In this document: positions 1 through 59,977 of the stretch, one piece after another
How positions within the stretch are numbered: the stretch's first letter is position 1
How the letters are laid out: every line of letters starts with the position of its first letter
IMG/VR virus record: IMGVR_UViG_3300047281_000067
Location: 1-59,977 of that record
Source: a virus
Lineage: Duplodnaviria; Caudoviricetes
Reading direction: 5' to 3' (one strand)
Length of the DNA stretch: 59,977 bases
Notes under the pieces: generated by a model
What the model was told of the DNA's origin: nothing
Seen by the model: only the letters and a program-made list of their open reading frames with translations
Databases searched by the model: none
Translations under genes and position numbers: made by a program

Positions 1-153
1 GCTGGATCATCTAGAACTTAATCTTTCCATTTTGAAAGAGAACGCCCAAGAAGTTAACTTCTCGGACACAAAAGCGAAGAAACAATATAGTGATAATGTG
101 ATGTTTATGAAACAGTTTTTTGAACGTGCTGAATTTTTAGCACGATCCGGACA

Positions 154-363
154 ATGACAGTCAGTAATTATAACCACCATATATATGGTTGGTTAGAGAA
201 AATAGAAGCTAATATAGCTAAATTTAGAGATCAGGATGGCCCAACGCAGGATGAAAAAATTGAGTTTATAACTCATCAGTATCATTTGGTTATGTTGATT
301 TACAAAGCGTTAAACGGACAAGTAATATTTGTAGGTGCGAAACCTATAAATGAGCAATTATAA
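154..363 (+). CDS. hypothetical protein
   Basis: 69 aa ORF overlapping the stop of an upstream partial ORF; no recognisable motif. Confidence 0.55.
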   Translation: MTVSNYNHHIYGWLEKIEANIAKFRDQDGPTQDEKIEFITHQYHLVMLIYKALNGQVIFVGAKPINEQL

Positions 364-384
364 AAATAACAAGGAATTAAAAAC

Positions 385-3300
385 ATGGCAAATGACAATA
401 TTAGAGTTTTGGGCGGGTTGGAATTATCAAGCACATTAAGTTATGAGACTAACTACACCGATTTCCCCGCAGATCCAAAACCAAGAACATTGATCGTCAA
501 AGAAGGCATGGCGTATTTATATACTGAACTAGTAACTGGTTCAGGATATTTCACATGGACTCCGATTGGCTTAAAACAAACAGCTTATCTACATACACAA
601 GGTGTAGCAAGCACAACTTGGACAGTAACTCACAATTTTGGTACAACTGACTTTGGTTATTTCGTTTATGATAATAATCACCACTTGGTAGTTGCTAGCA
701 TTACTGTTATTGACAACAATCAAGTACAAATCAATTTAGCAGAAGCTATTACGGGTACAGCAGTATTCTTCTCGATTATTCACGTAAGCGCACCAAATGT
801 ATCAGCAGTTGATAGCATAACAGTCAATACTATGACTTTACGTGATGCTAGTGGCGTATTGACGGTGAATAATAACGCAGTAGCAATGGCTGAAGCTGTG
901 GCATCTAGTCTTGCTTTGATTTACACTAAAACGCAATCAGATAGTTTGTTGTCAGCGGCAGTTAGTGCTGAAGCAGATTTACGCTCAGCAGCAGATACGG
1001 CTCTTTCGGCTCGTATTGACGGTGTACTAAGTAACATTGACTCAGCAGCATTAGATTCATTATCTGAAATCGTAACAGCATTCCAAGCAGCCGACGGTAG
1101 CTTGAATGGTGCAATTACTGCTCTAGGTACAAGTTCATCAAGCGCATTAGCAACTGAAGTAACCAACCGTACATCAGCAGTTACCGCAGCTATTGCTACA
1201 GCGGCATCTGACGCAACAGCTAAGGTATTGACTGAAACAACTGCTCGTCAAAGTGCTGACGCAACTAATTCATCATCTATCACAACAGAATTCAATCGTG
1301 CCGTTGCTGCTGAATTAGTTCTAACTACGTCAGTTACTAATGAAGTAGCTGCCCGCGCGCTAGGTGATTCAAATACACTAGCTGATAGCAAAGCATATGC
1401 TGACAGCAAAGTTACTACAGAAGCAACTGCCCGTTCAGCAGCAGACACAGCAGCAATCTCAACTGCGGCATCTGACGCAACAGCTAAGGTACTTGTTGAA
1501 ACAACTCGTGCCACAGCAGCAGAAGGCATACTAACAACTGGTGCAGCAACTGAAGTTACTAACCGTACATCAGCAGTTACAGCAGCCATCGCTGCCGCTG
1601 CATCTGACGCAACGGCTAAAGTATTGACTGAAACTAATGCTCGTATCGCCGGTGATTCGGCTACACTAGTTACTGCTAAGGCATATGCTGATGGATTATC
1701 TTCATCAGGTGGAACAGCGTCAAATGCGTATGCTGATTCTATCATGGCAACTGAAGTTACTGCTCGCACTACTGCTGACACTGCCGAATACAATGCTCGT
1801 GTTGCTAGTGATGATACATTGCAAGGTCAAATCTTTGTAAATGCTACTGCTATTTCTACTGAAGCCACTACAAGAGCAACAGCAGTTACAGCAGCAATAG
1901 CTACTGCGGCATCTGACGCAACAGCTAAAGTTTTAACTGAAACAAACGCACGTATCGCAGCAGACACGGCAGCTATTGCTACAGCAGCAACAGCAGCAGA
2001 TGCTAAAGTATCAGCAGAAGCGACATTGCGCGCCGCAGCAGACACTGCGGCCATTGCTACAGCAGCAACGTATACGGACGGAGCAATCGTTCCAGCAGTT
2101 AAGACTTATCTAACTGCGGTTACTGGTGATATTATTCCAGCAGTAAACTTAGTTGGTAATTTGGGTAGTGTAACGCATCAGTTCCACTCATTATATGTTG
2201 GTCCAGGCACACTGTATGTTAACGGTAAGGCAGTTATTCAAGATAACAGCGATACAATGACATTCAGTACTGACGCTAATCAAAATATGCGTTTACAAAC
2301 TTCTGGATCTGGTCATCTGGAACTTCAAGCAGCTACTGGTACAATCGATATTAAAGGTACATTGAGCATTGAGTCAGGTAAACGTATTGTTGACAGCGCC
2401 GGCACCCAAGTTCAATTTGGTGATGACATACAATTAAACAATAATAAAGTCATTGGTCTTGCTACTCCTACTGCTAATACTGATGCTGCTACTAAAGCAT
2501 ATGTTGATGGATTAACAACCGGTGATACTACTTTAGTACGTACATCTGGTGCTCAATCAATCGCCGGTGTAAAAACTTTTGCTGACGGTATCGTAGTTTC
2601 AGGTAACTTAACAGTTAGCGGAACGATGACAACTATCAACAGTGAAACAATCAAACTAGCTGATAACTTAATTGATTTAAACAGTAATTTCACATCAGGT
2701 GCTCCTACTGAAAATGCTGGTATTCGTATTATGCGTGGCGACGAACCAGGTGCTCAGTTAAGATGGAATGAGTCTGTTGATAAATGGGAAACAAGTGCTG
2801 ATAGTGTTAACTTTTTGACAGTAGCATCTACTGCTGACGTTTCTGCTGAAGCTACCTTACGCACATCAGGTGATGCTACAACATTAGCAAGTGGTAAAAC
2901 ATATGCTGACTCAGGTGATGCTACAACATTAGCAAGTGGTAAATCATACGCAGACGCAGGCGATGCTACTGAAGCATCAGCCCGTAATCTTGCGATTGCT
3001 ACTAACTTAGTTACGGCTAAATCATACGCAGACGCCGGTGATGCTACAACATTAGCAAGTGGTAAAACATATGCTGACGGTATTGTTGCTACTGAAGCTA
3101 CTGCGCGTTCAACAGCAGTTACAGCAGCTATTGCTACTGCGGCATCAGACGCAACTGCTAAAGTACTTGTTGAAACAAACGCACGTATCGCAGCAGACAC
3201 AGCAGCTATTGCTACGGCGGCAACAGCAGCAGATGCTAAAGTACTAGTTGAAACAAATGCTCGCGTAACAGCAGTATCTGGTGCAATTACTACAGCAGCA

Positions 3301-3816
3301 TCTGACGCAACAGCTAAGGTTTTAACTGAAACAACTCGTGCTACTACTGCAGAAGGTACTTTAACTACTAATTTAGCAACTGAAGTAACCAATCGTACAT
3401 CAGCAGATACAGCAGCAATAGCCACAGCAGCAACTGCAGCAGACGCTAAAGTACTAGTTGAAACAAACGCACGTATTGCCGCAGACACAGCAGCTATCGC
3501 AACTGCAGCTACAGCAGCAGATGCCAAAGTACTTGTTGAAACAAACGCACGTATTGCCGCAGACACAGCAGCTATCGCAACTGCAGCTACAGCAGCAGAT
3601 GCCAAAGTACTTGTTGAAACAAACGCACGTATCGCAGCAGACAGTGCTGAAGTAACAGCACGTAATTCTGCTATTACTGCAGGTGTAGTTACAAGTGCAT
3701 CTAAGTTGACAACTGCTCGTACAATTAACGGTGTATCATTTGATGGTACAGCGAATATCACTGTAACAGCAAGTGCAGCTACATTGACCGGTACGATTGA
3801 CGGCGGTTCATATTAA
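385..3816 (+). CDS. long tail fibre / fibrous virion protein with Ala/Thr-rich coiled-coil repeats
   Basis: AAGGA RBS; N-terminal WTVTHNFG module; repeated KVLVETNARIAADTAAIATAATAADA; DAATKAYVD and ARTINGVSFDGTANI fibre motifs; C-terminal IDGGSY. Confidence 0.75.
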   Translation: MANDNIRVLGGLELSSTLSYETNYTDFPADPKPRTLIVKEGMAYLYTELVTGSGYFTWTPIGLKQTAYLHTQGVASTTWTVTHNFGTTDFGYFVYDNNHHLVVASITVIDNNQVQINLAEAITGTAVFFSIIHVSAPNVSAVDSITVNTMTLRDASGVLTVNNNAVAMAEAVASSLALIYTKTQSDSLLSAAVSAEADLRSAADTALSARIDGVLSNIDSAALDSLSEIVTAFQAADGSLNGAITALGTSSSSALATEVTNRTSAVTAAIATAASDATAKVLTETTARQSADATNSSSITTEFNRAVAAELVLTTSVTNEVAARALGDSNTLADSKAYADSKVTTEATARSAADTAAISTAASDATAKVLVETTRATAAEGILTTGAATEVTNRTSAVTAAIAAAASDATAKVLTETNARIAGDSATLVTAKAYADGLSSSGGTASNAYADSIMATEVTARTTADTAEYNARVASDDTLQGQIFVNATAISTEATTRATAVTAAIATAASDATAKVLTETNARIAADTAAIATAATAADAKVSAEATLRAAADTAAIATAATYTDGAIVPAVKTYLTAVTGDIIPAVNLVGNLGSVTHQFHSLYVGPGTLYVNGKAVIQDNSDTMTFSTDANQNMRLQTSGSGHLELQAATGTIDIKGTLSIESGKRIVDSAGTQVQFGDDIQLNNNKVIGLATPTANTDAATKAYVDGLTTGDTTLVRTSGAQSIAGVKTFADGIVVSGNLTVSGTMTTINSETIKLADNLIDLNSNFTSGAPTENAGIRIMRGDEPGAQLRWNESVDKWETSADSVNFLTVASTADVSAEATLRTSGDATTLASGKTYADSGDATTLASGKSYADAGDATEASARNLAIATNLVTAKSYADAGDATTLASGKTYADGIVATEATARSTAVTAAIATAASDATAKVLVETNARIAADTAAIATAATAADAKVLVETNARVTAVSGAITTAASDATAKVLTETTRATTAEGTLTTNLATEVTNRTSADTAAIATAATAADAKVLVETNARIAADTAAIATAATAADAKVLVETNARIAADTAAIATAATAADAKVLVETNARIAADSAEVTARNSAITAGVVTSASKLTTARTINGVSFDGTANITVTASAATLTGTIDGGSY
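3152..3650 (+). repeat. 78-nt (26 aa) intragenic tandem repeats, also present in the next gene (~4145-4270)
   Basis: near-identical units gctaaagtacttgttgaaacaaacgcacgtatcgcagcagacacagcagct... Confidence 0.85.
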
Positions 3817-3919
3817 TAGTAAGAAGTAGTATAAGTGGGCTTTGGCCCACTTATTAAATACTATGCGGTGTACATATATCGCACGGTAAAAATAACAATA
3901 AAAACAGGAATATTCCAAA

Positions 3920-6790
3920 ATGACAAATCCAATTCTAATTAAGCGTTCAGCAGTCGCAGCAAAAGCACCAGCAACTACTGACTTATCATTAGGCGAGTTA
4001 GCTATCAACACAGTTGATGGTAAACTATTTTTAAAGAAAAATGTAACTGGCACTGAAACAATCGTTGAAGTCGGTTCAGCAGTATCAACTGCACAAGCAG
4101 CAGCAGACACCGCAATAGGGACAGCCGCAGCGTCAGATGCAACTGCTAAGGTTCTAGTTGAAACAAACGCACGTATCGCAGCAGATACAGCAGCTATTGC
4201 TACAGCAGCAACAGCAGCAGATGCTAAAGTATTAGTTGAAACAAACGCACGTATCGCAGCAGATACAGCAGCATTAGCTACCGCAGCCGCAGACGCAACT
4301 ACTAAAGCAAATGCAGCTCAAGCAGCCGCTATTGCCGCAGTTACAAACGGTGCTGGTGCAGCCTTTGACACATTGAAAGAAATTCAAGATGCAATGGCAA
4401 CTGATACTGAATTATCAGCCGCTATTGCTGCTATTTCTAACGTGCCAAGCGCAACTAAGCTACAGACTTCTCGTACAATTCAAGGTGTAGCTTTTGACGG
4501 TACTGCCCCAATTACTGTTGCGACTGCTGGTACTGGTATTACTGTAACTGGCACCTTAATTGCCACGACGATAACTCAGTATACTGACGTACTAGCAACA
4601 ACAGCCGCAAAAGCAGCTATCACAGCAACGGGTCCGGTCGTTGCGACAGCAGGTGTTATCTCAATGCCAGCAGCAACTACTTCTGTGGCTGGTCACTTGA
4701 CAGCAGCAGATTGGACAACATTCAACGGTAAGCAAGCAGCATTGGGCTTTACTCCGTACAACGCTACTAATCCAAGTGCGTATGTTACAGCAGCAGTTAC
4801 ATTGACTACTGCTGCTCAGACAGCTATTACTTCAGTTGGTACATTGACTTCATTGGCAGTAACTGGTAACGTAAGTGCAGGTAATGTCTCAGCAACAACT
4901 TTCACTGGTGCTTTAACTGGTCTTGCCTCAAGTGCAACAGTAGCGGCTTCAGCAAATGCGGTAGCAGGCGCTAATGTAAGCGGTCAAGTAGCAAACGCAT
5001 TAGTTGCGGGTACTGTTTACACAGCAGCACAACCAGCAATCACTTCTGTTGGTACATTGACTTCATTAGCAGTAACTGGTAACATCTCAGGTGCTAATCT
5101 AACTGGTACTCATTATGGCGCAGCTACTGGATTGACTTCAATCCCGGGTGCTAATGTAACTGGTACTGTGCCACTTGCTACAAGCGCAGTTAACATCAGT
5201 GGTACTTACGCAGGGTCAATTACTTCTGCTCAAGTTACAACTGGGTTAGGTTTTACTCCGTACAATGCAACTAATCCAATTGGATACACTACTAACTTAG
5301 GTACAGCAACATCAGTTGGTGGCACTGGAACTGTTAGTGGATTGACTCTAACTGGAACTGTTACTACTTCAGGTAACTTGACTCTTGGTGGTACGTTAGC
5401 AGTTACTCCTACTAACTTTGCGTCACAGACTGCTACCACTGTTTTAGCATCACCTACTAATGCAGCAGGTGTACCTTCATTCAGAGTACTATCTTTAGAA
5501 GATATACCAGACGCTTGGGTTAAGAAATCTGTAGTTGCAGCGACTACTGCCAACATTACGCTTTCAGCACCTCAAACTATTGACGGTATTGCTTTAGTTG
5601 CCGGTAATCGTGTTTTGGTTAAAAATCAAACCCTTCCAGCAACCAATGGTATATATGTAGTGACAGCAGCCGCGTGGACCAGAGCATTAGACGCAGACAC
5701 TATCAGTGAGATTGCAGGTGCTCACGTAAACGTCGATAGCGGAACCGTTAACGGTGGATTATCGTTTGATACCGATGCTAAAACTACTGATACGCTTGGT
5801 ACTTCGGCAATTACGTGGAATAGAAACATTGATGATGGATATACAATACCAGTAACACAAGGTGGTACCGGTGCGATAACAGCCGCGGCAGCTTTAACAG
5901 CTCTTGGCGCTTATGCGGCAACTAATCCAAGTTCATATGTTACGGCAGCAGTTACATTGACTACAGCAGCACAAACAGCAATCACTTCAGTTGGTACACT
6001 AACAAGTTTAGCAACCTCAGGTGATGTAACAGTTGGTGGTAACTTGACTGTAAGTGGTACAACTACTACTATCAATTCAACTACTGTTACTACTAATGAT
6101 CTCAATCTAGTACTTGCTAACAATGCTGCTACAGCAGTAGCAGCTAACGGTGCTGGTTTAACAGTCAACGGTGCTCTAGCATCTTTCACTTATACTAATG
6201 CTGATGATCGTTGGAATTTGAATAAGAATTTGAATGTAACTACTGTATACGGAAATGTAAGTGGAACAGCGGCTACTATCACTGGTACTTACGCAGGTTC
6301 AATTACTTCTGCTCAAGTTACAACTGGGTTAGGTTTTACTCCGTACAACGCAACTAACCCAAGTGCGTATGTTACAGCAGCAGTTACTTTAACAACTGCG
6401 GCTCAAACAGCAATCACTTCAGTTGGTACATTGACTTCATTAGCAGTAACAGGTAACATCTCATCAGGTACTTACCTGATTGCTGGTGTGGCAACTGCTT
6501 TGACGGCAGCAGGTACAACACAGGCAACTGCGTTAGTATTAGCTAAAGCGATAAATGTTGTAGCTACTGTCGGAGCTAGTTCTGGTGTTGTGTTCCCAAC
6601 ACCAGTAGCCGGCACACGTATTATAGTTATCAATACTTCCGCAACTGCATTAAACGTGTATCCAGCAGTTGGTGGCACGGTCAATTTGTTAGCGGCTAAC
6701 GCAGCATTTGTAATGCCAGCAGCAGGCAAACTTGAGTTTGTTGCTGTTAGTGCGACACAATGGTATACATTGAATGCTACTTTTGCTTAA
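3920..6790 (+). CDS. tail fibre protein
   Basis: N-terminal IKRS...GELAINTVDGKLF fibre-attachment motif; LSAPQTIDGIALVAGNRVLVKNQT...NGIY domain; repeated ITSVGTLTSLAV and LGFTPYNATNP fibre motifs. Confidence 0.8.
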   Translation: MTNPILIKRSAVAAKAPATTDLSLGELAINTVDGKLFLKKNVTGTETIVEVGSAVSTAQAAADTAIGTAAASDATAKVLVETNARIAADTAAIATAATAADAKVLVETNARIAADTAALATAAADATTKANAAQAAAIAAVTNGAGAAFDTLKEIQDAMATDTELSAAIAAISNVPSATKLQTSRTIQGVAFDGTAPITVATAGTGITVTGTLIATTITQYTDVLATTAAKAAITATGPVVATAGVISMPAATTSVAGHLTAADWTTFNGKQAALGFTPYNATNPSAYVTAAVTLTTAAQTAITSVGTLTSLAVTGNVSAGNVSATTFTGALTGLASSATVAASANAVAGANVSGQVANALVAGTVYTAAQPAITSVGTLTSLAVTGNISGANLTGTHYGAATGLTSIPGANVTGTVPLATSAVNISGTYAGSITSAQVTTGLGFTPYNATNPIGYTTNLGTATSVGGTGTVSGLTLTGTVTTSGNLTLGGTLAVTPTNFASQTATTVLASPTNAAGVPSFRVLSLEDIPDAWVKKSVVAATTANITLSAPQTIDGIALVAGNRVLVKNQTLPATNGIYVVTAAAWTRALDADTISEIAGAHVNVDSGTVNGGLSFDTDAKTTDTLGTSAITWNRNIDDGYTIPVTQGGTGAITAAAALTALGAYAATNPSSYVTAAVTLTTAAQTAITSVGTLTSLATSGDVTVGGNLTVSGTTTTINSTTVTTNDLNLVLANNAATAVAANGAGLTVNGALASFTYTNADDRWNLNKNLNVTTVYGNVSGTAATITGTYAGSITSAQVTTGLGFTPYNATNPSAYVTAAVTLTTAAQTAITSVGTLTSLAVTGNISSGTYLIAGVATALTAAGTTQATALVLAKAINVVATVGASSGVVFPTPVAGTRIIVINTSATALNVYPAVGGTVNLLAANAAFVMPAAGKLEFVAVSATQWYTLNATFA

Positions 6791-6892
6791 TAAGTAGTTA
6801 AAATACACTATATCGCTATAGTGTACATAAAGTTATACACCGGAAACGGTGTATAACCATTTGTATCCAGGTAACCGGTGATAAGTAAGAGT

Positions 6893-7312
6893 ATGAAGAA
6901 AATTCTTATCATGGGTTTACCTGGTTCGGGAAAAACTACATTAGCACAGCACCTTGTTGATAAATTGCGTGATTCAGGTAAAACAGTTACTTGGCTCAAC
7001 GCTGATGATATCAGAGCACACTTTAATGACTGGGACTTCAGTACAGAAGGACGAATACGACAGAGTAAACGAATGCGTGAACTAGCTGATGCCAGTGACA
7101 ATGATTATGCTCTGTGTGATTTCGTTGCCCCGCTTGTTGAAATGAGAGATAATTTTAATGCTGATTATACTATATGGGTAGATACTATCAGTGAAGGTAG
7201 ATTTGCTGATACTAATAAAGTTTTTGTCCCTCCTGTGAAGTATGATTTTCGTGTAACTGAGCAAGATGCTGAGAAATTGTCATCATTGATAATTCTGGAG
7301 ATTTTGCGGTAG
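6893..7312 (+). CDS. adenylyl-sulfate kinase-like P-loop kinase
   Basis: GLPGSGKTT Walker A, WLNADDIR, DWDFSTEGRIRQ typical of phage CysC-like proteins. Confidence 0.75.
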   Translation: MKKILIMGLPGSGKTTLAQHLVDKLRDSGKTVTWLNADDIRAHFNDWDFSTEGRIRQSKRMRELADASDNDYALCDFVAPLVEMRDNFNADYTIWVDTISEGRFADTNKVFVPPVKYDFRVTEQDAEKLSSLIILEILR

Positions 7313-7341
7313 ACTCCTAACTGATGATAAGTAATAGTTCA

Positions 7342-7782
7342 ATGATTAATGTATTTCAATTAAACTACGAACCCAGACTTAAAGACTGGTACGATTTACG
7401 CAGTGAACTATCTGATAAAGATACCCAAACAAAGTGCGTTGAAGTGGATAAATGGTGGCAACAAGCCCCAATGGTAAATCATTATTTACACCCATTAGAT
7501 ACTAAAAGCTGGCCTGGTCCATGGGAACTTTTGGTAGAAAATAACTACTGTAATCTAGCCAGAGGCCTGGGAATGTACTATACACTGGCGTTATTGGGCA
7601 TAGAGTCTATTGACTTTCTACTCGGAAAAGACGATAATGATGAAGAAGTGGCATTAGTCGTGGTCGACCGCGCAAAGTATGTACTTAATTACTGGCCCGA
7701 TTCGGTAATAAGTACTTCTCTCACAGATTTTAAAATTACTAATCAAATAGATTTAACGCAGGTTATCAAAAAAATAAAATGA
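7342..7782 (+). CDS. conserved phage hypothetical protein
   Basis: ORF overlapping the nrdA start; WPGPWEL motif. Confidence 0.7.
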   Translation: MINVFQLNYEPRLKDWYDLRSELSDKDTQTKCVEVDKWWQQAPMVNHYLHPLDTKSWPGPWELLVENNYCNLARGLGMYYTLALLGIESIDFLLGKDDNDEEVALVVVDRAKYVLNYWPDSVISTSLTDFKITNQIDLTQVIKKIK

Positions 7783-10100
7783 AAATATACGTTGTTAAAC
7801 GCAGTGGAAACAAAGAGTTACTAACTATTGAAAAATGGCAGACCCAAATCGCAAAAGTATGCGGTGGAATAGCTGATGTCAGCCAGAGCATGATTGAAAT
7901 CAAAGCTCAGCCTCACTTTTATGATGGCATCACAACACGCGAAATTGATGAAATAACTCTACGCGCCATTGTTGATTTAATTGATATGGAATCTAATCCT
8001 GATGTAGGTCATACTAATTATCAATATGTAGCGGGTCGCCAGCGTTTATCAATGTTGCGCAAGGACGTATATGGCGATTACGATGTTCCTCGTTTGTATG
8101 ACATTGTAAAAAAGAATATCGCAATCGGTCTATACACTCCTGAGCTACTTGAATGGTATACAGAAGCAGACTGGGATAAAATGGATGGTATGCTTGACCA
8201 TTCCAAAGATGAACAGTACGGTTTTGCTGCTATTGAACAACTAATTGAAAAGTATCTTGTACGCAACCGCGCAACTAAACAAACATATGAGACTCCTCAG
8301 ATTCGTTACATGGTTGCCGCTGCTACTGTCTTTCATAAAGAAGAACCTGCTGCTGCTCGTATGCGCTACATTAAGGAGTATTACAATTGTGCGTCTGATG
8401 GCTTATTTACTCTTGCTACCCCTGTGCTTGCGGGGCTTGGTACACCTACTAAACAGTTTAGCTCATGCGTTCTAATCAAAGCTGACGATAATCTAGATTC
8501 AATATTCGCATCTGGTGAAATGATGGCTAAGTATGCCAGTAAACGCGCCGGCATTGGTCTTGATATTGGTCGTTTGCGCCCACTTGGTGCTGCTATTCGC
8601 GGTGGCGAAATTATGCATACTGGCATGGTGCCCTTTCTGAAAAAATGGTTTGGTGATCTGCGCTCTTGCTCACAGGGTGGCATTCGTAATGCCTCTGCGA
8701 CAGTATTCTATCCTATCTGGCATTATCAATTTGATGATCTTATTGTATTGAAGAATAATCAAGGTACAGAAGAAACTCGTGTCCGTCACATGGACTACGG
8801 TGTTGTGCTATCTGCTTTCTTCTGGAGACGCTTTAAGAATAAAGAACAAATTACATTCTTTGATCCCAATGAAGTGCCTGATCTGTATGAAGCATTCTAT
8901 AGCAACACAACAAAATTTGAAGAATTGTATGTTGCTTATGAACAGCGTACTGACCTGCGTAAGAAGACAATGAGTGCTGAGGAAGTATTCAAGTCTGGAA
9001 TTCTTAAAGAACGCACTGACACTGGTCGGATCTATCTAGTATTCATTGACAACGTGATGAAGCAAGGCCCGTTCGATCCTGAGTATCATACAATTTACCA
9101 GAGTAACCTATGCTGTGAAATACTTTTACCTACTAAGTCCTTTAAACGTCTGGATGACAGCGATGGTCGTATCGCACTATGCACACTGGGCTCAATCAAT
9201 TGGGGCGCGTTCCGTAACCCAGAAGACATGCGCCGTGCTTGCCGTATACTGCAGCGTAGCCTCAACAACATTCTTGACTATCAAGACTTTCTTTCCATCC
9301 AGTCTAAGCTGAGTAATGATGAAATTCGCCCATTAGGAATCGGTATTACTAATCTTGCCTACTGGCACGCCAAGCGTAGTCTGATGTATGGTGAGAAAGA
9401 TGCGCTTGCTGAAGTCAAGACCTGGATGGAACATCAGGCATTCTATCTTACTGAAGCAACAGTTGAGCTTGCTAAAGAGCGCGGCGCTTGTTTGGATAGT
9501 GCTAAGACACGTTACGGTCAGGGAATCTTTCCTTGGGAACTACGTGCCACTGGCGTTAATGAACTAACTGACTTCACTCCTGACGAAGCTCTTGACTGGG
9601 AAACTCTTCGTGGTAATATGAAACAATACGGTGTGCGTAATGCTACACTGATTGCCATTGCCCCAGTAGAGTCAAGTTCAGTTGTTATCAACAGTACTAA
9701 CGGTATTGAAATGCCAATGAGTTTGATTTCAGTTAAAGAATCTAAAGCAGGCTCACTTACTCAAGTTGTACCTGAGTATCACAAACTGAAATCAAAATAC
9801 CAGCTGATGTGGGAACAAAAAGATTGCGATGGCTATTTGAAAACAGCAGCAGTATTAGCTGCGTATGTGGATCAAAGTATTTCCACTAACACATTCTACA
9901 ATCCTGCTCATTTTGAAGGTCGTAAAGTTCCTACTACTCTAATTGCTAAGAATTTGATGCAATCTCATCAGTGGGGCCTTAAAACGTTCTACTACTCATT
10001 AATTAATAAACAAGGCTCAAAAGCAGTAGATGAAGTAGCTGCTCCTTTAGAAGTAATCGACTTCGATGACGAAGAAGGTTGCGAATCCTGTAAACTCTAA
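7779..10100 (+). CDS. nrdA: class Ia ribonucleotide reductase alpha subunit
   Basis: N-terminal ATP cone (VVKRSG), QFSSC, SNLCCEI, APVESSS, KTFYY, C-terminal CESCKL. Confidence 0.97.
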   Translation: MKIYVVKRSGNKELLTIEKWQTQIAKVCGGIADVSQSMIEIKAQPHFYDGITTREIDEITLRAIVDLIDMESNPDVGHTNYQYVAGRQRLSMLRKDVYGDYDVPRLYDIVKKNIAIGLYTPELLEWYTEADWDKMDGMLDHSKDEQYGFAAIEQLIEKYLVRNRATKQTYETPQIRYMVAAATVFHKEEPAAARMRYIKEYYNCASDGLFTLATPVLAGLGTPTKQFSSCVLIKADDNLDSIFASGEMMAKYASKRAGIGLDIGRLRPLGAAIRGGEIMHTGMVPFLKKWFGDLRSCSQGGIRNASATVFYPIWHYQFDDLIVLKNNQGTEETRVRHMDYGVVLSAFFWRRFKNKEQITFFDPNEVPDLYEAFYSNTTKFEELYVAYEQRTDLRKKTMSAEEVFKSGILKERTDTGRIYLVFIDNVMKQGPFDPEYHTIYQSNLCCEILLPTKSFKRLDDSDGRIALCTLGSINWGAFRNPEDMRRACRILQRSLNNILDYQDFLSIQSKLSNDEIRPLGIGITNLAYWHAKRSLMYGEKDALAEVKTWMEHQAFYLTEATVELAKERGACLDSAKTRYGQGIFPWELRATGVNELTDFTPDEALDWETLRGNMKQYGVRNATLIAIAPVESSSVVINSTNGIEMPMSLISVKESKAGSLTQVVPEYHKLKSKYQLMWEQKDCDGYLKTAAVLAAYVDQSISTNTFYNPAHFEGRKVPTTLIAKNLMQSHQWGLKTFYYSLINKQGSKAVDEVAAPLEVIDFDDEEGCESCKL

Positions 10101-10109
10101 TCTTAAAAT

Positions 10110-11210
10110 ATGTCAATCGAACAATACAACCTAAACACCAAGACCGACTATCTAAATCGCAAGATGTTTCTTGACCCAGCCGGTCCAGTCACCATCCAGC
10201 GATTTGAAGAAGTAAAATACAAAAAGATTGCTGACTTTGAAGAAACTGCCCGCGGGTTCTTTTGGCAACCAGAGGAAATTAGTCTGACTAAAGATGCTGG
10301 TGACTTTAAAGATGCTAGTGATGCAGTCAAGCATATCTTTACCAGCAATCTACTACGACAAACTGCGTTAGATAGTTTACAAGGCCGCGCCCCTAGTCAG
10401 GTGTTTATGCCTGTCGTAAGTCTTCCGGAGCTGGAAGCATTGATTTATAACTGGACCTTCTTTGAAACTAATATTCATAGTAAGTCATATAGTCACATCA
10501 TCCGTAATATCTACAATGTCCCTAAAGATGTGTTCAACACCATCCATGACACACAACAGATTATTGATATGGCTAGCTCAGTTGGTAATTACTATGAAGC
10601 ATTACATGTCATTAACTGTAAAAAACAACTTGGTGAAGTTATCGTAGAAAAAGAACATATTAAAGCAATCTGGATGGCGCTTCACGCAAGTTATGCGCTT
10701 GAAGCATTCCGTTTCATGGTATCATTCGCAACATCACTTGCCATGGTAGAGAATCGTATCTTCATGGGTAATGGCAATATCATCAGCCTGATTCTACAAG
10801 ATGAACTATTACACAAGGGCTGGACAGCTTATCTTATCAATCAAGTAGTTAAAGAGGATAGTCGTTTTGCTGCTATCAAAGCAGAATGCGAAGATGAAGT
10901 ATACGCCTTGTATATGGATGTTATACGCGAAGAAAAGGGATGGGCTGATTACTTGTTTAAAATGGGACCTGTTATTGGTCTGAATGCTAATATTCTTAAA
11001 GACTTTGTTGACTTTACTGCTGTTGGTGCTCTGAAAGAAATTGGGATTAAGTATCAAAGTACTGCCCCAAAAACTACTCCTATTCCCTGGTTTAACAAAC
11101 ATGTCAATACTAGCAACAAGCAAACAGCATTACAAGAATCGGAAAGCACAAATTACGTAATAGGAATAATGTCCGAAAACATTGACTATGACGCACTTCC
11201 CGTGTTATAA
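10110..11210 (+). CDS. nrdB: ribonucleotide reductase beta subunit
   Basis: FFWQPEEI, LDSLQGR, ETNIHSKSY, EAFRF, DELLH diiron motifs; adjacent to nrdA. Confidence 0.97.
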   Translation: MSIEQYNLNTKTDYLNRKMFLDPAGPVTIQRFEEVKYKKIADFEETARGFFWQPEEISLTKDAGDFKDASDAVKHIFTSNLLRQTALDSLQGRAPSQVFMPVVSLPELEALIYNWTFFETNIHSKSYSHIIRNIYNVPKDVFNTIHDTQQIIDMASSVGNYYEALHVINCKKQLGEVIVEKEHIKAIWMALHASYALEAFRFMVSFATSLAMVENRIFMGNGNIISLILQDELLHKGWTAYLINQVVKEDSRFAAIKAECEDEVYALYMDVIREEKGWADYLFKMGPVIGLNANILKDFVDFTAVGALKEIGIKYQSTAPKTTPIPWFNKHVNTSNKQTALQESESTNYVIGIMSENIDYDALPVL

Positions 11211-11228
11211 TAATTTAAGGAGAATAAA

Positions 11229-11468
11229 ATGACAGCAGTTATCTGGAGTAAATATCATTGTCCCTATTGCGAACAAGCAAAAGCACTTTTAAAACAAAAT
11301 GAAATTGTTTTTGAAGAGCGTAAAATAGGCGACGGATGGACAAGAGAAGATTTATTAGAAGCTATTCCTAACGCTAGGACAGTGCCTCAGATTTTAATAG
11401 ATGGCACACTAATCGGTGGATTCACCGAACTTAAACAAAAACTAAACAAGGAACAACATGAATTTTAA
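11229..11468 (+). CDS. grx: glutaredoxin
   Basis: CPYC, TVPQI, IGGF motifs. Confidence 0.93.
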   Translation: MTAVIWSKYHCPYCEQAKALLKQNEIVFEERKIGDGWTREDLLEAIPNARTVPQILIDGTLIGGFTELKQKLNKEQHEF

Positions 11469-11763
11469 TATCGATACGGGCACAGTAATGACTTTTAAAC
11501 TAAACAGCGGTGAGGAACTTATCGCTAAGGTAGTAGACGTCCAAGGTCAGTTTGTTAAAGTAACAGAACCTGTATCTATCGCGCCTAGTCCACAGGGTAT
11601 GGGACTGGTTCCAAGTATGTTTACCGCAGAACCCAAGGATGACGCAGTGATAAATATTAATAGCGTTTCACTATATGCTTTGACTGAGGAATCAGTTAAG
11701 TTTAAATACATTGAAGCAACTACTGGAATTAAAATCCCAGAGAAGAAAATTATACTAGGTTAA
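11458..11763 (+). CDS. hypothetical protein (Sm/SH3-like small beta protein)
   Basis: KLNSGEELIAKV motif common in T4-like phages. Confidence 0.7.
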   Translation: MNFNIDTGTVMTFKLNSGEELIAKVVDVQGQFVKVTEPVSIAPSPQGMGLVPSMFTAEPKDDAVININSVSLYALTEESVKFKYIEATTGIKIPEKKIILG

Positions 11764-11766
11764 AGA

Positions 11767-12048
11767 ATGGCAGCACTGAGTAGAGTAGGAGATACAAATG
11801 CACCAGGCGGCGCTATAATGCGTGGCGCCAGTACTGTGTTTGCCAACGGCATCGCAGTAGGGTTACATAGTAGTCAGATTACTCCTCATGCTCCATGGGG
11901 AAAACCTCACCCGCCGCACGAAGCAGCAATGACAACTGATGGTAGTCCTACTGTGTTCGCAGAAGGTGCACCAATACTCAGAGTAGGGTCAGGTAATACA
12001 TGTGGTCATAGTATAGTCCAAGGCAGCCCGGATGTATTTGTACCATGA
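11767..12048 (+). CDS. PAAR-domain spike tip protein
   Basis: SRVGD, GSPTVFAEGAPILRVG, CGH, GSPDVF; His/Cys metal ligands. Confidence 0.88.
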   Translation: MAALSRVGDTNAPGGAIMRGASTVFANGIAVGLHSSQITPHAPWGKPHPPHEAAMTTDGSPTVFAEGAPILRVGSGNTCGHSIVQGSPDVFVP

Positions 12049-14309
12049 GTAATTCAGGAAAACAAAGTCCACTTGGTGTAAACACACTAGGTTCACTATT
12101 ACAAAATACTGGATTTAGAATAAACTCAGTTGCCGCTAGTTATATGGGGTCAAGTACGTCAGTATCTAACTATACTTTTGGTACTCTGTGTAGTAGCACT
12201 TGTCTAAATGTATTGACTACTTCTATTCGTAGAGCATTTACAGATGGGTCACTCAATACCACGACATATAACAATCTAATATCAATTGGTAGCGGATCAA
12301 TACCGGCTCTTGGAAACTCCAAAGCACCAACCTATACTTGGACTGGTGCTCCTACTTGGAACCCTTATCTTACTACTGAGATAACAAGTTATGGTTATGC
12401 TCGATTATTTGCGCTACAAGCGTATAATGAGTTTAACTATAATGGATCGTTGCCGGTATACAAAGATTTTTTAATGTCATTCATGGCTGCGTCTGGGTTT
12501 ATTGACCAATCAAACTCTGCTATACTGACAGTTTTTAACTCAATTGATTTTGTCGCCGGTACCTACAGCAACATGAATGACTTGATTAGTGCTGATATAA
12601 CTGGAGTAAGTTTATCAACTACAGTGTTTGGTCAAGATTTAGTTACAAGCGGCAAAGCAATTGACCTATCAACGATATCTACTTTTGGCCTACCATCTAA
12701 TCTATTATCAACTCTTAACACATATAATGCGATAACACCTTCACTGAGTCTGGCGTTGTTATCAAGTGGTATGTCGGTGTCTGAGATATCAGATATATTA
12801 GGCAAAGTAAGTATTCCTAGCACATTACAGCAGCGTAATATTTACGGTGCGTTTATGATTATAGTAGGTCAAGACTTAACTGATATACTTATTCCGCTGA
12901 ACTGTAAAACACAGGGATTAGAGTCGTTAGCTGAGTTGTTGAACCCTCAAAAACTATTCCCTAATAGCTATCCTTCTTTAACTGTACCGGTATATAACGC
13001 ATCGGCCGGTCCTACTAATAGTAAGACATATTATCCTATATATGAAGATGGTGGAGTTAGTTCGCGTATAACTAGTCAATCGTTTGGTGAATATCTTCAA
13101 GATATACTTCCTGCTGATGTTGCGATAGCCGCAGGCGCATTTGGTGCAACGATGAGACAGATACGAAATGTATCTGCTATCCCTATTGAAAAGTTTGCGC
13201 AAGTAGTCAGTAATATTGAAACAACACAAGACTTATCAGTAAACGGAACAAGCGTTCCAGTTGATGCTGCTCTGGCAAATAATGCTTTATCATTGATCGC
13301 ATTAGGTAGTGGCCCGCACGGTACATACACCATGTCTAACTTTCTCGGTTGTATGTCGGGCTTACCGTATGATTGGAAAACAATTCAGAGTCTTATCATT
13401 GCGTTACAGACACCTGCGCTATCCAGCATATATAGTGCGATATACGCCAGATTGATATCAGGGATTGTGTTGAATATTGATTCAGACATACAGACATTGA
13501 TTGACTCAGCCAACGCGGAGATAGCAGCGATTAAAGCTGCTCAAACTACTAAGTCAACACAATTAAACACACTGTGGAATATTACAGGTACGCAATTGAC
13601 AATAGAACAGCGTGCCAGAGTTAACGGGTTACCTGAACTACCTTCCCCGCGTGTAACTACTATGTCAACTTTTCCTACTATTCAATATTCTTTTGTGGAT
13701 CAAATAGTACGATACGCAAAGAATACTGTACCGCATATGTATGCTCAGACTCTTGAAGCTATATCTGATCTTACTGGTATAGGTGGACAAAGCATAGTAG
13801 GAATGATGCGTGAAGCACGAAATACTGCTACACTAATGGCAGCAGGTATTACATTAGACAATAATATTCCGGATTCCTTGTCTGTAACTGACCAAACTTC
13901 GCTAATAGCAAATGGTACTATACAGGCTGCTGTTTCAGGTACTGGTATACCCGGTACCGGTATGCCGGTCTCTGGCATACTTGATGGGCTAGAACTTACT
14001 ATCCCTGCAATATTAGCACAGACTGACAGTACAGGGTCTCTACTAGTTCCCGCGCAATATGGAGTGTATGATCCAACAACAAATTCATATACTCTAACTA
14101 ATCCACTTTTTGGTGGAATAGGACAGCCAGTTGACACTGGCTCAGTAAGTGAACCGGGTAGCTTTGCTGGTTCACTATATCAGGGACTACTTCCCCCTGA
14201 ATTAAATGTTATATACACTTCTGGTGTATTATTACCGGCAACACCTACTATACAATCAGCAATAGACGAAGTAGTCGCTTGTAACTGTGATTGTTGGCAA
14301 GCTGTTTAG
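12045..14309 (+). CDS. probable virion/baseplate structural protein
   Basis: 754 aa Ser/Thr/Gly-rich ORF coupled to the PAAR gene; ends CNCDCW. Confidence 0.6.
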   Translation: MSNSGKQSPLGVNTLGSLLQNTGFRINSVAASYMGSSTSVSNYTFGTLCSSTCLNVLTTSIRRAFTDGSLNTTTYNNLISIGSGSIPALGNSKAPTYTWTGAPTWNPYLTTEITSYGYARLFALQAYNEFNYNGSLPVYKDFLMSFMAASGFIDQSNSAILTVFNSIDFVAGTYSNMNDLISADITGVSLSTTVFGQDLVTSGKAIDLSTISTFGLPSNLLSTLNTYNAITPSLSLALLSSGMSVSEISDILGKVSIPSTLQQRNIYGAFMIIVGQDLTDILIPLNCKTQGLESLAELLNPQKLFPNSYPSLTVPVYNASAGPTNSKTYYPIYEDGGVSSRITSQSFGEYLQDILPADVAIAAGAFGATMRQIRNVSAIPIEKFAQVVSNIETTQDLSVNGTSVPVDAALANNALSLIALGSGPHGTYTMSNFLGCMSGLPYDWKTIQSLIIALQTPALSSIYSAIYARLISGIVLNIDSDIQTLIDSANAEIAAIKAAQTTKSTQLNTLWNITGTQLTIEQRARVNGLPELPSPRVTTMSTFPTIQYSFVDQIVRYAKNTVPHMYAQTLEAISDLTGIGGQSIVGMMREARNTATLMAAGITLDNNIPDSLSVTDQTSLIANGTIQAAVSGTGIPGTGMPVSGILDGLELTIPAILAQTDSTGSLLVPAQYGVYDPTTNSYTLTNPLFGGIGQPVDTGSVSEPGSFAGSLYQGLLPPELNVIYTSGVLLPATPTIQSAIDEVVACNCDCWQAV

Positions 14310-14370
14310 CACTCATCTCAGTTGTCGGTAAATTAACCTGTAGTAATACAGGTCTATTATAGGAGATCCT

Positions 14371-14976
14371 ATGTCTAATTTGACATCGCAGATTAATAAC
14401 CTGCTAAAATTTAACATCAGTATTATGATACTAGTATTTGGATTGTGTTTAACATTCACGCAGTCCAGATATACTATGTTTTCACCAACTGGTGAAGAAA
14501 GATCAATACCTACTATTAATGTAGACGCTTCTCAGTTAGCATGTATGGCTAAGAACATTTTTTATGAAGCAGGTGGCGAAACTATTCTGGGACAAGCAGC
14601 AGTTGCCAGAGTTGTTCTAAATCGTGTATATCATGGATTTGCTAAAACACCCTGCGCTGTTATCCATCAAGCTACTATAGTAGACAAAGTTAATACTATG
14701 TCGGGTGAGACAGAGCAAGTAAAGGTGTGTCAGTTTAGTTGGGTATGTGAGAGCAAAGAAGAACCTAATAAAAATAATCCTAAGTACATACAAGCTAAAG
14801 CAGTTGCTTACGAGGTATTAGTTAACGACAAATATAAAGAAGTTGTGCCACGATCTACTCTATTCTTTCATAATTTACAATCAGTCCCGGGATGGTCATA
14901 CAGACAAGTTGCTAAAATAGGAAATCATATTTTCTATTCTAAAAAAGAAAATGTCAAGCGTCCACTTGACACTTAA
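14371..14976 (+). CDS. SleB-like cell wall hydrolase (Hydrolase_2)
   Basis: N-terminal TM; CMAKNIFYEAGGE, AVARVVLNR, CQFSW, IGNHIFY. Confidence 0.88.
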   Translation: MSNLTSQINNLLKFNISIMILVFGLCLTFTQSRYTMFSPTGEERSIPTINVDASQLACMAKNIFYEAGGETILGQAAVARVVLNRVYHGFAKTPCAVIHQATIVDKVNTMSGETEQVKVCQFSWVCESKEEPNKNNPKYIQAKAVAYEVLVNDKYKEVVPRSTLFFHNLQSVPGWSYRQVAKIGNHIFYSKKENVKRPLDT

Positions 14977-14999
14977 ATACAATATACATAAGGAAATTA

Positions 15000-16100
15000 A
15001 TGAGTTATCTATTCACATCAGAGTCAGTAAGCGAAGGTCACCCGGATAAAGTAGCAGATGCTATTAGTGACGCAGTATTAGATTTAGTAATGGCAGCGCA
15101 AAATTCAGCATTACGTTGCGCATGTGAGACATTGGTCACTACAAATAGAGTTGTGGTCGCCGGCGAATTCAAGGGTGAATTACCTACTGACAGTGTTGAT
15201 ACAGCGATACGCAAAGTAATCAAGGACATAGGGTATGAACAATCAGGATTTGATTGGCGTACAGTAGAAATTACTAATCTATTACACGGACAAAGTGCTG
15301 ATATTGCCATGGGCACTGACAACTTTGGCGCCGGCGATCAGGGTCTAATGTTTGGGTATGCGTGTAATGAGACCGCGGATTATATGCCAAGTGCTATTTA
15401 TTGGAGTCATAAAATCGTAGAAGCGTTAACTCGTGTACGCAAGAGTGGTGCTATGGAATGGTTAGGACCTGATGCCAAGAGTCAAGTAACTTTTGAGTAT
15501 GATGATAATGGTGTACCAAAGCGAATTGCTAAGGTAGTCTGTTCTACTCAACATAGTGAAGAGGCTCCCATTGATTTAGTCAGAGTTTCAATTGAGCATC
15601 TTATTCGTGAAGTATTGCCTGCTAACTTAGTAGATAGTACGACTGAGTTTCACATTAACCCAACTGGCCGATTCGTCATCGGCGGACCAGATGGTGACAC
15701 CGGTCTTACTGGTCGTAAAATCATTGTTGACACCTACGGAGGTTCTTGCCCGCACGGCGGCGGCGCATTCTCTGGTAAAGATCCAACTAAAGTGGACCGT
15801 TCTGCTGCGTACATGATGCGTTACCTTGCTAAGAACATCGTGGCAAGCGGTAAAGCAGATTGGTCAACTGTACAAATCAGCTACGCCATTGGATTGAAAG
15901 ACCCTATGAGCTTCTATGTCGAATGTGCTGATGCCCAACAAGGCAGAGACTTGACGAAGTGGATACGTGAAAATGTTGATCTAACACCGAAGGGTATTAT
16001 TGATCGTTTTGATTTATTCCGCCCGATCTATCATACCACTACCAACTATGGACACTTCGGCAAGGCGAATTTACCTTGGGAAAAGATAGACTTGTTTTAA
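15000..16100 (+). CDS. metK: S-adenosylmethionine synthetase
   Basis: FTSESVSEGHPDK, GAGDQG, GLTGRKII, GGGAFSGKDPTKVDRS. Confidence 0.97.
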   Translation: MSYLFTSESVSEGHPDKVADAISDAVLDLVMAAQNSALRCACETLVTTNRVVVAGEFKGELPTDSVDTAIRKVIKDIGYEQSGFDWRTVEITNLLHGQSADIAMGTDNFGAGDQGLMFGYACNETADYMPSAIYWSHKIVEALTRVRKSGAMEWLGPDAKSQVTFEYDDNGVPKRIAKVVCSTQHSEEAPIDLVRVSIEHLIREVLPANLVDSTTEFHINPTGRFVIGGPDGDTGLTGRKIIVDTYGGSCPHGGGAFSGKDPTKVDRSAAYMMRYLAKNIVASGKADWSTVQISYAIGLKDPMSFYVECADAQQGRDLTKWIRENVDLTPKGIIDRFDLFRPIYHTTTNYGHFGKANLPWEKIDLF

Positions 16101-16125
16101 GTATATCATCGTGTTATAATGTAAC

Positions 16126-16716
16126 ATGGATAATGATATTAATATAGTAAGTTCTAGTCCGGAACGGTACACGTTCCAAACTCTATCCTCCTCTAAGAAA
16201 TTAGAAGAGGATCCCTCCAATGAATCAGCGCAAGCAATGCTAGAATGGTATGAGCAGCTACGATTAGCAGAGTCAACTAAAGTAGTTGATCCGGAATGGC
16301 AAAAAGATAACATGGAGTATGATTTAAGATCAACTCCGTGGATACTGGAAAAAGTCAGATCAGATGAAGTGTATGCTCAACATCTATATGCAGGAATGTG
16401 TAATAGAGACTTCACCAAAAATGAAGTATGGCCTCTGTTGACAGAAAAAAAATGGTGTTGTAGCTGGAGAGCAGCCGGTGGCATTATTGCTAATATGCGT
16501 GAAGAAGGTGATTATATAGACTGGTACTGTTCCGGAATACGCGGTGATGAAAAGATTGATGATGATCAATTTCGTGAGATGACAAAAATACAACAAGAGC
16601 GATATCTAGCAGGAAACGCATTTGTAAGTGAAGGGGTTGTCACTGATGAAATTGAGCAAGACTTGTTGAAATTGGGCTGGGTAGTACTTCCAGAGGACAT
16701 GGATCAGACGATCTAG
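16126..16716 (+). CDS. conserved phage hypothetical protein
   Basis: SWRAAGGIIA...GDYIDWYCSG motif. Confidence 0.7.
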   Translation: MDNDINIVSSSPERYTFQTLSSSKKLEEDPSNESAQAMLEWYEQLRLAESTKVVDPEWQKDNMEYDLRSTPWILEKVRSDEVYAQHLYAGMCNRDFTKNEVWPLLTEKKWCCSWRAAGGIIANMREEGDYIDWYCSGIRGDEKIDDDQFREMTKIQQERYLAGNAFVSEGVVTDEIEQDLLKLGWVVLPEDMDQTI

Positions 16717-16727
16717 ATAAATAGTAT

Positions 16728-17309
16728 ATGAAATTAGTTTATATACACGGCGCCAGCGCCACTTCTGATAGTTTTAATTACATACGCGACCATTTAGCAC
16801 ACGATGACATGGTGATTGAATACGATAGTGCTCACGGATTTACGCACAATCTAGCAATGATGAAAGACTTGCTTAAAGATGTTAATGATATCTTCTTTAT
16901 TGCTCATAGTCTAGGTGGAATCTATGCGATTCATCTTGCTCAGTATTTTACTAATACCGTATTAGCAGCAGTTACTATAAGTACACCGTACGGTGGTAGC
17001 AAAGCTGCTGACTATGCTAAATTCTTTTTACCATTCTCAAGACTTCTACGAGATATAGGCCCTCATAGTGATCCAATGGTGCTTACTGATACTATAAAGA
17101 TTACTCATCCATGGACAAACATTGTGACAACTGCAGGGGCAAGTCCATTCATGGTGGAGCCTAATGACGGTGTTGTCACCCTTGCTAGTATGCGTAAGCA
17201 CGCCCGAGATATGACATTAGTTGAGTTAGAACACAATCATTACGAAGTAGTCATGTCTATGAAGACAATAAATATTATTAAAGATAAAATACAATCTATA
17301 GGAAAATAA
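16728..17309 (+). CDS. alpha/beta hydrolase (lipase/esterase-like)
   Basis: YIHG, AHSLGG nucleophile elbow, STPYGGS, NDGVV, HNH catalytic His. Confidence 0.85.
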   Translation: MKLVYIHGASATSDSFNYIRDHLAHDDMVIEYDSAHGFTHNLAMMKDLLKDVNDIFFIAHSLGGIYAIHLAQYFTNTVLAAVTISTPYGGSKAADYAKFFLPFSRLLRDIGPHSDPMVLTDTIKITHPWTNIVTTAGASPFMVEPNDGVVTLASMRKHARDMTLVELEHNHYEVVMSMKTINIIKDKIQSIGK

Positions 17310-17310
17310 C

Positions 17311-17694
17311 ATGGCATATTCAGACAAGGTCGTTGACCACTACGAAAACCCCCGCAACGTCGGCACCTTTTCAAAAGATGATGAGGATGTGGGCACGGGC
17401 ATGGTGGGAGCCCCGGCATGTGGTGACGTGATGAAGTTACAGATTAAAGTAGTCGATGGTATCATTACTGACGCCCGCTTTAAAACATATGGTTGCGGAA
17501 GTGCTATCGCTAGTTCCAGTTTGATTACGGAAATGGTCAAGGGAATGTCACTGGACCAAGCGACGGCTATCAAGAACAGTGAGTTAGCCGAAGAACTTGC
17601 CCTACCACCAGTTAAGATTCATTGCTCTATTTTAGCGGAAGATGCGATTAAAGCCGCAGTTGCTGATTATAGAGCCAAGCATTTAGCAGTTTGA
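17311..17694 (+). CDS. iscU: Fe-S cluster scaffold protein
   Basis: MAYSDKVVDHYENPRNVG, GAPACGD, FKTYGCGSAIASSS, LPPVKIHCS. Confidence 0.97.
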   Translation: MAYSDKVVDHYENPRNVGTFSKDDEDVGTGMVGAPACGDVMKLQIKVVDGIITDARFKTYGCGSAIASSSLITEMVKGMSLDQATAIKNSELAEELALPPVKIHCSILAEDAIKAAVADYRAKHLAV

Positions 17695-17722
17695 TTAAAC
17701 ACATTGGGTAGATTGATCTAGA

Positions 17723-18706
17723 ATGAAACCATTAATATCCGTAAATTTTGTACCCGGTAGCCATGGCAATTTTCTGAAACAATTGCTGGATTTAGTTTTT
17801 GCTGAACGTAGATGGAGCAAAAGCCCAGTGACCGCGGCGGGAACATGGCATTTACACATTACTGATAAAGAATTATGTAAGAATGCCCCTCCGCAGAAAT
17901 TTCAGAAGCACCACTATTACAGAAATGCTGACGTGCTCCCCGATTTTATAGACCGCTCAAGTTGGGCGGTCTTCAGCGACCCAGCTATTAATATAACAGT
18001 AGAAACAATTCAAGAAAAGATTCTAATTAGTATGTATTTTGCTAGAGTAGGAGATGATCTTCCACTTTCTGCTATTGAAATCAGTGAATTAAATATGGAA
18101 AACTTTATATATACCTGGATTTTGAAAAATAAAGTAGATGTACCGGACTTGCCGTACTTACCATACAGATTGCACTTATTCGAAGATGTATTGCGTGATG
18201 TGTATCAATTTAAAAATACAGTCCCGAATGAAATAGATGTGATTAAATTTTGGTCAAAGGATATAACAAGAATTGATCGTCATCTTGACGCTAGTGCTAA
18301 ATTTTTGGAATCATCAAAACATACTATCTACCACTTTAGAATGATTTGGTTATACAATCATATCGATTGCTTAAATGCAATTAGAGAAATAAGTAATCAA
18401 TTTAATATTCCTATTCTAGTGAGCGATGACGAAATTAGAACTACCATTGATTTTTTCAAGTCTACTATTAAAGAGTTACCTAACATTGATCTTGCCCAAC
18501 AAAAATTTGATGCCATTATAAGCGGCATAGATGTTACTCTACTTGATTTGGATATTAATAGCAAAATATTTCTGTGGTTGTTTTTACAACATCATTATTC
18601 TCTCTTGGATCAATCGGCTATTACTGAGTGGCCTAGTACCTCAATAGAAATGAGAGACAAAATATCATCAGCATTAAATACATCACTTACAGGAGAAGTA
18701 CAATGA
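17723..18706 (+). CDS. hypothetical protein
   Basis: 327 aa AT-rich ORF; N-terminal PGSHGNFL loop similar to the ORF at 35898. Confidence 0.65.
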   Translation: MKPLISVNFVPGSHGNFLKQLLDLVFAERRWSKSPVTAAGTWHLHITDKELCKNAPPQKFQKHHYYRNADVLPDFIDRSSWAVFSDPAINITVETIQEKILISMYFARVGDDLPLSAIEISELNMENFIYTWILKNKVDVPDLPYLPYRLHLFEDVLRDVYQFKNTVPNEIDVIKFWSKDITRIDRHLDASAKFLESSKHTIYHFRMIWLYNHIDCLNAIREISNQFNIPILVSDDEIRTTIDFFKSTIKELPNIDLAQQKFDAIISGIDVTLLDLDINSKIFLWLFLQHHYSLLDQSAITEWPSTSIEMRDKISSALNTSLTGEVQ

Positions 18707-18951
18707 GCAACGAGCAAGACAAAATCAAGCATAGCAAACGTATGCTAAAAGATGAAAACACTGTAAAAAAGCAAGTTGATATTGCTAAGCAACACGGCAC
18801 TCCAATTGAAGATCCGCACAAGTTTGCTAAGCGACATGCAATGACATGCGGTGATTCTAATTGCGTTATGTGCGGTAATCCACGAAAGTTCTTTAAAGAG
18901 ACTACGATCCAAGAACAACGATTCGATCAAACGAAGAATTGGGAAGATTGA
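18703..18951 (+). CDS. hypothetical protein with CxxxxCxxC motif
   Basis: GGAG RBS; CGDSNCVMCGNPR. Confidence 0.7.
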   Translation: MSNEQDKIKHSKRMLKDENTVKKQVDIAKQHGTPIEDPHKFAKRHAMTCGDSNCVMCGNPRKFFKETTIQEQRFDQTKNWED

Positions 18952-18972
18952 AAAATAAAAGTAGCAAATCGC

Positions 18973-19001
18973 TTGACAACAATGCGATGTGGTGCTATAA
19001 T
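18973..19001 (+). promoter_or_regulatory. sigma70 promoter of the RNA island
   Basis: TTGACA-17 nt-TATAAT with TG extended -10. Confidence 0.85.
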
Positions 19002-19079
19002 ACATACATGAACTAGAGAAAGAGCTAAAAAAGTAGCTTAATTTCTAGTATTTTTAAACCAGGACTAAATAGATATACT

Positions 19080-19250
19080 ATGATGAATTTTAACTGTCAA
19101 TCGCTGAAACATGCAGGCTTATGGTCACCCGTGACGATTGCCATGCTGTCTGCCTTTGAGGGGAATTATTCAACAGCACCGACAAGTATTCGCGGATCGA
19201 ATGATCAGGGCAGAATGAAACAGGGGTTCATAGAAGGATGGGATGATTAG
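19080..19250 (+). CDS. putative attenuator leader peptide (56 aa, contains all 20 amino acids)
   Basis: MMNFNCQSLKHAGLWSPVTIAMLSAFEGNYSTAPTSIRGSNDQGRMKQGFIEGWDD*; stop codon at the apex of a hairpin that competes with the terminator. Confidence 0.55.
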   Translation: MMNFNCQSLKHAGLWSPVTIAMLSAFEGNYSTAPTSIRGSNDQGRMKQGFIEGWDD

Positions 19251-19277
19251 TTAATCACACATCTTACAAGATTTATG

Positions 19278-19317
19278 AAACCCCTGGAAACGAAAGTTCT
19301 CAGGGGTTTTGTTTTTG
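19278..19317 (+). terminator. intrinsic terminator with overlapping antiterminator (19221-19286)
   Basis: aaacccctg-gaaacgaaagttct-caggggttt followed by a T-rich tract; upstream caggggttcataga can pair with tttatgaaacccctg instead. Confidence 0.75.
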
Positions 19318-19353
19318 TGTTGTAAAAGTACAACATTAAATTTTTGACAGTAA

Positions 19354-19503
19354 ATGAATTTTATGATACAATTAGATAAGAAAGAAAAATCTGATTGGCT
19401 CAAGGAGAATACTCTAACTTCTGAACAGTTCAAGCAATTGATTCTTCAGAAGGTAGAGCGTAACAAGAGTCAATCGGCTCAAGCTAGAAAACAACTAGCA
19501 TAA
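19354..19503 (+). CDS. small hypothetical protein
   Basis: 49 aa ORF MNFMIQLDKKEKSDWLKENT...; overlaps a sigma70-like promoter. Confidence 0.4.
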   Translation: MNFMIQLDKKEKSDWLKENTLTSEQFKQLILQKVERNKSQSAQARKQLA

Positions 19504-19749
19504 AAAATTAGTGTGGATTTAGAGCAGTAACCCTGCCCAGGAAACGAGGTCCTGATAGCGCACTATAAACATGCTGTAAACGGGCGGACAGAATACATGA
19601 ACGTGTGGTGAGAACGCATTAGTAAGACTTCTGGGTAGAGTATTAACTCTATCATATCCTCTAGTAATAGAGGGTATTCTAAAACATACTCCACAGGGGG
19701 AGGGTTTCGCCAGCAAAGAGCAAGACTTTGCGAGTGTGTTTTAGAATAT

Positions 19750-19827
19750 TGGGGATTCGCCTAGCTTGGCCTAAGGCAACGGTCTTTGAAATCGTCATCA
19801 TTGGTTCGAATCCAATATCCCCTGCCA
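19750..19827 (+). tRNA. tRNA-Gln(UUG)
   Basis: cloverleaf, loop CTTTGAA, GTTCGAATC, CCA. Confidence 0.9.
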
Positions 19828-19831
19828 GTAT

Positions 19832-19892
19832 TAGGATCCGTTCAGCAAACTTAAAAAATTCAACTTGTAATTGAAAAATAAGGATCCTGTTA
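19832..19892 (+). ncRNA. Y-like RNA copy 1 with Thr(UGU) anticodon stem-loop
   Basis: aggatcc/ggatcct terminal helix + TTCAGCAA; ttcaa-CTTGTAA-ttgaa. Confidence 0.7.
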
Positions 19893-19897
19893 TATTC

Positions 19898-19972
19898 ACT
19901 CAGTTCGTCTATCGGTAAGGACGACAGCCTTTCAAGTTGTAAAGACGGGTTCGATTCCCGTACTGAGTACCA
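19898..19972 (+). tRNA. tRNA-Glu(UUC)
   Basis: cloverleaf, loop CTTTCAA, CCA. Confidence 0.92.
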
Positions 19973-19979
19973 ATCAAAC

Positions 19980-20054
19980 GCGCCATTAGTATAATGGATA
20001 ATATACGAGCCTACGAAGTTCGGGATGGTGGTTCGATTCCATCATGGCGCACCA
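19980..20054 (+). tRNA. tRNA-Arg(ACG)
   Basis: cloverleaf, loop CTACGAA, CCA. Confidence 0.9.
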
Positions 20055-20058
20055 GTTT

Positions 20059-20126
20059 TAGGATGCATCCTGCAAAATCAAATCAATTCAAAACTTTTAT
20101 CTTTGAAAAGAAACTGCATCCTGTTA
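20059..20126 (+). ncRNA. Y-like RNA copy 2 with Lys(UUU)-like stem-loop
   Basis: aggatgca/tgcatcct helix + CTGCAA; ttcaaa-aCTTTTATc-tttgaa. Confidence 0.65.
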
Positions 20127-20132
20127 TATAAT

Positions 20133-20206
20133 ATCCGCGTAGCACAAAAGTAGAGCGTCCGGCTGATAACCGGGAGACGAAGGAGCGTTACCTTCCGTGG
20201 ATACCA
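20133..20206 (+). tRNA. tRNA-Ile(GAU), atypical T loop
   Basis: loop CTGATAA; T loop AGCGTTA instead of TTCRANY; CCA. Confidence 0.75.
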
Positions 20207-20225
20207 ATCAATTAGACTACTTAGG

Positions 20226-20297
20226 TGTGGCCTTAGTGTAGCGGTAGCACCAGACACTGTGAATGTCTTAGTACGGGTTCGACCCCCGTAGGTCACC
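20226..20297 (+). tRNA. tRNA-His(GUG), no encoded CCA, embedded in an extended flanking stem
   Basis: loop CTGTGAA; flanks gactacttagg / cctaagtagtt pair. Confidence 0.85.
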
Positions 20298-20319
20298 CCT
20301 AAGTAGTTTGAAAAATAAA

Positions 20320-20395
20320 GCCCCGGTGATGGAATGGTATACATGCTTGTCTTAGAAACAAGATCCTAGGAGTTCGAGTCTCCTCTGGGGCACCA
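20320..20395 (+). tRNA. tRNA-Leu(UAG) with short variable loop
   Basis: loop CTTAGAA, 76 nt, CCA. Confidence 0.85.
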
Positions 20396-20404
20396 TCATT
20401 AATT

Positions 20405-20478
20405 GCTCTTATAGGTAAATGGAATACTGACACTTTGGTATAGTGTAGTTGGAAGTTCGATTCTTCCTAAGAGCACCA
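20405..20478 (+). tRNA. tRNA-Thr(GGU)
   Basis: loop TTGGTAT, CCA. Confidence 0.88.
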
Positions 20479-20487
20479 AGATAAGTA

Positions 20488-20552
20488 GTGACTATAGTTT
20501 AAGCGAACAAGTTTAAATGTACTAGGTGCAGGTGTCAAGCCCTGCTAGTTGC
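20488..20552 (+). pseudogene. degenerate tRNA-like element
   Basis: 7 bp acceptor gtgacta/tagttgc and T-like stem gcagg/cctgc; no clear anticodon arm or CCA. Confidence 0.4.
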
Positions 20553-20559
20553 GAACATT

Positions 20560-20634
20560 GGATGTATAGCACAGCGGTAGTGCATTCGCTTCATACGCGA
20601 CAGGTCAGTAGTTCAAATCTACTTACATCCACCA
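20560..20634 (+). tRNA. tRNA-CAU (Met or Ile2)
   Basis: loop TTCATAC, CCA. Confidence 0.87.
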
Positions 20635-20641
20635 AACATAT

Positions 20642-20715
20642 GCGACCATAGTTAAATGGTAGAATTAGACTTTGCCAAAGTCTGGACACGGGTTCGATTC
20701 CCGTTGGTCGCTCCA
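20642..20715 (+). tRNA. tRNA-Gly(GCC)
   Basis: loop TTGCCAA, U73, CCA. Confidence 0.92.
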
Positions 20716-20723
20716 ACTTATAA

Positions 20724-20797
20724 CTCCGATTGGTGAAATGGAATCACTCTTGGTTTGGGACCAAGGAGCGCAAGTTCGATTCTTGCATCGGAGACCA
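20724..20797 (+). tRNA. tRNA-Pro(UGG)
   Basis: loop TTTGGGA, CCA. Confidence 0.9.
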
Positions 20798-20808
20798 AGT
20801 TTTAAAAT

Positions 20809-20886
20809 GCCCCTGTGGACAAATTGGCAAAGTCGCTTCTCTCAAAAGGAAGAGTTCTCTCGGTTCAAGTCCGAGCAGGGGTACCA
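20809..20886 (+). tRNA. tRNA-Leu(CAA) with short variable loop
   Basis: loop CTCAAAA, 78 nt, CCA. Confidence 0.85.
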
Positions 20887-20891
20887 AGTTT

Positions 20892-21011
20892 CCCGTCTTA
20901 GTGTAGTGGTTAGCACACGTATAAAGGTCATCCTGTCAAGGATGCAGTCAGCAATATACAACATTCCATTCTAAGGACGAAACGGTGGTTCGAATCCATC
21001 AGACGGGGCCA
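20892..21011 (+). ncRNA. tRNA body whose anticodon arm is replaced by a circularly permuted Y-like module
   Basis: acceptor cccgtct/agacggg+GCCA, normal D and T arms; insert catcct-gtca-aggatg-cagTCAGCAA at 20929-20954. Confidence 0.7.
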
Positions 21012-21079
21012 ATTACGGTAGTCGGAGTCATGACCCTTTGCGTTTTCATGAGATGCAAAGCGAGCTACCACCAACAAAT

Positions 21080-21171
21080 GGAGAGTAATGCAGCGGGGAT
21101 GGTCCTGCGACTGGCCTTGAAAACCAGGTTCTCAGAAATGGGATGGGGTTCGACTCCTCTGCTCTCCGCCA
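21080..21171 (+). tRNA. tRNA-Ser(UGA) with 8/4 acceptor/T-stem fold
   Basis: ggagagta/tgctctcc 8 bp, gggg/cctc 4 bp T stem, long variable arm, G73, CCA. Confidence 0.75.
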
Positions 21172-21573
21172 AAATATCCTTAAGTTAAGCGGGGCTGTAT
21201 ACACCCTTGCCAATGTTAGTAACGTACTATGCGATGAGTACCTTAAGGGCCAAGTTATGTCATAGTGTAATGAGAATGCACGGGAGGCCCACATAAGTCT
21301 TTTTAAGTAGAGCGGTGGAATAACTTTCAGGTACGGTAAAAACCCGTAACGACAAACAAGTTTTGAGATAGACGTAGGAGTCGAGTCGCAAGTAGCGGTG
21401 CAGCAAGAGAAGCACGTGTTTAACGTGAAAGATGCAAGACCTCCTCCATACGAGACAAACTACTGAGTCCACTAACAAGGATAGGTAGCCTCTCAAAAAC
21501 CTACCACAAGAAGCATATCAAATTTGATTGATGCGTGAGATATTGATAAATAGATCATACAAAGGAAAATATC

Positions 21574-21876
21574 ATGACAACCCCAACCCCAACCCCAAAC
21601 TCAAACTCAAACCCAATGACAAAAACTACCACAATCACTTGGGGCTCGATAGCTGATCAGGAACATATTGGTATCGAACAAGCCAGGGATATAAAACTGA
21701 TAGAAATGTCAAAACTCGGCAAAACTGATGGCACCGCACTCAACATCAGCCCTGAATGTACACGCCGGTATTGGGCTGATTTGGCATCTGCTGAAGAATA
21801 TGCTACATTTATCAATGAAATCTCGCTATCCTTTAATATTGCACCTGCTTCGATTGTAATTGACGACATTGTATAA
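21574..21876 (+). CDS. hypothetical protein
   Basis: AAGGA RBS, 100 aa, low-complexity PT/NS N-terminus. Confidence 0.65.
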   Translation: MTTPTPTPNSNSNPMTKTTTITWGSIADQEHIGIEQARDIKLIEMSKLGKTDGTALNISPECTRRYWADLASAEEYATFINEISLSFNIAPASIVIDDIV

Positions 21877-21917
21877 CTCACTAGTTATATACATAGCATT
21901 AGATTGATAAAAAGTAA

Positions 21918-23351
21918 GTGGCAAATTTAATTTTATGGAACACATTAAATCACAATGTATTTTTAGTTAGACCAGTCGGTGCCCATCAAATTGCACAATG
22001 GTTGATAAAACACGGATACACGGTAAAGGTAATTGATTTTTGTAGTTCTATTTCTACTGATGATTTAGTTGAGATAACACGAAAATTTATTGATAACTCT
22101 ACTATTGCGGTGGGAGTTAGTTCTACATTTTGGAACCTGTTTGACCCGATTACAATAACATCTAGTTCTAGATATCCACAGGGTAATAAATTCACAGCAA
22201 TCGATCCAGACTGGGTTAACTCAGGTAGACGAAAAATTGAAAGCTTATATCCTGAATTAAAATGGTTATTGGGAGGGGCATCCTCACAAGCTATCAGTAT
22301 GCATGATTGGATAAAATTTCACGGTCATGCTGAGGATTCAATATTAAAATTTTTAGATGAAAAAAGTGGCAAAAATATCGCTAGGACACCATTTACAATA
22401 CAATCCATGGAGTGGTCATACGGTGAGGGATTAGGTATACTCCCTCATGAAGTATTGGGTATTGAACTTGGTCGCGGATGTCAATTTAAATGTGGATTTT
22501 GTAGATATCCTCTATTGGGTAAAAAGAAAAATTCTTATTTACGAAATTTTAACTTAGTCAAGCACGAATTAATCCAGAATTATGAAAAATTTGGTGTTAC
22601 ACGCTATTCATATTTAGACGATACAGTGAATGAAAGCTCTGAGAAAATAGAAATTATGGCTGATATCGCGCAGTCACTCCCGTTTAAATTAGAATGGGTA
22701 GGGTATGGTAGATTAGATTTAATTGGTTCAAATCGTCCATCGATACAAACTCTTAAAGATTCGGGGCTTCGTAGTATGTTTTTTGGTATAGAGACATTCC
22801 ACCCAACCGCAAGTAAAGCAATTGGAAAAGCTTGGAATGGTAAACACGGTAAAGAATTTTTGCTCGAACTCAAGGAAATATGGGGTAAAGAAATCAACTT
22901 TCATACTAACTTCATAGTTGGGCTCCCGGGCGAATCAGAAATTGATATAGATAATACAATTCAATGGTGTATTGATAATGATATCCCATCATGGAAGTTT
23001 GGCGCATTAAATATTTCAATTAGACAAGATTTACTGTTTAAGAGTGTATTTGATGAAAACTACGCAGAGTATGGGTATAAATTCACCAATCCATTGGATG
23101 ATTCTTATTGGGAAAATGAATACTGGAATGCTCAGACAGCAGTGGATAAGCAACTATCTGTTTCTCGTCAAAATAAGAATAGTCGCCCATCAGATTTCGC
23201 TTTAGCGAGTCTCGCTGGTCTTGGTTATTCAATAGATGAACTCATTAATACACCTCAGCACTCACTGCCATACGGTGATATGTTTAATAAGCGACAATCA
23301 CACATAGACCAATACGTTCATTATCAAAAAAATATTGCTAATGCGTACTAA
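21918..23351 (+). CDS. B12-binding radical SAM protein (class B-like)
   Basis: ELGRGCQFKCGFC CxxxCxxC, FGIET, FIVGLPGE; N-terminal Rossmann-like domain. Confidence 0.88.
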   Translation: MANLILWNTLNHNVFLVRPVGAHQIAQWLIKHGYTVKVIDFCSSISTDDLVEITRKFIDNSTIAVGVSSTFWNLFDPITITSSSRYPQGNKFTAIDPDWVNSGRRKIESLYPELKWLLGGASSQAISMHDWIKFHGHAEDSILKFLDEKSGKNIARTPFTIQSMEWSYGEGLGILPHEVLGIELGRGCQFKCGFCRYPLLGKKKNSYLRNFNLVKHELIQNYEKFGVTRYSYLDDTVNESSEKIEIMADIAQSLPFKLEWVGYGRLDLIGSNRPSIQTLKDSGLRSMFFGIETFHPTASKAIGKAWNGKHGKEFLLELKEIWGKEINFHTNFIVGLPGESEIDIDNTIQWCIDNDIPSWKFGALNISIRQDLLFKSVFDENYAEYGYKFTNPLDDSYWENEYWNAQTAVDKQLSVSRQNKNSRPSDFALASLAGLGYSIDELINTPQHSLPYGDMFNKRQSHIDQYVHYQKNIANAY

Positions 23352-23379
23352 GTCCTAGACAATTGAAAAAGTTAATAAC

Positions 23380-23454
23380 GGGTCTTTGGTGCAACGGATA
23401 GCATACGAGTCTTCGAAACTCATGACGCAAGTTCGATTCTTGCAGGACCCACCA
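23380..23454 (+). tRNA. tRNA-Arg(UCG)
   Basis: loop CTTCGAA, CCA. Confidence 0.9.
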
Positions 23455-23497
23455 AAACAATAGTTAAATACATATAACATAACCGCAGGAGAAAATC

Positions 23498-24058
23498 ATG
23501 TCCGTATTAGCACTAGATATCACAGGAGTTCCCAGACAGTGGATCTCTACTGATGACGCAATTACCTATCACGCAAAAAATGCAGTAGCATGGGCGCTAG
23601 GTGATATTGTGGCTAAATATCGTGGTGGTATACAAGAAGATGGTACACAGAGTTATCTGGAAACAACTAGTATTATTGCCATTAAAGGACACGGGTTCAA
23701 TCCGCACAAGCACGGCAAAGTGGTGCTGACTAACAAGACATTGTTTGGTCGCGATAGAAACGTATGTGCGTACTGCGGTAAACTATTTGCTAATCACTAT
23801 CATTTGTCTCGTGATCATATTCACCCTAAATTTAAAGGTGGAGAAAATACCTGGATGAATGTAGTTACATCTTGTAAAAGTTGTAACAGTGAAAAGGGAC
23901 ACAAGACGCTGAAAGAATTCGGCAAGGAACTGTTATATGCTCCGTATGTTCCCTCTCATTATGAAAATATGATTCTTCAACACAGGAACATTCTAGCTGA
24001 CCAAATGGAATATTTGTTATCAGGTGTTCCGAAAAATTCTAGAATCTGGTTAAATTAA
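23498..24058 (+). CDS. HNH endonuclease
   Basis: RDRNVCAYCG, SRDHIHP..GG, NVVTSCKSCNSEK. Confidence 0.9.
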   Translation: MSVLALDITGVPRQWISTDDAITYHAKNAVAWALGDIVAKYRGGIQEDGTQSYLETTSIIAIKGHGFNPHKHGKVVLTNKTLFGRDRNVCAYCGKLFANHYHLSRDHIHPKFKGGENTWMNVVTSCKSCNSEKGHKTLKEFGKELLYAPYVPSHYENMILQHRNILADQMEYLLSGVPKNSRIWLN

Positions 24059-24121
24059 ATTTCAATCATATTTACAAATGATAAATAACTATAGCAGCAA
24101 ATAACAACGCTGCTACCAATC

Positions 24122-24196
24122 GCCCGATTGGCTCAGGGGTAGAGCAACCGCCTTGTAAGCGGTAGGTCGTCTGTTCGAATCAGACATTGGGCACCA
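24122..24196 (+). tRNA. tRNA-Thr(UGU)
   Basis: loop CTTGTAA, CCA. Confidence 0.93.
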
Positions 24197-24203
24197 AATT
24201 TAT

Positions 24204-24278
24204 TCCCTAATAGCTCAGTGGTAGAGTAGTTGACTGTTAATCAATTGGTCCGTGGTTCGAGCCCACGTTGGGGAGCCA
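24204..24278 (+). tRNA. tRNA-Asn(GUU)
   Basis: loop CTGTTAA, GCCA. Confidence 0.95.
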
Positions 24279-24321
24279 AATATCTTAGTCAGCAATCGAA
24301 TATTATACACATAATACTATA

Positions 24322-25101
24322 ATGGATTCCGAATACACTATCAAAGAACTGTCTTACTTAAAAGCGAATCGATTATTGCCGCAAGTTCATAATACCCCCA
24401 GCCGGGTAGAAAAATTTTCGGGATATGATTCAGCTGGGTTATTTTCTGATAATTTACAAAAGCAAGATGCTTTGTGGAGATATAGGACCAAAGAAGTTAC
24501 TTATGTATTAAACGATCAATCATATCGTGCCCCGGAATGGAATTCTATTGATTGGAAAAATTCAGCGGTGATATTAGGTTGCTCTAATGTATTTGGGGTT
24601 GGATTAGCAGAAGATGAAACTATCAGTTATCAGTTATCATTATTGCTGAATCGGCCGGTTATCAATTTAGGTGTTGGTAGCTCCGGGATGTCTTTTGCAA
24701 TGCAAAATTCAGTTTTACTTAATAAAAACTTTCCTACTCCATGGGCTGTTATCAACATATGGTCGGATCCATTTCGCATTCATGAATTCATTGACAACAG
24801 ACTTATTTCACATTATACTGCTATGAGTTCTATATCAGGGAATTCTAACTTTAGTAAAAGTTGGGGTTCCTCAGAAATAAATCCAGAAATGTACAGTTAT
24901 TTTGCGTGTAAGGCTACTGAAGCAATTTGGTCATCAAAAACTAAATACTTGTCATACTCACATTGGGCTCCCCTAGACAGTAGTTCAATTAAAAGACTGC
25001 CCTTTATCCCCGGAGATTTGGCCCGAGATTTGGCTCACCCAGGATCAAAAATGGCTGTTGCGGTTGCAGAAGTCTTAGCTACAGCCCTAACAAAGACTTG
25101 A
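24322..25101 (+). CDS. SGNH-hydrolase-like protein
   Basis: LGCSNVFGVG, INLGVGSSG, C-terminal ARDLAHPG (DxxHP). Confidence 0.65.
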   Translation: MDSEYTIKELSYLKANRLLPQVHNTPSRVEKFSGYDSAGLFSDNLQKQDALWRYRTKEVTYVLNDQSYRAPEWNSIDWKNSAVILGCSNVFGVGLAEDETISYQLSLLLNRPVINLGVGSSGMSFAMQNSVLLNKNFPTPWAVINIWSDPFRIHEFIDNRLISHYTAMSSISGNSNFSKSWGSSEINPEMYSYFACKATEAIWSSKTKYLSYSHWAPLDSSSIKRLPFIPGDLARDLAHPGSKMAVAVAEVLATALTKT

Positions 25102-25455
25102 CATTAAATCGTTTCTTTGTTATAATAGATACAAGAAACAAAATTCTGGCGTTCGTATAATGGATAATACAGGGGATTTCTACTCCCTAAATAGCAGTTC
25201 GATTCTGTTACGCCGGACCAAATTAAAACACATTGTCCTAGGCTGTGACCTAGTCCATCAGAAGTCCAAAGAGACAGAAGCAGTGTGTTTTAATTTGGTT
25301 CTGTTGTTTAAATACAACGAGAAAAGAGTTGACATTAAAGCACAATGGTGCTATAATAGATACTTAGATTGATAGAAGACTTCTTTCAACAGGCTCTTAA
25401 AAGTTTGAAGAAAGTTAAAAAAGAAGTTGACAATTAATCAAAACGGTGTTATAAT
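25098..25455 (+). promoter_or_regulatory. three sigma70 promoters (-35 at 25098, 25329, 25427) with boxA-like elements downstream
   Basis: TTGACA-17-TATAAT three times; gctcttaaaa (~25393) and gttcattaaaaa (~25494). Confidence 0.8.
25146..25220 (+). tRNA. tRNA-Arg(UCU)
   Basis: loop TTTCTAC, CCA overlapping a conserved hairpin. Confidence 0.85.
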
Positions 25456-25875
25456 AGACACATAGCAACAAACGATAGAGTTAGTTGCGTAAAGTTCATT
25501 AAAAATTTACAAGTATAGATTTCTTGCTGAGACAACACTAAACGATTATGTAAAGTGATAACAGTCCGCAATGCTGTGAAGCAAAGCGTAGCGAGAAGTT
25601 ATATTAAAACATATTGTATCACAGGATCGTGCATTGGTAGTTCAAGCAGGGGAAATGATGTAGTGTGTTTCAATATAACAAAGAAGTTATAGTAAAACAT
25701 ACTACACCGTGGGGGCTACGAACCACATAAAATAAATAAGTAGGAAAAGTAGTATGTTTTACTATAAGTTATATTTCAGTATATTACTTGCCTGAGCGTA
25801 AAACTCGTGGTAAACTACAAAAGACAGAGGGTTCGAATCCCTGGGACTGGTAGTGTATTGAAATATAACACATAT

Positions 25876-25950
25876 GTACATGAGCCCGAAGATTGAGGGT
25901 GCTGACTGAAACTCAGTGAAAGGCGATTGAAATGATACCCATGTACGCCG
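25876..25950 (+). pseudogene. degenerate tRNA-Phe(GAA)-like element
   Basis: gtacatg/catgtac acceptor, gctga-CTGAAAC-tcagt arm; T arm degenerate; ends GCCG. Confidence 0.45.
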
Positions 25951-25955
25951 AATAT

Positions 25956-26040
25956 GGAGATGAAGCATCAATGGTGATGCAGTGGACTGTAAATCCGCCG
26001 CTTAACAGCACGCTTGGTTCGATCCCAAGAATCTCCACCA
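25956..26040 (+). tRNA. tRNA-Tyr(GUA)
   Basis: loop CTGTAAA, long variable arm, CCA. Confidence 0.9.
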
Positions 26041-26182
26041 AGAGCAGCGATGGGTTACATCATCAGTATGAGCAGCAAGGTACCTAGGTAAATCCTTGGG
26101 CGAGCAATAGTACAAACACAATGTAACAGGCGATAGTGATCTATCATGGGCGGAGTCCTCAAAACGCTGTCCACCAAATTTC

Positions 26183-26257
26183 GACGCATTCGTCTAATGG
26201 TTAGGACACCAGGTTTTCATCCTGGGAACAGCGGTTCAATTCCGCTATGCGTTACCA
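26183..26257 (+). tRNA. tRNA-Glu(UUC)
   Basis: loop TTTTCAT, CCA. Confidence 0.92.
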
Positions 26258-26259
26258 AG

Positions 26260-26920
26260 TTTAGTAGTCGGTCAGAAGGCTGATAATTTATGAGTTGAAG
26301 CTCATAAGCTACTTTTTTATTTCGGAGACTGAAACTTATTTTGGTGCAGCGGTTGCTGGAGGCGGCCTGTCTGTTCGAGGATAAGCGGATAAAGTGGACG
26401 GCATATAGGTAAGTGACTAGGCGAGGACGGTAACAGTCCTTTGCGCTGAAACCGACCGCCCGTATGTAGGCTGTCTCCATCTTTTACTAAGACAATACTG
26501 AGTAAGATGAGTATCAAGAATCAAGTGGAAAGCAAGAGCCACAAAGTAAACGCTAGTCATCCTGGTTCCTCGGTGACACAATGCAGTGATACACAGCAGA
26601 AAAAAAGCGGGGTAAGAGTCCCCACGTAGAGGATGCCACTAATACTAAGACAATACTGAGTAAGATGAGTAGATGGATACGAGCCGTAGGCGACTGCGGT
26701 CATCACAGCAATGTGACAAACGATAAGCAAAGTCGGTCCAGTAGGGGTATGAAAAGTATTGTTGGCGGTGATGTTGCTGAAGGACAGAAGCTTATGACTC
26801 CACGACACTCTGTGGTGATCACAGGCGCCGTGTAATCCTTCCCTAATTTTGCGGTAGCCCCGCAGACGACTCAGTACTTGGTCGTAACATCATGTACCCA
26901 TTAGGTGAGAAGCCTATCAT
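26260..26920 (+). ncRNA. candidate large structured ncRNA (unidentified)
   Basis: ~660 nt GC-elevated gap between tRNAs with no credible ORF; 29 nt direct repeat at 26485-26513 and 26643-26671. Confidence 0.45.
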
Positions 26921-26925
26921 TATTT

Positions 26926-27000
26926 GGGGGATTGGCGTAATTGGTAACGCAGTAGCTTTGCAAGCTTCAGTCAAGAGTTCGAATCTCTTATCCTCCACCA
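26926..27000 (+). tRNA. tRNA-Ala(UGC)
   Basis: G3-U70, loop TTTGCAA, CCA. Confidence 0.92.
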
Positions 27001-27006
27001 GAACAT

Positions 27007-27081
27007 ACTCAGTTCGACTATCGGTTAGGTCAGGATACTTTCAATTTCCAGAGAGGGGTTCGACTCCCCTACTGAGTACCA
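27007..27081 (+). tRNA. tRNA-Glu(UUC)
   Basis: loop CTTTCAA, CCA. Confidence 0.88.
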
Positions 27082-27089
27082 AGAATTTA

Positions 27090-27164
27090 GCGGCATTCAT
27101 ATAACGGTCATTATCTCGGATTGTCTATCCGAAGACGGGAGTTCGACTCTCCCATGTCGCGCCA
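27090..27164 (+). tRNA. tRNA-Asp(GUC)
   Basis: loop TTGTCTA, GCCA. Confidence 0.88.
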
Positions 27165-27171
27165 AGTTTAT

Positions 27172-27249
27172 CTGTGTGTGAGAAAGTCCGGTTAATCTAC
27201 TCGCCTTGGAAGTGAGAAATCGTAGGTTCGAATCCTACTACACAGACCA
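27172..27249 (+). tRNA. tRNA-Pro(UGG)
   Basis: loop CTTGGAA, CCA. Confidence 0.87.
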
Positions 27250-27254
27250 TATAT

Positions 27255-27329
27255 GCCGTAGTAGTCCTCGGGGAGGGCAACTGATTGTCTATCAGTACCA
27301 GGCGAGTTCGAGTCTCGTCTACGGCGCCA
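27255..27329 (+). tRNA. tRNA-Asp(GUC)
   Basis: loop TTGTCTA, GCCA. Confidence 0.87.
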
Positions 27330-27336
27330 AGTTTAT

Positions 27337-27412
27337 TCCTCAGTAGCTCAGTTGGTAGAGTACAGCACTGTTAATGCTGGTGTCAGTGGTTCGAGCCCAC
27401 TCTGAGGAGCCA
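27337..27412 (+). tRNA. tRNA-Asn(GUU)
   Basis: loop CTGTTAA, GCCA. Confidence 0.94.
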
Positions 27413-27480
27413 AGTTAAGTTGTTATAGTGAGTCGCTATGCGATAAACTTTAAGTAGAGATTATAACAACTCATTAGTTT

Positions 27481-27539
27481 TAGGATGCGTTCAGCAAATA
27501 AAAAAATTCAACTTTTAATTGAAAAATAAGCATCCTGTT
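27481..27539 (+). ncRNA. Y-like RNA copy 3 with Lys(UUU) anticodon stem-loop
   Basis: aggatgc/gcatcct helix + GTTCAGCAA; ttcaa-CTTTTAA-ttgaa. Confidence 0.72.
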
Positions 27540-27546
27540 GTATTAA

Positions 27547-27620
27547 GTCTCTCTGGTGTAATGGCAGCACCGCGGTCTCCAAAACCGTCAGTCTAGGTTC
27601 GAATCCTAGGGGGGGCGCCA
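27547..27620 (+). tRNA. tRNA-Trp(CCA)
   Basis: loop CTCCAAA, GCCA. Confidence 0.92.
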
Positions 27621-27677
27621 AGTATAAAAATAAAGAGTAAGTATACATGTACTAAATATGTGTATAGCAAAGAGTTT

Positions 27678-27754
27678 GCCCCTATAGCACAATTGGTTGG
27701 TGCGTTCGACTCATAATCGAGAGGCTACTGGTTCAAGTCCAGTTGGGGGCACCA
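27678..27754 (+). tRNA. tRNA-CAU (Ile2 or Met)
   Basis: loop CTCATAA, CCA. Confidence 0.9.
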
Positions 27755-27760
27755 AGTTAA

Positions 27761-27834
27761 GCGGGATTCGTAAAATGGCATTACCTTAGATTTCCAATCT
27801 AAAGTCAACAGTTCGATTCTGTTATCCCGCTCCA
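27761..27834 (+). tRNA. tRNA-Gly(UCC)
   Basis: loop TTTCCAA, U73, CCA. Confidence 0.9.
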
Positions 27835-27907
27835 GAGTTAAGATGTTACCCATTTGGGTTGATGTCAATGAATAAAAGTAGTATAATAACTACTAGTTAG
27901 AAACAAT

Positions 27908-27991
27908 GCGAGAGTGGTGGAACGGTATACACAGCAGACTTAAAATCTGCCGCCTAACAGCTTGCGGGTTCGAATCCCGCCTCTCGCACCA
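27908..27991 (+). tRNA. tRNA-Leu(UAA)
   Basis: loop CTTAAAA, long variable arm, CCA. Confidence 0.95.
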
Positions 27992-27997
27992 AGAATC

Positions 27998-28089
27998 GGA
28001 AGCGTGGCCGAGTGGCCGAAGGCAACTCCTTGCTAAGGAGTCGACCCCTTTAAACGGGTCCGTGAGTTCGAATCTCACCGCTTCCTCCA
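27998..28089 (+). tRNA. tRNA-Ser(GCU)
   Basis: loop TTGCTAA, long variable arm, CCA. Confidence 0.93.
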
Positions 28090-28121
28090 AACACTCACAA
28101 TCATTAACACAAGGAAACACA

Positions 28122-28286
28122 ATGAAACCCACAAAGACTTTCAAACTGACAAAACGTACAAAGACAATCATGGCTCTAATTGGCTTTGCCGATCAAAGCC
28201 AGCGCAATGCGTTCAAGAATATGATGGTTCAAGCGCAGTTGGCCAGTGAAGTACGACCAGCAAAAGATAAGTCAGATCGTAAGTAA
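28122..28286 (+). CDS. small basic hypothetical protein
   Basis: AAGGA RBS; MKPTKTFKLTKRTKT...; the longer track ORF runs through tRNAs. Confidence 0.65.
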   Translation: MKPTKTFKLTKRTKTIMALIGFADQSQRNAFKNMMVQAQLASEVRPAKDKSDRK

Positions 28287-28292
28287 ATAAAT

Positions 28293-28368
28293 GTACGTGT
28301 GTCCTGAATGGTTAGGGAGCGGATTGCAAATCCGTATTATGCAGGTTCGAGTCCTGTCACGTACTCCA
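28293..28368 (+). tRNA. tRNA-Cys(GCA)
   Basis: loop TTGCAAA, U73, CCA. Confidence 0.92.
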
Positions 28369-28375
28369 AATAAAC

Positions 28376-28451
28376 ACCAAGATAGCTCAGATGGTAGAGC
28401 AGTGGCCTGAAAAGTCATGTGTCGCAGGTTCGATCCCTGCTCTCGGTACCA
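28376..28451 (+). tRNA. tRNA-Phe(GAA)
   Basis: loop CTGAAAA, CCA. Confidence 0.93.
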
Positions 28452-28456
28452 AATAA

Positions 28457-28530
28457 GCCCTGTTAGTTAAGTGGTAGAACACGTGTTTTGTAATCACGGG
28501 ATGGCAGTTCGATTCTGTCACGGGGCACCA
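28457..28530 (+). tRNA. tRNA-Thr(UGU)
   Basis: loop TTTGTAA, CCA. Confidence 0.87.
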
Positions 28531-28727
28531 AGTTTTGAGAACCTGTAGCTTACTGCCTAGAGTAGTAAGTAACCGAAAGGGTAAGATAGAGCTATGTTAG
28601 ATACATAGGCAGGAATCTCGATTAAGTTTAGTAAGACACGCGGGTTGACCACAACGACACGCATCAAGGTAAGGTGTCTGAAGTGTAAGTAGCAGGTTTG
28701 GTCATGCTTACATACGAAAAAGTTTTT

Positions 28728-28801
28728 CTCGGTATAGTGAAATGGTATCACTCGACGTTTGGGACGTTGGAGCGTAGGTTCGATTCCTGCTACCGAGACC
28801 A
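28728..28801 (+). tRNA. tRNA-Pro(UGG)
   Basis: loop TTTGGGA, CCA overlapping a conserved hairpin. Confidence 0.9.
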
Positions 28802-29402
28802 TATTAAAACACACTAGTTCTTAGGGTTGTTCCGAAGATAATTATCTCCAATGGAGTCCTAGTATGTTTTAATATGGTAAATGTAGGCACCAACCTACTG
28901 CTAGGGTACGTCCCCGGTTTAATCTTTCTGAGCGATAAAGTAGCCGCTGTAAGCAATACACCTTCTCCGCACGAAATGGATGGTTACCATGGAAGGCGAA
29001 CGACTGAAAAAGAGAAAAAGCGAAAGAAAGTCAGAGATTGGTACTGACACCATATTGAAGTACATTGTGGAGAGCACTGTGTAGACTGAGAAGGTTTGAT
29101 TCCGACTCACTACATCACTCGGTATCCTGCGGCCGCAACAGTGTATTTCAATATGGTAATAACCAACAAGTTTTGTAAGTGTTAGCAAGAGAAAGTCACG
29201 CTATGTACTATTCTTCGAAGGTGGTACAGAAGTAAAAGGTCAAGTGGGTTCAACTCCCAGCCGCGCTCTTAAAGTGAAAGCGGCGCAGATTGGTTGCCGG
29301 TGCTGGACAAAGTATTCCAAGTAACATACCGCTCCCGTCCGGACTAGTTAAATCGGGAGAAGCGTTGAGATACAAGCGGCTCAACTACTTACAGATTCAA
29401 TT

Positions 29403-29463
29403 TAGGATGCCTACTGCAAACATAAAACTTTCACTGTAAATGAAAAAAATGTGCATCCTGTTA
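29403..29463 (+). ncRNA. Y-like RNA copy 4 with Tyr(GUA) anticodon stem-loop
   Basis: aggatgc/gcatcct helix + CTGCAA; tttca-CTGTAAA-tgaaa. Confidence 0.72.
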
Positions 29464-29475
29464 TATTATCGGTTT

Positions 29476-29596
29476 TAGGATACATTCAGCAACACTTAAT
29501 ATCAAGCAGTATGTCAGTGGTTCGAATCCACTCCGAGGCGAAAGCTAAGGTAGCTCAGTTGGTAGAGCAACAGCCAATAAAAAGCGTATCCTGTTA
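29476..29596 (+). ncRNA. Y-like RNA copy 5, YrlA-type permuted tRNA mimic
   Basis: aggatac/gtatcct helix + TTCAGCAA; T arm agtggTTCGAATccact, then GAAA-capped acceptor-like stem, then D arm tagctcagttggtagagc. Confidence 0.8.
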
Positions 29597-29601
29597 TATA
29601 A

Positions 29602-29676
29602 GCTCGTTTAGCACAGCGGTAGTGCGCTATCTCGACAAGATAGAGGTCAAAAGTTCAAATCTTTTAACGAGTACCA
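29602..29676 (+). tRNA. tRNA-Val(GAC), C33
   Basis: loop TCGACAA, CCA. Confidence 0.85.
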
Positions 29677-29694
29677 ATCAACATAAGGAATTAT

Positions 29695-29868
29695 ATGAGC
29701 AAAGGCGACCGCCCAAGAAAACCCACAATTCCATTAGTGGAATTTAATAGCAAACTAGATACGATCTTCGGTGTAAAGCCGCCGAAAGAGCGATGGGTTG
29801 CTCCTCCCCTCCCAGTAGATGAACCAGTTGTAAAGAAAAACATCTGGGCATCTGATAAAGAAGTTTAA
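29695..29868 (+). CDS. small hypothetical protein (MSKG..PR family)
   Basis: AAGGA RBS; MSKGDRPRKPTI..., similar to the ORF at 37141. Confidence 0.6.
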   Translation: MSKGDRPRKPTIPLVEFNSKLDTIFGVKPPKERWVAPPLPVDEPVVKKNIWASDKEV

Positions 29869-29968
29869 TAAAGAAAGACTATATGAAGCGAAGTTCAGCT
29901 AAACTATAGTGTCCCTTGGATCTCCGTATGGTCTAGGGTGGCACGTAAAAGAAAACTAATACGAACAC

Positions 29969-30043
29969 CCATGCTAAACTTTAGTGGTGAAGTAACCGGC
30001 TCTTAACCGGAGGAACAGAGTTCGAGTCTCTGAGCATGGACCA
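29969..30043 (+). tRNA. tRNA-Lys(CUU)
   Basis: loop CTCTTAA, CCA. Confidence 0.87.
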
Positions 30044-30045
30044 TA

Positions 30046-30120
30046 CGGGGTATAATTCAATGGTTAGAATAGTCGGCTTTTAACCGATCTATCACGGTTC
30101 GAGTCCGTGTGCCCCGACCA
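30046..30120 (+). tRNA. tRNA-Lys(UUU)
   Basis: loop CTTTTAA, CCA. Confidence 0.92.
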
Positions 30121-30228
30121 TAAGCAAGCACATTATTTAAAAAGGAACGCAAGTTCTAGGCATAGCCAATGGCATCGTAACGGTGGGTAGTGTGCTTACT
30201 TATGGTAACAACAAGATAAGAGAAAAAT

Positions 30229-30477
30229 ATGTTTAAAGTTTATTATACTGATCCAATCACTGATTCCTCTCATGCTCACAATGTTGCTTCATTGAATGAA
30301 GCACTACGCCATACAGAAGGGTTTCGCAAACTAGGCATGACCTTTGTTACTATGGTAGCAGAGGATCCAAATCAAGTTGGTAAGTCTGGCGTTGATTCAA
30401 TCGTAGATGGCAAGTGTCCGGACGGCGTTGCTTACGATTGGAATAAGTCCAGTCGCATTGGCGCAACAAGACGATAA
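30229..30477 (+). CDS. conserved hypothetical protein
   Basis: FVTMVAEDPNQVGKSGVD...YDW motif. Confidence 0.7.
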   Translation: MFKVYYTDPITDSSHAHNVASLNEALRHTEGFRKLGMTFVTMVAEDPNQVGKSGVDSIVDGKCPDGVAYDWNKSSRIGATRR

Positions 30478-30491
30478 CGATAAATAATTTC

Positions 30492-31835
30492 ATGCCTAAT
30501 AAAAATATATTTTGTTCTAGTCCATGGTTACATATTAAAATTGACTACGATGGAAGATTTGTTCCGTGTCGATGGCAGTCAACAATCAATCCTGAAGTTG
30601 ATTCTAGCAATTTACGCTCAATGAGTATCTTAGAATTTTACAATTCATCTAGAATGAACCAGTTTAGAAGCAATCTTTTAGAAGGTTCTGACCTAACTGA
30701 ATGTTCTTCATGTAAGTATGAAGATTCATTCGAAAAGGTAAGTGGTAGATTAAAACAGTTATATCGCAGTGGTATTGCTATCGAATCATTTGATCGAGAC
30801 TTTTCAAAAAGTCATCACTATGAATTGTTTAACTACAGTACTGATAACAATGGTCAAACTAATGCCTACCCGTACGATTTTCAAATTAATTTGAGTAATG
30901 TGTGTAATAGTGCTTGTATTATGTGTGCTCCGCATTTTAGTACTCGTCTAGTTCAAGATTATCAGAAACTATCAAAATTCGCCCCGGTATTATTTAAACA
31001 ACCAAAAAAAATTAATTGTTGGGCAGATGATCCTTCACTCGTCGAAAAATTTATACGTGATATTAAAGAATTACCGTACATTGATTATATACATTTGTTG
31101 GGCGGTGAAACTCTCTTATTAGAAAGTTTTTACACAATATGTGATGCATTGATTGAATCCGGACTATCAAAAACTATTTATTTAGGTACTACTACTAATT
31201 TAACAGTGTATTCACCTAAAATTGAAAATATTGTTACTAAGTTCTCTAAATTTCACTTAGGATTGAGTATTGAATCAGTTAATCCGTTGAATGATTATAT
31301 TAGATATCCGTCTAAGATCACTGGCATATTAGAAAATTTATCAAAATATTTATCCCTAAGAGATAAATATCCGGACAAACTACACATGTCATTGCGCATC
31401 ACTCCTAATATTTTTAGTATTTTTTATATTGATGAAGTTATACAATATATGTGTGATAATGACATAACTGGCGAAAGTTGTAATATATTGATTCGTCCTG
31501 AATGTTTGCGAATGGAATTAATGCCGGAAAATATACGATTGCTCACTATTGAAAAACTTAACGCAGTGATTAACAAAAATGAATTGTCTCGGGCCAAAGT
31601 AGTAAATATTCGAGACAATAATCTAACGCGAGAAGTGATTTCCACTATTGCGTTCACATACGTTGATTTCTTAGAAAATCTAGTTCTACCGTCGGACGGT
31701 GAAAAACAACGACATGATCTAGTAACATTCCTTCATGGATTTGAGTCTATAAGAGGAAATTCAATATTAGACTATGCCCCGGAGTATGAAACATTTCTAA
31801 AAGCATATGGTTATACGCGCCCACTTGACATTTAA
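30492..31835 (+). CDS. radical SAM protein with N-terminal twitch/SPASM-like domain
   Basis: FCSSPW..PC, ECSSC, CNSACIMC, LGGETLL, YIRYP. Confidence 0.88.
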   Translation: MPNKNIFCSSPWLHIKIDYDGRFVPCRWQSTINPEVDSSNLRSMSILEFYNSSRMNQFRSNLLEGSDLTECSSCKYEDSFEKVSGRLKQLYRSGIAIESFDRDFSKSHHYELFNYSTDNNGQTNAYPYDFQINLSNVCNSACIMCAPHFSTRLVQDYQKLSKFAPVLFKQPKKINCWADDPSLVEKFIRDIKELPYIDYIHLLGGETLLLESFYTICDALIESGLSKTIYLGTTTNLTVYSPKIENIVTKFSKFHLGLSIESVNPLNDYIRYPSKITGILENLSKYLSLRDKYPDKLHMSLRITPNIFSIFYIDEVIQYMCDNDITGESCNILIRPECLRMELMPENIRLLTIEKLNAVINKNELSRAKVVNIRDNNLTREVISTIAFTYVDFLENLVLPSDGEKQRHDLVTFLHGFESIRGNSILDYAPEYETFLKAYGYTRPLDI

Positions 31836-32203
31836 TGCGAATGCTGCTATAATAGACACATACGATAAGAAAGCAACTTCTAATCAGTTTGAAAGAACAG
31901 AAAAAGAGGTTGACATTTAATCAAAACGGTGTTATAATTAATACTTAGACAGCAGCAAGTGAGAAACAATGACAACTTCAACTAAAGTAATACAAGTTTG
32001 TAAAGAGAACAAAGTTCTTAAATTCATTACAACCCGTTTATTTGTAATCATTCTTGGGCTGTTGATTATCAGTAAAGGATTGGTTAATCCAACTAAAATG
32101 TTGGCTCAACTTGAAAATTCACTTGACAATTAATCAAAACGGTGTTATAATAGACACATAGCAGAAAATGATAGAGTTAACTGCTAAACGATCTTTAAAA
32201 AGT
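31825..32203 (+). promoter_or_regulatory. three sigma70 promoters (-35 at 31825, 31910, 32123) with boxA-like element
   Basis: TTGACA-17-TATAAT three times; 32123-32163 duplicates 25427-25467; gatctttaaaaa at ~32190. Confidence 0.8.
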
Positions 32204-32217
32204 TAGAAAATAATTTA

Positions 32218-32291
32218 CCCGGATAGCTCAGTGGTAGAGCAGTACCTTGATAAGGTATTGGTCGCAAGTTCAAATCTTGCTCCGGGTACCA
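32218..32291 (+). tRNA. tRNA-Ile(GAU)
   Basis: loop TTGATAA, CCA overlapping a conserved hairpin. Confidence 0.93.
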
Positions 32292-33631
32292 TATTGAAAT
32301 GCATTAGATACCTTTTAACATACGTTCGCCCGGCGCTCTTGTATGTTAGATACCTTTTAGTGTGTTTCAATATGGTAACAAAGGAGTAATTACCCTTAGC
32401 CAGAATCGGAATTGATCATCCGATAACCTCGCACTCTTCTAGTGGTCAGGAAGCCCTTTGGGAAACGTTGGTTCGATTCCAACATGCAATGAGGTTGCTA
32501 TATTAAAGTACATTCGATCAGCAACCGTTTCGCACTGCTTTCGGTCAATGTTTTAGTGAATGTACTTTAATATGGTAAGTTGATTGAATCGTGGTTAACT
32601 CCACCAGACCGAAACGTCTAGAGCGTGTCGAAGTAAGATTCCAGCTGCCATATTAAAACATATTTCGTGTTAGGGGTAAGCCGTATAACGTTTTCGGACA
32701 CGGGTCAAGTATGTTTCAATATGGTGATAGCTTAGTAGGAGAGTGCAGCGTTGTCGCGCTGCGGGCATAGGTGCAAATCCTGTTCACTGTTTAGGTTCCG
32801 GTGTAAGGTCATTCCTTACCGTAAACGTCAGCGTTAGGCGTGACATCCTTGAAGAGACAGGGGCCATATATAAACACACATAAGTGACTGGTTAGTCCCA
32901 GACTCCACGTGTAAGACTGGTATAAGTGTGTTTTTATATGGTGACCTCAAGTCCAAAGGAAGGAAAGGGCGTGTTTGAATGGACAAATTGCAGTTCCTTC
33001 TAGGGTCCGGCTTGTCAGCTTTGGGGCGGCGCACCATTCTATATTAAAACACATTGCCGAAGTTGGTTCGGTTAGACAGGGAGATCCAATTGCCCATGTC
33101 GTTAGTGTGTTTCAATATGGTATATCAGTTTTTAGTGAGTCATATACGGGACTGCCACTCGCGGGATACTGAGACTCGGAATCTCGGACACTAATTACAG
33201 AAGCAGTGCTAGGTGCATCTGGCATTGTTGATACACCATATTAAAATACATTAGAGAAGAAACTCCATATCACCCAGGGAAGGATATGGTTTGACGGCAC
33301 AGACTAGGAGGTGTAGCAATACATCGGCGATGCTTGCTAGTGTATTTTAATATGGTCCTTGTATAATCCACTGAAGTTTGATTTTTCTAGATACAGTTAA
33401 ACATAGGGTCTAGGTAGTTTAGGATTATCTGTTATATTTGAGGCATTAGATATAACGTGTTGTGGGTTCAAGGCCTACCAAGGATCACCATATTAAAGCA
33501 TACTCACCGACCATTTAAAATTGACACGGAGGTAAAGCTAGGTTTTGTCAATGCTACCTAGTGGAGTATGTTTTAATATGGTAAAGCAAATTGAGTTCAA
33601 TGGTCACACGCCCTTGCTCATTATGAAAGTT

Positions 33632-33752
33632 GCCATAGTTGAATACATTGTTTAGCTCAGTCGGTAGAGCGACCACTATTATACTAGTTACGTGGGGATA
33701 AATTGTCACAGAGCGCGGGTTCGAGTCCCGCAATAGTGTATTCAACTATGGT
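33632..33752 (+). ncRNA. tRNA-like RNA whose acceptor stem is the ~20 bp conserved hairpin
   Basis: D arm tagctcagtcggtagagc and T arm gcgggTTCGAGTcccgc stacked on gccatagttgaatacattgtt/aatagtgtattcaactatggt. Confidence 0.65.
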
Positions 33753-35068
33753 ATGTCACAGATGAAAATTATCATCCTTCGAAAGATGATTACAGTAATC
33801 TAAGATAAGCAGCGGAGCAATAGAGACTAGAGGGCTGCCGGCCCACCGTGCTCAGATGCTAACACGAGTAAATGCATGGAAAATGTTAGATGCTTGACAG
33901 ACCATATTAAAACACACAAAGGTAGTTGCAACTACTGATGTTGGTATAGCTCTTACTCGCAGAGTGAGCAAGCGGTTCGATTCCGCAGTGTGTTTTAATA
34001 TGGTATTCAAGTCGAGCGGGATTAAGTTCAGTCGGTGCGTAATAGCACAGAACATGTAGCTGGTAAATGGTGCAGGCAGTTGGTATAGTACCCAATAAGT
34101 AAAAACATTAGCCTGATTAAATAGCCCGTGGCGACCTACTTGGTATCATTTCAATAATTAGTCCCGCCAAGCCTACACGAACATTTCCCTAGTTTGTGTG
34201 GCTCAAACCGGTCGAGGTAGATGTAAGCTCTATCATTAAAAATGTACATACTACTGGCGCAGTGTGACAGGATTTCTAGCCCGAGGATTGTCGTCCAAGA
34301 AATGCGGAACAACAAGAGTGAAAACTTTTGCCGACTCAGAAGACACTGTGGAGATCATCTTAGGGGATGGTCGCCATAGTTGAATACATTGTCAAGTGCC
34401 TGACTGAAACGGGCGTCGAGTACGTAGAACGTGGGAAGAAGGTGCGGAAGAAGGTGCAAATCCTTCATACTCTATTTCAGACTTGCTAGTGTATTCAACT
34501 ATGGTTAGTATCAGAGGATGGGAACGAAACAGGGTTGCTAGTCACAATCAATGTCGTGAACGGGTGCTGAGAAGTTTCGAGAGCAGGCCTGACCGCTGGA
34601 GGGTAGAAACACCATATAAAAACATTTTTGACGGGGAAGGTGCTGCAACTAAAAGCGGTAATTACTTCGGTCCTCTGGTAGGGGCGAAACGTTCTTTGTA
34701 CCAGCATTGAACTAATATTGAAAATGTTTCTATATGGTCAGTTGAGAAGATTGGGTAATCTCTTAGACATTCAACTAAGAGGCCATATTAAAATACATTG
34801 ATTGTGATTTGCTTACGGAGCGACTCCGTTAGAATCCGTTAAACGATAAAAGCATAAAGGTTAAAGTCCTTTACGGTGTGTTTTAATATGGTGATAGTTT
34901 AATGATAGAACGGCGGGCACACAGGTTAAGACGCCTACTCGTATATGCAGGTTCAATTCCTTCTCACCATTTAGAAAATAGTTCCGGGTTTGTTTACCCC
35001 GCGGAGAACACGGCGGTTTTGTTGAGATTATAATCTCAACAACTCAGGGAGCCTAACGTAAACACACT

Positions 35069-35144
35069 GGAGCAGTAACATAGCGGCTAATGTATCTCCC
35101 TGTCTAGGAGACTATCGTGGGTTCGAGTCCCATCTGCTTCGCCA
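35069..35144 (+). tRNA. tRNA-Asp(GUC)
   Basis: loop CTGTCTA, GCCA. Confidence 0.9.
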
Positions 35145-35179
35145 ATTTTAAATTGTCATTAGTTATGAATGATAAATAA

Positions 35180-35515
35180 ATGTATATGATTGAAAATCGA
35201 CGAGGACGGCTAAGATACTATCTTAGAGATGCTAAACTAAGGGCTAAGAAAAAATCATTACCCTTTGACTTAGATTTAAATTTTTTAGATTCTATCGCCA
35301 CTGATAAATGTCCAATTTTTGGGACAGCGTTTATTTTTGGAGAAGCAACTAAGTTGTCACCGACTTCTCCGTCTTTAGATCGAATTATTCCATCTAAGGG
35401 ATATGTTAGGGATAATGTTGTTTTTATTAGTCATCGGGCAAATACAATAAAGCATAATGTAGTTGGGCCGGATGACTTATATAAGGTAGCTGATTGGTTA
35501 AGTAGTAAAATATAG
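35180..35515 (+). CDS. putative His-Me finger (HNH-like) endonuclease
   Basis: CPIFG...SPSLDRIIPSKGYVRDNVVFISHRAN. Confidence 0.7.
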   Translation: MYMIENRRGRLRYYLRDAKLRAKKKSLPFDLDLNFLDSIATDKCPIFGTAFIFGEATKLSPTSPSLDRIIPSKGYVRDNVVFISHRANTIKHNVVGPDDLYKVADWLSSKI

Positions 35516-35520
35516 AATAA

Positions 35521-35608
35521 GGAAGATTGGCAGAGTGGCCGATTGCATCAGTCTTGAAAACTGAAGGCTCGAAAGGGTCCGAGAGTTCGAATCTCTCATC
35601 TTCCTCCA
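35521..35608 (+). tRNA. tRNA-Ser(UGA)
   Basis: loop CTTGAAA, long variable arm, CCA. Confidence 0.95.
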
Positions 35609-35635
35609 GCATAAATACTAAATCAGGAGTGACAA

Positions 35636-35869
35636 ATGATTTTAGTAGAACAGTTAGTTGAGTTAGCAGAAGAAATTGAAATAGGTGACCCAATTGATTG
35701 GGGTATGCTTGATGTTAGTGAGCATGAAGCGTATATGTTAATTGCGCCGAGTGTTTTGGAAAACTTTAACTTGACAGAAGTTAAACATCGTGATATAATG
35801 ATGTTAGCAACGATAGTTAAGTTGACGGTAGAAAATTTTGCTTTAAATCTAACGCTGTTACAACGATGA
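35636..35869 (+). CDS. hypothetical protein
   Basis: AGGAG RBS, 77 aa. Confidence 0.65.
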   Translation: MILVEQLVELAEEIEIGDPIDWGMLDVSEHEAYMLIAPSVLENFNLTEVKHRDIMMLATIVKLTVENFALNLTLLQR

Positions 35870-35897
35870 TAATTAATACCAAGTAAGGTACTAGATA

Positions 35898-36695
35898 ATG
35901 CCACAAGATATACACTTACTTTATTCCGGCGGATCCGGAGGATTTTTTTGTCTACACTTATTGTTATTGACAGGTAAATATAATTGTAAATTTAATTGTG
36001 ACACACAAGACTATCAAACTATTTTTAAAAATCACTGGAATATAAATTCTGACCATTGGAAAAAATCAGAAATTTGGCCGCTAAATTCAAACACATTTGA
36101 GTCAAATCTGACAAATAAATTGTATTATACATGTAATCCAAAAGGTGATGCTCTTACGCGATTTAATGGAACAACAATTGTTCTATATACTGATATCGAA
36201 ACTCAGTGGTTTTTAGCAAAAACAAAACATGCTCTATGGTTTACCAAAGATGAAACTTTTAAAGAACAACGTTTGTGTTCATTAAAAGAACATCAGCGTA
36301 ATCAATTTATATTATTGTATTACCAAGTGAAGGCTCCTGACTGGCCATTGTGTAATTCTATAGAGGAATTTTTTAATCTTCCCGAAGTCATACAGCATGA
36401 GTGTATAGATCAATTTAATTTCAATGACGTATTAGATATTGACAAGTTTTTGATACAATTTAAAGAGTCTGGTTCAATTACATATAATGGTGAAAAGATA
36501 ACACGTCTTTTAAAAACTGATATAGATATTGACGAGGCAGACATACGTATTAAATTACATGACCTAATTAAAACTAAAGGTGAAGTATTATTTGAACAAT
36601 TGGGAATACACGGTAACGAAAAGACTAGAGATTTTGTAGATATGTATATACAATTGCATACTCCGGAGCAACAGCAGTATTTGTTAAAAAAATAA
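35898..36695 (+). CDS. hypothetical protein
   Basis: 265 aa; YSGGSGGFF N-terminal loop, YYQVKAPDWP motif. Confidence 0.65.
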   Translation: MPQDIHLLYSGGSGGFFCLHLLLLTGKYNCKFNCDTQDYQTIFKNHWNINSDHWKKSEIWPLNSNTFESNLTNKLYYTCNPKGDALTRFNGTTIVLYTDIETQWFLAKTKHALWFTKDETFKEQRLCSLKEHQRNQFILLYYQVKAPDWPLCNSIEEFFNLPEVIQHECIDQFNFNDVLDIDKFLIQFKESGSITYNGEKITRLLKTDIDIDEADIRIKLHDLIKTKGEVLFEQLGIHGNEKTRDFVDMYIQLHTPEQQQYLLKK

Positions 36696-36742
36696 ATATA
36701 ACGCTGTTACAGCGGTGATAAATAAGTATTGTTAAGTTAATT

Positions 36743-36827
36743 GCCCCTTTGGCGGAATTGGTAGACGCGCCAGATTTAGGTTCTGGTATCGAGAGGTGTA
36801 GGAGTTCGAGTCTCCTGAGGGGCACCA
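36743..36827 (+). tRNA. tRNA-Leu(UAG)
   Basis: loop TTTAGGT, long variable arm, CCA. Confidence 0.95.
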
Positions 36828-36875
36828 AATATATATTAAAGCGCATTAAGTGTTCTTTGCTATATAAGAATTTGT

Positions 36876-36951
36876 GGGGGTGTAGCTCAGCTGGGAGAGC
36901 GACTGCTTTGCAAGCAGTAGGTAGCGGGTTCGAGTCCTGTCACCTCCACCA
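36876..36951 (+). tRNA. tRNA-Ala(UGC)
   Basis: G3-U70, loop TTTGCAA, CCA. Confidence 0.95.
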
Positions 36952-36958
36952 AGTATTA

Positions 36959-37032
36959 CGCGGGTAGGGTAGTCACCACACCGGTCTCATAAGCCAGGTG
37001 CATCGGCAGTGCGAATCTGTCACCCGCATCCA
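36959..37032 (+). tRNA. initiator-like tRNA-Met(CAU), atypical D arm
   Basis: C1:A72 mismatch, loop CTCATAA, T loop TGCGAAT, CCA. Confidence 0.7.
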
Positions 37033-37036
37033 ATTT

Positions 37037-37112
37037 GGATCCTTAACTCAGTTGGTAGAGTGTTGCGTTTACATCGCAAATGTCGGCGGTTCGAGCCCGT
37101 CAGGATTCACCA
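37037..37112 (+). tRNA. tRNA-Val(UAC)
   Basis: loop TTTACAT, CCA. Confidence 0.93.
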
Positions 37113-37140
37113 TATATTTTTAACCATGGAGTTCACACAA

Positions 37141-37302
37141 ATGAGCAAAGGCAGTACCCCGAGACCAATCAGTGTCTCTAATCAAGAATACTCCCAGCGT
37201 TGGGATGCTATTTTTGCCAAAGAAACCCCTGTCACACAGAATGAAGAAAAAACAGTAACTGACAATATCGTTCAGCCTGTTGAAGAAACTAAAGGAAAAT
37301 AA
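37141..37302 (+). CDS. small hypothetical protein (MSKGSTPRP)
   Basis: GGAG RBS; related to the ORF at 29695. Confidence 0.65.
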   Translation: MSKGSTPRPISVSNQEYSQRWDAIFAKETPVTQNEEKTVTDNIVQPVEETKGK

Positions 37303-37303
37303 A

Positions 37304-37513
37304 ATGCCAGAACAATGTAGCGAAGGTGCTAAAACCGCAGTTGGTAATCGTTATGATCTAGTTCTTATTGCGGCTGCCCGCATTCGAGAATTGCGAAAAG
37401 GACATTTACCTAAGGTAACTTGTAAGAACACAGTTACTGTTACTGCTCTTAAAGAAATTGAAGCCGGATTTATCGGTCGAGACTATCTAAAAAAAGTTAG
37501 AATCATATCTTGA
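37304..37513 (+). CDS. rpoZ: RNA polymerase omega subunit homolog
   Basis: VGNRYDLVLIAAARIREL...TVTALKEIEAG; AAGGA RBS. Confidence 0.88.
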   Translation: MPEQCSEGAKTAVGNRYDLVLIAAARIRELRKGHLPKVTCKNTVTVTALKEIEAGFIGRDYLKKVRIIS

Positions 37514-38067
37514 AAACAATAATTCTTTTAGCATTAAAAGAAGAGGCTCCGTCATTAGGAGCCTATTCCAATGTGTTCTTTACTGGTGTAGGTAAAGTAA
37601 ATGCGGCTAGTATGACTGCTATGCTCATTGAACGTCACAAGCCAGACCGGATTATAAACTTTGGTACTGCTGGTGGAATCACTGTACACTCAGGGCTACA
37701 CCAAGTGTCAAAATTCGTTCAACGTGACATGATATGTTGCGAACTAGGAAGTAAACCTGGACAAACCCCATTCGAATCTAAATATGAAATAATTTTGAAT
37801 ACAGGCGGCAATGGTCTTACTTGTTCAACCGGTGATAACTTTGTAACCGACTCTAATTTACAAATACCAGCTGATGTAGTGGACATGGAAGCATACGCCA
37901 TTGCGAAAGTGTGTCAGAGGAATTTAGTAGAATTTTTATGCTACAAATATATCAGTGACGGTGCCAATGAAGATTCATTCGCTCAGTGGCATGAACTTGT
38001 CGCCACCGGCGAACAATCCTACATTGATACACTGCGCGATTTAAAAGTCGAAATCATCAATCAGTAA
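37510..38067 (+). CDS. MTA/SAH nucleosidase-like (PNP_UDP_1) protein
   Basis: TGVGKVNAA, INFGTAGG, STGDNF, VDMEAYA, KYISDGA. Confidence 0.88.
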   Translation: MKTIILLALKEEAPSLGAYSNVFFTGVGKVNAASMTAMLIERHKPDRIINFGTAGGITVHSGLHQVSKFVQRDMICCELGSKPGQTPFESKYEIILNTGGNGLTCSTGDNFVTDSNLQIPADVVDMEAYAIAKVCQRNLVEFLCYKYISDGANEDSFAQWHELVATGEQSYIDTLRDLKVEIINQ

Positions 38068-38070
38068 AAT

Positions 38071-39012
38071 ATGAAATATATACTAACTCTCTTACTATCA
38101 TTTATTATAAGCGCACACGCAGCACAGTCCCAGTCTCCGCTTGAAATTATCGTTCCATTACCACCGGGGGGTCCCACTGACTCTCTCGCAAGAGCAGTCC
38201 AACTGTATCTGACTAAATCACTCTCACGCAATGTGATAGTGGTTAATAAGCCAGGTGCTGATGGCCGTATCGCCGGCCGATATGCTGTAAGTAAACCATC
38301 TGATGGATCAAGTTTGGTAATTATTGGCACTGGTCCATTTGTATACAACAAAGTACTGTATTCAAATCTCGGATATGACTATTCAGAGTTTGATATGGTT
38401 TTGCCAATTGTCCGAACTCCAGTGGGAATAATGGTATCTGCTGACAGTAAAATTAGTACATTGTCTGAGTTAGTAAATTACTCTACTAAGAATCAATTGA
38501 ACTGCGGAGTGAGCAATTCCGGAGGTAAATTAATCGCGGGCTATTTGAAAGTAAAATTAGAAATGTCGTCGTCAGTGCTAATTGTTCCGTATACCGGTTC
38601 TGGCCCAGCAATCAATGATCTATTGGGCGGACATATAAACTGTGTAGTAGATGCGGTCTCGTCATATAAATCATATCACTTGGCTAAAAAAATCAAAATC
38701 ATCGCATTGACTGGCAATGATCAAATAGTTGAACTAGGTCATATTCCGCTAGTGAAAGAATCACTCCCTGAATTCGTGATATTTAATTGGTTCGGGGTAG
38801 GTATTCTGAAAGGTACTCCTGATGACATTAAACATCAAATCTTGTCTTCTCTGAAACATATTAATAACGATGCTGACTTTTTAAAGTCAGTAGCAGCCAC
38901 TGGACTTGACGCAACACGAAGTTCAGACACCCCTACTAAATTATTGGATACAGAATATAAAAAAATATCAGATATTGCTAAAGTATTGGCTATTCCCAAG
39001 ACAGTAGACTAG
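38071..39012 (+). CDS. tripartite tricarboxylate transporter substrate-binding protein (Bug/TctC)
   Basis: signal peptide; IIVPLPPGGPTDSLAR, VNKPGADG, VPYTGSGPAINDLLGG. Confidence 0.88.
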   Translation: MKYILTLLLSFIISAHAAQSQSPLEIIVPLPPGGPTDSLARAVQLYLTKSLSRNVIVVNKPGADGRIAGRYAVSKPSDGSSLVIIGTGPFVYNKVLYSNLGYDYSEFDMVLPIVRTPVGIMVSADSKISTLSELVNYSTKNQLNCGVSNSGGKLIAGYLKVKLEMSSSVLIVPYTGSGPAINDLLGGHINCVVDAVSSYKSYHLAKKIKIIALTGNDQIVELGHIPLVKESLPEFVIFNWFGVGILKGTPDDIKHQILSSLKHINNDADFLKSVAATGLDATRSSDTPTKLLDTEYKKISDIAKVLAIPKTVD

Positions 39013-39015
39013 TAT

Positions 39016-40155
39016 ATGACTTATCCATCAAGAAACGGAATCTACACTGTAGGAGTCAGGTCATTTCTCAGTAAAACGCAGGCTTTGATTGAGGCAACTA
39101 AAACAAATCAACAACCAAGTTGGGATTTCTCTAATGAAATTTTTTCTAAAATGGATTGGACATCAGGTCAGACTGAAGATATCCGGGTGCTATATCGAAA
39201 ACGCGCCCGTCAATTGCGGGAGAAATATGATTATTTAATTCTGAGCTATAGTGGCGGTAGTGACACCTGGACAGTTTTACGTAGCTTCATTGAAGAGAAT
39301 ATTAACGTGGATGAAATATTAGTACGATGGCCCTTAAAGGCAACTAGTGACTTATTCACTGTATCAACTAATACTTCTGCTGGTAATATATTAAGCGAAT
39401 GGGAATTGAATATCAAACCTGACCTTGATTATATTGCGAAGACTTACCCTAATATTAAAATCACAGTGTATGATTGGAGTGATGATATTAATGATGAAGT
39501 TACAGAAGCAGATTGGAATAGTGTCAACGATCATTTAAATCCGGGCGTTTTCCGTAAGTTCACGGTCATCGGAGAAAAAGAGCGTTCCATGATAGATGCT
39601 GGTAAGCGCACTGCGATTATCTGGGGAGTAGATAAACCGCAAGTAAGATATAAGGACGGAAATTTGTATTCGTACTTTCTAGATAAATTAGCAAATACAA
39701 GATGTATCGATGGTGTCAACAATCGAACTGCTGAATTATTTTATTGGACCCCTGATTTTCCTGAATTGGCTCATGCTCAAGCTAGACTGGTGTATGAATA
39801 CTTTATTAAAAATCCTGAATTAGTACACATTGTAGATTGGGATTCTAATGCCCCTGGTAAGAAAGTTCTCTACAATAAACTCGTGCGGAGTTTAGTTTAT
39901 CCGGATTGGAATATCAAGAAGTTTCAAGCTGATAAGCCTACTAGCCTAGTTTGGTGTACTAATGATGCATGGATATTTACTCATTTACCGTATCACAGAT
40001 ATTATCAAAGTTGGGAACATGGCTTAAATAGTATTAAGAATTCAGTTGATTCAAGATTTCATCAAACTAGCAACACTGGACGATTTGAAGGCTGGACTGG
40101 ATTCACTAGTCCAATGTATTTATTAGGTCCTATTCATTCGTCAGTCAAAAATTAG
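39016..40155 (+). CDS. PP-loop (adenine nucleotide alpha hydrolase-like) protein
   Basis: LSYSGGSDT PP-loop, WGVDKP. Confidence 0.6.
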   Translation: MTYPSRNGIYTVGVRSFLSKTQALIEATKTNQQPSWDFSNEIFSKMDWTSGQTEDIRVLYRKRARQLREKYDYLILSYSGGSDTWTVLRSFIEENINVDEILVRWPLKATSDLFTVSTNTSAGNILSEWELNIKPDLDYIAKTYPNIKITVYDWSDDINDEVTEADWNSVNDHLNPGVFRKFTVIGEKERSMIDAGKRTAIIWGVDKPQVRYKDGNLYSYFLDKLANTRCIDGVNNRTAELFYWTPDFPELAHAQARLVYEYFIKNPELVHIVDWDSNAPGKKVLYNKLVRSLVYPDWNIKKFQADKPTSLVWCTNDAWIFTHLPYHRYYQSWEHGLNSIKNSVDSRFHQTSNTGRFEGWTGFTSPMYLLGPIHSSVKN

Positions 40156-40175
40156 ATAATAATTAAAGGAAATAT

Positions 40176-40625
40176 GTGTCAGTTACATTACAAAACTTAG
40201 AAAATGCTTTAGCTGGTGAATCAATTGCTCATGTAAAATATCGTTATTTTGCACGCATCGCCCGCGAAGAAGGCTTCGAAGAAATTGCCCAACATTTTGA
40301 GCATACAGCAGATCAAGAGATACTCCATGCCTGGGGTCATCTAGACTTGCTTATCGGTAAACCTTCTACTAAGGAATGCTTAGAAAAAGCAATCGCAGGC
40401 GAGACATATGAGTTTACTGCAATGTATCCTAGCTATGTATATGCTGCTCAACAAGAACAGAACACTGAAGCTCTCTCTGAATTTCAAGGACAGATCGTTG
40501 AATCAAAAGAACATGCTGCTCAGTTCAAAGCTGTATTGGCAAAAGCAGAAAAACGTTTTGCTGCTCTGACTAAAGTAGAGAAGCGCCACGCTGAAGCATA
40601 TACACAAGTACTGGGGACAATGTAA
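40176..40625 (+). CDS. rubrerythrin (ferritin-like domain)
   Basis: ALAGESIAH.KY, EILHA, ETYEFT.MYP, ESKEHA, EKRHA. Confidence 0.9.
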   Translation: MSVTLQNLENALAGESIAHVKYRYFARIAREEGFEEIAQHFEHTADQEILHAWGHLDLLIGKPSTKECLEKAIAGETYEFTAMYPSYVYAAQQEQNTEALSEFQGQIVESKEHAAQFKAVLAKAEKRFAALTKVEKRHAEAYTQVLGTM

Positions 40626-40753
40626 TGGATCATGTTTGTATTGTATGTGGTCATGTCCACGATGAAGAACTAGAAGGCGCATGGGATACGCTCCCTGATG
40701 ATTATCTATGCCCGGAATGTGGCGTGGGTAAAGAAGATTACGAAACATTGTAA
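40625..40753 (+). CDS. rubredoxin
   Basis: MDHVCIVCGHVHDE...LPDDYLCPECGVGKEDY; below the ORF track cutoff; TAATG coupling to rubrerythrin. Confidence 0.9.
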   Translation: MDHVCIVCGHVHDEELEGAWDTLPDDYLCPECGVGKEDYETL

Positions 40754-40768
40754 TTTACCCAAAATGTG

Positions 40769-40797
40769 TTTACAACAACACGAAAGTAAGTTATAAT
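40769..40797 (+). promoter_or_regulatory. sigma70 promoter directly upstream of Y-like copy 6
   Basis: TTTACA-17-TATAAT. Confidence 0.7.
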
Positions 40798-40807
40798 AGT
40801 CACTTAC

Positions 40808-41055
40808 TAGGATGAGTTCAGCATTTAAAATACTAACGTAATTACATAGAAAGCGGTCGTAGGACAGTAGCAATACTTCTAGGCAACTAGACGCTCAAGG
40901 AATGAATGACAGAATGGAAAGACATCCTATGTTGCTAGTAGCAGACACAATTACTAGATAGTCAACATGAATGTTGATAGGGTCGCAGTAACTGAACCAA
41001 CATACAGGGGACAGTGCGACCAGAAAATAAAATAACGGTTACTATCATCCTGTTA
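40808..41055 (+). ncRNA. Y-like RNA copy 6 (long, ~250 nt)
   Basis: aggatga/tcatcct helix + GTTCAGCA, CCTGTTA end; internal GCAA/GAAA tetraloop hairpins. Confidence 0.65.
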
Positions 41056-41059
41056 AAAT

Positions 41060-41857
41060 ATGCAAGTTCTATTACAAGACATTAGTACATACGAAACCAG
41101 AACTATCAGTCAAGCATGTATGCTATCTGATATAAAGGTACATCGTACAAGTTTAGGAATGTTACAAACACTCTTTGACTTCAAGACTGAATTACTACGA
41201 GGGGATTTAATGCCCGTTGGTAGTGTAGAGTTTGTAAGAGAATGTTTCTCTATCATGGATATAGAATCACCCGGGTGGTCCTCATATCCCGACGAATTAG
41301 AAGAATTCTTACACAGAAAACTTAAAGTACGCAGTGCACCTTATATTCGCATAATGTATACTTCTCAAGCAATAGAGACACCCGTGTTCATCAAACCAGC
41401 ATATCAAGTAAAATTGTTCAACGGGTTTGTATTTTATCCTACTAAAAAGCGGGAAGATTATGATGAACATGATCAAGAGCAGTGGGATATCGTAATGTCA
41501 GCGGACAATAAGACATTATTGTGTATCAGCGATGTAGTAGACTTTCATAGTGAATGGCGATATTATATCGATGACAATAAGATCATTGGGTCAGCAAGAT
41601 ATGACGATGGTCCTGATTCAGCATTAGCACCAGAGATAGATGTAGTCAATCAAATGATTGAGGCTATGCCGATAAATCATCCTTACACATTGGATGTAGG
41701 GAGACTGTCAACTGGTGGCACCGCTTTGGTGGAAATCAACGATGCTTGGGCAATCGGGTTGTACGGTAAAGCATTAACCCCAAGAGTTTATTTAGACTTT
41801 TTGGGTAAACGATGGAAATCAATTGTTGAAAAACACTTGACAAGTAATCAAAACTAA
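41060..41857 (+). CDS. ATP-grasp domain protein (DUF4343/R2K-like)
   Basis: PVGSVEF, YPDEL..FLHR, VFIKP, SEWRYYI, TLDVG, LVEIND.WAIGLY. Confidence 0.8.
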   Translation: MQVLLQDISTYETRTISQACMLSDIKVHRTSLGMLQTLFDFKTELLRGDLMPVGSVEFVRECFSIMDIESPGWSSYPDELEEFLHRKLKVRSAPYIRIMYTSQAIETPVFIKPAYQVKLFNGFVFYPTKKREDYDEHDQEQWDIVMSADNKTLLCISDVVDFHSEWRYYIDDNKIIGSARYDDGPDSALAPEIDVVNQMIEAMPINHPYTLDVGRLSTGGTALVEINDAWAIGLYGKALTPRVYLDFLGKRWKSIVEKHLTSNQN

Positions 41858-41865
41858 GCTATAAT
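41837..41865 (+). promoter_or_regulatory. sigma70 promoter for Y-like copies 7-8 and the Ro60-like gene
   Basis: TTGACA-17-TATAAT. Confidence 0.85.
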
Positions 41866-41886
41866 TAACGCTTAGACACTGAGATT

Positions 41887-42022
41887 TAGGATAGGTGCAG
41901 CAATCAAATTAATCAACTTGGATTGCTACTTTTAACCTGGACATCAAACTCCAGACAAAGTAGATAGAGTGGTTTCGACAGTTCCCCTCGATAAAAGAAA
42001 AAAGTAGATAACTATCCTGTTA
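41887..42022 (+). ncRNA. Y-like RNA copy 7
   Basis: aggatag/ctatcct helix + GTGCAGCAA, CCTGTTA end; internal GGTTTCGAC T-loop-like motif. Confidence 0.68.
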
Positions 42023-42026
42023 AATT

Positions 42027-42093
42027 TAGGTTAACTTCAGCAACACAAACACCTGGCTGTCTGCTAGGACACTAAACTAGTATTAACCTGTTA
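42027..42093 (+). ncRNA. Y-like RNA copy 8 with Asp(GUC) anticodon stem-loop
   Basis: aggttaa/ttaacct helix (compensatory changes) + TTCAGCAA; cctgg-CTGTCTG-ctagg. Confidence 0.72.
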
Positions 42094-42108
42094 AAGAAAG
42101 AGAAAATT

Positions 42109-43524
42109 ATGAAATTCGCAGAAGCAATCGGTAATCAAGAAGCTCGTACCGCAAACGGTATGAAGGCACGTTCGTCAACAGCTAACGCCTGTGTTGACTT
42201 GTTTTTCGCCATTGGCGCAAGCCGTGGTAAAAACATTATCCCCCAATTCACTGCGGCTTATGTCGAGAACAGTGACCTCGCATTGCGCATCGTGCAATGG
42301 GTTCGTGATGTGCGCGGCGGTTCAGGTGAACGTGAAATCTTCCGTCAAGTATTGACTCACTTGGAAAACACTAACCCAGCAGACGCTAGCCGTTTGATGG
42401 TCAAGGTCCCTGAGCTTGGTCGTTGGGATGACTTGTTTGTCTTTAAGACTGAACCTCTTAAGGCACAAGCATACACAATGTTGGGCGATGCCCTTCGTGT
42501 GAAGAACGGCCTTGCTGCTAAGTGGACACCTCGCAAGGGTGACACTGCTGTTGAAATTCGTAAGTTTTTCGGCATGACTCCTAAGCAGTACCGTAAGTCG
42601 TTGGTTAACATGACTCAAGTTGTTGAAACTCAAATGTGCGCAGGCTCATGGGATGTTATCAACTTCTCGCATGTTCCATCTGTTGCGCATTCGCGTTACA
42701 AGAAGGCTTTTGGTCGTCATGGTACTACCTACGCTGAATACGTGACTAAGCTCGTCAAGGGCGAAGCAGGCGTAAAGATCAATGCTAACGCAATCTTTCC
42801 GCATGATGTATTGAAGGGTCGTATCACTGGTTACAGTGCTTCTTGGTCTAAGACCGAGTTGGATGTGATTGAAGCGCAATGGAACGCATTGCCTAACTAT
42901 GTTGGTGATGCTAGCGTGTTGCCTCTTGTTGACGTATCAGGTTCAATGACTTGTAAAGCAGGTCAAACTGGTACTACTACTTGTCTGGAAATTGCAGTCT
43001 CTTTGGGTCTGTACTTTGCTGATAAGAACAAGGGTGCGTTTAAGGATTGCATGTTGACCTTTAGTGACAAGCCTCAGTTGGTTACCCTCAAGGGTGCTAT
43101 CAACGAAAAGATCGACCAAATGGTCGCTACTGATTGGGCTATGAGCACTAACTTGCATGCCGCATTTAATGTGATCCTCAACACCGCGGTGAAGAACAGT
43201 GTTGCTCAAGCAGACATGCCAGCAACTTTGATCATCTTCTCGGACATGCAGTTTAACTCTTGCGTTAAGAATGATGACAGCGCAATGGAAATGATCGAAC
43301 GCAAGTTTGAAGCAGCTGGTTACGCACTACCAAAAGTAGTGTTCTGGAACTTGAACGCTGGTAACAACGTTCCTGTGAAGTTTGATAAGAAGGGCACCGC
43401 TCTTGTTTCTGGCTTCAGTCCAGCAATCGCAGCAAGCATCTTGGGTGCTGACCCAGACGCCTTCACTCCAGAAGCTATCATGCTTAAGGCAGTGATGAAC
43501 AGTCGCTACGATTTGGCTGAATAA
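42109..43524 (+). CDS. TROVE/Ro60-like helical domain + vWA protein (DUF2828-like)
   Basis: RDVRGGSGER, GRWDDL, AAKWTPR helical region; MIDAS DVSGSM, STNL, FSDMQF, VFWNL, VSGFS; host-like highly expressed codon usage. Confidence 0.8.
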   Translation: MKFAEAIGNQEARTANGMKARSSTANACVDLFFAIGASRGKNIIPQFTAAYVENSDLALRIVQWVRDVRGGSGEREIFRQVLTHLENTNPADASRLMVKVPELGRWDDLFVFKTEPLKAQAYTMLGDALRVKNGLAAKWTPRKGDTAVEIRKFFGMTPKQYRKSLVNMTQVVETQMCAGSWDVINFSHVPSVAHSRYKKAFGRHGTTYAEYVTKLVKGEAGVKINANAIFPHDVLKGRITGYSASWSKTELDVIEAQWNALPNYVGDASVLPLVDVSGSMTCKAGQTGTTTCLEIAVSLGLYFADKNKGAFKDCMLTFSDKPQLVTLKGAINEKIDQMVATDWAMSTNLHAAFNVILNTAVKNSVAQADMPATLIIFSDMQFNSCVKNDDSAMEMIERKFEAAGYALPKVVFWNLNAGNNVPVKFDKKGTALVSGFSPAIAASILGADPDAFTPEAIMLKAVMNSRYDLAE

Positions 43525-43628
43525 GCTAAATAGTTGTAACACGGCAGATGCCTCTGCGAAAGTACGCATCTGTTCTCTATCTTACTGAAGCCGGCTCGTC
43601 CGGCTTCCGTTACCTGTTAAATACATTA

Positions 43629-44069
43629 ATGTTAACTAGATTTATATATCAAAACGATGATTATAATTTATCTCGTGAGATTATAATCTCTAAACTATGT
43701 GCGGCAGCTTCAAATATCATATCATTACCGAATGAATTGATAATACGAATTGCATGGTTAGGTGAATCAGTACATGGTAATACTGCGGTTGAACATAGAT
43801 TCAAAAATAGAATTAGTATTAATAGTATTCTTTCTTTAGCTGAAATTCCAATTGTATTGATACATGAATTAATACATGTGAATCAAATACATACTGGATT
43901 ATTAAGTGTGTCCAGGCATGGAATCTATACTTGGAATAATACACAATACAGAATTCCTGAATCATTGAGCATGGAACAGTACCTTCAATTACCTTGGGAA
44001 GCAGATGTTGTAGAAAAACAACAAAAAGTGCTAACAGACTCTTTGGCTTACGCAATGAAAAAGGGTTGA
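43629..44069 (+). CDS. putative zinc metallopeptidase
   Basis: HELIHVNQ and PWE motifs. Confidence 0.7.
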   Translation: MLTRFIYQNDDYNLSREIIISKLCAAASNIISLPNELIIRIAWLGESVHGNTAVEHRFKNRISINSILSLAEIPIVLIHELIHVNQIHTGLLSVSRHGIYTWNNTQYRIPESLSMEQYLQLPWEADVVEKQQKVLTDSLAYAMKKG

Positions 44070-44267
44070 CATTAAATCAGTTTGGTGATATAATAGATAC
44101 TTAAACAGCAACAAGTAGGAACACAATGACATATTCAACATCATGGACACTATTGTTCCTTCAACGAAATGAGCGCAAGGCTAAGGTCCGGGCCCGTAAG
44201 GTAGGCAAATATAATTCAATTACTTGGTGTTACAGAGGTTGACATTAAATCAGTTTGGTGTTATAAT
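44066..44267 (+). promoter_or_regulatory. two near-identical early sigma70 promoters (-35 at 44066, 44239)
   Basis: ggTTGACAttaaatcagtttggtg(a/t)TATAATagatactta. Confidence 0.85.
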
Positions 44268-44310
44268 AGATACTTAACAACAAAGAGCGTTACGATTGTA
44301 TCATAAATAA

Positions 44311-44676
44311 GTGATGAATGACACTGAAATAATACAACCAGAAAACGAAATTGTTGCTGCCCGCAAGCGCAAGCGCAGGACTGACACCAATCACGCAATT
44401 TATGTTATAACTAACGTTTTAACTGAAGAGCAATACATTGGTATTGCTGTTATAAGCACTACTGTTAGAGCAGCATTAAAACGCCGCATACAAAAACACG
44501 TTCAACGTGCGAATGCTGAAGCCAAAGATTGGGGACTATGTAATAGTATCCGTGAATATGGTTCTGAGGCATTTACATACGGATTGTTAGAAATTGTGCG
44601 CGGTAAAGGTCCTGCTCACTTGCGTGAACTTGAATACATACGACAATATCACCCGGCATTGAACACATTTAGATGA
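44311..44676 (+). CDS. GIY-YIG-like nuclease
   Basis: AIYVITN...QYIG, R..KH, ELEYI...LN. Confidence 0.65.
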   Translation: MMNDTEIIQPENEIVAARKRKRRTDTNHAIYVITNVLTEEQYIGIAVISTTVRAALKRRIQKHVQRANAEAKDWGLCNSIREYGSEAFTYGLLEIVRGKGPAHLRELEYIRQYHPALNTFR

Positions 44677-44963
44677 ACGACATTTTATTAAATATTGGCA
44701 CTTGGATCAAAGATGACTATAGAACTCACCCTCTTCGTTTTGTCGTTGAAGTGTTGGCTTGGGCAATATCGGTTGGTTGTAGTCTCACAATGGCGATCAC
44801 TGTACCAAATCCGCCTTTACTCTATATGTATCCTGTATGGATTATTGGTTGTTCTTTGTACTTGTGGGCTTCTTATACGAGAAAATCATTTGGGATGCTA
44901 GCCAATTATTTGCTACTGGTATCTATTGATAGTGTTGGTTTATTTAGAATGTTAGTTAACTAG
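44673..44963 (+). CDS. small membrane protein
   Basis: three hydrophobic segments. Confidence 0.65.
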   Translation: MNDILLNIGTWIKDDYRTHPLRFVVEVLAWAISVGCSLTMAITVPNPPLLYMYPVWIIGCSLYLWASYTRKSFGMLANYLLLVSIDSVGLFRMLVN

Positions 44964-44968
44964 GAAAA

Positions 44969-45436
44969 ATGATGGGTAAAAAATTTACAGTTACTTTAGA
45001 AGAAGATCCTGCCTCAGGTGACTTGATCATGCCTTTCCCTGAAGGCCTATGTGAATCACTAGGATGGGATATCGGTGATACGCTAGATTGGGCCGATAAT
45101 AAAGACGGATCGTACTCATTGACTAAAAAGAAACCTGAAACTCAGTGGGTGCTGGTAGAAGCAGTATCAACATTTCGCGCACGATATATGGTTGAAGTAC
45201 CCGTTGGTACTGACAACTATGGTAAAGACAAAGCACTGTGGGCACTGGACACTGTGACAATGAATGAAGCAACTGAATTCAGTCAAGAACATCTAGGTGA
45301 ACAAATTGTATCACATCGTGTTGTCTCTAAGGAAGAGGCATTGAAAATGTGCGATATTGACAATGATTACACCAAGTCCTGGGACGAGGAACTTAAAATG
45401 AAAAACTTTTTTACAAATTGGAAAGATAATGAGTGA
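44969..45436 (+). CDS. AbrB/MazE-like N-terminal domain protein
   Basis: DLIMPFPEGLCESLGWDIGDTLDW. Confidence 0.6.
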   Translation: MMGKKFTVTLEEDPASGDLIMPFPEGLCESLGWDIGDTLDWADNKDGSYSLTKKKPETQWVLVEAVSTFRARYMVEVPVGTDNYGKDKALWALDTVTMNEATEFSQEHLGEQIVSHRVVSKEEALKMCDIDNDYTKSWDEELKMKNFFTNWKDNE

Positions 45437-45746
45437 TATTATGCCAAATGGATATTCGCCTACTGCTGATTGGACTGACGATGAATGGTCAAAACTAAGT
45501 GTATGGCTTAAAGGCGTGCTGCTTCACGGTACCGCCGTAGTTACCTTTACTAAAGTAGACGGCACCGAGCGAGTAATGACCTGTACATTGAAGCCTGAGC
45601 TATTACCAGCGGTAGTCATTAAAGAAGCCACTGACAAGCCAGCACGCAAAGAGTCAACTACCAGCATTAGAGTGTATGATACTGAAATTTCAGAGTGGCG
45701 CAGCTTTGTAACTAAGTCAATTAAGAACATTAGCTTTTCATTGTGA
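45429..45746 (+). CDS. WYL-like/SH3 beta-barrel protein
   Basis: VTFTKVDGTERVMTCTL...VYD...WRSF. Confidence 0.7.
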   Translation: MSDIMPNGYSPTADWTDDEWSKLSVWLKGVLLHGTAVVTFTKVDGTERVMTCTLKPELLPAVVIKEATDKPARKESTTSIRVYDTEISEWRSFVTKSIKNISFSL

Positions 45747-45931
45747 ATGATAAATTAGACAGAATGGCAGAGTTAATGCTGCCCATTGACAAGCAAATAC
45801 TAATGTGCGACAATGAAGATGATATCCTTATGTTGGCCTGCGCAATGCTTCAACGCACCAGCGAAATCCTTGACAAGGTACTAGGTGACAAAGGCAGGCA
45901 TATGTTACTCACTGACGCAGCAAATCGATAA
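45743..45931 (+). CDS. hypothetical protein
   Basis: translationally coupled ORF. Confidence 0.6.
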   Translation: MNDKLDRMAELMLPIDKQILMCDNEDDILMLACAMLQRTSEILDKVLGDKGRHMLLTDAANR

Positions 45932-45976
45932 ATTTAGCTTGACAATTGGGTCAATGTGTGCTATAATTCGTGTATT

Positions 45977-46135
45977 ATGAAGAAACAATTATTATCATTT
46001 GTCGTCAGTAAGCCCAAAACAAGAGTACACTTTATGTTGTTTGCTGAGGATACTCCGTTTAAACCTAAGATCGTGGTTGCTAAGAATAAATTTCAACGAA
46101 AAGCAAAACACGGAAACAAACATGATCTATCTTAG
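45977..46135 (+). CDS. small basic protein, weakly ArfA-like
   Basis: 52 aa ending TPFKPKIVVAKNKFQRKAKHGNKHDLS; begins 10 nt after the -10 box of the promoter at 45939. Confidence 0.5.
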   Translation: MKKQLLSFVVSKPKTRVHFMLFAEDTPFKPKIVVAKNKFQRKAKHGNKHDLS

Positions 46136-46394
46136 TTTTAGTATTAGCAACCCCTTCAGTAAACGATTTGAAAATGTGTATTCTAAATCTGGAAAGATTA
46201 CTGAGTATAAGTGCTATGAATTTGAAGTGATGCGCAACAGGGAAATCATTGGGTGTTTCTTTAGCCTAACATCACGACAAGATCACGCCGGATTAGAAAT
46301 TTCATTCAGTTTGCTTAGTTGGGATTTTATATTTAATATCAATGATTCTCGACATTGGGATAGCAAAACAAATACTTGGGAAGTGTATGACTGA
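46122..46394 (+). CDS. hypothetical protein
   Basis: RQDHAG...DSRHWD motif. Confidence 0.6.
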   Translation: MIYLSFSISNPFSKRFENVYSKSGKITEYKCYEFEVMRNREIIGCFFSLTSRQDHAGLEISFSLLSWDFIFNINDSRHWDSKTNTWEVYD

Positions 46395-46569
46395 ATTCAT
46401 AAATTCAATAGCACCGTTTATCTATGGATGTATAGTAGGATGTCTATGGCAACCAATTTGGAAAATTCTAAAAAAGATATATTCCGAGGCAAAAATAGCC
46501 CAAAGAGATTGGTGATTGTACTCTAATAGAGTATAATATACACATATAATAAATACATCAAGGAATCAC

Positions 46570-47415
46570 ATGGCATCACATTCAAATTACTGGACTTGTT
46601 CAAAGTTCGCAGATTGGCTTCGCGGCACAAATAAACTAGGTGCCGGCACAAGCAAAGAATGGTACGATTGGGAAAAAGCTGCTAAAGACACCCATCCAAT
46701 CCGTTACTGGATCACTGAAGATGGCCTCGGCTACCTTCAAGATTTTGTCACTTATCCTATTAGGAAAATTTATGACCTCAAATATTACATTAACAACCGA
46801 TATGTCACTCGCACTCACTCTCTTACCGCTCACCCTCGCGATATTAAGCCAGGTCAGTGGCGCGATGTGGGCAATCGGTTCTTACCTTGTTTGTTTAATG
46901 AACTCGTTGATTTTATCGAAATTGAATCCGCGTGGAGTCACATTGCCTGGGGAGACAAAGAGGCAAGTGCGAAATACAATGCTCCGTTCTACGCAACCGG
47001 ATGGTTCCGCTGGCGCACATGGCGTTGCGCACAAGCAGGTTTAGATCATCTTGACTGGGCAATGGCATTGAAGTTTGGTGAAGACTTCGGCATTGGCAAA
47101 GATGATCCTAACTTTGGCAAGCCCACTGGACAAGCAGAACGCGCCAAAGAACTTAAAGAACTTTACATCTGGTGGACGCAAGTGTATCCTAATCGTCCTG
47201 ATCCATATGACGTAAGTGGTTGGAGTGCTATTTGCGATTCACGCCGAGAAACTCACAAAGAAGATGGCTTCATGTGGAATGACCGTACCCCTGCTGAAAA
47301 GAAAGAAACTCGTAAAGCCCTTGATCTGTCTACTAAGATCGAACGAGCATACGAAAAGGAAGATGAAATGATGATGATCAGACTGGTCAAGGCTCGTGAC
47401 TCTCTGTGGACTTGA
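46570..47415 (+). CDS. conserved phage hypothetical protein (Trp-rich)
   Basis: AAGGA RBS; ELYIWWT, C-terminal RLVKARDSLWT. Confidence 0.75.
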   Translation: MASHSNYWTCSKFADWLRGTNKLGAGTSKEWYDWEKAAKDTHPIRYWITEDGLGYLQDFVTYPIRKIYDLKYYINNRYVTRTHSLTAHPRDIKPGQWRDVGNRFLPCLFNELVDFIEIESAWSHIAWGDKEASAKYNAPFYATGWFRWRTWRCAQAGLDHLDWAMALKFGEDFGIGKDDPNFGKPTGQAERAKELKELYIWWTQVYPNRPDPYDVSGWSAICDSRRETHKEDGFMWNDRTPAEKKETRKALDLSTKIERAYEKEDEMMMIRLVKARDSLWT

Positions 47416-47416
47416 T

Positions 47417-47878
47417 ATGAAGAAAATCTTCTTTGAAAAAGTAAACGGCAAGTATGTGCCAATCTCTGAGTACGATAATGATTTCTCAGCAAGTCTTGGG
47501 TACGGAGATCATCTTTTATCAGTGTACAAGAATGGATCAAGTCGCCAGCCAGTTGTTCCGGCATTCGCTCCTATGATTGCTGCTGGCCGACACAGTAAAG
47601 ACGCAGTGACTAAATCTATCCAAGAGTCATTATCAATGCGACCTACAAGAGCACCTCTTACTAAAGGTCAACTTACTGCTTGGCGTAAGTTGACCAAGGA
47701 GTTCGGAGATGAAATCTATCTGCTAACTTGGCCCGCAGCACAAGACGCAGCAGACGCCGCAGTACTGGCAATGCAGGAAGAAGCAGACAAACTATTAACT
47801 GTCCCGGCAGTAAAAAACGCATACGACCATTTTATGATGATGTGTGCGCTAACTAAAGAAACTCAGGAGAATACATAA
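47417..47878 (+). CDS. hypothetical protein
   Basis: tightly packed ORF. Confidence 0.65.
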   Translation: MKKIFFEKVNGKYVPISEYDNDFSASLGYGDHLLSVYKNGSSRQPVVPAFAPMIAAGRHSKDAVTKSIQESLSMRPTRAPLTKGQLTAWRKLTKEFGDEIYLLTWPAAQDAADAAVLAMQEEADKLLTVPAVKNAYDHFMMMCALTKETQENT

Positions 47879-48102
47879 TGGTATCAGTATATACAGAAGT
47901 AGAAGTAGATGTTGATTTGTCTGACTTTGACACAGACGACCTAATTGAAGAATTAGAGTCACGCGGATCGTTGCCTATAGGAGGAAACTTTGATGCTAAG
48001 GAATTGTTAGAATCAATCTGGTTAAAGCGGCGTCTTGGCAATCACGATTATCAAACAGAGTTAGATGAATTAATCTGGACCGTACTTGGAAAGACCCTTT
48101 AA
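47878..48102 (+). CDS. hypothetical acidic protein
   Basis: GGAG RBS; coupled ORF. Confidence 0.65.
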   Translation: MVSVYTEVEVDVDLSDFDTDDLIEELESRGSLPIGGNFDAKELLESIWLKRRLGNHDYQTELDELIWTVLGKTL

Positions 48103-48558
48103 ATGAAAACACTAATCGCAAAGCCCGTAGTCAATAATCAATTTTGGATTGTCACAGATGGACATCAAAAAGTAGGTAATATTATTGCCTCTGGCTCAGA
48201 ATATGAAGTAAAGTTGAACGGTGAGAAAACTCATTTCAAGACTACAAAGTCCATTCAGAAAACAACTCATATTGAATTTCAGAAGAACCGCACTTCAGTA
48301 ACTGAAAAACAATTACCATTCGCTGCGTACCCAACTGATGGCACACCGTTCAATTCAATTCTGGATATTAAGCGCCGACTACACTTGTTCACTACCAGTG
48401 AAAAAAGTAAATGCTATCATGCTGCCGGATGGTTCGCGGTGAATCAAGGCTCTGAATACGAGCCAGTATTCTGTCCAAAGTATATCTTTATCCAACGATA
48501 TATGTATAAAGGTCCCTTTAAAACAGAAACAGAAGCGAAAAATATGATAAATACTTAA
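48103..48558 (+). CDS. hypothetical protein
   Basis: coupled ORF; FCPKY..GPFKT motif. Confidence 0.7.
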   Translation: MKTLIAKPVVNNQFWIVTDGHQKVGNIIASGSEYEVKLNGEKTHFKTTKSIQKTTHIEFQKNRTSVTEKQLPFAAYPTDGTPFNSILDIKRRLHLFTTSEKSKCYHAAGWFAVNQGSEYEPVFCPKYIFIQRYMYKGPFKTETEAKNMINT

Positions 48559-48761
48559 TGATACACATTAAGAGATTCATCGATAAAGTAGCGTATACTG
48601 AGGGTAAACAAAGCAAAGACCTTGTGATGCCACTCATAGAGGCCCGCGGGCTAAGGGATGAATTAAGTAAAATGCTAGCTGATAATATTCAATTAATGTC
48701 CGGTCAAACTAAAGCGGTAGAGTCCAAGCTGTCAGTAGAAATAGTCGGTGGCAAATTCTAA
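48558..48761 (+). CDS. hypothetical protein
   Basis: TAATG coupling. Confidence 0.6.
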   Translation: MIHIKRFIDKVAYTEGKQSKDLVMPLIEARGLRDELSKMLADNIQLMSGQTKAVESKLSVEIVGGKF

Positions 48762-49051
48762 TGTCAAGAACTCAACCCAAAGTTCTACTAGAGTTAGTAG
48801 ACAAAGTTACATATAAATGTGATCAAATCGTAGAAGCATCAGGAATCTGGGCAGTATTCTATGATGGACAACCTATCAATTTAAAATCTCAGCATTACTT
48901 GGATAGTGAATCTGTTCCTAAATATAAAAAGACTAGTTTCTCCAATCCCGGTCACGCACGAAATCTGTGTAGGAAATTGAATATACAATTTAAAACTACT
49001 AAGTTTACAGTGGTGTTTATGAACAACGGAATCTGCGTTTACCCAGACTAA
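48761..49051 (+). CDS. conserved phage hypothetical protein
   Basis: PKYKKTSFSNPGHA motif; TAATG coupling. Confidence 0.7.
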   Translation: MSRTQPKVLLELVDKVTYKCDQIVEASGIWAVFYDGQPINLKSQHYLDSESVPKYKKTSFSNPGHARNLCRKLNIQFKTTKFTVVFMNNGICVYPD

Positions 49052-49458
49052 TGACAGTGAAAAGAGTTATTACCACAGCGGTACTGGCTCAATTTCCTGA
49101 GCATTTAGCTATGGAATTGGATATTCCAATGGACCAGATTATATCTAAATGGTGGATGACAAACAGACAAGCAGGCTTGCGTTTAACTGATTCGGGCGAT
49201 CTGGCATTCAGAACTGCTTCCATTGAATTCTTTATGTGCCCGCTAGGTAAAACAGAACCCGGACGATACTATCCATTCTTAATCGAGGTTAACAAAAAAA
49301 TAAAGTGTCCGTATTATCTTGGGGTGAGCAAACAACCCGGAGAGAAAAACGAACCATTCATTCGCTTGTATGATAGTAAGATTGCCGTTATGATGAGTCT
49401 ATACGGTGATCTACATTCATACTTGGAATCAATTCCCGATGTTCGGGTAAAGAACTGA
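49051..49458 (+). CDS. hypothetical protein
   Basis: TAATG coupling. Confidence 0.65.
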   Translation: MTVKRVITTAVLAQFPEHLAMELDIPMDQIISKWWMTNRQAGLRLTDSGDLAFRTASIEFFMCPLGKTEPGRYYPFLIEVNKKIKCPYYLGVSKQPGEKNEPFIRLYDSKIAVMMSLYGDLHSYLESIPDVRVKN

Positions 49459-49555
49459 CACATTACCCAATGTGTGTCAACGAGATACAGTGCTATCGCG
49501 TTATATATAGAGAGAATAAAAATCTCACAAATTCATTAACTTAAAGGAAACTAAA

Positions 49556-49813
49556 ATGAAATCAGCAATCGTACTATTATCCGCAGTCTTCGCAGTATCA
49601 GCTTTCGCAGCAGATGCTCCTAAAGTAGTCGCTCCAGCCGCAGTTGTCGCCCCAGTCGCAGCAGCATCCGCTCCAGCAAAGTCTGAAGTCAAGTTGGCTA
49701 AGAAGAAAGATCATAGCAAGGACAAAAAGGCAACGCCTGCTAAAAGCGCAGCATCAGCACCCGTTGCTAAAGAAGCACCAAAGGTTGCTCCAGCAGCATC
49801 CGCAGCTAAGTAA
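49556..49813 (+). CDS. secreted Ala/Pro/Lys-rich low-complexity protein
   Basis: AAGGA RBS; signal peptide ending AFA. Confidence 0.7.
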   Translation: MKSAIVLLSAVFAVSAFAADAPKVVAPAAVVAPVAAASAPAKSEVKLAKKKDHSKDKKATPAKSAASAPVAKEAPKVAPAASAAK

Positions 49814-50069
49814 TTTAATTGACGATAACGACGACAGTATACCAAGTTCAGATGATCTGGCACTACATGTAGGATATGGTCGAGTTAAAGTCAAGCATCT
49901 TTTACAAGATGATTATGTTAAAACGAGACTTAAAGTTGCCCGAATGATAGCAATGGAAAAGTATCGTGAAGTGTGGGGATAAAGTAATCTATTATCCCCA
50001 CTTTCATAACATAAATACAATATCAGTTTCAAGGTCTGTAAAACTTGAATTACACACACAGGACACACA

Positions 50070-50255
50070 ATGTTAATTACTCCAATAATTGGATACGTCA
50101 AAAGCCTATTCCAATCACTAAACAAACCGCAAACTTACGGTTCAGCACTAGAAGCATATATTGTTTCAAACAATCCTCACGATGCCGGCGACATTGACCG
50201 TCTTACCCGCGAGTTTGATCAAAAACGTTCCTTCTCTAAAGGATGGATGGTATGA
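50070..50255 (+). CDS. small hypothetical protein
   Basis: LEAYIVSNNPHDAGDIDRLTREF. Confidence 0.6.
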   Translation: MLITPIIGYVKSLFQSLNKPQTYGSALEAYIVSNNPHDAGDIDRLTREFDQKRSFSKGWMV

Positions 50256-50355
50256 TTGTAAAAATATTAAACTCAATTTGGGAAGTTATGTTGACAATCG
50301 CAGAAGCAAAGTCGGCTAGATACAATCGTAATCCCACATCATTCTGGTATTGATA

Positions 50356-50910
50356 ATGTCTCATATTGTTCGCCGAGTACTTTTTAACGAGTACGAAAAA
50401 TACCGCACTCATTTGAAAGCACTTGACGCGGAAAGTAGACATTTACGCTTTGGCTTCACTGTCAAGGATGAAATACTAGATAAGTTGTGCGTTGGGTTTG
50501 AAGCAGACCACGAACACCACATTTTGTTTTGTATTGAGAATGACGCACTGGAGTTTATCGCAGTAGGACATATCGCTACTACCGACGGTATGGAACTGGC
50601 ATTCTCAGTTCTTAAAGAACACCAGAGCCAAGGCATGGGTGATTCACTAATGAAACGATGTATTCAATGGTGTCGTACTCATAACATTTTAAAAGGTTGT
50701 ATGGTTTGTCTAAGCCATAACAAAGCTATCAGACATTTGTGTACCAAGCATGGAATTCACTTTCATACTGAACACGGTGAAACGGAAGCTAACATTGAAT
50801 TAGACGCACCCGGATTTGATACTTTCATCAATGAAGGTATGGATAGCAATTTTGCTGTATTAGATTATATGGGTAAACGAAATCGTTTACCTTGGATCTT
50901 TACATCATAA
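50356..50910 (+). CDS. GNAT family N-acetyltransferase
   Basis: SRHLRFG, ELAFSV..EHQSQGMG, N..IRHLCTKHG. Confidence 0.85.
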   Translation: MSHIVRRVLFNEYEKYRTHLKALDAESRHLRFGFTVKDEILDKLCVGFEADHEHHILFCIENDALEFIAVGHIATTDGMELAFSVLKEHQSQGMGDSLMKRCIQWCRTHNILKGCMVCLSHNKAIRHLCTKHGIHFHTEHGETEANIELDAPGFDTFINEGMDSNFAVLDYMGKRNRLPWIFTS

Positions 50911-51369
50911 ATATACACTTAGGAGATAAGACATGCTATATTTTAAGAAACATCACAGTAAGCGAGATGGGCAATCATCTCTTGATTTATGATTAATGTT
51001 AATCATTTAGCTGAGGCGGCCATCGCTAGCGGAATTAAACGTGGTAAATTATCTACTTATATTTGGCACTTGTTATTTAGTATTAAACAAGCGATCTTGC
51101 TTATGATAATGTCTATCGCAAGTATAGTACACGGGTTCTTTCCCTTCTTATTTGATTTTTGGTTAATGAGAACATTCCTTAAAATGCTAGAGTCTCTTAA
51201 AAAGAATTTTCCTAATTACTTCAATCAATTACTACATGATAAAGAAACAGAAGTTAGCACTGAATTAAATAACACCCGGATTTGATACTTTCATCAATGA
51301 AGGTATGGATAGCAATTTTGCTGTATTAGATTATATGGGTAAACGAAATCGTTTACCTTGGATCTTTAC
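50807..51369 (+). repeat. 97 bp direct repeat (50807-50903 and 51273-51369)
   Basis: identical cacccggatttgatactttcatc...ccttggatctttac copies. Confidence 0.92.
50989..51285 (+). CDS. small membrane protein
   Basis: hydrophobic SIVHGFFPFLF segment. Confidence 0.6.
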   Translation: MINVNHLAEAAIASGIKRGKLSTYIWHLLFSIKQAILLMIMSIASIVHGFFPFLFDFWLMRTFLKMLESLKKNFPNYFNQLLHDKETEVSTELNNTRI

Positions 51370-51439
51370 TCCATAAACGCTGTACAATATCTTGAAATAG
51401 ATATATAATATACACTCACACACATAAAGAGGCAATTAA

Positions 51440-51763
51440 ATGACAAACGATTTCACAAAAACAGTTCAAGACACCATTAAACAAGCAACCCCGGAAGTTA
51501 AGTTTAATAAAAACGGATATGAGATCCGCGCAGACGTTCTGGGTATGGCTAAATCTATGGTAACCGAAGACTTTCAAGCTAAATTTGCAGGCTGGCAACT
51601 AACCGCTGCGAAGAATCACGAAGGACAATTGGTTACTTCAGTTAGTATGCCAGAATTTCCAGGACTTGACAAAGTGCTTGAAACAGCAGAGAAGATGTAT
51701 GAATTTGTCAACGGACAAAAGTTCCCATCATTCACTCCATCTTCGACTAAAAAGTCAAAGTAA
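51440..51763 (+). CDS. conserved phage hypothetical protein
   Basis: GAGG RBS; KNGYEIRADVL...AEKMYEFV. Confidence 0.7.
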   Translation: MTNDFTKTVQDTIKQATPEVKFNKNGYEIRADVLGMAKSMVTEDFQAKFAGWQLTAAKNHEGQLVTSVSMPEFPGLDKVLETAEKMYEFVNGQKFPSFTPSSTKKSK

Positions 51764-51782
51764 ACAGTTTTAACTGACATTG

Positions 51783-51805
51783 AAAGCCCCTTAATTGGGG
51801 CTTTC
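51783..51805 (+). terminator. stem-loop fused to a downstream early promoter (51812-51840)
   Basis: gaaagcccc-ttaatt-ggggctttc, then TTGACA-17-TATAAT. Confidence 0.7.
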
Positions 51806-51868
51806 CTACGGTTGACATTAAATCCAAAGTCTGTTATAATAACATCTTACACACAGAGAGCCTCTACT

Positions 51869-53368
51869 ATGAAAAATCTATTACTGGTATCATCACTCGC
51901 ACTAGCACTATCAGGCTGCGGAGGTGGCGGTGCGTCAGTCCCCGTCGTACCTGTTGTTCCAGTAGTGGTTGCTCCAGTTGCTTTATTCGCAACAACACCC
52001 CAACTTCTTCCGGACCTGAAGGCGAAATATGACGCACTTTGCGGAAATATTGTCCAAGTACAAAATGCTCTTTCAGTAAACTTAACTGGTCACACAGACG
52101 GGAAGAAAGATTTAGTATTCAATCTTTGGTGTGGACAAGTAACACGTGGCTTAATGGTCACTACCCCGACACTGAATGGAATGGTCGCGTTCGTCCAGCA
52201 AGTAGATGGAAGTTTCATTGATAGCACTAAAGAAATATTCGGCGTTGAAATGGTTGACTTGGGTGGGGTTGGTAATGATGCCGTAGTGTACGATTTCAAT
52301 AAAGATGGATATGAGGATATAGTTTGGGCAACTTCAAGTGAGGATGGCAGGTCTCTACCCATTGGATTTACTGGTAATAATGTTCAAAAAGTATTCATGA
52401 CATCTGCGGGCGATGGAAAATATTCTACTCAAAAACTTGGTGGACTCGCATATAACTATAAAGTTCATTTAATTGATAATGAACTTGGTGGAAAAGATTT
52501 AGCCAGCACATTTATCGGTTACGGCGGTCAGGCTGAAGTGTGGCGATATACAAACGGTTGGAGTAAGTTATCAGGATATGACTGGATTTCTAATTCTTTA
52601 AACGTTTTCTTTAAGAAAACATCAGCAATCGAAAATTCACGCATTGCTATATCTACTGCTTGGGCAGGAGTTGGTATTGAATTACATACTCGTTCAAGTA
52701 ATAATTCAGCCTGGCTAACTAGCTCATCTTGGTCATTCCCCGTTGTTCAAGATATTTCAATGATTGGTTGGAACACAGAATTGGGAGCTTCTAAACTTAT
52801 TACCGTAAGTGGGAAGGATTATGTTAATCCGAATTTTGAACTCGGATGTGAGCTTAAAAGAACACCAACTGAAAACTCAATTTCACTAATGATGCTGTTG
52901 GGGAATGAAGTTATTGGCGGCTATAAAGGCGGTGTGTTGACTGAAGGAGGAAGTAGTATGATTTCGGCTTCAAAGCTAATGGCATTTTCAGTAACAAACA
53001 ACTTACTAACAAATATCCCAATCTCAATCACTAATGAAGTAACCAACTTGAATGTGTTGAAGATGGCGTGCGAAGATTTGAATGGTGACGGATATGATGA
53101 CATTTTGATCACGTCACTTGGAAAAGGCGCTCTGCCTATTGTGTATCTTAATGATGGACTGGGTAATTTTAACTTAGTTGATACTTCAAAGCTGCCTGCG
53201 CCATCAACTGATTATTTTGATACGTCAATGAGTTATGTCGATATAACTGGTGATGGAATTCGTGATTTGCTTTACTGGCCTGTTAATAGACTCACTGGAA
53301 ATCCAAGTAAAGTTCAGTATCAACTATTCAAAGGATTGCGTACTGCTCTCGCAACTGATAAAAAGTAA
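51869..53368 (+). CDS. lipoprotein with FG-GAP/VCBS-like repeats
   Basis: lipobox LSGC; DFNKDGYEDI, DLNGDGYDDI, DITGDGIRDL repeats. Confidence 0.8.
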   Translation: MKNLLLVSSLALALSGCGGGGASVPVVPVVPVVVAPVALFATTPQLLPDLKAKYDALCGNIVQVQNALSVNLTGHTDGKKDLVFNLWCGQVTRGLMVTTPTLNGMVAFVQQVDGSFIDSTKEIFGVEMVDLGGVGNDAVVYDFNKDGYEDIVWATSSEDGRSLPIGFTGNNVQKVFMTSAGDGKYSTQKLGGLAYNYKVHLIDNELGGKDLASTFIGYGGQAEVWRYTNGWSKLSGYDWISNSLNVFFKKTSAIENSRIAISTAWAGVGIELHTRSSNNSAWLTSSSWSFPVVQDISMIGWNTELGASKLITVSGKDYVNPNFELGCELKRTPTENSISLMMLLGNEVIGGYKGGVLTEGGSSMISASKLMAFSVTNNLLTNIPISITNEVTNLNVLKMACEDLNGDGYDDILITSLGKGALPIVYLNDGLGNFNLVDTSKLPAPSTDYFDTSMSYVDITGDGIRDLLYWPVNRLTGNPSKVQYQLFKGLRTALATDKK

Positions 53369-53409
53369 TATCTTTTAGTAAGATGGCCCTGAAAGGGGCT
53401 TTCCTACGG

Positions 53410-53438
53410 TTGACATTAAATCATTTTGGGTGTATAAT
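53410..53438 (+). promoter_or_regulatory. early sigma70 promoter (same family at 54121, 56780, 58047)
   Basis: TTGACAttaaatc...TATAAT with 17 nt spacer. Confidence 0.85.
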
Positions 53439-53467
53439 AGACTCATATACAGACAACGGAGTTGAAA

Positions 53468-54124
53468 ATGGCAAAATATGTTAAACCTGTGATTTCGTAT
53501 TCCGCAGACACTGTTTGGGCTGCTGCTTGTGCTGCTCAAAGAGTGAATGGTTCTTACATCAAGTTCGCAGAAGTTGACCCACATGATTCTACTGCGAAGC
53601 TGGCTAATCGTACATTGATTGACAACATTCTAGCAGGCAATCAATTTGCCGTTGAAGTCACTGACGCTGACCGTGAAGCTGCGGCTGATGTTCGTAAATT
53701 CTTTCAAGCATACACATTCAAAATACTTCAAGGTGTTGTATTGGGTGAGTTTGATAGCAATGCAATGTCTATCAGCAACCGTGACATAATCACAACAAAT
53801 TATGAAATAGCTATTATAGCCTGTCTACCATCTAGTTATGAGCGCGGCACAGTTCGTGCTACAGTTGAACAACGTATTAAATTCGCACGAGGTGGATTTG
53901 TTGGAGTTCCTAACGACAAAGTGAAGTTGAGTGTTGAGGTGCTGAAATCTATCTTTAGTCAGACTTGGAATATCTTCTATATAACTGGTGTTACTGATGA
54001 TGATCAAATCGTCTTCTTTTGTCACAAGACTACACAAATAGTCGGCAGCAGACTCAATATCAGCGGAACAGTCAAGGCCCATCGTGACGACAGCACACAG
54101 TTAAACCGTGTAAAAATCGGTTGA
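53468..54124 (+). CDS. hypothetical protein with C-terminal OB-fold-like region
   Basis: GGAG RBS; ISGTVKAH...TQLNRVK. Confidence 0.65.
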   Translation: MAKYVKPVISYSADTVWAAACAAQRVNGSYIKFAEVDPHDSTAKLANRTLIDNILAGNQFAVEVTDADREAAADVRKFFQAYTFKILQGVVLGEFDSNAMSISNRDIITTNYEIAIIACLPSSYERGTVRATVEQRIKFARGGFVGVPNDKVKLSVEVLKSIFSQTWNIFYITGVTDDDQIVFFCHKTTQIVGSRLNISGTVKAHRDDSTQLNRVKIG

Positions 54125-54181
54125 CATTAAATCATTTTGGTGATATAATAGATACTTAATAAGTTATTAAAGGACATTGAA

Positions 54182-54406
54182 ATGACTAAGCAATTTGTAC
54201 AAGTTAGCGCCCGCAAAGACAGCAACAATTTTATGTGCTGTAGCAACCTGAGTTTGATGGAAAATGAGGGTCTGACTACCAAGCAGGCAGTGCGTAAATT
54301 GCAAGTTATGGCGGATGAGTATGCGCTGAATGGGTACAAAATTGAGTGGATTCGTGAAGATTTTGATGCCGCATACGAAGAAATGTTTGGAGAATTGTTC
54401 GTCTAA
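54182..54406 (+). CDS. hypothetical protein
   Basis: AAGGA RBS after a promoter. Confidence 0.65.
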   Translation: MTKQFVQVSARKDSNNFMCCSNLSLMENEGLTTKQAVRKLQVMADEYALNGYKIEWIREDFDAAYEEMFGELFV

Positions 54407-54645
54407 TTTAAAGAACTAATAGTATGAAAAACTTTCTAATTGGTACGGTGTTCGGTGTCATTCTTTCTACAGTAGGCTTTAGCGGCATTGCCCGTATGCT
54501 TGATAAAACACTAGAGCAAACTAAAACAATCGTGACCGAGCAAGCAAAGTAATGATGTGGTTTGTGGTTATCTGGTTGATCGTCATGGGTCAATTTATTT
54601 TCGCTATGATTTTAACTGTTTTTTTAATTTTAGGGGGTTACTGAT

Positions 54646-55077
54646 ATGGGACTTGATATGTACGCATACGTGGCTAACAAAGCCAATCAACGTAGTGAAT
54701 TTAATGATGGTGCTGAGTGGAACGCAGTTGAAAAAGAGTTTATTAATCCTAATGTATCCAATCCACGACAAATCGCTTACTGGCGCAAGCACCCCGATCT
54801 TCACGGTTACATGGAGCAACTGTGGCAGAAGAAAGGTATGCCAGGTACAGGCGATACCGATGCCGACTTCAACGGCATTGAACTTGAGTTAACTTGGGAA
54901 GACCTTGACGATCTTGAACGCGCCATCACACATAAGCAGCTTCCTCACACTGAAGGATTCTTCTTTGGCAAAAGCTATGATGACCGGGATAGTGTAGATC
55001 ATGATTTGAATTTCGTTGTTAATGCGAAGGCAGAAATCTTTCTTGGCTTCAAAGTGTTTTACAATTCAAGTTGGTAA
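54646..55077 (+). CDS. conserved phage hypothetical protein
   Basis: MGLDMY...YWRKHPDLHG...GFFFG...FYNSSW. Confidence 0.75.
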   Translation: MGLDMYAYVANKANQRSEFNDGAEWNAVEKEFINPNVSNPRQIAYWRKHPDLHGYMEQLWQKKGMPGTGDTDADFNGIELELTWEDLDDLERAITHKQLPHTEGFFFGKSYDDRDSVDHDLNFVVNAKAEIFLGFKVFYNSSW

Positions 55078-55078
55078 T

Positions 55079-55474
55079 ATGAATCTTACAAAGTACAGCA
55101 GAAACAAATTGTTGGGTACCTTCAAAACTTGGGACGTACCAAAGGATTTTGCTGATCCTATGTACAATTATCTTGTTCATGGTTATCACCCCGGTAGTTG
55201 TTTTACAAGTGTCCTGGCCAATGACTTTGCTGGCGCGATTGCCGGTAGTCATCCTAGCAACACCATTGAGGCATTTAAAGCTCTTGTCAGGTGGATGCTC
55301 GTTACTGTACCGTATACAGCGTACGGCAGTTATTCCGCAGTGAATAATTGGTGTGTTCTCAAATCAGTTCAGCGTCGAGCAATACTAGAAGAATTGGAAT
55401 TGATCTACACTGAAGAGCAAGAAATATGGTTGGTTCTAAAAGAAGAACCCACAACAGAACCGCACTTGTATTAA
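55079..55474 (+). CDS. hypothetical protein
   Basis: HGYHPGSCFTSVLANDF motif. Confidence 0.65.
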   Translation: MNLTKYSRNKLLGTFKTWDVPKDFADPMYNYLVHGYHPGSCFTSVLANDFAGAIAGSHPSNTIEAFKALVRWMLVTVPYTAYGSYSAVNNWCVLKSVQRRAILEELELIYTEEQEIWLVLKEEPTTEPHLY

Positions 55475-55486
55475 GGAAATATAAAA

Positions 55487-55819
55487 ATGAGCATTGGATA
55501 TAACACCTTACTGAAACTCCGCCGAGTCGAAGATAAAGCCAACCATATGGGATTTAGATTCGGACCAAGCCGGCCTAGGGCAATACCTGCTAGTGATGCT
55601 ATCACATTGTATCCTTGGCTGGACAAGCTACCTGAATACAGTCGTGATGCTGAACTATTCACGGGTAACCTTGATGAAGTAGATACATTTCTAATAGGTG
55701 TACAATGGAGCAACAACTATTTGAAAATGCTTCGTCTGGTCACTGACGAAAAAATTGAGCGTAAAGAGCAAGATGTGCGCAACCGACTGCTTGTTCAATT
55801 GTTAAAGGACTCCGCATAA
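55487..55819 (+). CDS. hypothetical protein
   Basis: AAGGA RBS. Confidence 0.65.
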   Translation: MSIGYNTLLKLRRVEDKANHMGFRFGPSRPRAIPASDAITLYPWLDKLPEYSRDAELFTGNLDEVDTFLIGVQWSNNYLKMLRLVTDEKIERKEQDVRNRLLVQLLKDSA

Positions 55820-56121
55820 TGGACGAAACATATGGCATGGCTGCTTACTTTAAAGCAAACAGATACATGGGAAAATACAATTTAGGTGACCGAGTGTTTG
55901 GTTATTGGAATAAAATCCCTTTTATGGGAAGTGTCGGAAACGACAGTGTAATCAATGAACAAGAAGGTCCTCGCGTTTCCATTCATCTTGACTTGCCCAT
56001 AAGAGTTGACGGCAAGATTAAAAATGTTATAATAGTAAAACCGAAAGACATCAAGCGACTTGTTGATGTCTTTCCCGAAGAACCCGTAATGAAAGCAAAT
56101 TTGAAAGTGAAGAAAAAATGA
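55819..56121 (+). CDS. hypothetical protein
   Basis: TAATG coupling. Confidence 0.65.
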   Translation: MDETYGMAAYFKANRYMGKYNLGDRVFGYWNKIPFMGSVGNDSVINEQEGPRVSIHLDLPIRVDGKIKNVIIVKPKDIKRLVDVFPEEPVMKANLKVKKK

Positions 56122-56687
56122 TTATTAAAGATTTTATGGAGACCATCGAGTACAAAATTACCGAAGGTGCGGAGTATTGCTGGCAATGCTATGGCTCTGA
56201 CGCCCGGACGATAGACAGTTGGAATGGTGAGTGGGACGAAACAGGGAATACAATCACCATGGTGTTCGATACCAAGACTCAAGTTGTCTATCAAATGGAA
56301 GCATGGGACTACAAACGCAACCGAGAGTATCGTTGGCTCAACCCTGACTTTAAAGCAGCATTCGAAGCCGAAAGTAAACAACGCGGCATTTCCCTAACTG
56401 AATCGCTCGACGACCGTAACTTCATTGATTTAGAAACTGAAGAAGATATTCTGGAAAAATCTCGTGCTATTGTGCGCGGCGAAGAGTATGATAATCGCGT
56501 TTCTGTTCCAATTACATTGACAGAAGCTGAAACGCTTGCGCTAATGTTAATGGCGCATGAACAAGATATCACGTTCAATCAGCTAATGGTCAATGTGCTA
56601 CAAGATGCTATTGACTTTCACAAGCCAGTAGAGATTAACACTCCTGATTCACATTGGGATAACGGCGGCTGGCCTGATCCGGTATGA
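56118..56687 (+). CDS. hypothetical protein with C-terminal ribbon-helix-helix-like segment
   Basis: LMAHEQDITFNQLMVNVL. Confidence 0.6.
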   Translation: MIIKDFMETIEYKITEGAEYCWQCYGSDARTIDSWNGEWDETGNTITMVFDTKTQVVYQMEAWDYKRNREYRWLNPDFKAAFEAESKQRGISLTESLDDRNFIDLETEEDILEKSRAIVRGEEYDNRVSVPITLTEAETLALMLMAHEQDITFNQLMVNVLQDAIDFHKPVEINTPDSHWDNGGWPDPV

Positions 56688-56868
56688 TTAGGGTATTTTT
56701 AGCATTTGTATTATTGACAGTTGTATTTGGATTTGGTATATCTTGGTTCAGAACATTGTCAGGAAAAGAAGTATGGGGCTTGACAAAATCAGTGACCTAT
56801 GCTATAATGTGTTCAATACTTTCACTAATGGTGTTAGTTGGTTTAGTAATTTTATTTTAAGGAAACAT

Positions 56869-57663
56869 ATGAAACGTATTTTGACTCTCTCTATTTTGGC
56901 TGCTGCTGTTTTGGCAACAGGTTGTACTCGTATTGAAACTGGCGAGGTTGGCGTTCGTGTCGGCTTTGACAAACAGGTACAAAGTGGTGAACTGTTGCCT
57001 GGATCTTTCAATCAAACTTTTATCGGTGATGTACTGACATTCCCTATCAAAGACGTTAATGTCACCCTGGAGAATATGACTCCTGTGGCGGCCGACAACT
57101 CCACAATGAAGGACTTTGATGCTGTGGTTGTTTACAACATCAATCCATCGCAGGTGTCAGAATTGTATTCAACTAAGAACAAGAGTTTCCACGCAGAGTT
57201 CAAAGGTGATACTTATGTGATGTACAACTACATTGTGCAAACTGCTCGTAATGCTATCTACAAGGCAGCACGTAAGCACGAAGCATTGGACATGGCTGAC
57301 AAGCGCAATGAAATGGAAAAGTTCATTCAGGATGAGATAGTGCGTAACATGGCTGAAGAAAAGCTGGACGGTGCAATCACTATCAGCCAAGTAATGATTC
57401 GTAATGTTGTGCCTAGCGACACCGTTGTTGAAAGTGCCAATGCGTTGGTTCGTAGTAAGAACGAATTGAAGCAGAAGGAAGTTGAAGTTAAGACTGCCGA
57501 AGCTGAAAGCCGTCGTATGGCAGCATTGGCTAATAACTCCGGTGCATCAATTGCATTCATGCAAGCCCAGGCTATGTTGAATGTATCCGAGGGTATTAAG
57601 AACGGCAAGGTCCAAACTATTGTTGTTCCTAGTAACTTCAATGCATTGATGATGCCTAAGTAA
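56869..57663 (+). CDS. SPFH/Band 7 (prohibitin) lipoprotein
   Basis: AAGGA RBS; LATGC lipobox, RIETGEVGVR, C-terminal coiled coil. Confidence 0.85.
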   Translation: MKRILTLSILAAAVLATGCTRIETGEVGVRVGFDKQVQSGELLPGSFNQTFIGDVLTFPIKDVNVTLENMTPVAADNSTMKDFDAVVVYNINPSQVSELYSTKNKSFHAEFKGDTYVMYNYIVQTARNAIYKAARKHEALDMADKRNEMEKFIQDEIVRNMAEEKLDGAITISQVMIRNVVPSDTVVESANALVRSKNELKQKEVEVKTAEAESRRMAALANNSGASIAFMQAQAMLNVSEGIKNGKVQTIVVPSNFNALMMPK

Positions 57664-57713
57664 TGGTACAATAGTAGTCAATATAGAAAAATAATTTAAC
57701 TAAAGGAAATAAA

Positions 57714-58028
57714 ATGGCATTCGCAACAATCAGTGTTAGTAACGGTGTAGAAATTAGACAAGCACCAATTGGATTCTCTTGGACAACTTTCTTGTTCGGC
57801 GGCTGGCCCGCAATCTTTCGTCAAGATTGGCTGATGGGCGCTGTTATCTTGGTACTGAGTTTGTTTACTTGGGGCATTGCAGGAATGGTCTTTGCGTTCT
57901 TCTACAACAAGATTTATCTGAAATCATTGTTTGAGAAAGGTTACAAGATCCACGCATTGCCCGGTAATGTGACTGAGGATCAGATCAAAGCATTTACTGG
58001 TTACATTACATTGCCCGGTCGAGAGTAA
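57714..58028 (+). CDS. membrane protein (GFSWT family)
   Basis: APIGFSWTTFLFGGWPAIFR, YNKIY. Confidence 0.7.
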   Translation: MAFATISVSNGVEIRQAPIGFSWTTFLFGGWPAIFRQDWLMGAVILVLSLFTWGIAGMVFAFFYNKIYLKSLFEKGYKIHALPGNVTEDQIKAFTGYITLPGRE

Positions 58029-58105
58029 TATTACTCCAGAGTTTGGTTGACATTAAATCCGAACTCTGCTATAATAGATACTTAAACAGCAACAAGGAGC
58101 ACAAG

Positions 58106-58276
58106 ATGATCAAGTTTAACTATTACACAGCATTCGAAGAAGGTAACATTGGCACTCGTGTTGTGTTTGCTTGGCCCGCAGGTGAATCTCCTCACCAAAG
58201 CGAGAATCACTTTCAAATACGTGGTCCTTGGTTTACGCAAGAAGCCGCTGAACAAGCATTGAAAGAAGAAAAATGA
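58106..58276 (+). CDS. hypothetical protein
   Basis: AAGGAG RBS after the promoter at 58047. Confidence 0.55.
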   Translation: MIKFNYYTAFEEGNIGTRVVFAWPAGESPHQSENHFQIRGPWFTQEAAEQALKEEK

Positions 58277-58506
58277 ACGAACGAATTCGACAACTTTACG
58301 ACCAGGCTATCATAATTGAAGATGGTGGAGATTATGTCTGTGGTGAATTGGATCCAGAAAAGTTCGCTGAGTTGATTGTTCGGGAATGTGCCGAATTGTG
58401 TAATAGTGTCGCAACACAACACGACAACAATAATGAAACAAAGGCAGAAGTAGGTGCCTGGGATTGCCGTAGAACTATCAAAGAACATTTCGGAGTTGAA
58501 GAATGA
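58273..58506 (+). CDS. hypothetical protein (MNERI...KFAELI...HFGV family)
   Basis: paralogous to the ORF at 58811. Confidence 0.7.
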   Translation: MNERIRQLYDQAIIIEDGGDYVCGELDPEKFAELIVRECAELCNSVATQHDNNNETKAEVGAWDCRRTIKEHFGVEE

Positions 58507-58814
58507 TTAGAAAACTATTTACAATTGCTAAGTCTGCTGCTAACACATGGACTCCGTTGGTGCGCAATGCTAAAATTATGGAAGAGGTCGGAGAGTTTTC
58601 CGAAGCGTTACTATTCAAGTTAGGACATTTGCCACACAAGACTATGAAAGAGCCAATCGAAGGCGAAGCTGCTGACGTTATCATCTGCGTAATTGACGCG
58701 CTGCAAAGTGTTTATCCTGATTTGACCGTAGATGAATTGAGTGATATGCTGCAACAACAACTTGACAGAAAATCTCAAAAGTGGACAGATGTTATGTCCA
58801 AGAGAGTGACATGA
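58503..58814 (+). CDS. MazG-like NTP pyrophosphohydrolase
   Basis: KIMEEVGEF, EAADVIIC. Confidence 0.75.
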   Translation: MIRKLFTIAKSAANTWTPLVRNAKIMEEVGEFSEALLFKLGHLPHKTMKEPIEGEAADVIICVIDALQSVYPDLTVDELSDMLQQQLDRKSQKWTDVMSKRVT

Positions 58815-59029
58815 ACGAACGAGTTAAAGAACTATTACTGGCTGCAGGAGTTAACGATAACTGGAACGAAGCAGACTGGTATAGCTTGAGTCCAGAAATG
58901 GTTCAAAAGTTCGCCGAATTGATTATTAAAGACTGTGCTAGGGTAGCATTTGAAAGCGATTTGACAATGGCTATAGGACAATGGGGTGCCGACTCTGCAA
59001 TTTTAAAACATTTTGGAGTAACAGAATGA
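58811..59029 (+). CDS. hypothetical protein (MNERV...KFAELI...HFGV family)
   Basis: paralogous to the ORF at 58273. Confidence 0.7.
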   Translation: MNERVKELLLAAGVNDNWNEADWYSLSPEMVQKFAELIIKDCARVAFESDLTMAIGQWGADSAILKHFGVTE

Positions 59030-59196
59030 GTGAAGAAATAAGTGACTTGATTAGACAATACATCAAGGACAATTTACGGCTTGAGGTTAGGACAGATTCC
59101 ATATACAATGGTGGCAGTGACGGTCCCATGTACACCGACTGTCACAGTATTCAACTTATTCTTGATAATGAAGTAATCAGTGAAGTGAGTTTATAA
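59026..59196 (+). CDS. hypothetical protein
   Basis: ATGA coupling. Confidence 0.55.
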   Translation: MSEEISDLIRQYIKDNLRLEVRTDSIYNGGSDGPMYTDCHSIQLILDNEVISEVSL

Positions 59197-59447
59197 TGAA
59201 AACAAATCGTGGATTTACCCTTATCGAACTGATGATTACTATTGTAATTGTAATGGTCGTTTGTACAATTGGTTTTAACTTTTACATTGGGTCCCAAAAT
59301 GGATTCAGCAACGTTAGCATGGGCATCAACGGTATGACCGAATCACGATGTATTGATGGCTACAAGTTTATCATCGGGCAAGATGGAAACTCACGCCAGA
59401 TCATGGACAGTGTTGGTCACGGTGTTCAGTGTGGAGGAATGAAATAA
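59196..59447 (+). CDS. prepilin-type N-terminal cleavage/methylation domain protein
   Basis: RGFTLIELMITIVIV, C-terminal CIDGYKF...C. Confidence 0.8.
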   Translation: MKTNRGFTLIELMITIVIVMVVCTIGFNFYIGSQNGFSNVSMGINGMTESRCIDGYKFIIGQDGNSRQIMDSVGHGVQCGGMK

Positions 59448-59746
59448 TGTTTAATTGGTTCAAACGCCCTGTCTATACAGAGCAAACTTCAGCAACAGAT
59501 GATATGATGCTCGGCAACTATCCAGGTCATGTACCGCCAAGGCCCCTTCCATCACCGACTCTGCTATCGCCTAGAGACACAACAAATGATGATTCACTAT
59601 ATACAATCGGGTGTAACAATGCAGGGATGGTTCAATTGCGTATGAACGGTCAGGCCGGCGCTACGACACTCACGATGAATAAAGCCGCAGTACGATCAAT
59701 GATTCGTCAGCTTGAAGCAGCATTACCCGAAGAGGATACAGAATGA
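59447..59746 (+). CDS. hypothetical protein
   Basis: TAATG coupling, GGAGG RBS. Confidence 0.6.
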   Translation: MFNWFKRPVYTEQTSATDDMMLGNYPGHVPPRPLPSPTLLSPRDTTNDDSLYTIGCNNAGMVQLRMNGQAGATTLTMNKAAVRSMIRQLEAALPEEDTE

Positions 59747-59937
59747 CACCGGGCAAATATCTATTCTTCTCGGGACTAATTTATTTTGTAGTAGCAATGA
59801 TAAACATTTTTGTCTATCCATTTACTAACACTGACTATATTCAATTTATATGGTTGTTTACGCTATGTGCGCCATTCTTCATTCCCGTTATGGCACAGTG
59901 GGTAGGTGTTAAGCTGTTCTTTAGGAAAGTAAAATGA
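59743..59937 (+). CDS. small membrane protein
   Basis: two hydrophobic segments. Confidence 0.55.
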   Translation: MTPGKYLFFSGLIYFVVAMINIFVYPFTNTDYIQFIWLFTLCAPFFIPVMAQWVGVKLFFRKVK

Positions 59938-59977
59938 TATTACACTGGCCTCAAATTACAATAATTGCGTTGCTGTC

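What the first reader, a model, noticed from the sequence alone, without database searches (positions are those of the whole stretch)
29476..29596. YrlA-type circularly permuted tRNA mimic carried on the non-canonical handle
Seen: inside the terminal helix the order is T arm (agtggTTCGAATccact), an imperfect 7 bp acceptor-like stem capped by GAAA, then a textbook D arm (TAGCTCAGTTGGTAGAGC). Established: this T-acceptor-D order, with the protein-binding helix replacing the anticodon arm, is the architecture of bacterial YrlA RNAs. It is the strongest independent link between this family and Ro60 biology, yet the handle lacks the canonical Y RNA GUCGA/bulged-helix signature.
Basis: partly seen in the sequence, partly recalled or inferred. 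Interest (0 to 1): 0.85.

Follow-up and report, generated by a model that had tools for sequence, protein, structure and literature searches.

The report
Phage Y-RNA-like tRNA mimic, Ro-like partner
The flagged 125 bases are a real, conserved small RNA built like a tRNA turned inside out on a clamp-like stem, and the same phage encodes a previously overlooked Ro60-like protein that is probably its partner.

Summary
Window 29475-29599 (+) has a terminal 8-bp helix enclosing a T arm, an imperfect GAAA-capped acceptor-like hairpin and a D arm. Rfam's YrlA model matches only the tRNA-like core (27.6 bits, below the 69-bit threshold). It is not decayed tRNA. At least 139 distinct relatives in viral contigs keep the same layout with compensatory changes. 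They sit in phage tRNA arrays and share a handle: UUAGG-stem, N3, CAGCAA ... stem-CCUGUU. Short forms carry only an anticodon-arm-like hairpin on this handle; the window has five.

No Pfam TROVE (Ro60) gene occurs in the window or in 0 of 71 relatives' records. However, window ORF 42109-43524 (DUF2828+DUF7788) is predicted to have a Ro60 fold; its 13 best PDB matches are all Ro60. It starts 13 nt after two tandem handle RNAs and co-occurs with the RNA family (11 of 12 near-complete genomes versus 1 of 9 controls).

Best reading: a Y-RNA-type scaffold for a divergent phage Ro60-like protein, a new variant of the Ro60/Y RNA system. Binding and function are inferred, not shown.

The parts
29475..29599 (+). 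Whole long-form element: handle plus YrlA-like circularly permuted tRNA mimic (the finding)
   Evidence: Sequence; Rfam YrlA partial hit; 139 unique relatives; an RNA-library contig matches exactly 29472-29596 with unlike flanks
29476..29483 (+). Handle helix, 5' strand (pairs with 29586-29593)
   Evidence: 8 pairs. In alignment A5, 19 of 19 sequences are paired at all 8 positions and 3 positions have compensatory changes. The relatives were selected for a complementary 3' strand, so this pairing is partly by selection
29487..29492 (+). CAGCAA motif, unpaired, 3 nt after the 5' handle strand; proposed protein-contact site
   Evidence: Invariant in A1, A2 and A5, but fixed by the search pattern. 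Kept as CAGCAA, CAGCGA, CCGCAA or CAGCAC in copies found without that pattern
29506..29510 (+). Anticodon-stem-like helix, 5' strand (pairs with 29570-29574; 4 of 5 pairs in the window)
   Evidence: All 5 pairs show changes on both sides across 19 sequences; 82.1% of cells are paired
29516..29532 (+). T arm (5-bp stem, TTCGAAT loop)
   Evidence: 5 of 5 pairs in 124 of 134 relatives (two of the five pairs were fixed by the pattern)
29533..29550 (+). Acceptor-like hairpin closed by GAAA (5 of 7 pairs)
   Evidence: relatives have 7 of 7 pairs in 82 of 134 and 6 of 7 in 32 of 134; 70 distinct stems among the 102 best-scoring copies
29551..29568 (+). U8-A9 plus D arm (4-bp stem, loop AGTTGGTA with G18 G19)
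   Evidence: D stem 4 of 4 in 102 of 134. Among the 102 best-scoring copies: U8 in 95, A14 in 93, GG in 99
29570..29574 (+). Anticodon-stem-like helix, 3' strand
29586..29593 (+). Handle helix, 3' strand
29594..29599 (+). 3' tail (UUAUAU); tRNA-Val starts 3 nt later at 29602
   Evidence: The sequence CCTGTT is kept after the stem in nearly all relatives although the scan did not fix it
19831..19895 (+). Short-form handle RNA (handle plus anticodon-arm-like hairpin)
   Evidence: Model R1, 77 bits
20058..20129 (+). Short-form handle RNA
   Evidence: R1, 59.7 bits
27480..27543 (+). Short-form handle RNA
   Evidence: R1, 76 bits
29402..29466 (+). Short-form handle RNA, 8 nt upstream of the finding
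   Evidence: R1, 67.4 bits; MFE shows the handle plus a 5-bp, 7-nt-loop hairpin, z -2.23
41886..42025 (+). Long handle RNA with a non-tRNA insert
   Evidence: Same handle motifs; MFE closes the handle; only split weak R1 hits
42026..42096 (+). Short-form handle RNA ending 13 nt before the Ro-like ORF
   Evidence: R1, 38.5 bits
42109..43524 (+). Ro60-like protein (DUF2828 + DUF7788, 471 aa): N-terminal helical repeats plus C-terminal vWA domain with a DxSxS motif; proposed partner of the handle
   Evidence: Pfam; AF2 model pLDDT 78.3, pTM 0.82; top 13 PDB fold matches are all Ro60 or TROVE proteins, E 1.4e-8 to 8.7e-6; hhalign to phage TROVE proteins 96.9% over the vWA domain

Best explanation
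The element is a genuine non-coding RNA of the Y-RNA type. A terminal helix formed by its 5' and 3' ends, with an adjacent unpaired CAGCAA motif (the 'handle'), carries a non-aminoacylatable, circularly permuted tRNA body, as in bacterial YrlA.

It is one long-form member of a large phage family. The same handle carries either only an anticodon-arm-like hairpin (short form) or a whole tRNA mimic (long form).

Shown: the RNAs lie inside tRNA arrays on the tRNA strand.

Inferred: they are co-transcribed with the tRNAs and released by the host's tRNA-processing nucleases. The handle is the docking site for the phage's own divergent Ro60-like protein (DUF2828/DUF7788, window 42109-43524). The variable module (tRNA mimic or anticodon arm) is then presented to tRNA-recognising host factors, by analogy with Ro60/Y RNA particles that tether or gate a partner enzyme. 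Copies directly upstream of the protein's gene probably also allow autoregulation.
For: (1) Structure and conservation. There are 139 unique long forms. Acceptor-like plus D stems score at least 10 of 11 in 102 of 134 parsed, versus 29 of 670 shuffled controls. Among those 102: U8 in 95, A14 in 93, D-loop GG in 99, and complementary 15:48 pairs in 70 (A:U 41, G:C 16, U:A 13). In the window's own subtype (19 sequences), 95.9% of cells are paired versus 78.6% shuffled (0 of 500 shuffles as high) and 34-47% when the partners are slid; 12 of 22 pairs have compensatory changes.

(2) Handle family. In 38 short forms there are 8 pairs and none is broken; the two inner pairs show 4 and 3 pair types. 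The window holds 5 short and 2 long copies.

(3) Partner protein. The window ORF is DUF2828+DUF7788. Its model matches full-length Ro60 structures in the first 13 ranks, then only isolated vWA domains at E >= 3e-3. Its vWA domain is homologous to that of phage TROVE proteins.

(4) Co-occurrence. DUF2828 is present in 53 of 71 handle-bearing records and 11 of 12 near-complete ones. It is present in 3 of 24 non-family records and 1 of 9 near-complete ones (Fisher p 3.7e-4). It is present in 0 of 7 TROVE-encoding records. TROVE is present in 0 of 71 handle-bearing records.

(5) Adjacency. An R1 hit lies no more than 30 nt upstream of the DUF2828 ORF on the same strand in 7 of 12 loci, as it does in the window. 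By eye, the same holds in 8 of 14 upstream regions. In Vibrio phage nt-1 the stem encloses the ribosome-binding site and start codon.

(6) Cultured phages with DUF2828 also carry such RNAs. Ralstonia phage RSP15 has an R1 hit at 42.3 bits. Variant handles are seen by eye in E. coli phage CL1 and next to the gene annotated 'Ro-like RNA binding protein' in mycobacteriophage Silverleaf.

(7) Parallel with canonical phage Ro60. Its Y-like RNAs lie upstream of the gene and have a 5'-3' stem flanking a bulge with a CGAA motif (PMC12135203, passages).
Against: There is no binding or expression-end data. RNA-library contigs show presence only.

The finding itself lies 12.5 kb from the Ro-like gene.

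Eighteen of 71 handle-bearing records lack DUF2828. Most are fragments, but one record rated complete (G061) also lacks it. Two control records (G085, G094) have DUF2828 without an R1 hit.

The records are related phages, so the counts are not independent events.

Sequence-level similarity to Ro60 is weak outside the vWA domain: profile versus PDB gives E 0.022, phmmer finds nothing, and the Pfam TROVE model finds nothing. TM-scores are moderate (0.33-0.57).

Some YrlA-like RNAs in phages have neither TROVE nor DUF2828, for example the record of L106, rated complete.
Confidence: 0.6

Rival explanations
1. Protein-independent tRNA decoy or sponge. The RNAs titrate host tRNA-targeting nucleases or tRNA-modifying enzymes. 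The handle is only a stabilising clamp and processing signal, and the DUF2828 association is a lineage effect.
For: The short forms' hairpins look like anticodon arms: a 5-bp stem and a 7-nt loop with U at loop position 2 and A at position 6, with many different middle triplets (read by eye). In one subtype the triplet is hypervariable while its flanks are constant (by eye). The RNAs lie within tRNA arrays: 125 of 142 short forms and 120 of 136 long forms are within 300 nt of a same-strand tRNA.
Against: This reading does not explain the invariant unpaired CAGCAA and terminal nucleotides. It does not explain the copies abutting the DUF2828 start codon. It does not explain the exclusivity with TROVE. 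It can, however, coexist with the best explanation as the downstream function.
Confidence: 0.17
2. The RNA recruits the host's canonical Ro60 (Rsr), as classical YrlA does.
For: The tRNA-like domain matches the YrlA model. Relatives score 33.9-49.9 bits, the same range as TROVE-linked phage YrlA-like RNAs at 30.7-52.7 bits.
Against: The GNCGAA-type Ro60 motif is absent. The host is unknown. None of 7 TROVE-encoding phage records has an R1-type handle RNA. The exact short-form pattern occurs in 1 stretch of 596 billion bases of cellular genomes against 44 viral stretches.
Confidence: 0.08
3. Cis-acting punctuation or processing element (or promoter) of the tRNA array, with no trans function.
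For: The elements abut tRNA ends: a tRNA ends within 10 nt upstream of 81 of 142 short forms. The 3' tail TGTTATAT resembles an extended -10 element (by eye).
Against: A whole tRNA-like body with tertiary-contact nucleotides is not needed for punctuation. The tail differs in cultured-phage variants while the stem and CAGCAA persist. Copies also occur away from tRNAs, upstream of the DUF2828 gene.
Confidence: 0.08
4. A real circularly permuted tRNA gene that is cut, joined at the handle and opened at the acceptor loop to give a decoding tRNA.
For: Many relatives contain every tRNA arm in permuted order. One (L051) has ACCA after the acceptor 3' strand.
Against: The window copy has no anticodon loop, two acceptor mismatches and a GAAA cap with no discriminator or CCA. 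Short forms have no tRNA body. No ligase or endonuclease link was found.
Confidence: 0.03
5. Chance juxtaposition or remnants of two decayed tandem tRNAs.
For: Tandem tRNAs can mimic the T-then-D order, a caveat noted in Chen et al. 2014. The window's acceptor-like stem is imperfect.
Against: The layout is conserved with compensatory changes in 139 unique relatives. The element recurs as a discrete module with different flanks.
Confidence: 0.01

Closest known systems
YrlA-type bacterial and phage Y RNAs (Rfam RF02553; Chen et al. 2014, PMC4201824)
   Same: [quoted passage not shown] Both have T, acceptor-like and D stem-loops in that order, with tRNA tertiary-contact nucleotides and 15:48 covariation. 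Other copies of the handle family lie next to a Ro60-fold protein gene on the same strand.
   Different: The motif is CAGCAA, not GNCGAAN0-1G. The partner candidate is DUF2828/DUF7788, not Pfam TROVE/vWA_Ro60. The element is embedded in a tRNA array 12.5 kb from the protein gene. It is accompanied by many short forms on the same handle. It scores 27.6 bits against the 69-bit threshold.
Thermus phage phiLo Ro60 with Yrl1/Yrl2 (PMC12135203; PDB 9KOP, 9L5Y)
   Same: Both are phage-encoded Ro60-fold proteins with Y-like RNAs directly upstream of the gene. The RNAs have a 5'-3' stem flanking an internal loop with a short conserved motif. phiLo Ro60 is the best structural match to the window protein.
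   Different: phiLo Ro60 is a canonical TROVE protein and its RNAs carry CGAA. A tRNA-mimic module was not mentioned in the passages I saw.
Dictyostelid Class I RNAs (Rfam RF01414; Kjellin et al. 2021, PMC7919456)
   Same: Both are about 60 nt with a short covarying terminal stem. Both have a conserved motif ending in ACAGCAA directly after the 5' stem strand, conserved AG...CUGU ends and a variable interior.
   Different: The Class I RNAs are eukaryotic, transcribed from their own promoter, and their known direct binder is an RRM protein. Only 2 phage short forms reach about 29 bits against a 41.5-bit threshold. This is a resemblance, not membership.
Circularly permuted tRNA genes of red algae (recalled, not checked here)
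   Same: The 3' tRNA half lies upstream of the 5' half in one transcript.
   Different: Those genes are processed into decoding tRNAs. Here the acceptor end is capped and the window copy has no anticodon loop.

Membership tests
YrlA (Chen et al. 2014; Rfam RF02553) | T, acceptor-like (AS) and D stem-loops in that order inside a terminal stem | tested here: met
   conserved in relatives
YrlA (Chen et al. 2014; Rfam RF02553) | tRNA tertiary-contact nucleotides, with compensatory changes at the 15:48 Levitt pair | tested here: met
   The window has U8, A14, G18 G19 and G15:C48. In the family, 70 of 102 copies have complementary 15:48 pairs of three types
YrlA (Chen et al. 2014; Rfam RF02553) | V stem-loop upstream of the T arm (present in many, not all, YrlA RNAs) | tested here: inconclusive
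   In the window only a possible 3-bp hairpin is seen. Many relatives have a clear 4-5-bp hairpin there
YrlA (Chen et al. 2014; Rfam RF02553) | GNCGAAN0-1G motif near the 5' end (proposed Ro60 contact) | tested here: not met
   CAGCAA occupies that position (definition from PMC4201824 section 6)
YrlA (Chen et al. 2014; Rfam RF02553) | Encoded within about 4 kb of a TROVE-domain Ro60 gene on the same strand | tested here: not met
   No PF05731 match in the window. A Ro60-fold DUF2828 protein lies 12.5 kb downstream on the same strand
YrlA (Chen et al. 2014; Rfam RF02553) | Rfam gathering score of 69 bits | tested here: not met
   27.6 bits. The test has little power: 0 of 7 TROVE-linked phage loci reach the threshold, and those scored at E-value level reach 30.7-52.7 bits
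YrlA (Chen et al. 2014; Rfam RF02553) | Bound by Ro60; carries tRNA-type modifications | not testable with these tools
   Needs RIP or EMSA and modification mapping
Ro60 / TROVE protein family (for ORF 42109-43524) | HEAT-repeat ring plus C-terminal vWA domain with a MIDAS motif | tested here: met
   The AF2 model shows helical repeats plus vWA. There are 13 full-length Ro60 matches. D275, S277 and S279 are invariant in A3. This rests on a predicted structure, not a solved one
Ro60 / TROVE protein family (for ORF 42109-43524) | Match to Pfam TROVE (PF05731) or vWA_Ro60 (PF25045) | tested here: not met
   A canonical phage example, McGee gp233, does match both
Dictyostelid Class I RNA (RF01414) | Rfam gathering score of 41.5 bits | tested here: not met
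   29.2 bits for 29405-29460 and 28.8 bits for one relative; the other short forms in that search gave no hit at E <= 1
Functional (permuted) tRNA gene | Anticodon loop, 7-bp acceptor stem, discriminator/CCA end that can be exposed | tested here: not met
   No anticodon loop, 5 of 7 acceptor pairs, GAAA cap; not called by ARAGORN or the Rfam tRNA model

The most novel reading that the evidence does not exclude
The stem-N3-(UUA)CAGCAA...CUGU(U) RNAs of phages and the Class I RNAs of dictyostelid amoebae are the same kind of RNA. Both would be ligands of a second, DUF2828-type branch of the Ro60 family that runs from phages to eukaryotes (DUF2828 is also reported in plants; search listing only). 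That would give Class I RNAs and eukaryotic DUF2828 proteins a Ro/Y-RNA-like function. One of the four proteins pulled down with a Class I RNA, DDB_G0281243, has unknown function. I could not check whether it is a DUF2828 protein.
Probability: 0.06. Interest if true: 0.95.

Novelty: new variant of a known kind. Interest (0 to 1): 0.8.

Why it matters
Ro60/Y RNA particles are known from animals, some bacteria and a few phages, and the role of the tRNA-like domain is still open.

The evidence here suggests a second, much larger phage branch of that system. It combines a Ro60-fold protein that the Pfam TROVE model misses with its own RNA family carrying a different handle. Homologues of the protein occur in 706 GenBank phage records. 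These include phages of E. coli, Salmonella, Vibrio, Listeria, Staphylococcus, Campylobacter and Mycobacterium hosts.

This would explain 'orphan' YrlA-like RNAs in phages that lack a TROVE gene; several earlier notes of this scan describe such cases. It would tie the system to phage tRNA arrays. It would also offer culturable phage-host pairs in which to test what a tRNA mimic on a Ro-like particle does.

Tried and rejected
- Megablast of 29000-31900 against GenBank phages: no match.
- Rfam at gathering thresholds over the window: only tRNAs, 43 matches.
- Single-sequence folding of the element: not significant.
- The Rfam YrlA threshold as a discriminator: rejected. TROVE-linked phage RNAs fail it too.
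- Pfam TROVE searches: 0 matches in the window, 0 of 20 records plus 0 for the record of L117, and 0 of 50 records.
- NCBIfam on the Ro-like ORF: nothing meaningful.
- phmmer against PDB sequences: nothing relevant.
- The search for homologous proteins with A3: at least 7929 hits. The listed 120 are all close DUF2828/DUF7788 proteins without informative names, so it said nothing about eukaryotic relatives.
- The search of earlier findings by place, by many words and by protein sequence: nothing.
- Read laying: contigs only, so no ends, strand or level. Uncovered bins are not evidence.
- Dictyostelium Class I membership: rejected on score.
- A kink-turn or loop-E reading of the handle loop: rejected by eye. 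There is no conserved G.A pair next to the stem in A1.
- A promoter reading of the TGTTATAT tail: not tested with the promoter scan. I judged it unlikely because the tail varies in cultured-phage copies.
- Model R1 does not find long forms as single hits, only split weak hits. It also misses variant handles: Silverleaf gives none at E <= 1 and CL1 only 20.6 bits. R1-negative records are therefore not proven to lack the family.
- One pattern hit (L032) lacked a pairing stem and was left out of A1, as were exact duplicates.
Full report
**Setting.** The window is the whole of one IMG/VR virus record (59,977 bases, rated 5% complete). It carries about 40 tRNA genes, all on the + strand, between 19.7 and 37.1 kb. 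It also carries phage-type and auxiliary genes: ribonucleotide reductase, SAM synthetase, two radical-SAM enzymes and an HNH endonuclease. The finding lies in the tRNA array, 8 nt after another small element and 3 nt before tRNA-Val.

**The observation.**
- An 8-pair terminal helix (29476-29483 with 29586-29593).
- A T arm (29516-29532).
- An acceptor-like hairpin with 5 of 7 pairs, capped by GAAA (29533-29550).
- U8-A9 and a D arm (29551-29568).
- A further 5-position helix (29506-29510 with 29570-29574, 4 pairs) sits where a tRNA's anticodon stem would be and leads through an internal loop to the terminal helix.

Rfam's YrlA model matches only the tRNA-like core: 27.6 bits, gathering score 69, model positions 24-84 of 114, E 0.0017 in 1.2 kb. 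Thermodynamic folding of the single sequence is unremarkable (z -1.62).

**A handle family.** The ends of the element recur in the window. All copies are on the + strand and have the form UUAGG-stem, three bases, CAGCAA ... stem-CCUGUU(A/G)(U/A)AU.

An exact-pattern scan of IMG/VR for the short version found 44 stretches. I aligned 38 sequences: 33 distinct ones from the scan and 5 from the window. Duplicates and one non-pairing hit, L032, were dropped. All 8 handle pairs are intact in every sequence, and the two inner pairs show 4 and 3 pair types.

A covariance model built from this alignment (R1) finds five short forms in the window at 38.5-77 bits. The window's two long elements (29475-29599 and 41886-42025) appear only as split weak hits.

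The interior of the short forms is usually a 5-bp hairpin with a 7-nt loop that has U at position 2 and A at position 6. This is an anticodon-arm look-alike, and the middle triplet varies widely (read by eye).

**The tRNA mimic is conserved.** A scan for long inserts with both handle ends fixed gave 22 stretches. Most carry T arm, hairpin and D arm.

A less constrained scan fixed only the 5' handle motif and a T loop. Of 169 matches in all held loci, 158 had the exact complement of the 5' strand within 130 nt. This gave 139 unique sequences with a modal length of 123-125 nt.

In a structure-anchored parse of 134 of them (5 were too short for the search range):
- the T stem is 5 of 5 in 124;
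- the acceptor-like stem is 7 of 7 in 82 and 6 of 7 in 32;
- the D stem is 4 of 4 in 102;
- the combined acceptor-plus-D score is at least 10 of 11 in 102, against 29 of 670 shuffled tails.

Among those 102, U8 occurs in 95, A14 in 93, A21 in 93 and a D-loop GG in 99. The 15:48 position is A:U in 41, G:C in 16 and U:A in 13. There are 70 different acceptor-like stems.

For the window's own subtype (19 sequences, A5) a formal pair count gives 95.9% paired cells against 78.6% in shuffles (0 of 500 as high) and 34-47% when partners are slid. All five pairs of the anticodon-stem-like helix show changes on both sides. The handle pairing in this set is partly a consequence of how the sequences were picked.

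The 'decayed tandem tRNAs' alternative is therefore excluded. The window copy is a slightly degenerate member, with 5 of 7 acceptor-like pairs.

**Context.** Of 142 unique short and 136 unique long forms in the fetched loci, 125 and 120 lie within 300 nt of a same-strand tRNA. A tRNA ends within 10 nt upstream of 81 and 55 of them.

The exact short-form pattern occurs once in 596 billion bases of bacterial and archaeal genomes, on a 3.8-kb MAG contig.

Freshwater metatranscriptome contigs contain the elements.
- One 183-nt contig equals window 29395-29576 without a difference.
- One contig matches exactly 29472-29596 (2 differences) and then diverges on both sides.
- Another does the same for 29401-29464.

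This shows that the elements are discrete modules present in RNA libraries. It does not show ends, strand or level.

**Is Ro60 there?** By the Pfam TROVE model, no. There is no match in the window and none in 71 records that carry the family: 20, 1 and 50. Twelve of these records are rated at least 90% complete.

The search itself works. Seven of 7 viral records with YrlA-like RNAs on other handles, found with a T-loop/D-arm pattern, encode TROVE proteins. Rfam scores do not separate the two groups: 27.6-49.9 bits for the handle family and 30.7-52.7 bits for the TROVE-linked RNAs, all below 69.

**The overlooked partner.** Annotating the window's larger ORFs showed that 42109-43524 (471 aa) is DUF2828 plus DUF7788. 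It starts 13 nt after the tandem handle RNAs 41886-42025 and 42026-42096.

- An AlphaFold model built on 10 homologues (pLDDT 78.3, pTM 0.82) has N-terminal helical repeats and a C-terminal vWA domain.
- Its 13 best PDB matches are all Ro60 or TROVE proteins: Thermus phage phiLo, Xenopus, Deinococcus and human. They have E 1.4e-8 to 8.7e-6, about 500 aligned columns and TM 0.33-0.57. After them come only isolated vWA domains at E >= 3e-3.
- Profile-profile comparison with six phage TROVE proteins gives 96.9% probability over the vWA domain only.
- Plain sequence searches barely see the relationship.

The phage-annotation community already labels some members 'Ro-like RNA binding protein' (mycobacteriophage Silverleaf) and RefSeq labels them 'RNA-binding protein'. 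Pfam confirms that Silverleaf's and coliphage CL1's proteins are DUF2828+DUF7788. The cluster C1 mycobacteriophage McGee has a canonical TROVE+vWA_Ro60 protein.

**Co-occurrence and adjacency.**

| Set of records | DUF2828 present |
|---|---|
| Long-form records | 38 of 50 (9 of 10 near-complete) |
| Earlier handle-family records | 14 of 20 (both near-complete ones) |
| Record of L117 | 1 of 1 |
| Record with a variant handle (L147) | 1 of 1 |
| TROVE-encoding records | 0 of 7 |
| Other tRNA-bearing viral contigs (controls) | 3 of 15 |

One of the three positive controls (G090) does have an R1 hit. The other two do not.

Near-complete genomes give 11 of 12 against 1 of 9 (Fisher p 3.7e-4). All records give 53 of 71 against 3 of 24. 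The phages are related, so these are not independent events.

In 12 loci cut around DUF2828 genes, R1 finds a handle RNA no more than 30 nt upstream on the same strand in 7 (L309, L310, L314, L316, L317, L318, L319; two pairs of these are identical). It finds none at E <= 0.1 in L311, L312, L313 and L320. L315 has hits at other distances.

By eye, 8 of 14 upstream regions have such an element, with CAGCAA, CCGCAA or CAGCAC. In Vibrio phage nt-1 the stem encloses the ribosome-binding site and start codon, the layout of a translational operator.

**Cultured phages.** tblastn finds homologues of the protein in 706 GenBank phage records. In 701 of them the match covers at least 80% of the query. 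In three records examined around the gene:
- Ralstonia phage RSP15 has a long form followed by a short form with the standard handle (R1 42.3 bits for the short form).
- Coliphage CL1 has short forms and one long form with T, acceptor-like and D arms on a variant handle. The stem and terminal bases differ but (U)UACAGCAA or UUCAGCAA is kept. This was seen by eye; R1 gives 20.6 bits.
- Mycobacteriophage Silverleaf has three elements directly after its Ro-like gene. One has a full tRNA mimic, and the motifs are CAGCGA and CAGCAA. This was seen by eye only.

The universal core is therefore a terminal stem, three bases and CAGC(A/G)A.

**Comparison with what is known.** Chen et al. 2014 (sections 5 and 6 read, plus passages) define YrlA by four features. 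These are a GNCGAAN0-1G motif near the 5' end, V, T, AS and D stem-loops, tRNA-like tertiary positions, and location within 4 kb of a TROVE-annotated Ro60 on the same strand. They report YrlA in 254 bacterial species and 22 phages.

The phiLo study (passages) describes Y-like RNAs upstream of a phage Ro60, with a 5'-3' stem flanking a bulge that carries CGAA. Iyer et al. 2021 (passages) note a ROT/TROVE protein in a small subset of jumbo phages.

I found nothing in print that links DUF2828 proteins to an RNA partner or describes the CAGCAA handle. The searches were 'DUF2828' (5 papers, none on phages), Ro60/phage/Y RNA/tRNA, 'Ro-like'/phage, tRNA mimic/anticodon nuclease/decoy and YrlA/phage/tRNA-like. 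These cover only the held library. Supplementary tables of Chen et al., which list their phage RNAs, were not available to me and might include members.

The element fails strict YrlA membership on the motif, the TROVE neighbour and the Rfam threshold. It has the same architecture and, I infer, the same kind of partner.

**How it most likely works.** Shown: a conserved, structured, tRNA-like RNA on a conserved handle, inside tRNA arrays; a Ro60-fold protein encoded by the same phages, with handle RNAs at its start codon.

Inferred: the RNA is co-transcribed with the tRNAs and released by the host's tRNA-processing nucleases. The protein binds the handle through the stem and the unpaired CAGCAA. 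It autoregulates through the upstream copies. The particle presents a tRNA body or an anticodon arm to tRNA-recognising factors, either as a tether, as in Ro60/Y RNA/PNPase particles, or as a decoy. Which factor is involved, and whether the outcome is RNA quality control, repair or counter-defence, is open.

**Earlier notes of this scan.** These list several 'orphan YrlA-like' RNAs in phages said to lack Ro60. I did not test those genomes. The present result suggests they should be checked for PF11443.

Noticed in passing
window 29405-29460; L008 1313-1366: Short handle RNAs weakly match Rfam's Dictyostelium Class I RNA model (29.2 and 28.8 bits; threshold 41.5). The shared design is striking: a short covarying terminal stem, AG...CUGU ends, a motif ending in ACAGCAA right after the 5' stem strand, and a length of about 60 nt.
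   Followed up: partly
window 29190-29400: Gene-free stretch just upstream of the elements, with a T-loop-like hairpin near 29240. A 102-nt module (29302-29403) recurs in RNA-library contigs of two runs with different flanks. There is no Rfam match and the folds are not significant.
   Followed up: partly
window 33645-33740: ARAGORN calls a 96-nt tRNA of undetermined type with a four-base anticodon (tata). Rfam's tRNA model scores it 40.1 bits.
   Followed up: no
window 41060-41857: An R2K-clade ATP-grasp protein (PF18299/PF14243) lies directly upstream of the two handle RNAs and the Ro-like gene. A CCTGTTAAAA motif sits just before its start codon.
   Followed up: no
window 56743-57663; L324 481-1359: A Band-7/SPFH protein is encoded in the window. 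A 'band-7-like membrane protein' also lies about 1 kb upstream of the Ro-like gene of mycobacteriophage Silverleaf.
   Followed up: no
L046, L052, L056, L061, L006 and similar loci (long forms with a GGTTC-type handle): In one subtype the 6-7 bases just upstream of the handle are complementary to the acceptor-like loop. The two covary in L006, which suggests a pseudoknot. The 'anticodon' triplet of the hairpin in these copies is hypervariable between constant flanks (by eye).
   Followed up: no
L051 3326-3789: A GOLLD RNA (215.7 bits) lies in the same tRNA array as handle RNAs in a related viral contig.
   Followed up: no
window 21918-23351, 30492-31835, 15000-16100: Two radical-SAM enzymes (one with a SPASM domain) are interspersed in the tRNA array, and a SAM synthetase lies upstream.
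   Followed up: no
L106 (record G029, rated complete): A YrlA-like T/hairpin/D module on yet another handle, in a phage record with neither TROVE nor DUF2828.
   Followed up: no

Follow-up and report, generated by a model that had tools for sequence, protein, structure and literature searches.

Hairpins on tRNA 3' ends in freshwater phage tRNA arrays: a candidate processing and stability module

What is a series of similar stems, each closed around a different insert, doing among the tRNA genes of a phage? The window (the whole 59,977-nt stretch of DNA analysed here, an IMG/VR phage fragment) contains 40 tRNA genes, all on one strand that is shared with the hairpins. We examined whether these act as RNA or as DNA, where they start and end, and which role would best account for them.

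Hairpin units in the window

We found 20 hairpin units with a conserved 19-20 bp stem, ACCAUAUUAAAACACAUU.../...AGUGUGUUUUAAUAUGGU, using an inverted-repeat scan, folds and pair tables. A sequence-only reading had proposed twelve units within 32288-34892 and eight more elsewhere; all of them were present, within 1-5 nt of where it had placed them. The predicted stem fold was obtained for 20/20 units. With up to 2 mismatches allowed, the arm motif gave 30 matches in the window against 2.97 expected, and none of 100 shuffles reached this number (shuffle maximum 8). The units were 74-133 nt long, with gaps of 43-368 nt. After trimming of 19 nt per side, the inserts were 36-95 nt long and unrelated in sequence, as had been claimed for the cargo between the arms. 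The longest ORF touching 32200-34950 was 75 aa and ran across hairpins, in line with the earlier view that no credible ORF is present.

Twelve of the units are packed into 2.6 kb, behind three perfect sigma-70-type promoters (31825-32151, + strand; TTGACA-17-TGnTATAAT at 31825, 31910 and 32123, 12/12 matches each), predicted by a consensus scan only. The same scan gave seven such promoters in the window, all on the + strand. All units are also on the + strand. The discriminator and CCA of tRNA-Ile(GAU) (32217-32291, + strand; tRNA search and Rfam) are the first 4 nt of unit 1 (32288-32376). Unit 2 (32497-32576) follows a cloverleaf-like pseudo-tRNA with a T-arm (about 32425-32496), and the 3' arm of unit 3 (32647-32725) adjoins an Rfam tRNA-like element (32721-32791) that begins at this arm. 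Next come unit 4 (32863-32942), unit 5 (33038-33121), whose insert is 90% identical to L102:1776-1856, unit 6 (33235-33356) and unit 7 (33487-33582). The insert of unit 8 (33632-33752) is a tRNA-like cloverleaf (33646-33739; Rfam tRNA, 40.1 bits) with an acceptor stem that runs into the conserved stem. Unit 9 (33901-34004) has a T-arm, GCGGUUCGAUUCCGC, 2 nt from its 3' arm, and unit 10 (34373-34505) has a T-arm-like hairpin within its insert. The array ends with unit 11 (34611-34738) and unit 12 (34782-34892), in which a T-arm-like hairpin lies beside the 3' arm; a second Rfam tRNA-like element (34888-34971) begins at this arm. Units 1, 6, 7, 10 and 11 were supported by scan, fold and pair table, units 2, 3, 4, 5, 9 and 12 by fold and pair table and unit 8 by fold, with Rfam evidence in addition for units 3, 8 and 12 and the motif count for unit 1.

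The eight outlying units were each found by scan, fold and pair table. The first (19675-19748) has the variant stem UAUUCUAAAACAUACUC/GAGUGUGUUUUAGAAUA, and its 3' end is 1 nt ahead of tRNA-Gln(UUG) at 19750. Three others start on tRNA ends: 25217-25299 on the discriminator and CCA of tRNA-Arg(UCU) (25146-25220), 28798-28878 on the CCA of tRNA-Pro(UGG) (28728-28801) and 30117-30206 on that of tRNA-Lys(UUU) (30046-30120). Together with the tRNA-Ile unit at 32288, these are the four window units in which the first four letters, RCCA, are a tRNA discriminator plus CCA. The remaining four are 25598-25679 (a GUUAUAUU variant), 25684-25770 (a variant stem), 25768-25869 (insert with T-arm-like GAGGGUUCGAAUCCCU) and 29049-29157.

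Scored on the + strand, the 380 stem cells (20 units x 19 positions) comprised 331 Watson-Crick pairs, 35 G-U, 7 A-C and 7 others, which bears out the statement that arm mismatches are mostly G-U; five of the seven A-C mismatches share one stem position. The covarying variants quoted in support of an RNA helix are also real: CCAUAGUUGAAUAC/GUAUUCAACUAUGG is common to the units at 33632 and 34373 (units 8 and 10), and CCAUAAGCAAGCAC/GUGCUUACUUAUGG forms the stem at 30117. MFE z-scores of inserts and spacers were mostly unremarkable (-3.5 to +1.0) and are uninformative for RNAs so short.

Three freshwater RNA-library runs contained 10-19% of sampled window words, and contigs identical to the window were recovered from them (X2: 32308-32509, 32593-32743, 32758-32908 and 33947-34328; X3: 34020-34223). 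Coding stretches had similar depth and one contig passed through a 3' arm. Since these contigs lack end information and DNA carry-over is possible, we gave them no weight for or against transcription or cleavage.

Pairing and tRNA anchoring across phages

For comparison we assembled 228 units from 97 sources (96 loci and the window), collected with a consensus filter of up to 4 mismatches. Their stem pairs, read on the tRNA-sense strand, were 3785 Watson-Crick, 373 G-U, 158 A-C and 244 others. At the 15 most variable stem positions, arm pairing was above the maximum of 1000 arm permutations. Pairing was at least 84% up to stem position 17, save for position 7 (72%), and fell to 52% at position 18. 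Position 7 is the site of the A-C mismatches: A-C recurs there in 52/228 units and G-U never. Positions such as A2, U3, A4 and A9 were kept in 97-100% of 195 distinct consensus-subfamily units, a figure inflated by the 4-mismatch filter.

The 5' arm started exactly on the CCA of an ARAGORN tRNA, discriminator included, in 122/228 units. At the other end, a tRNA followed at -1 or 0 nt after 33/228 units, and 88 tRNAs lay at most 12 nt downstream. CCA:UGG pairing was kept through covariation (at the first C: CG 162, UA 9, UG 5). The sequence-only reading had overlooked this anchoring, which shifts the picture from a free-standing small-RNA array to tRNA-trailer modules. Hairpins of at least 16 bp starting from the discriminator or CCA were present at 177/2259 tRNAs in 179 loci, with many unrelated arm sequences; those in the same place with other sequences had 19-23 pairs. 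In this survey it is hairpin shape, and not sequence alone, that tRNA-end units have in common. Units were also placed after GOLLD RNA and another conserved RNA, which fits a general punctuation role.

The inserts fell into 141 clusters across the 228 units, a diversity that fits the proposal of a small-RNA library built on a shared handle. In a 214-nt insert family (16 sequences) double changes occurred at 30/59 predicted pairs, and in a 115-nt family (7 sequences) at 13/43. T-arm-like hairpins were detected in 23/228 units (about 10%) in the sense orientation, while the reverse complement gave 3 and shuffles 1.4; 4/20 window units have one, and only one of them contains a full cloverleaf (33646-33739). 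Between units, the sequence consists of structured RNAs and not of ORFs. By these measures the inserts are functional-looking RNAs. The guide-like complementarity suggested for them found no support: against the remainder of the 60-kb window, the longest exact antisense match of an insert was 9-13 nt, and 0/20 exceeded the shuffle maximum.

The excess of G-U over A-C, arm covariation, sense-only T-arms, compensatory changes in inserts and promoters on the same strand agree with the earlier preference for RNA helices. That the stems act as RNA helices on the tRNA strand, rather than as DNA palindromes, is well supported by these comparisons. Motif-bearing viral loci had one-stranded tRNA arrays in 99/118 cases. 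When 596 Gb of bacterial and archaeal genomes were scanned, nearly every entry among the matches listed was a single chance match, with two in only one entry. Within the genomes covered, the paired hairpin architecture is specific to phage tRNA arrays. With blastn against 50,697 GenBank phage records, only the tRNA-Ile of 32200-35000 was matched (47 records, 0 covering at least 80%). Rfam gave tRNA matches only over the whole window at gathering score. When matches with E values up to 5-10 were admitted for 32100-35200 and 40400-44400, only miRNA, sRNA and 5'-UTR families came up, all at chance level. Judged by these searches, the hairpin family is widespread in phage and has no Rfam entry. 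It is undescribed in the literature searched, although a related motif might be listed in the supplement to Weinberg et al. 2017 (PMC5737381).

A processing and stability module and its alternatives

Sequence comparison establishes a helix under RNA-level selection, CCA anchoring, inserts that are both modular and conserved, and an orientation shared with tRNAs and promoters. We consider the stem to be a module for processing and stabilising a polycistronic tRNA/small-RNA precursor, acted on by RNase III-type or tRNA 3'-end cleavage, and put the probability of this at roughly 0.5. Long precursor transcripts from the tRNA strand would contain both tRNAs and hairpin units; we infer that each is transcribed as one precursor. 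In such a transcript the 19-20 bp helix would start on the discriminator and CCA of whichever tRNA, tRNA-like or other structured RNA lies upstream, would end with the UGGU just ahead of the next gene, and would surround an exchangeable structured insert. The upstream CCA end would then be locked in a duplex of two turns, so cutting or opening would be needed before the upstream tRNA matures. A host endonuclease that is specific for double strands, of the RNase III type, might cut across the stem. Alternatively, an enzyme that processes tRNA 3' ends (RNase E, or RNase Z/BN type) might act at CCA/UAUU, with RNase P acting at the downstream tRNA. By either route the neighbouring RNAs would be freed and the insert released as a small RNA capped by the leftover stem, whatever function it may serve. 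A phage RNase III was found neither in the window nor in five related records (four complete), so the processing model must assume a host enzyme.

Two helical turns are the size of an RNase III substrate, and such stems are known from the 16S/23S leader-trailer helices of rRNA operons and from sites in phage T7 early transcripts. The units resemble them in having a long flanking duplex of about two turns, which would lie inside a polycistronic stable-RNA precursor, in the mutual similarity of sites within one phage and in their tRNA neighbours. An uninterrupted helix of about 20 bp, as in RNase III stems, was seen in 20/20 window units (19-20 bp). Unlike RNase III stems, however, the phage helix starts on the tRNA's own CCA and encloses a small, freely exchanged insert instead of rRNA or a short loop; its sequence is partly conserved across distant phages. 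Structured RNAs placed directly after a tRNA, and freeable by tRNA 3'- and 5'-end processing, also occur in the MHV68 tRNA-pre-miRNA chimeras, in plant tRNA-snoRNA genes and as E. coli tRNA-spacer sRNAs such as 3'ETS-leuZ. The trailers of these precursors are not known to pair with the CCA end, to share a common 19-bp handle or to form arrays of 12-20 units.

A plain processing signal leaves several features unexplained. RNase III has little sequence specificity, which does not account for the conserved A2, U3, A4 and A9, and neither the recurrent A-C at position 7 nor the preference for tRNA-Glu(UUC), tRNA-Lys(UUU) and tRNA-Gln(UUG) follows from it. Most phage tRNA arrays mature without hairpins, and relatives have identical tRNA pairs 4-25 nt apart with no unit between them, so the module would be dispensable for tRNA maturation as such.

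The tRNA preference would fit an alternative that we regard as unlikely, in which the stem would keep the 3' ends of Glu-UUC, Lys-UUU and Gln-UUG tRNAs and of tRNA-like RNAs duplexed. This would protect them from host nucleases or end-modifying toxins, or delay charging until a trigger, with the insert as sensor or decoy. The CCA is always within the helix and its pairing with UGG covaries. Hairpins were borne by 67/112 tRNA-Glu(UUC), 46/84 tRNA-Lys(UUU) and 17/73 tRNA-Gln(UUG) genes and by at most 15% of each other type, although this bias may stem from ancestry or array position, given the lack of independence among related loci. The three preferred tRNAs are known anticodon nuclease targets. 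Many distinct insert clusters follow each of them (Lys 27, Glu 21, Gln 9), and sites without a unit often retain a mini-hairpin, ACCA...UGG. In the window itself, however, only 1/20 units follows a preferred tRNA (Lys, at 30117), all three tRNA-Glu genes are without a unit, and no sensor or trigger could be identified.

Inserting cassettes at the DNA level would be a very improbable source of the units. The arms would be terminal repeats or single-stranded DNA hairpin sites (MITE, IS200/IS605 or attC type) that carry a passenger sequence and become inserted behind tRNA genes. tRNA 3' ends are classic integration sites, presence/absence polymorphism was evident in 161 unit/locus pairs (both flanks at most 25 nt apart elsewhere), one insert family was found behind different tRNAs, and the window encodes an HNH endonuclease (ORF 23498-24058, inside the tRNA region) and a GIY-YIG endonuclease (ORF 44311-44676). 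Against this, 8 filled/empty junctions that we inspected had neither a target-site duplication nor a clean excision scar, and no transposase or integrase was found among the 30 window ORFs scanned, a subset of the total. The G-U asymmetry (373:158 versus A-C, on one strand) and covariation extend into the CCA:UGG pairs; G-T pairs are tolerated in single-stranded DNA hairpins too, so asymmetry alone cannot exclude a DNA element, and RNA-type covariation and the sense-only T-arms in inserts also speak against one. The same junctions and G-U:A-C ratio led us to reject MITE/IS-type terminal inverted repeats. A CRISPR array was discarded, the arms being inverted, not direct, and unit lengths and gaps irregular, as was an intrinsic terminator, since no unit stem is terminator-like on the + strand, stems are AU-rich and a next gene follows. 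Theta (minimal HDV-like) ribozymes share the placement directly 3' of a phage tRNA and could form its 3' end. The units, in contrast, have only a plain helix in common and their 141 insert clusters are unrelated, so a common catalytic core is not possible; with no Rfam ribozyme match either, we rejected a self-cleaving ribozyme (theta/HDV-like, hammerhead or twister).

A Ro60-like gene downstream of the array

One further possibility, as doubtful as protection of the CCA end, involves ORF 42109-43524 (+ strand), a Ro60-like gene 7 kb downstream of the array. Its product has DUF2828 and DUF7788 (vWA-like) domains and matched PHROG 850 'RNA-binding protein' (E 8.8e-142). The 13 best PDB matches of its AlphaFold model (pLDDT 77.7) were all Ro60/TROVE structures, Thermus phage phiLo Ro60 and D. 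radiodurans Rsr among them, with full-length alignments and E values of 5e-9 to 3e-5; the Pfam TROVE model had no match in the window. The stem could be the binding handle of this protein and the inserts effector modules, much as in bacterial Y RNAs, where tRNA-like domains link Ro60 to other factors. As outlined in PMC4201824, the 5' and 3' ends of Y RNAs pair into a stem, which is combined with variable modules that are often tRNA-like, and PMC12135203 has phage Ro60 binding Y-like RNAs of phage origin (phiLo Ro60 with Yrl1/Yrl2). The units share this layout of end-to-end stem and variable module, and T-arm-like hairpins occur in some window inserts. In related loci that had 5 kb or more of upstream sequence, the Ro60-like gene lay after a tRNA array in 35/38 and after at least one hairpin unit in 25/38; arrays downstream of the gene were seen in 3/40 loci only.

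Several observations argue against such a role. The canonical Ro60-binding motif, GNCGAAN0-1G, is placed in the 5' strand of the terminal stem in PMC4201824, but it was missing from the stems here: one of 20 window units had it, in the insert, and one of 228 units, in the 5' strand within the first 30 nt. The phage helix is perfect, without the bulged GNCGAA/CGAA motif of Y RNAs. Rfam Y RNA and YrlA models matched nothing at gathering score anywhere in the window, and relaxing the limit to E values of 5-10 in 32100-35200 and 40400-44400 gave no match to them either. The window holds 20 units, 7-22 kb from the gene, whereas known Y RNAs number 1-7 and, in PMC4201824, lie within about 4 kb. Only 1/10 large hairpin-bearing phage records had the Ro60-like gene. 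A search of five hairpin-rich records for it was also empty, but these are fragments, 5-29% complete, and hence uninformative. Four complete genomes (172-329 kb) with bona fide units had no match to DUF2828 or TROVE. This makes a Y-RNA-like role a minority reading and the protein a possible, not an obligate, partner.

It would be more speculative still, and quite improbable, that the stem is a universal handle on which lake jumbo phages display a combinatorial library of structured RNAs, more than 140 modules in all, launched from the 3' ends of their Glu(UUC), Lys(UUU) and Gln(UUG) tRNA genes. The modules, some tRNA-like, would serve as decoys, sponges or tethers in a tRNA-centred arms race with host defences. 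In the lineage of the window they would be read by the Ro60-like ring protein encoded where the array ends, as a viral counterpart of Y RNAs with 20 members.

The usual view of phage tRNA arrays is that they supply tRNAs for codon usage or anti-defence. The arrays of uncultured freshwater phages appear to hold, in addition, a large, modular and uncatalogued class of small-RNA genes, built on one helix and tied to the CCA of particular tRNAs. Should the helix be a processing signal, it would show how a virus punctuates and stabilises dozens of non-coding RNAs per transcript, and it would offer a natural scaffold on which structured RNAs could be expressed. Should the inserts act as decoys or as partners of Ro60, the conflict between phage and host would gain a new RNA-based layer. 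In both cases, the units provide a testable handle on what phage stable RNAs near tRNAs (GOLLD, ROOL and others) do, which has been obscure since their discovery.

The RNA region also contains three ORFs, 24322-25101, 35180-35515 and 35898-36695, that fall in no Pfam or PHROG family; protein atlas matches of the last were unnamed viral clusters only. Upstream of the dense array, the radical-SAM ORF 30492-31835 matched only loci with 26-30% identity.

Hairpin units and genes of the window

The arm motif was found 30 times in the window at ≤2 mismatches, against 2.97 expected, and none of 100 shuffles reached 30. The sequence-only reading had listed twenty units (hairpins in which a conserved stem closes an unrelated insert, named here by start coordinate), twelve of them in a dense array at 32288-34892. 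All were recovered by an inverted-repeat scan and RNAfold, with starts within 1-5 nt. Its description of ~19 bp stems around unrelated cargo, with mismatches mostly G-U on the + strand, also held: in every unit a helix of 19-20 bp closes an insert of 36-95 nt, and the 380 stem cells comprised 331 Watson-Crick, 35 G-U, 7 A-C and 7 other combinations, 5 of the 7 A-C cells falling at a single stem position. The longest ORF overlapping 32200-34950 was 75 aa, in agreement with the claim that no credible ORF is present. What had been overlooked is that the RCCA with which the 5' arm opens doubles, in four units, as a tRNA's discriminator and CCA (25217 on Arg-UCU, 28798 on Pro-UGG, 30117 on Lys-UUU and 32288 on Ile-GAU). 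Unit 19675 ends one base 5' of tRNA-Gln, and in units 32647 and 34782 a tRNA-like element (Rfam tRNA, 42.4 and 42.2 bits) starts within the final bases of the 3' arm. Unit 33632 has a tRNA-like cloverleaf (40.1 bits) as its insert; the acceptor stem of this fold continues into the conserved stem. Several inter-unit spacers terminate with a T-arm, an acceptor-like strand and NCCA. Aberrant tRNA-like elements lie at 32721-32791, 33646-33739, 34888-34971 and ~32425-32496; the first three (40-42 bits, Rfam tRNA) have odd anticodon regions, one with a 15-nt loop and one with a 19-nt insertion, while the last folds into a cloverleaf-like shape of 72 nt and has GCUA after it in place of NCCA.

The window spans all 59,977 bases of an IMG/VR virus record that is classified as a linear fragment. 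ARAGORN placed 40 tRNA genes at 19750-37112, all on the + strand; at gathering score, all 43 Rfam matches in the whole window were to the tRNA family. Phage-type genes surround the tRNAs (ribonucleotide reductase, SAM synthetase, cell-wall hydrolase, tail-fibre-like proteins), and the array showed no likeness to cultured phages in GenBank except for one tRNA-Ile. Among the tRNA genes are an HNH endonuclease ORF (23498-24058) and two radical-SAM ORFs (21918-23351 and 30492-31835, one with an N-terminal SPASM domain) that may be RNA-modifying enzymes. A consensus scan predicted seven sigma-70 promoters (12/12 with extended -10 TG), all on the + strand and within the RNA gene region, at 25098, 25329, 25427, 31825, 31910, 32123 and 35771; perfect TTGACA-17-TGnTATAAT promoters at 31825, 31910 and 32123 lie immediately 5' of tRNA-Ile and the dense array. 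The block 32122-32205 recurs with 86-92% identity in two related viral loci, L048 and L140. RNA-library contigs identical to the window came from two studies; coding parts were equally covered and the contigs display no ends.

A hairpin family anchored on tRNA CCA ends

The exact arm 18-mer was present in more than 118 viral contig loci, and 99 of the 118 motif-bearing loci listed are tRNA arrays with all tRNAs on one strand. The same 18-mer, searched over bacterial and archaeal genomes (596 Gb), gave a single match in nearly all entries listed and two in only one, so the paired architecture belongs to these phages. GOLLD RNAs and a tmRNA were found inside related arrays (L041:1381-1845, L104:8336-8801, L078:7999-8461(-), L117:8466-8886(-) and L117:2136-2594(-)), which places these with the lake phages that carry many stable RNAs. 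A unit of the same family follows the L104 GOLLD after 4 nt, and such hairpins also occur 3' of GOLLD and of another conserved RNA. The family is absent from Rfam 15, and literature searches turned up no account of it.

We collected units with ≤4 mismatches per arm and ≥13 of 15 pairs, which gave 228 units from 96 loci and the window; the window was the richest source (18 units under this filter) and also the longest. The earlier proposal of RNA helices rather than DNA palindromes was well supported, as positions 0-19 in tRNA sense gave 3785 Watson-Crick, 373 G-U, 158 A-C and 244 other combinations. Among 195 distinct units, pairing at the 15 most variable positions, CCA:UGG pairs included, was higher than in any of 1000 permutations of the 3' arm; related sequences inflate such tests, the direction nonetheless being consistent. 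Position 15 keeps a U-G wobble in 151/228 units, and position 7 is A-U in 107, A-C in 52, G-C in 35 and never G-U, figures to be read with a consensus filter that inflates apparent sequence conservation and with related loci being non-independent. Pairing is at least 84% up to position 17, except for 72% at the A-C site (position 7). At position 18 it drops to 52%, which sets a sharp limit on the length of the helix. Selection acts on the RNA of the tRNA strand.

The unit starts exactly on a tRNA CCA in 122 of 228 cases, and in 33 the next tRNA begins at -1 or 0 nt after it. Consensus-type units stand 3' of 43/82 Glu(UUC), 34/64 Lys(UUU), 14/57 Gln(UUG) and 8/48 Leu(UAG) genes, and of ≤11% of any other tRNA type. 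Distinct insert clusters number 27 behind Lys, 21 behind Glu, 9 behind Gln and 8 behind Leu(UAG); the bias does not come from one duplicated locus. A sequence-blind search for hairpins of ≥16 bp that start at the discriminator or CCA and enclose no tRNA returned 177 among 2259 tRNAs of 179 loci, on 67/112 Glu(UUC), 46/84 Lys(UUU), 17/73 Gln(UUG) and 13/85 Leu(UAG) genes, that is, 23-60% for Glu, Lys and Gln against ≤15% for any other tRNA. Many of these stems, of 19-23 bp, are unrelated to the consensus, so the common denominator is shape, a two-turn helix swallowing the CCA end; within it the consensus stem forms the most successful subfamily. This recurrence with unrelated stems and the quantified Glu/Lys/Gln bias are new. 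The three tRNAs have 2-thio-U34 modification in common and are classic anticodon-nuclease targets. The window deviates from the bias, only unit 30117 following one of them.

Inserts and inter-unit RNAs

The 228 inserts form 141 sequence clusters. The largest family (~214 nt, 16 sequences) has double compensatory changes in 30 of 59 predicted pairs together with invariant single-stranded blocks, and a 115-nt family (7 sequences) has them in 13 of 43. Window unit 33038 and a unit of L102 are 90% identical with non-aligning flanks. A T-arm-like hairpin (G-UUCRANN-C, 4-5 bp stem) was detected in 23 of 228 units versus 3 for the reverse complement and a shuffle mean of 1.4; in 12 of the 23 only a few bases separate it from the 3' arm, an arrangement like that of a tRNA minihelix. 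Four of the 23 units are in the window. Judged on these sequence patterns, the inserts are real RNAs.

A conserved RNA also occurs between units, at 34176-34372 in the window and at L046:325-514(-), L062:5943-6132(-), L073:4060-4249, L091:4864-5053(-) and L038:6679-6868. Its 3' end is always immediately before a GCCAUAGUUCAA-type hairpin and its invariant blocks are CCCUA, GGCGA, GGNNCGUCGNCC, AAGACACUAUG and CCACUUUAGGGAGUGG; CCCUA could form a pseudoknot with a UAGGG loop. No Rfam match was found for this family.

Possible roles of the stem

We give a probability of about one half to a role of the stem in processing and stability. With its CCA locked in a 19-20 bp helix, the tRNA would be neither trimmed nor charged until the helix is cut or opened. 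An RNase III-type double-strand-specific endonuclease might cut across the stem, a route that fits because the two-turn length is constant; RNase III cutting has precedents in rRNA operon stems and T7 sites. No RNase III gene was found in the window or five related records, and the host would therefore have to supply the enzyme. Alternatively, RNase E or RNase BN/Z-type enzymes could cleave just 3' of the CCA, within CCA-UAUU, which is AU-rich and conserved, with RNase P acting at the downstream tRNA. Both routes would separate the neighbours and leave the insert as a stem-capped small RNA. A general punctuation role would be in keeping with the same hairpins standing 3' of GOLLD and of another conserved RNA. 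However, processing explains neither the Glu/Lys/Gln preference nor A-C at position 7, and gives no account of what the inserts do.

The stem could instead be a Y-RNA-like handle for the product of the ORF at 42109-43524, downstream of the array. This protein has DUF2828 and vWA-like domains, matches PHROG 850 'RNA-binding protein' and has thousands of close environmental relatives. The 13 best PDB matches of its AlphaFold model (from 43 sequences, pLDDT 77.7) were Ro60/TROVE structures, Thermus phage phiLo Ro60 among them, with full-length alignments (E 5e-9 to 3e-5, TM 0.35-0.60). It is thus a predicted structural Ro60/TROVE homolog; the Pfam TROVE model did not match it. Across 80 related viral loci, L135-L214, the protein shows 67-92% identity (tblastn best segment). 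Among 38 loci with ≥5 kb upstream, at least three tRNAs precede the gene in 35 and a hairpin unit in 25; in 33/36 loci a distance of 0.36-2.1 kb separates it from the last tRNA, and arrays lie downstream in only 3/40. Y RNAs, the Ro60 partners, have a stem from the two RNA ends and variable, often tRNA-like modules (PMC4201824), and phiLo Ro60 binds two phage-encoded Y-like RNAs (PMC12135203). This anatomy and precedent make the handle attractive, but as a general explanation it is unlikely: the gene is present in only one of 10 large hairpin-bearing records, DUF2828/TROVE matches were absent from four complete genomes with bona fide units (172, 329, 162 and 322 kb), the stems lack the canonical GNCGAAN0-1G motif, and no Rfam Y RNA model matched. 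The Ro60-like gene, newly identified by structure at the array end, therefore proved non-obligatory when tested, and its product may use some array RNAs in this lineage.

Directly upstream of this gene is an R2K-clade ATP-grasp gene (41060-41857) and directly downstream a candidate SprT-like metallopeptidase; host-like metabolic genes (PNP/UDP-type phosphorylase, TctC-family tricarboxylate-binding receptor and rubrerythrin; 37510-39012, 40176-40625) separate it from the array. Promoter-like sites followed by untranslated leaders of ~240 nt precede the ATP-grasp gene (40754-41059) and the Ro60-like gene (41836-42108). Block 40789-40984 recurs with 88% identity in L136 and L137, there directly 3' of tRNA-Arg(UCU), and could be a further small RNA or regulatory leader.

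A stem that encloses the CCA could also act as a masking regulator or a decoy, which we consider doubtful. For 161 unit/locus pairs, the identical two flanks lay ≤25 nt apart in another locus, and one insert family can occur 3' of different tRNAs, so units are often gained, lost and exchanged. At eight inspected junctions, short spacers such as ACCAUAUUUCGGU or ACCAAUCAAUGGA replace the unit, with neither target duplication nor clean scar; nothing points to a transposase-type mechanism, and DNA-level cassettes are a very improbable explanation. At unit-free sites (L096:1792-1806, L208:625-639 and others) the spacer often still pairs CCA with UGG just before the next tRNA, ACCAUAUUUCGGU and ACCAAUCAAUGGA being a mini-hairpin version of the CCA-pairing unit.

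Follow-up and report, generated by a model that had tools for sequence, protein, structure and literature searches.

A probable punctuated row of small RNAs with tRNA-style ends in a phage tRNA island

The locus studied here, from a freshwater phage, raises the question of what a phage tRNA island may encode in a region (32,288-34,971) that has no open reading frame over 75 amino acids and in which twelve copies of a hairpin with a stem of about 20 bp alternate with twelve spacers, hereafter called slots (Table 1). Positions are those of the window, that is, the whole stretch of 59,977 nucleotides of an IMG/VR virus record that was analyzed. In all twelve stems 17-20 positions are paired over the outer 20, and the conserved consensus of the hairpin is 5' RCCAUAUURAARCACAUU...UAGUGUGUUUYAAUAUGGU 3'. 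Every slot starts with GGT and 10 of the 12 end with RCCA, the exceptions being GCTA (at 32497) and TCTA (at 33038), in agreement with an earlier note on this DNA, which claimed that GGT...RCCA spacers share their ends with the stems. Its four examples (33354-33490, 33119-33238, 32721-32791 and 34888-34971) are as described, and the tRNAs said to donate their ACCA to a following stem (Arg 25146, Pro 28728, Lys 30046 and Ile 32217) all do so. The GGT/RCC closure of the slots is found because the 3' arms all end in ATATGGT and the 5' arms all start with RCCATAT. The note also mentions extra pairing inwards from the shared ends; this is long (7 to 10 pairs) in 4 of the 12 spacers and sums over all twelve to 64 pairs against 50.9 +/- 4.8 in shuffled sequences (P = 0.009); this excess appears only when one mismatch or an ACCA-overhang register is allowed, and contiguous extra pairing in the GG:CC register shows none (3.67 pairs vs 3.50 shuffled). 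The folding energies of the spacers are ordinary (z from -2.3 to +1.6), and covariation is uninformative on the terminal GGU/RCC helix because that helix never varies.

Table 1. Hairpins and slots of the array, and the Ro60-like gene downstream, in window coordinates
Feature	Coordinates	Strand	Remarks
Punctuation hairpin	32288..32376	+	opens with the ACCA of tRNA-Ile (32217-32291)
Slot 1	32374..32500	+	two 5' hairpins, then tRNA-shaped domain 32425-32496; 3' end GCTA
Punctuation hairpin	32497..32576	+	loop 90% identical to L074
Slot 2	32574..32650	+	77-nt RNA without tRNA features; single relative L161, 81%
Punctuation hairpin	32647..32725	+	arm pairing
Slot 3a	32721..32791	+	tRNA-like RNA, Rfam tRNA 42.4 bits
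Slot 3b	32802..32866	+	second module of slot 3; single relative L052, 82%
Punctuation hairpin	32863..32942	+	arm pairing
Slot 4	32940..33041	+	no relative found; 3' end TCTA
Punctuation hairpin	33038..33121	+	entire element conserved: 77-90% identity to L164, L017, L246, L250, L252
Slot 5	33119..33238	+	120-nt RNA; 10 terminal pairs plus one mismatch
Punctuation hairpin	33235..33356	+	arm pairing
Slot 6	33354..33490	+	8-bp acceptor-like helix stacked on strict T-arm 33462-33478, then free ACCA (predicted)
Punctuation hairpin	33487..33582	+	arm pairing
Slot 7	33580..33635	+	56-nt hairpin RNA, invariant 21-nt top (UUCAAUGGUCACACGCCCUUG); not tRNA-like
Punctuation hairpin	33632..33752	+	encloses tRNA-like sequence 33646-33739, 38-nt insert in anticodon region
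Slot 8	33750..33904	+	eight terminal pairs plus one mismatch; no relative found
Punctuation hairpin	33901..34004	+	T-arm-like hairpin stacked on 3' strand
Slot 9	34002..34376	+	composite; conserved module, about 190-230 nt long, forms the 3' part (about 34148-34376)
Punctuation hairpin	34373..34505	+	arm variant as in 33632-33752
Slot 10	34503..34614	+	112-nt multi-helix RNA, not tRNA-like
Punctuation hairpin	34611..34738	+	arm pairing
Slot 11	34736..34785	+	50 nt; no relative found
Punctuation hairpin	34782..34892	+	75% identical to L209
Slot 12	34888..34971	+	tRNA-like RNA, Rfam tRNA 42.2 bits; no stem after it
Ro60-like protein	42109..43524	+	predicted fold (TROVE plus vWA); Pfam DUF2828 + DUF7788; about 7-10 kb downstream of array

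The position that these slots occupy can be read from other uncultured phages, whose contigs were retrieved with stem motifs and placed in the orientation of their tRNAs, with tRNAs called by ARAGORN; since the loci were picked for the stem motif, the stem counts describe stem-bearing contigs and not phages generally. In the first set, tRNAs are present in 57 of 59 stem-bearing loci. Of 338 stems, 151 have their start in exact register with the CCA of a called tRNA; at the other end, 38 finish on nucleotides 1-2, at the first G, of the tRNA that follows and 42 more stop 5-10 nt short of one, and 25 stems share bases with flanking tRNAs on both sides. Because the stem family elsewhere starts on a tRNA CCA and ends on the G of the next tRNA, the spacers of the present array can be regarded as tRNA slots. 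Stem-to-stem slots free of tRNAs number 99, with a GGT start in 96 and an RCCA end in 79. The stem arms covary, and their variants (CCAAATT/AATTTGG, CCATAGTTGAAT/ATTCAACTATGG, CCATATTCAAGC/GCTTGAATATGG) do so within a stem and not across stems. The 305 distinct stems contain 639 G.U against 113 A.C pairs, and in 219 of them the pair at position 17 is U.G, which agrees with folding on the tRNA strand; a hairpin in single-stranded DNA of that strand could account for the bias too. Among GenBank phages no match to 32200-35200 was found, and none to a stem element at E <= 10, in a BLAST search whose low-complexity filter may mask the AT-rich arms. A 19-mer of the 3' arm gave eight matches in the genome collection, approximately the chance estimate, of which only a MAG contig with two looks real, too little to indicate a host; the neighboring radical SAM protein has relatives only 26-30% identical, and close phage relatives were not found this way.

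As one possibility, the earlier note had inferred that the array gives rise to many CCA-terminated tRNA mimics, a view that can be retained for part of it. Modules resembling tRNA are found in 4 of the 12 spacers (two above the Rfam cut-off, one cloverleaf devoid of the anticodon arm and one acceptor/T-arm minihelix), but the other eight have neither a tRNA match at E <= 10 nor a T-arm. The 29-bit cut-off of the Rfam tRNA family (RF00005) is reached by two spacers only, 32721-32791 and 34888-34971, the remaining ten having no Rfam tRNA match even at E <= 10. Across the whole window tRNA is the sole family matched at the Rfam gathering cut-off, and at E <= 10 the segment 32200-35200 yields tRNA plus chance-level matches and nothing else. 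Strict T-arm hairpins outside called tRNAs amount to six on the + strand and one on the whole - strand. Likewise, 10 of the 12 spacers do end in RCCA, but for most spacers the prediction is that this CC pairs with the GG at their 5' end, and consequently the motif would not constitute a free CCA tail.

None of slots 3a, 12, 1 and 6 contains a 5-bp anticodon stem with a 7-nt loop, and since they are without a normal anticodon loop these four tRNA-module spacers are best regarded as mimics, not decoders. In slot 3a the acceptor (AUGGUGA/UCACUGU) overlaps the last 4-5 bases of the preceding stem, a 3' CCA is absent, and a 6-bp stem stands in for the anticodon arm. The loop of this stem is short, 6 nt here and 3 nt in three relatives, which are 88% identical and display a compensatory change in the replaced arm. 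Slot 12 has the acceptor AUGGUGA/UCACCAU, so that its 'CCA' lies inside the acceptor stem, and an abnormal anticodon region with a 19-nt insert. In the tRNA-shaped domain of slot 1 an acceptor-like stem of 10 bp, from which AAU bulges out, is accompanied by a D-arm, a strict T-arm (32467-32483) and a 3-bp stub that replaces the anticodon arm. An acceptor stem followed by discriminator and free CCA is predicted for slot 6 alone (8 bp then ACCA); a large insert stands in the place of its D and anticodon arms, and neither a relative in the fetched DNA nor an Rfam tRNA match at E <= 10 was found.

For 7 of the 12 slots, relatives exist in other phage contigs at 72-92% identity, which is about equal to the conservation of tRNA-Ile across contigs (72-88%). 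The comparison across phages, proposed earlier as a means of distinguishing conserved structure from decay, gave a divided answer: three spacer families keep their helices through compensatory changes, namely the tRNA-shaped RNA of slot 1 and the families of 33580-33635 and 34503-34614, but four slots (32940, 33354, 33750 and 34736) have no relative in the fetched DNA and may represent decay or a recent origin. Slot 1 has 10 related loci, and in a subfamily of four sequences compensatory changes occur at 14 of 32 predicted pairs. The two other families are well conserved and have folds unrelated to tRNA. That of slot 7 is present in 24 viral contigs, and over 16 sequences 97.3% of cells pair, with compensatory changes at 4 of 16 pairs; that of slot 10 is present in 14 viral contigs, and its nine sequences share 23 pairs, with 97.6% of cells pairing, compensatory changes at 14 of the 23 and a covariation score reached by 0 of 500 shuffles. 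A hammerhead-like reading of slot 10, considered on account of its CGAAAC and GUC motifs, was rejected, the CUGANGA box being absent and no Rfam match being found. Slot 5 has two relatives (L165 and L166) at 82% across the full length, and slot 9 matches L189 over ~150 nt at 68%, L187 over only 65 nt and L175 over only 27 nt. The slot RNAs behave as cassettes whose neighbors vary from contig to contig: a 33580-type slot, one stem and a 34503-type slot follow each other in L242, L259 and L260 and are reversed in L248 and L249, and a 33038-type stem directly precedes the 33580-type slot in L246 and L250.

Contigs identical or near-identical to several slots were retrieved from RNA libraries (three runs of three studies), as contigs only, at low depth and with possible DNA carry-over. 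They cover slot 1 (32308-32509, identical), slot 2 (32593-32743), slot 9 (33947-34328 and 34020-34223), slot 10 (34512-34636, 6 differences) and slot 12 (34815-34965). The stems resemble RNase III processing stems in having a near-perfect duplex of ~20 bp and, in relatives, junctions that fall on the tRNA CCA and G+1. No processing-enzyme gene was found in the window and no RNase III gene in five large phage records that contain the stem and include a complete one, and therefore any cutting would be the host's.

Taken as a whole, we consider it probable that the array is a punctuated row of small stable RNAs using tRNA-style ends within a phage tRNA island. According to this proposal the 2.7-kb non-coding stretch would belong to a long + strand precursor in which each hairpin is grafted on tRNA ends: its opening bases would double as the discriminator and CCA of the preceding RNA, and its last GG(U) as the start of the next one. 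The slots would hold mixed small RNAs instead of decoding tRNAs (four tRNA-derived ones lacking a functional anticodon loop, at least three to five conserved non-tRNA folds, and three or four without relatives), on which the junction design would impose GGU...RCCA ends. A double-strand-specific nuclease, for example the host RNase III, may excise the ~20-bp stems, as may RNase P acting at G+1, singly or together. Trimming of the slot RNAs would follow, leaving a free ACCA on the minihelix type and a closed GGU/RCC(A) end on the others. As the earlier note suggested, the stems may sequester or mature CCA ends, which would agree with this anatomy.

Several known systems resemble parts of the array. 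The tRNA gene cluster of phage T4, which is not known to have a repeated punctuation hairpin, contains two small stable non-tRNA RNAs, species 1 and 2, which are co-transcribed with the tRNAs and matured by host tRNA/RNA processing enzymes, species 1 being cut by RNase III. The likeness, as far as description goes, lies in non-decoding small RNAs among phage tRNA genes, but here about a dozen RNAs stand in a row, each bounded by one hairpin family. Stems cut by RNase III are known from the early transcript of phage T7 and from the leader-trailer stems of rRNA operons, and in our proposal duplexes of ~20 bp would likewise bracket stable RNAs in a long precursor; unlike those stems, one sequence is here reused dozens of times, exactly on CCA/G+1 and with conserved cargo. 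Bacterial RNase P accepts minihelix or hairpin substrates consisting of a stem, one base and then CCA, an arrangement resembled by the predicted 8-bp helix on a T-arm followed by ACCA of slot 6 (33354-33490), in one of the 12 slots only. GOLLD and ROOL are large structured phage RNAs of 500-800 nt or longer, often near tRNA islands (PMC12286853), and share with the present RNAs their place beside tRNA arrays, but neither matched the window at the Rfam cut-off. No description of the hairpin or of the slot RNAs was found in Rfam and the papers searched; a 2023 catalogue of 8,495 candidate structured RNAs from IMG/VR may already list some of them (PMC10690425).

The YrlA RNAs mimic tRNA, possess D and T arms and the Ro-binding motif GNCGAAN0-1G, are bound by Ro60 and are encoded in its vicinity, in phages as well (PMC4201824). 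They suggest another interpretation, in which some slot RNAs, chiefly 32425-32496, are Y-RNA-like partners of the protein encoded at 42109-43524. The domain in question has D and T arms and no anticodon, and a Ro60-like fold is encoded in the same region; each of the 13 best PDB matches of the predicted fold is a Ro60/TROVE protein (E from 9e-7 to 4.5e-4), and 25 of 30 protein language model matches fall in TROVE and vWA_Ro60 clusters. A sequence search of the PDB with this 471-aa protein gave no match, so that Ro60 was found by fold search alone, with a model of moderate quality (pLDDT 71; TM 0.35-0.55). Three of the five large stem-bearing records have DUF2828 genes within the tRNA island or next to it; the other two, one of which is complete, have none. 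Furthermore, the gene lies at least 7 kb away and is not adjacent as in the YrlA systems, no Y RNA family of Rfam matched at E <= 10, and the YrlA motif occurs twice in the region (32627 and 33056) against 20 times on the + strand of the window, which is the chance level, being absent from slot 1 and not kept in L161, the relative of slot 2. The tRNA-shaped slot RNAs could be partners of the Ro60-like protein, as judged from a modeled fold, but we regard this assignment as unlikely.

Equally unlikely as an account of the whole array is that the repeat acts at the DNA level, the stems being MITE-, REP- or attC-like inverted repeats that target tRNA ends and shuffle cassettes, and the spacers simply the intervening DNA. 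A palindromic repeat family with variable cargo, slot RNA neighbors that differ among contigs, an HNH endonuclease gene within the island and a strand-specific G.T bias that suits single-stranded DNA hairpins as well would all agree with it; however, no transposase, RAYT or integrase is present among the window ORFs tested, the exact CCA/G+1 registration and the wobble at position 17 are what an RNA processing signal needs, and slot RNAs and stem cargos are themselves conserved. As the mode by which the array evolves, such a repeat is compatible with a row of stable RNAs. Less probable still is the idea, put forward in the earlier note, of a nursery or graveyard in which functionless spacers are newborn or decaying tRNA genes and only the stems and true tRNAs matter. 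The slots do sit at tRNA positions, four contain tRNA pieces with broken anticodon arms, four are without relatives and folding energies are unremarkable, but decay is contradicted for the spacers with relatives by their near-tRNA-Ile level of identity and by compensatory changes that preserve helices in three families; moreover, the 33580 and 34503 families bear no trace of a cloverleaf, and the replaced anticodon arm is kept among relatives of both the tRNA-like RNA at 32721 and slot 1. Finally, neighboring arms pair on average at 16.2 of 20 positions, and the true hairpins might accordingly arise from pairing of each 3' arm with the 5' arm of the following repeat, with spacers and loops swapped; this shifted register is most improbable, as the two arms of one stem match more fully (18.8 of 20), their variants covary within the stem, and true tRNAs occupy the slot position.

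Beyond the row of tRNA-ended RNAs that we favor, a broader and distinctly tentative hypothesis is that freshwater jumbo phages possess a modular platform in which one conserved hairpin, in register with the CCA and G+1 of tRNAs, turns inserts into tRNA-ended stable RNAs by means of the host tRNA machinery. This platform may carry at least a dozen new RNA families, among them mimics without anticodon that might act with a phage Ro60-like protein or as decoys in the conflict over host tRNA, and recombination at the hairpins would swap the cassettes between phages. A phage tRNA island is commonly regarded as a list of tRNAs; a large share of the island described here encodes other conserved, folded, tRNA-ended RNAs, and dozens of contigs from uncultured phages contain members of these families. 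If made as stable RNAs, they would represent several new phage RNA families and a natural counterpart of the engineered tRNA-spacer arrays that release many small RNAs per transcript, and the array would be a place to seek partners of phage Ro60-like proteins and tRNA decoys in the conflict between phage and host.

Within a 2.7-kb stretch (32,292-35,068) devoid of any ORF longer than 75 aa, 12 hairpins alternate with 12 spacers; each hairpin is closed by a ~20-bp stem and carries a variable insert of 30-90 nt. As reported in the earlier note, spacers and stems share their ends: the GGT closing the preceding 3' arm starts the spacer in 12/12 cases, and the RCCA opening the next 5' arm ends it in 10/12, the remaining two arms opening with GCTA or TCTA. 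The four examples given there likewise match the description, as do the four real tRNAs whose ACCA is also part of a following stem. Closure by GGT/RCC is not an independent signal, since all arms belong to one family, so that any 3' arm is bound to be complementary to the 5' arm that comes next. The extra pairing proposed past GGT/RCC is long in 4 of the 12 spacers, and overall amounts to a modest excess (64 pairs versus 50.9 +/- 4.8 in shuffles, P = 0.009). On average, arms of neighboring stems pair at 16.2/20 positions, which is weaker than the 18.8/20 found within a stem. In addition, arm variants covary within but not across stems, indicating that it is the hairpins as drawn that form the real helices. 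One punctuation hairpin encloses a tRNA-like sequence (33646-33739) whose anticodon region is interrupted by a 38-nt insert and whose acceptor stem is formed by the inner pairs of the hairpin; a relative at L076, a stem-bearing locus in another phage contig, is 72% identical. Of eight members or variants of the hairpin family outside the array, three come directly after tRNA-Arg, tRNA-Pro and tRNA-Lys.

Stem-bearing loci of other uncultured phages were obtained from two motif scans of IMG/VR, their contigs being oriented by tRNA strand before stem registration was counted, and the counts in this paragraph are among the matches listed. Of the 59 loci of the first set, 57 carry tRNAs, often 10-30 each. 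Among 338 stems outside the window, 151 have their start exactly on a called tRNA's CCA; the stem's end falls on the initial G of the following tRNA in 38 and 5-10 nt short of a tRNA in 42, and 25 overlap tRNA bases on both sides. The oriented consensus is RCCAUAUURAARCACAUU...UAGUGUGUUUYAAUAUGGU, and the 305 distinct stems contain 639 G.U pairs versus 113 A.C mismatches, with a single U.G wobble kept in 219, which shows that the structure is selected on the tRNA strand. CCA is encoded in 2,088 of 2,156 tRNAs of these phages, with or without a following stem. The stems thus represent a conserved hairpin that lies between RNAs in register with tRNA ends, and the spacers correspond to tRNA slots, in agreement with the sharing of ends originally proposed. 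The stem-enclosed inserts also form families recurring across contigs (L041, L057, L069, L078, L079 and other locus groups), for example TTCAGGT...ATACGGAG, and such cargos may be RNAs that act in their own right.

Coordinates of features in the window
Feature	Position	Remarks
Slot 1 cloverleaf-shaped domain	32425-32496	D and T arms; 3-bp stub replaces anticodon arm
tRNA-like RNA	32721-32791	above Rfam tRNA cut-off; abnormal anticodon arm; no free CCA
Slot 6 acceptor/T-arm minihelix	33354-33490	ACCA after helix
56-nt RNA (slot 7)	33580-33635	at least 24 contigs; invariant 21-nt top; covarying stem
112-nt RNA (slot 10)	34503-34614	at least 14 contigs; 23 pairs kept
tRNA-like RNA	34888-34971	above Rfam tRNA cut-off; abnormal anticodon arm; no free CCA
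Hairpin family outside the array	19675-19748; 25217-25299; 25596-25680; 25684-25770; 28798-28878; 29049-29157; 30117-30206	members or variants
Hairpin family outside the array	25763-25874	contains T-arm-like hairpin GAGGGTTCGAATCCCTG
Metatranscriptome contig matches	32308-32509; 32593-32743; 32758-32908; 33947-34328; 34020-34223; 34512-34636; 34815-34965	
SAM synthetase gene	15000-16100	just upstream of tRNA island
Radical SAM proteins (two)	21918-23351; 30492-31835	inside tRNA island; one with SPASM domain
HNH endonuclease gene	23498-24058	within tRNA island
R2K-clade ATP-grasp protein gene	41060-41857	just upstream of Ro60-like gene
471-aa protein	42109-43524	Pfam DUF2828 + DUF7788
Band 7/SPFH protein gene	56743-57663	further downstream of Ro60-like gene

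Slots without a called tRNA are common, with 99 among the matches listed; 96 of these start with GGT and 79 end with RCCA, and similarity clustering divides the 99 into 58 groups. In the window, tRNA-like modules occupy 4 of the 12 slots, and in slot 1 two conserved hairpins precede the cloverleaf-shaped domain, which displays compensatory changes at 14/32 pairs in only four sequences. The other eight slots show no tRNA match at E <= 10 (Rfam) and no strict T-arm, and consequently the proposal that the array yields tRNA mimics holds for four slots but is too broad for all. The alternative that it is a graveyard of tRNA variants is contradicted for most slots: cross-phage comparison revealed relatives for 7/12, three families being both conserved and covarying, while slots 4, 6, 8 and 11 have no relative among the fetched DNA. 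In the slot 7 family 97.3% of cells pair, with compensatory changes at 4 pairs, and in that of slot 10 compensatory change keeps 14/23 pairs, with a covariation score that 0/500 shuffles reach. Slid controls of the latter pair 27-53% of cells, a comparison that favors the proposed structures of both families because they were derived from the same alignments; the terminal GGU/ACC helix is invariant, so that covariation carries no information about it. Both families are unlike tRNA. Slot 9 holds a module of ~190-230 nt, with its clearest match at L189 (~150 nt at 68%) and short segments in two other contigs. A divergent slot 10 relative (L240:1541-1665) keeps its GGT...ACACCA ends despite different flanking arms (AGG / CCTAAG), which hints that these ends are a property of the slot RNA and not of the stems alone.

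The window spans the whole of an IMG/VR record (59,977 bases) that represents part of an uncultured phage, and it occurs in sequencing runs labelled as metagenomes of freshwater or aquatic origin. All its long ORFs are on the + strand, as are the 40 tRNA genes called by ARAGORN in 19,750-37,112; Rfam adds a few, among them 20133-20203 (48.7 bits). Outside called tRNAs, strict T-arm hairpins are found on the + strand at 20984-21000, 26013-26029 and 29516-29532, the whole - strand having one, and further tRNA-like elements probably exist elsewhere in the island. Many tRNAs without a following stem (e.g. 26257, 27164, 27329, 28530) carry AGTTTA or AGTTAA right after CCA, a trailer that may serve as another junction signal, shorter than the stem.

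RNA contigs identical or near-identical to several slots and stems occur in three metatranscriptome runs from three studies; with low depth, no readable ends and DNA carry-over uncontrolled, they give only a hint of transcription. We hypothesize that the island would be transcribed as a precursor from which a double-strand nuclease of the host, RNase P acting at G+1, or the two together would remove the 20-bp stems, leaving slot RNAs with a closed GGU/RCC(A) end and slot 6 with a free ACCA. The window itself has no gene for an RNA-processing enzyme, and RNase III is absent from 5/5 large stem-bearing phage records searched. The DUF2828 + DUF7788 protein has a predicted Ro60-like fold (TROVE + vWA): the best 13 PDB matches of its AlphaFold model (pLDDT 71) are all Ro60/TROVE, including Thermus phage Ro60, and a language-model search concurs. 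tRNA-mimicking Y RNAs accompany bacterial and phage Ro60 genes (PMC4201824); the published Ro-binding motif occurs here only at chance level, and the only complete stem-bearing genome lacks the protein. By tblastn, homologues are found in 706 GenBank phage records; these span many host genera, and most carry the annotation hypothetical or 'RNA-binding protein'.

The neighbors of the same slot RNAs differ between contigs. A slot 7-type RNA, one stem and a slot 10-type RNA follow each other in L242, L259 and L260, the order is reversed in L248 and L249, and in L246 and L250 a 33038-type hairpin directly precedes the slot 7-type RNA. The stems are therefore junctions of exchangeable units, and such exchange could plausibly result from recombination at the repeats. 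Non-tRNA stable RNAs are contained in the T4 tRNA cluster, and these, the YrlA Y RNAs, RNase III stems, RNase P minihelix substrates and GOLLD/ROOL are the nearest known systems, although none fits as a family. GOLLD and ROOL are large RNAs near phage tRNA islands (PMC12286853). A 2023 IMG/VR structured-RNA catalogue (PMC10690425) may list some of the motifs in its supplements; no description of the array was found in Rfam or in the literature searched.
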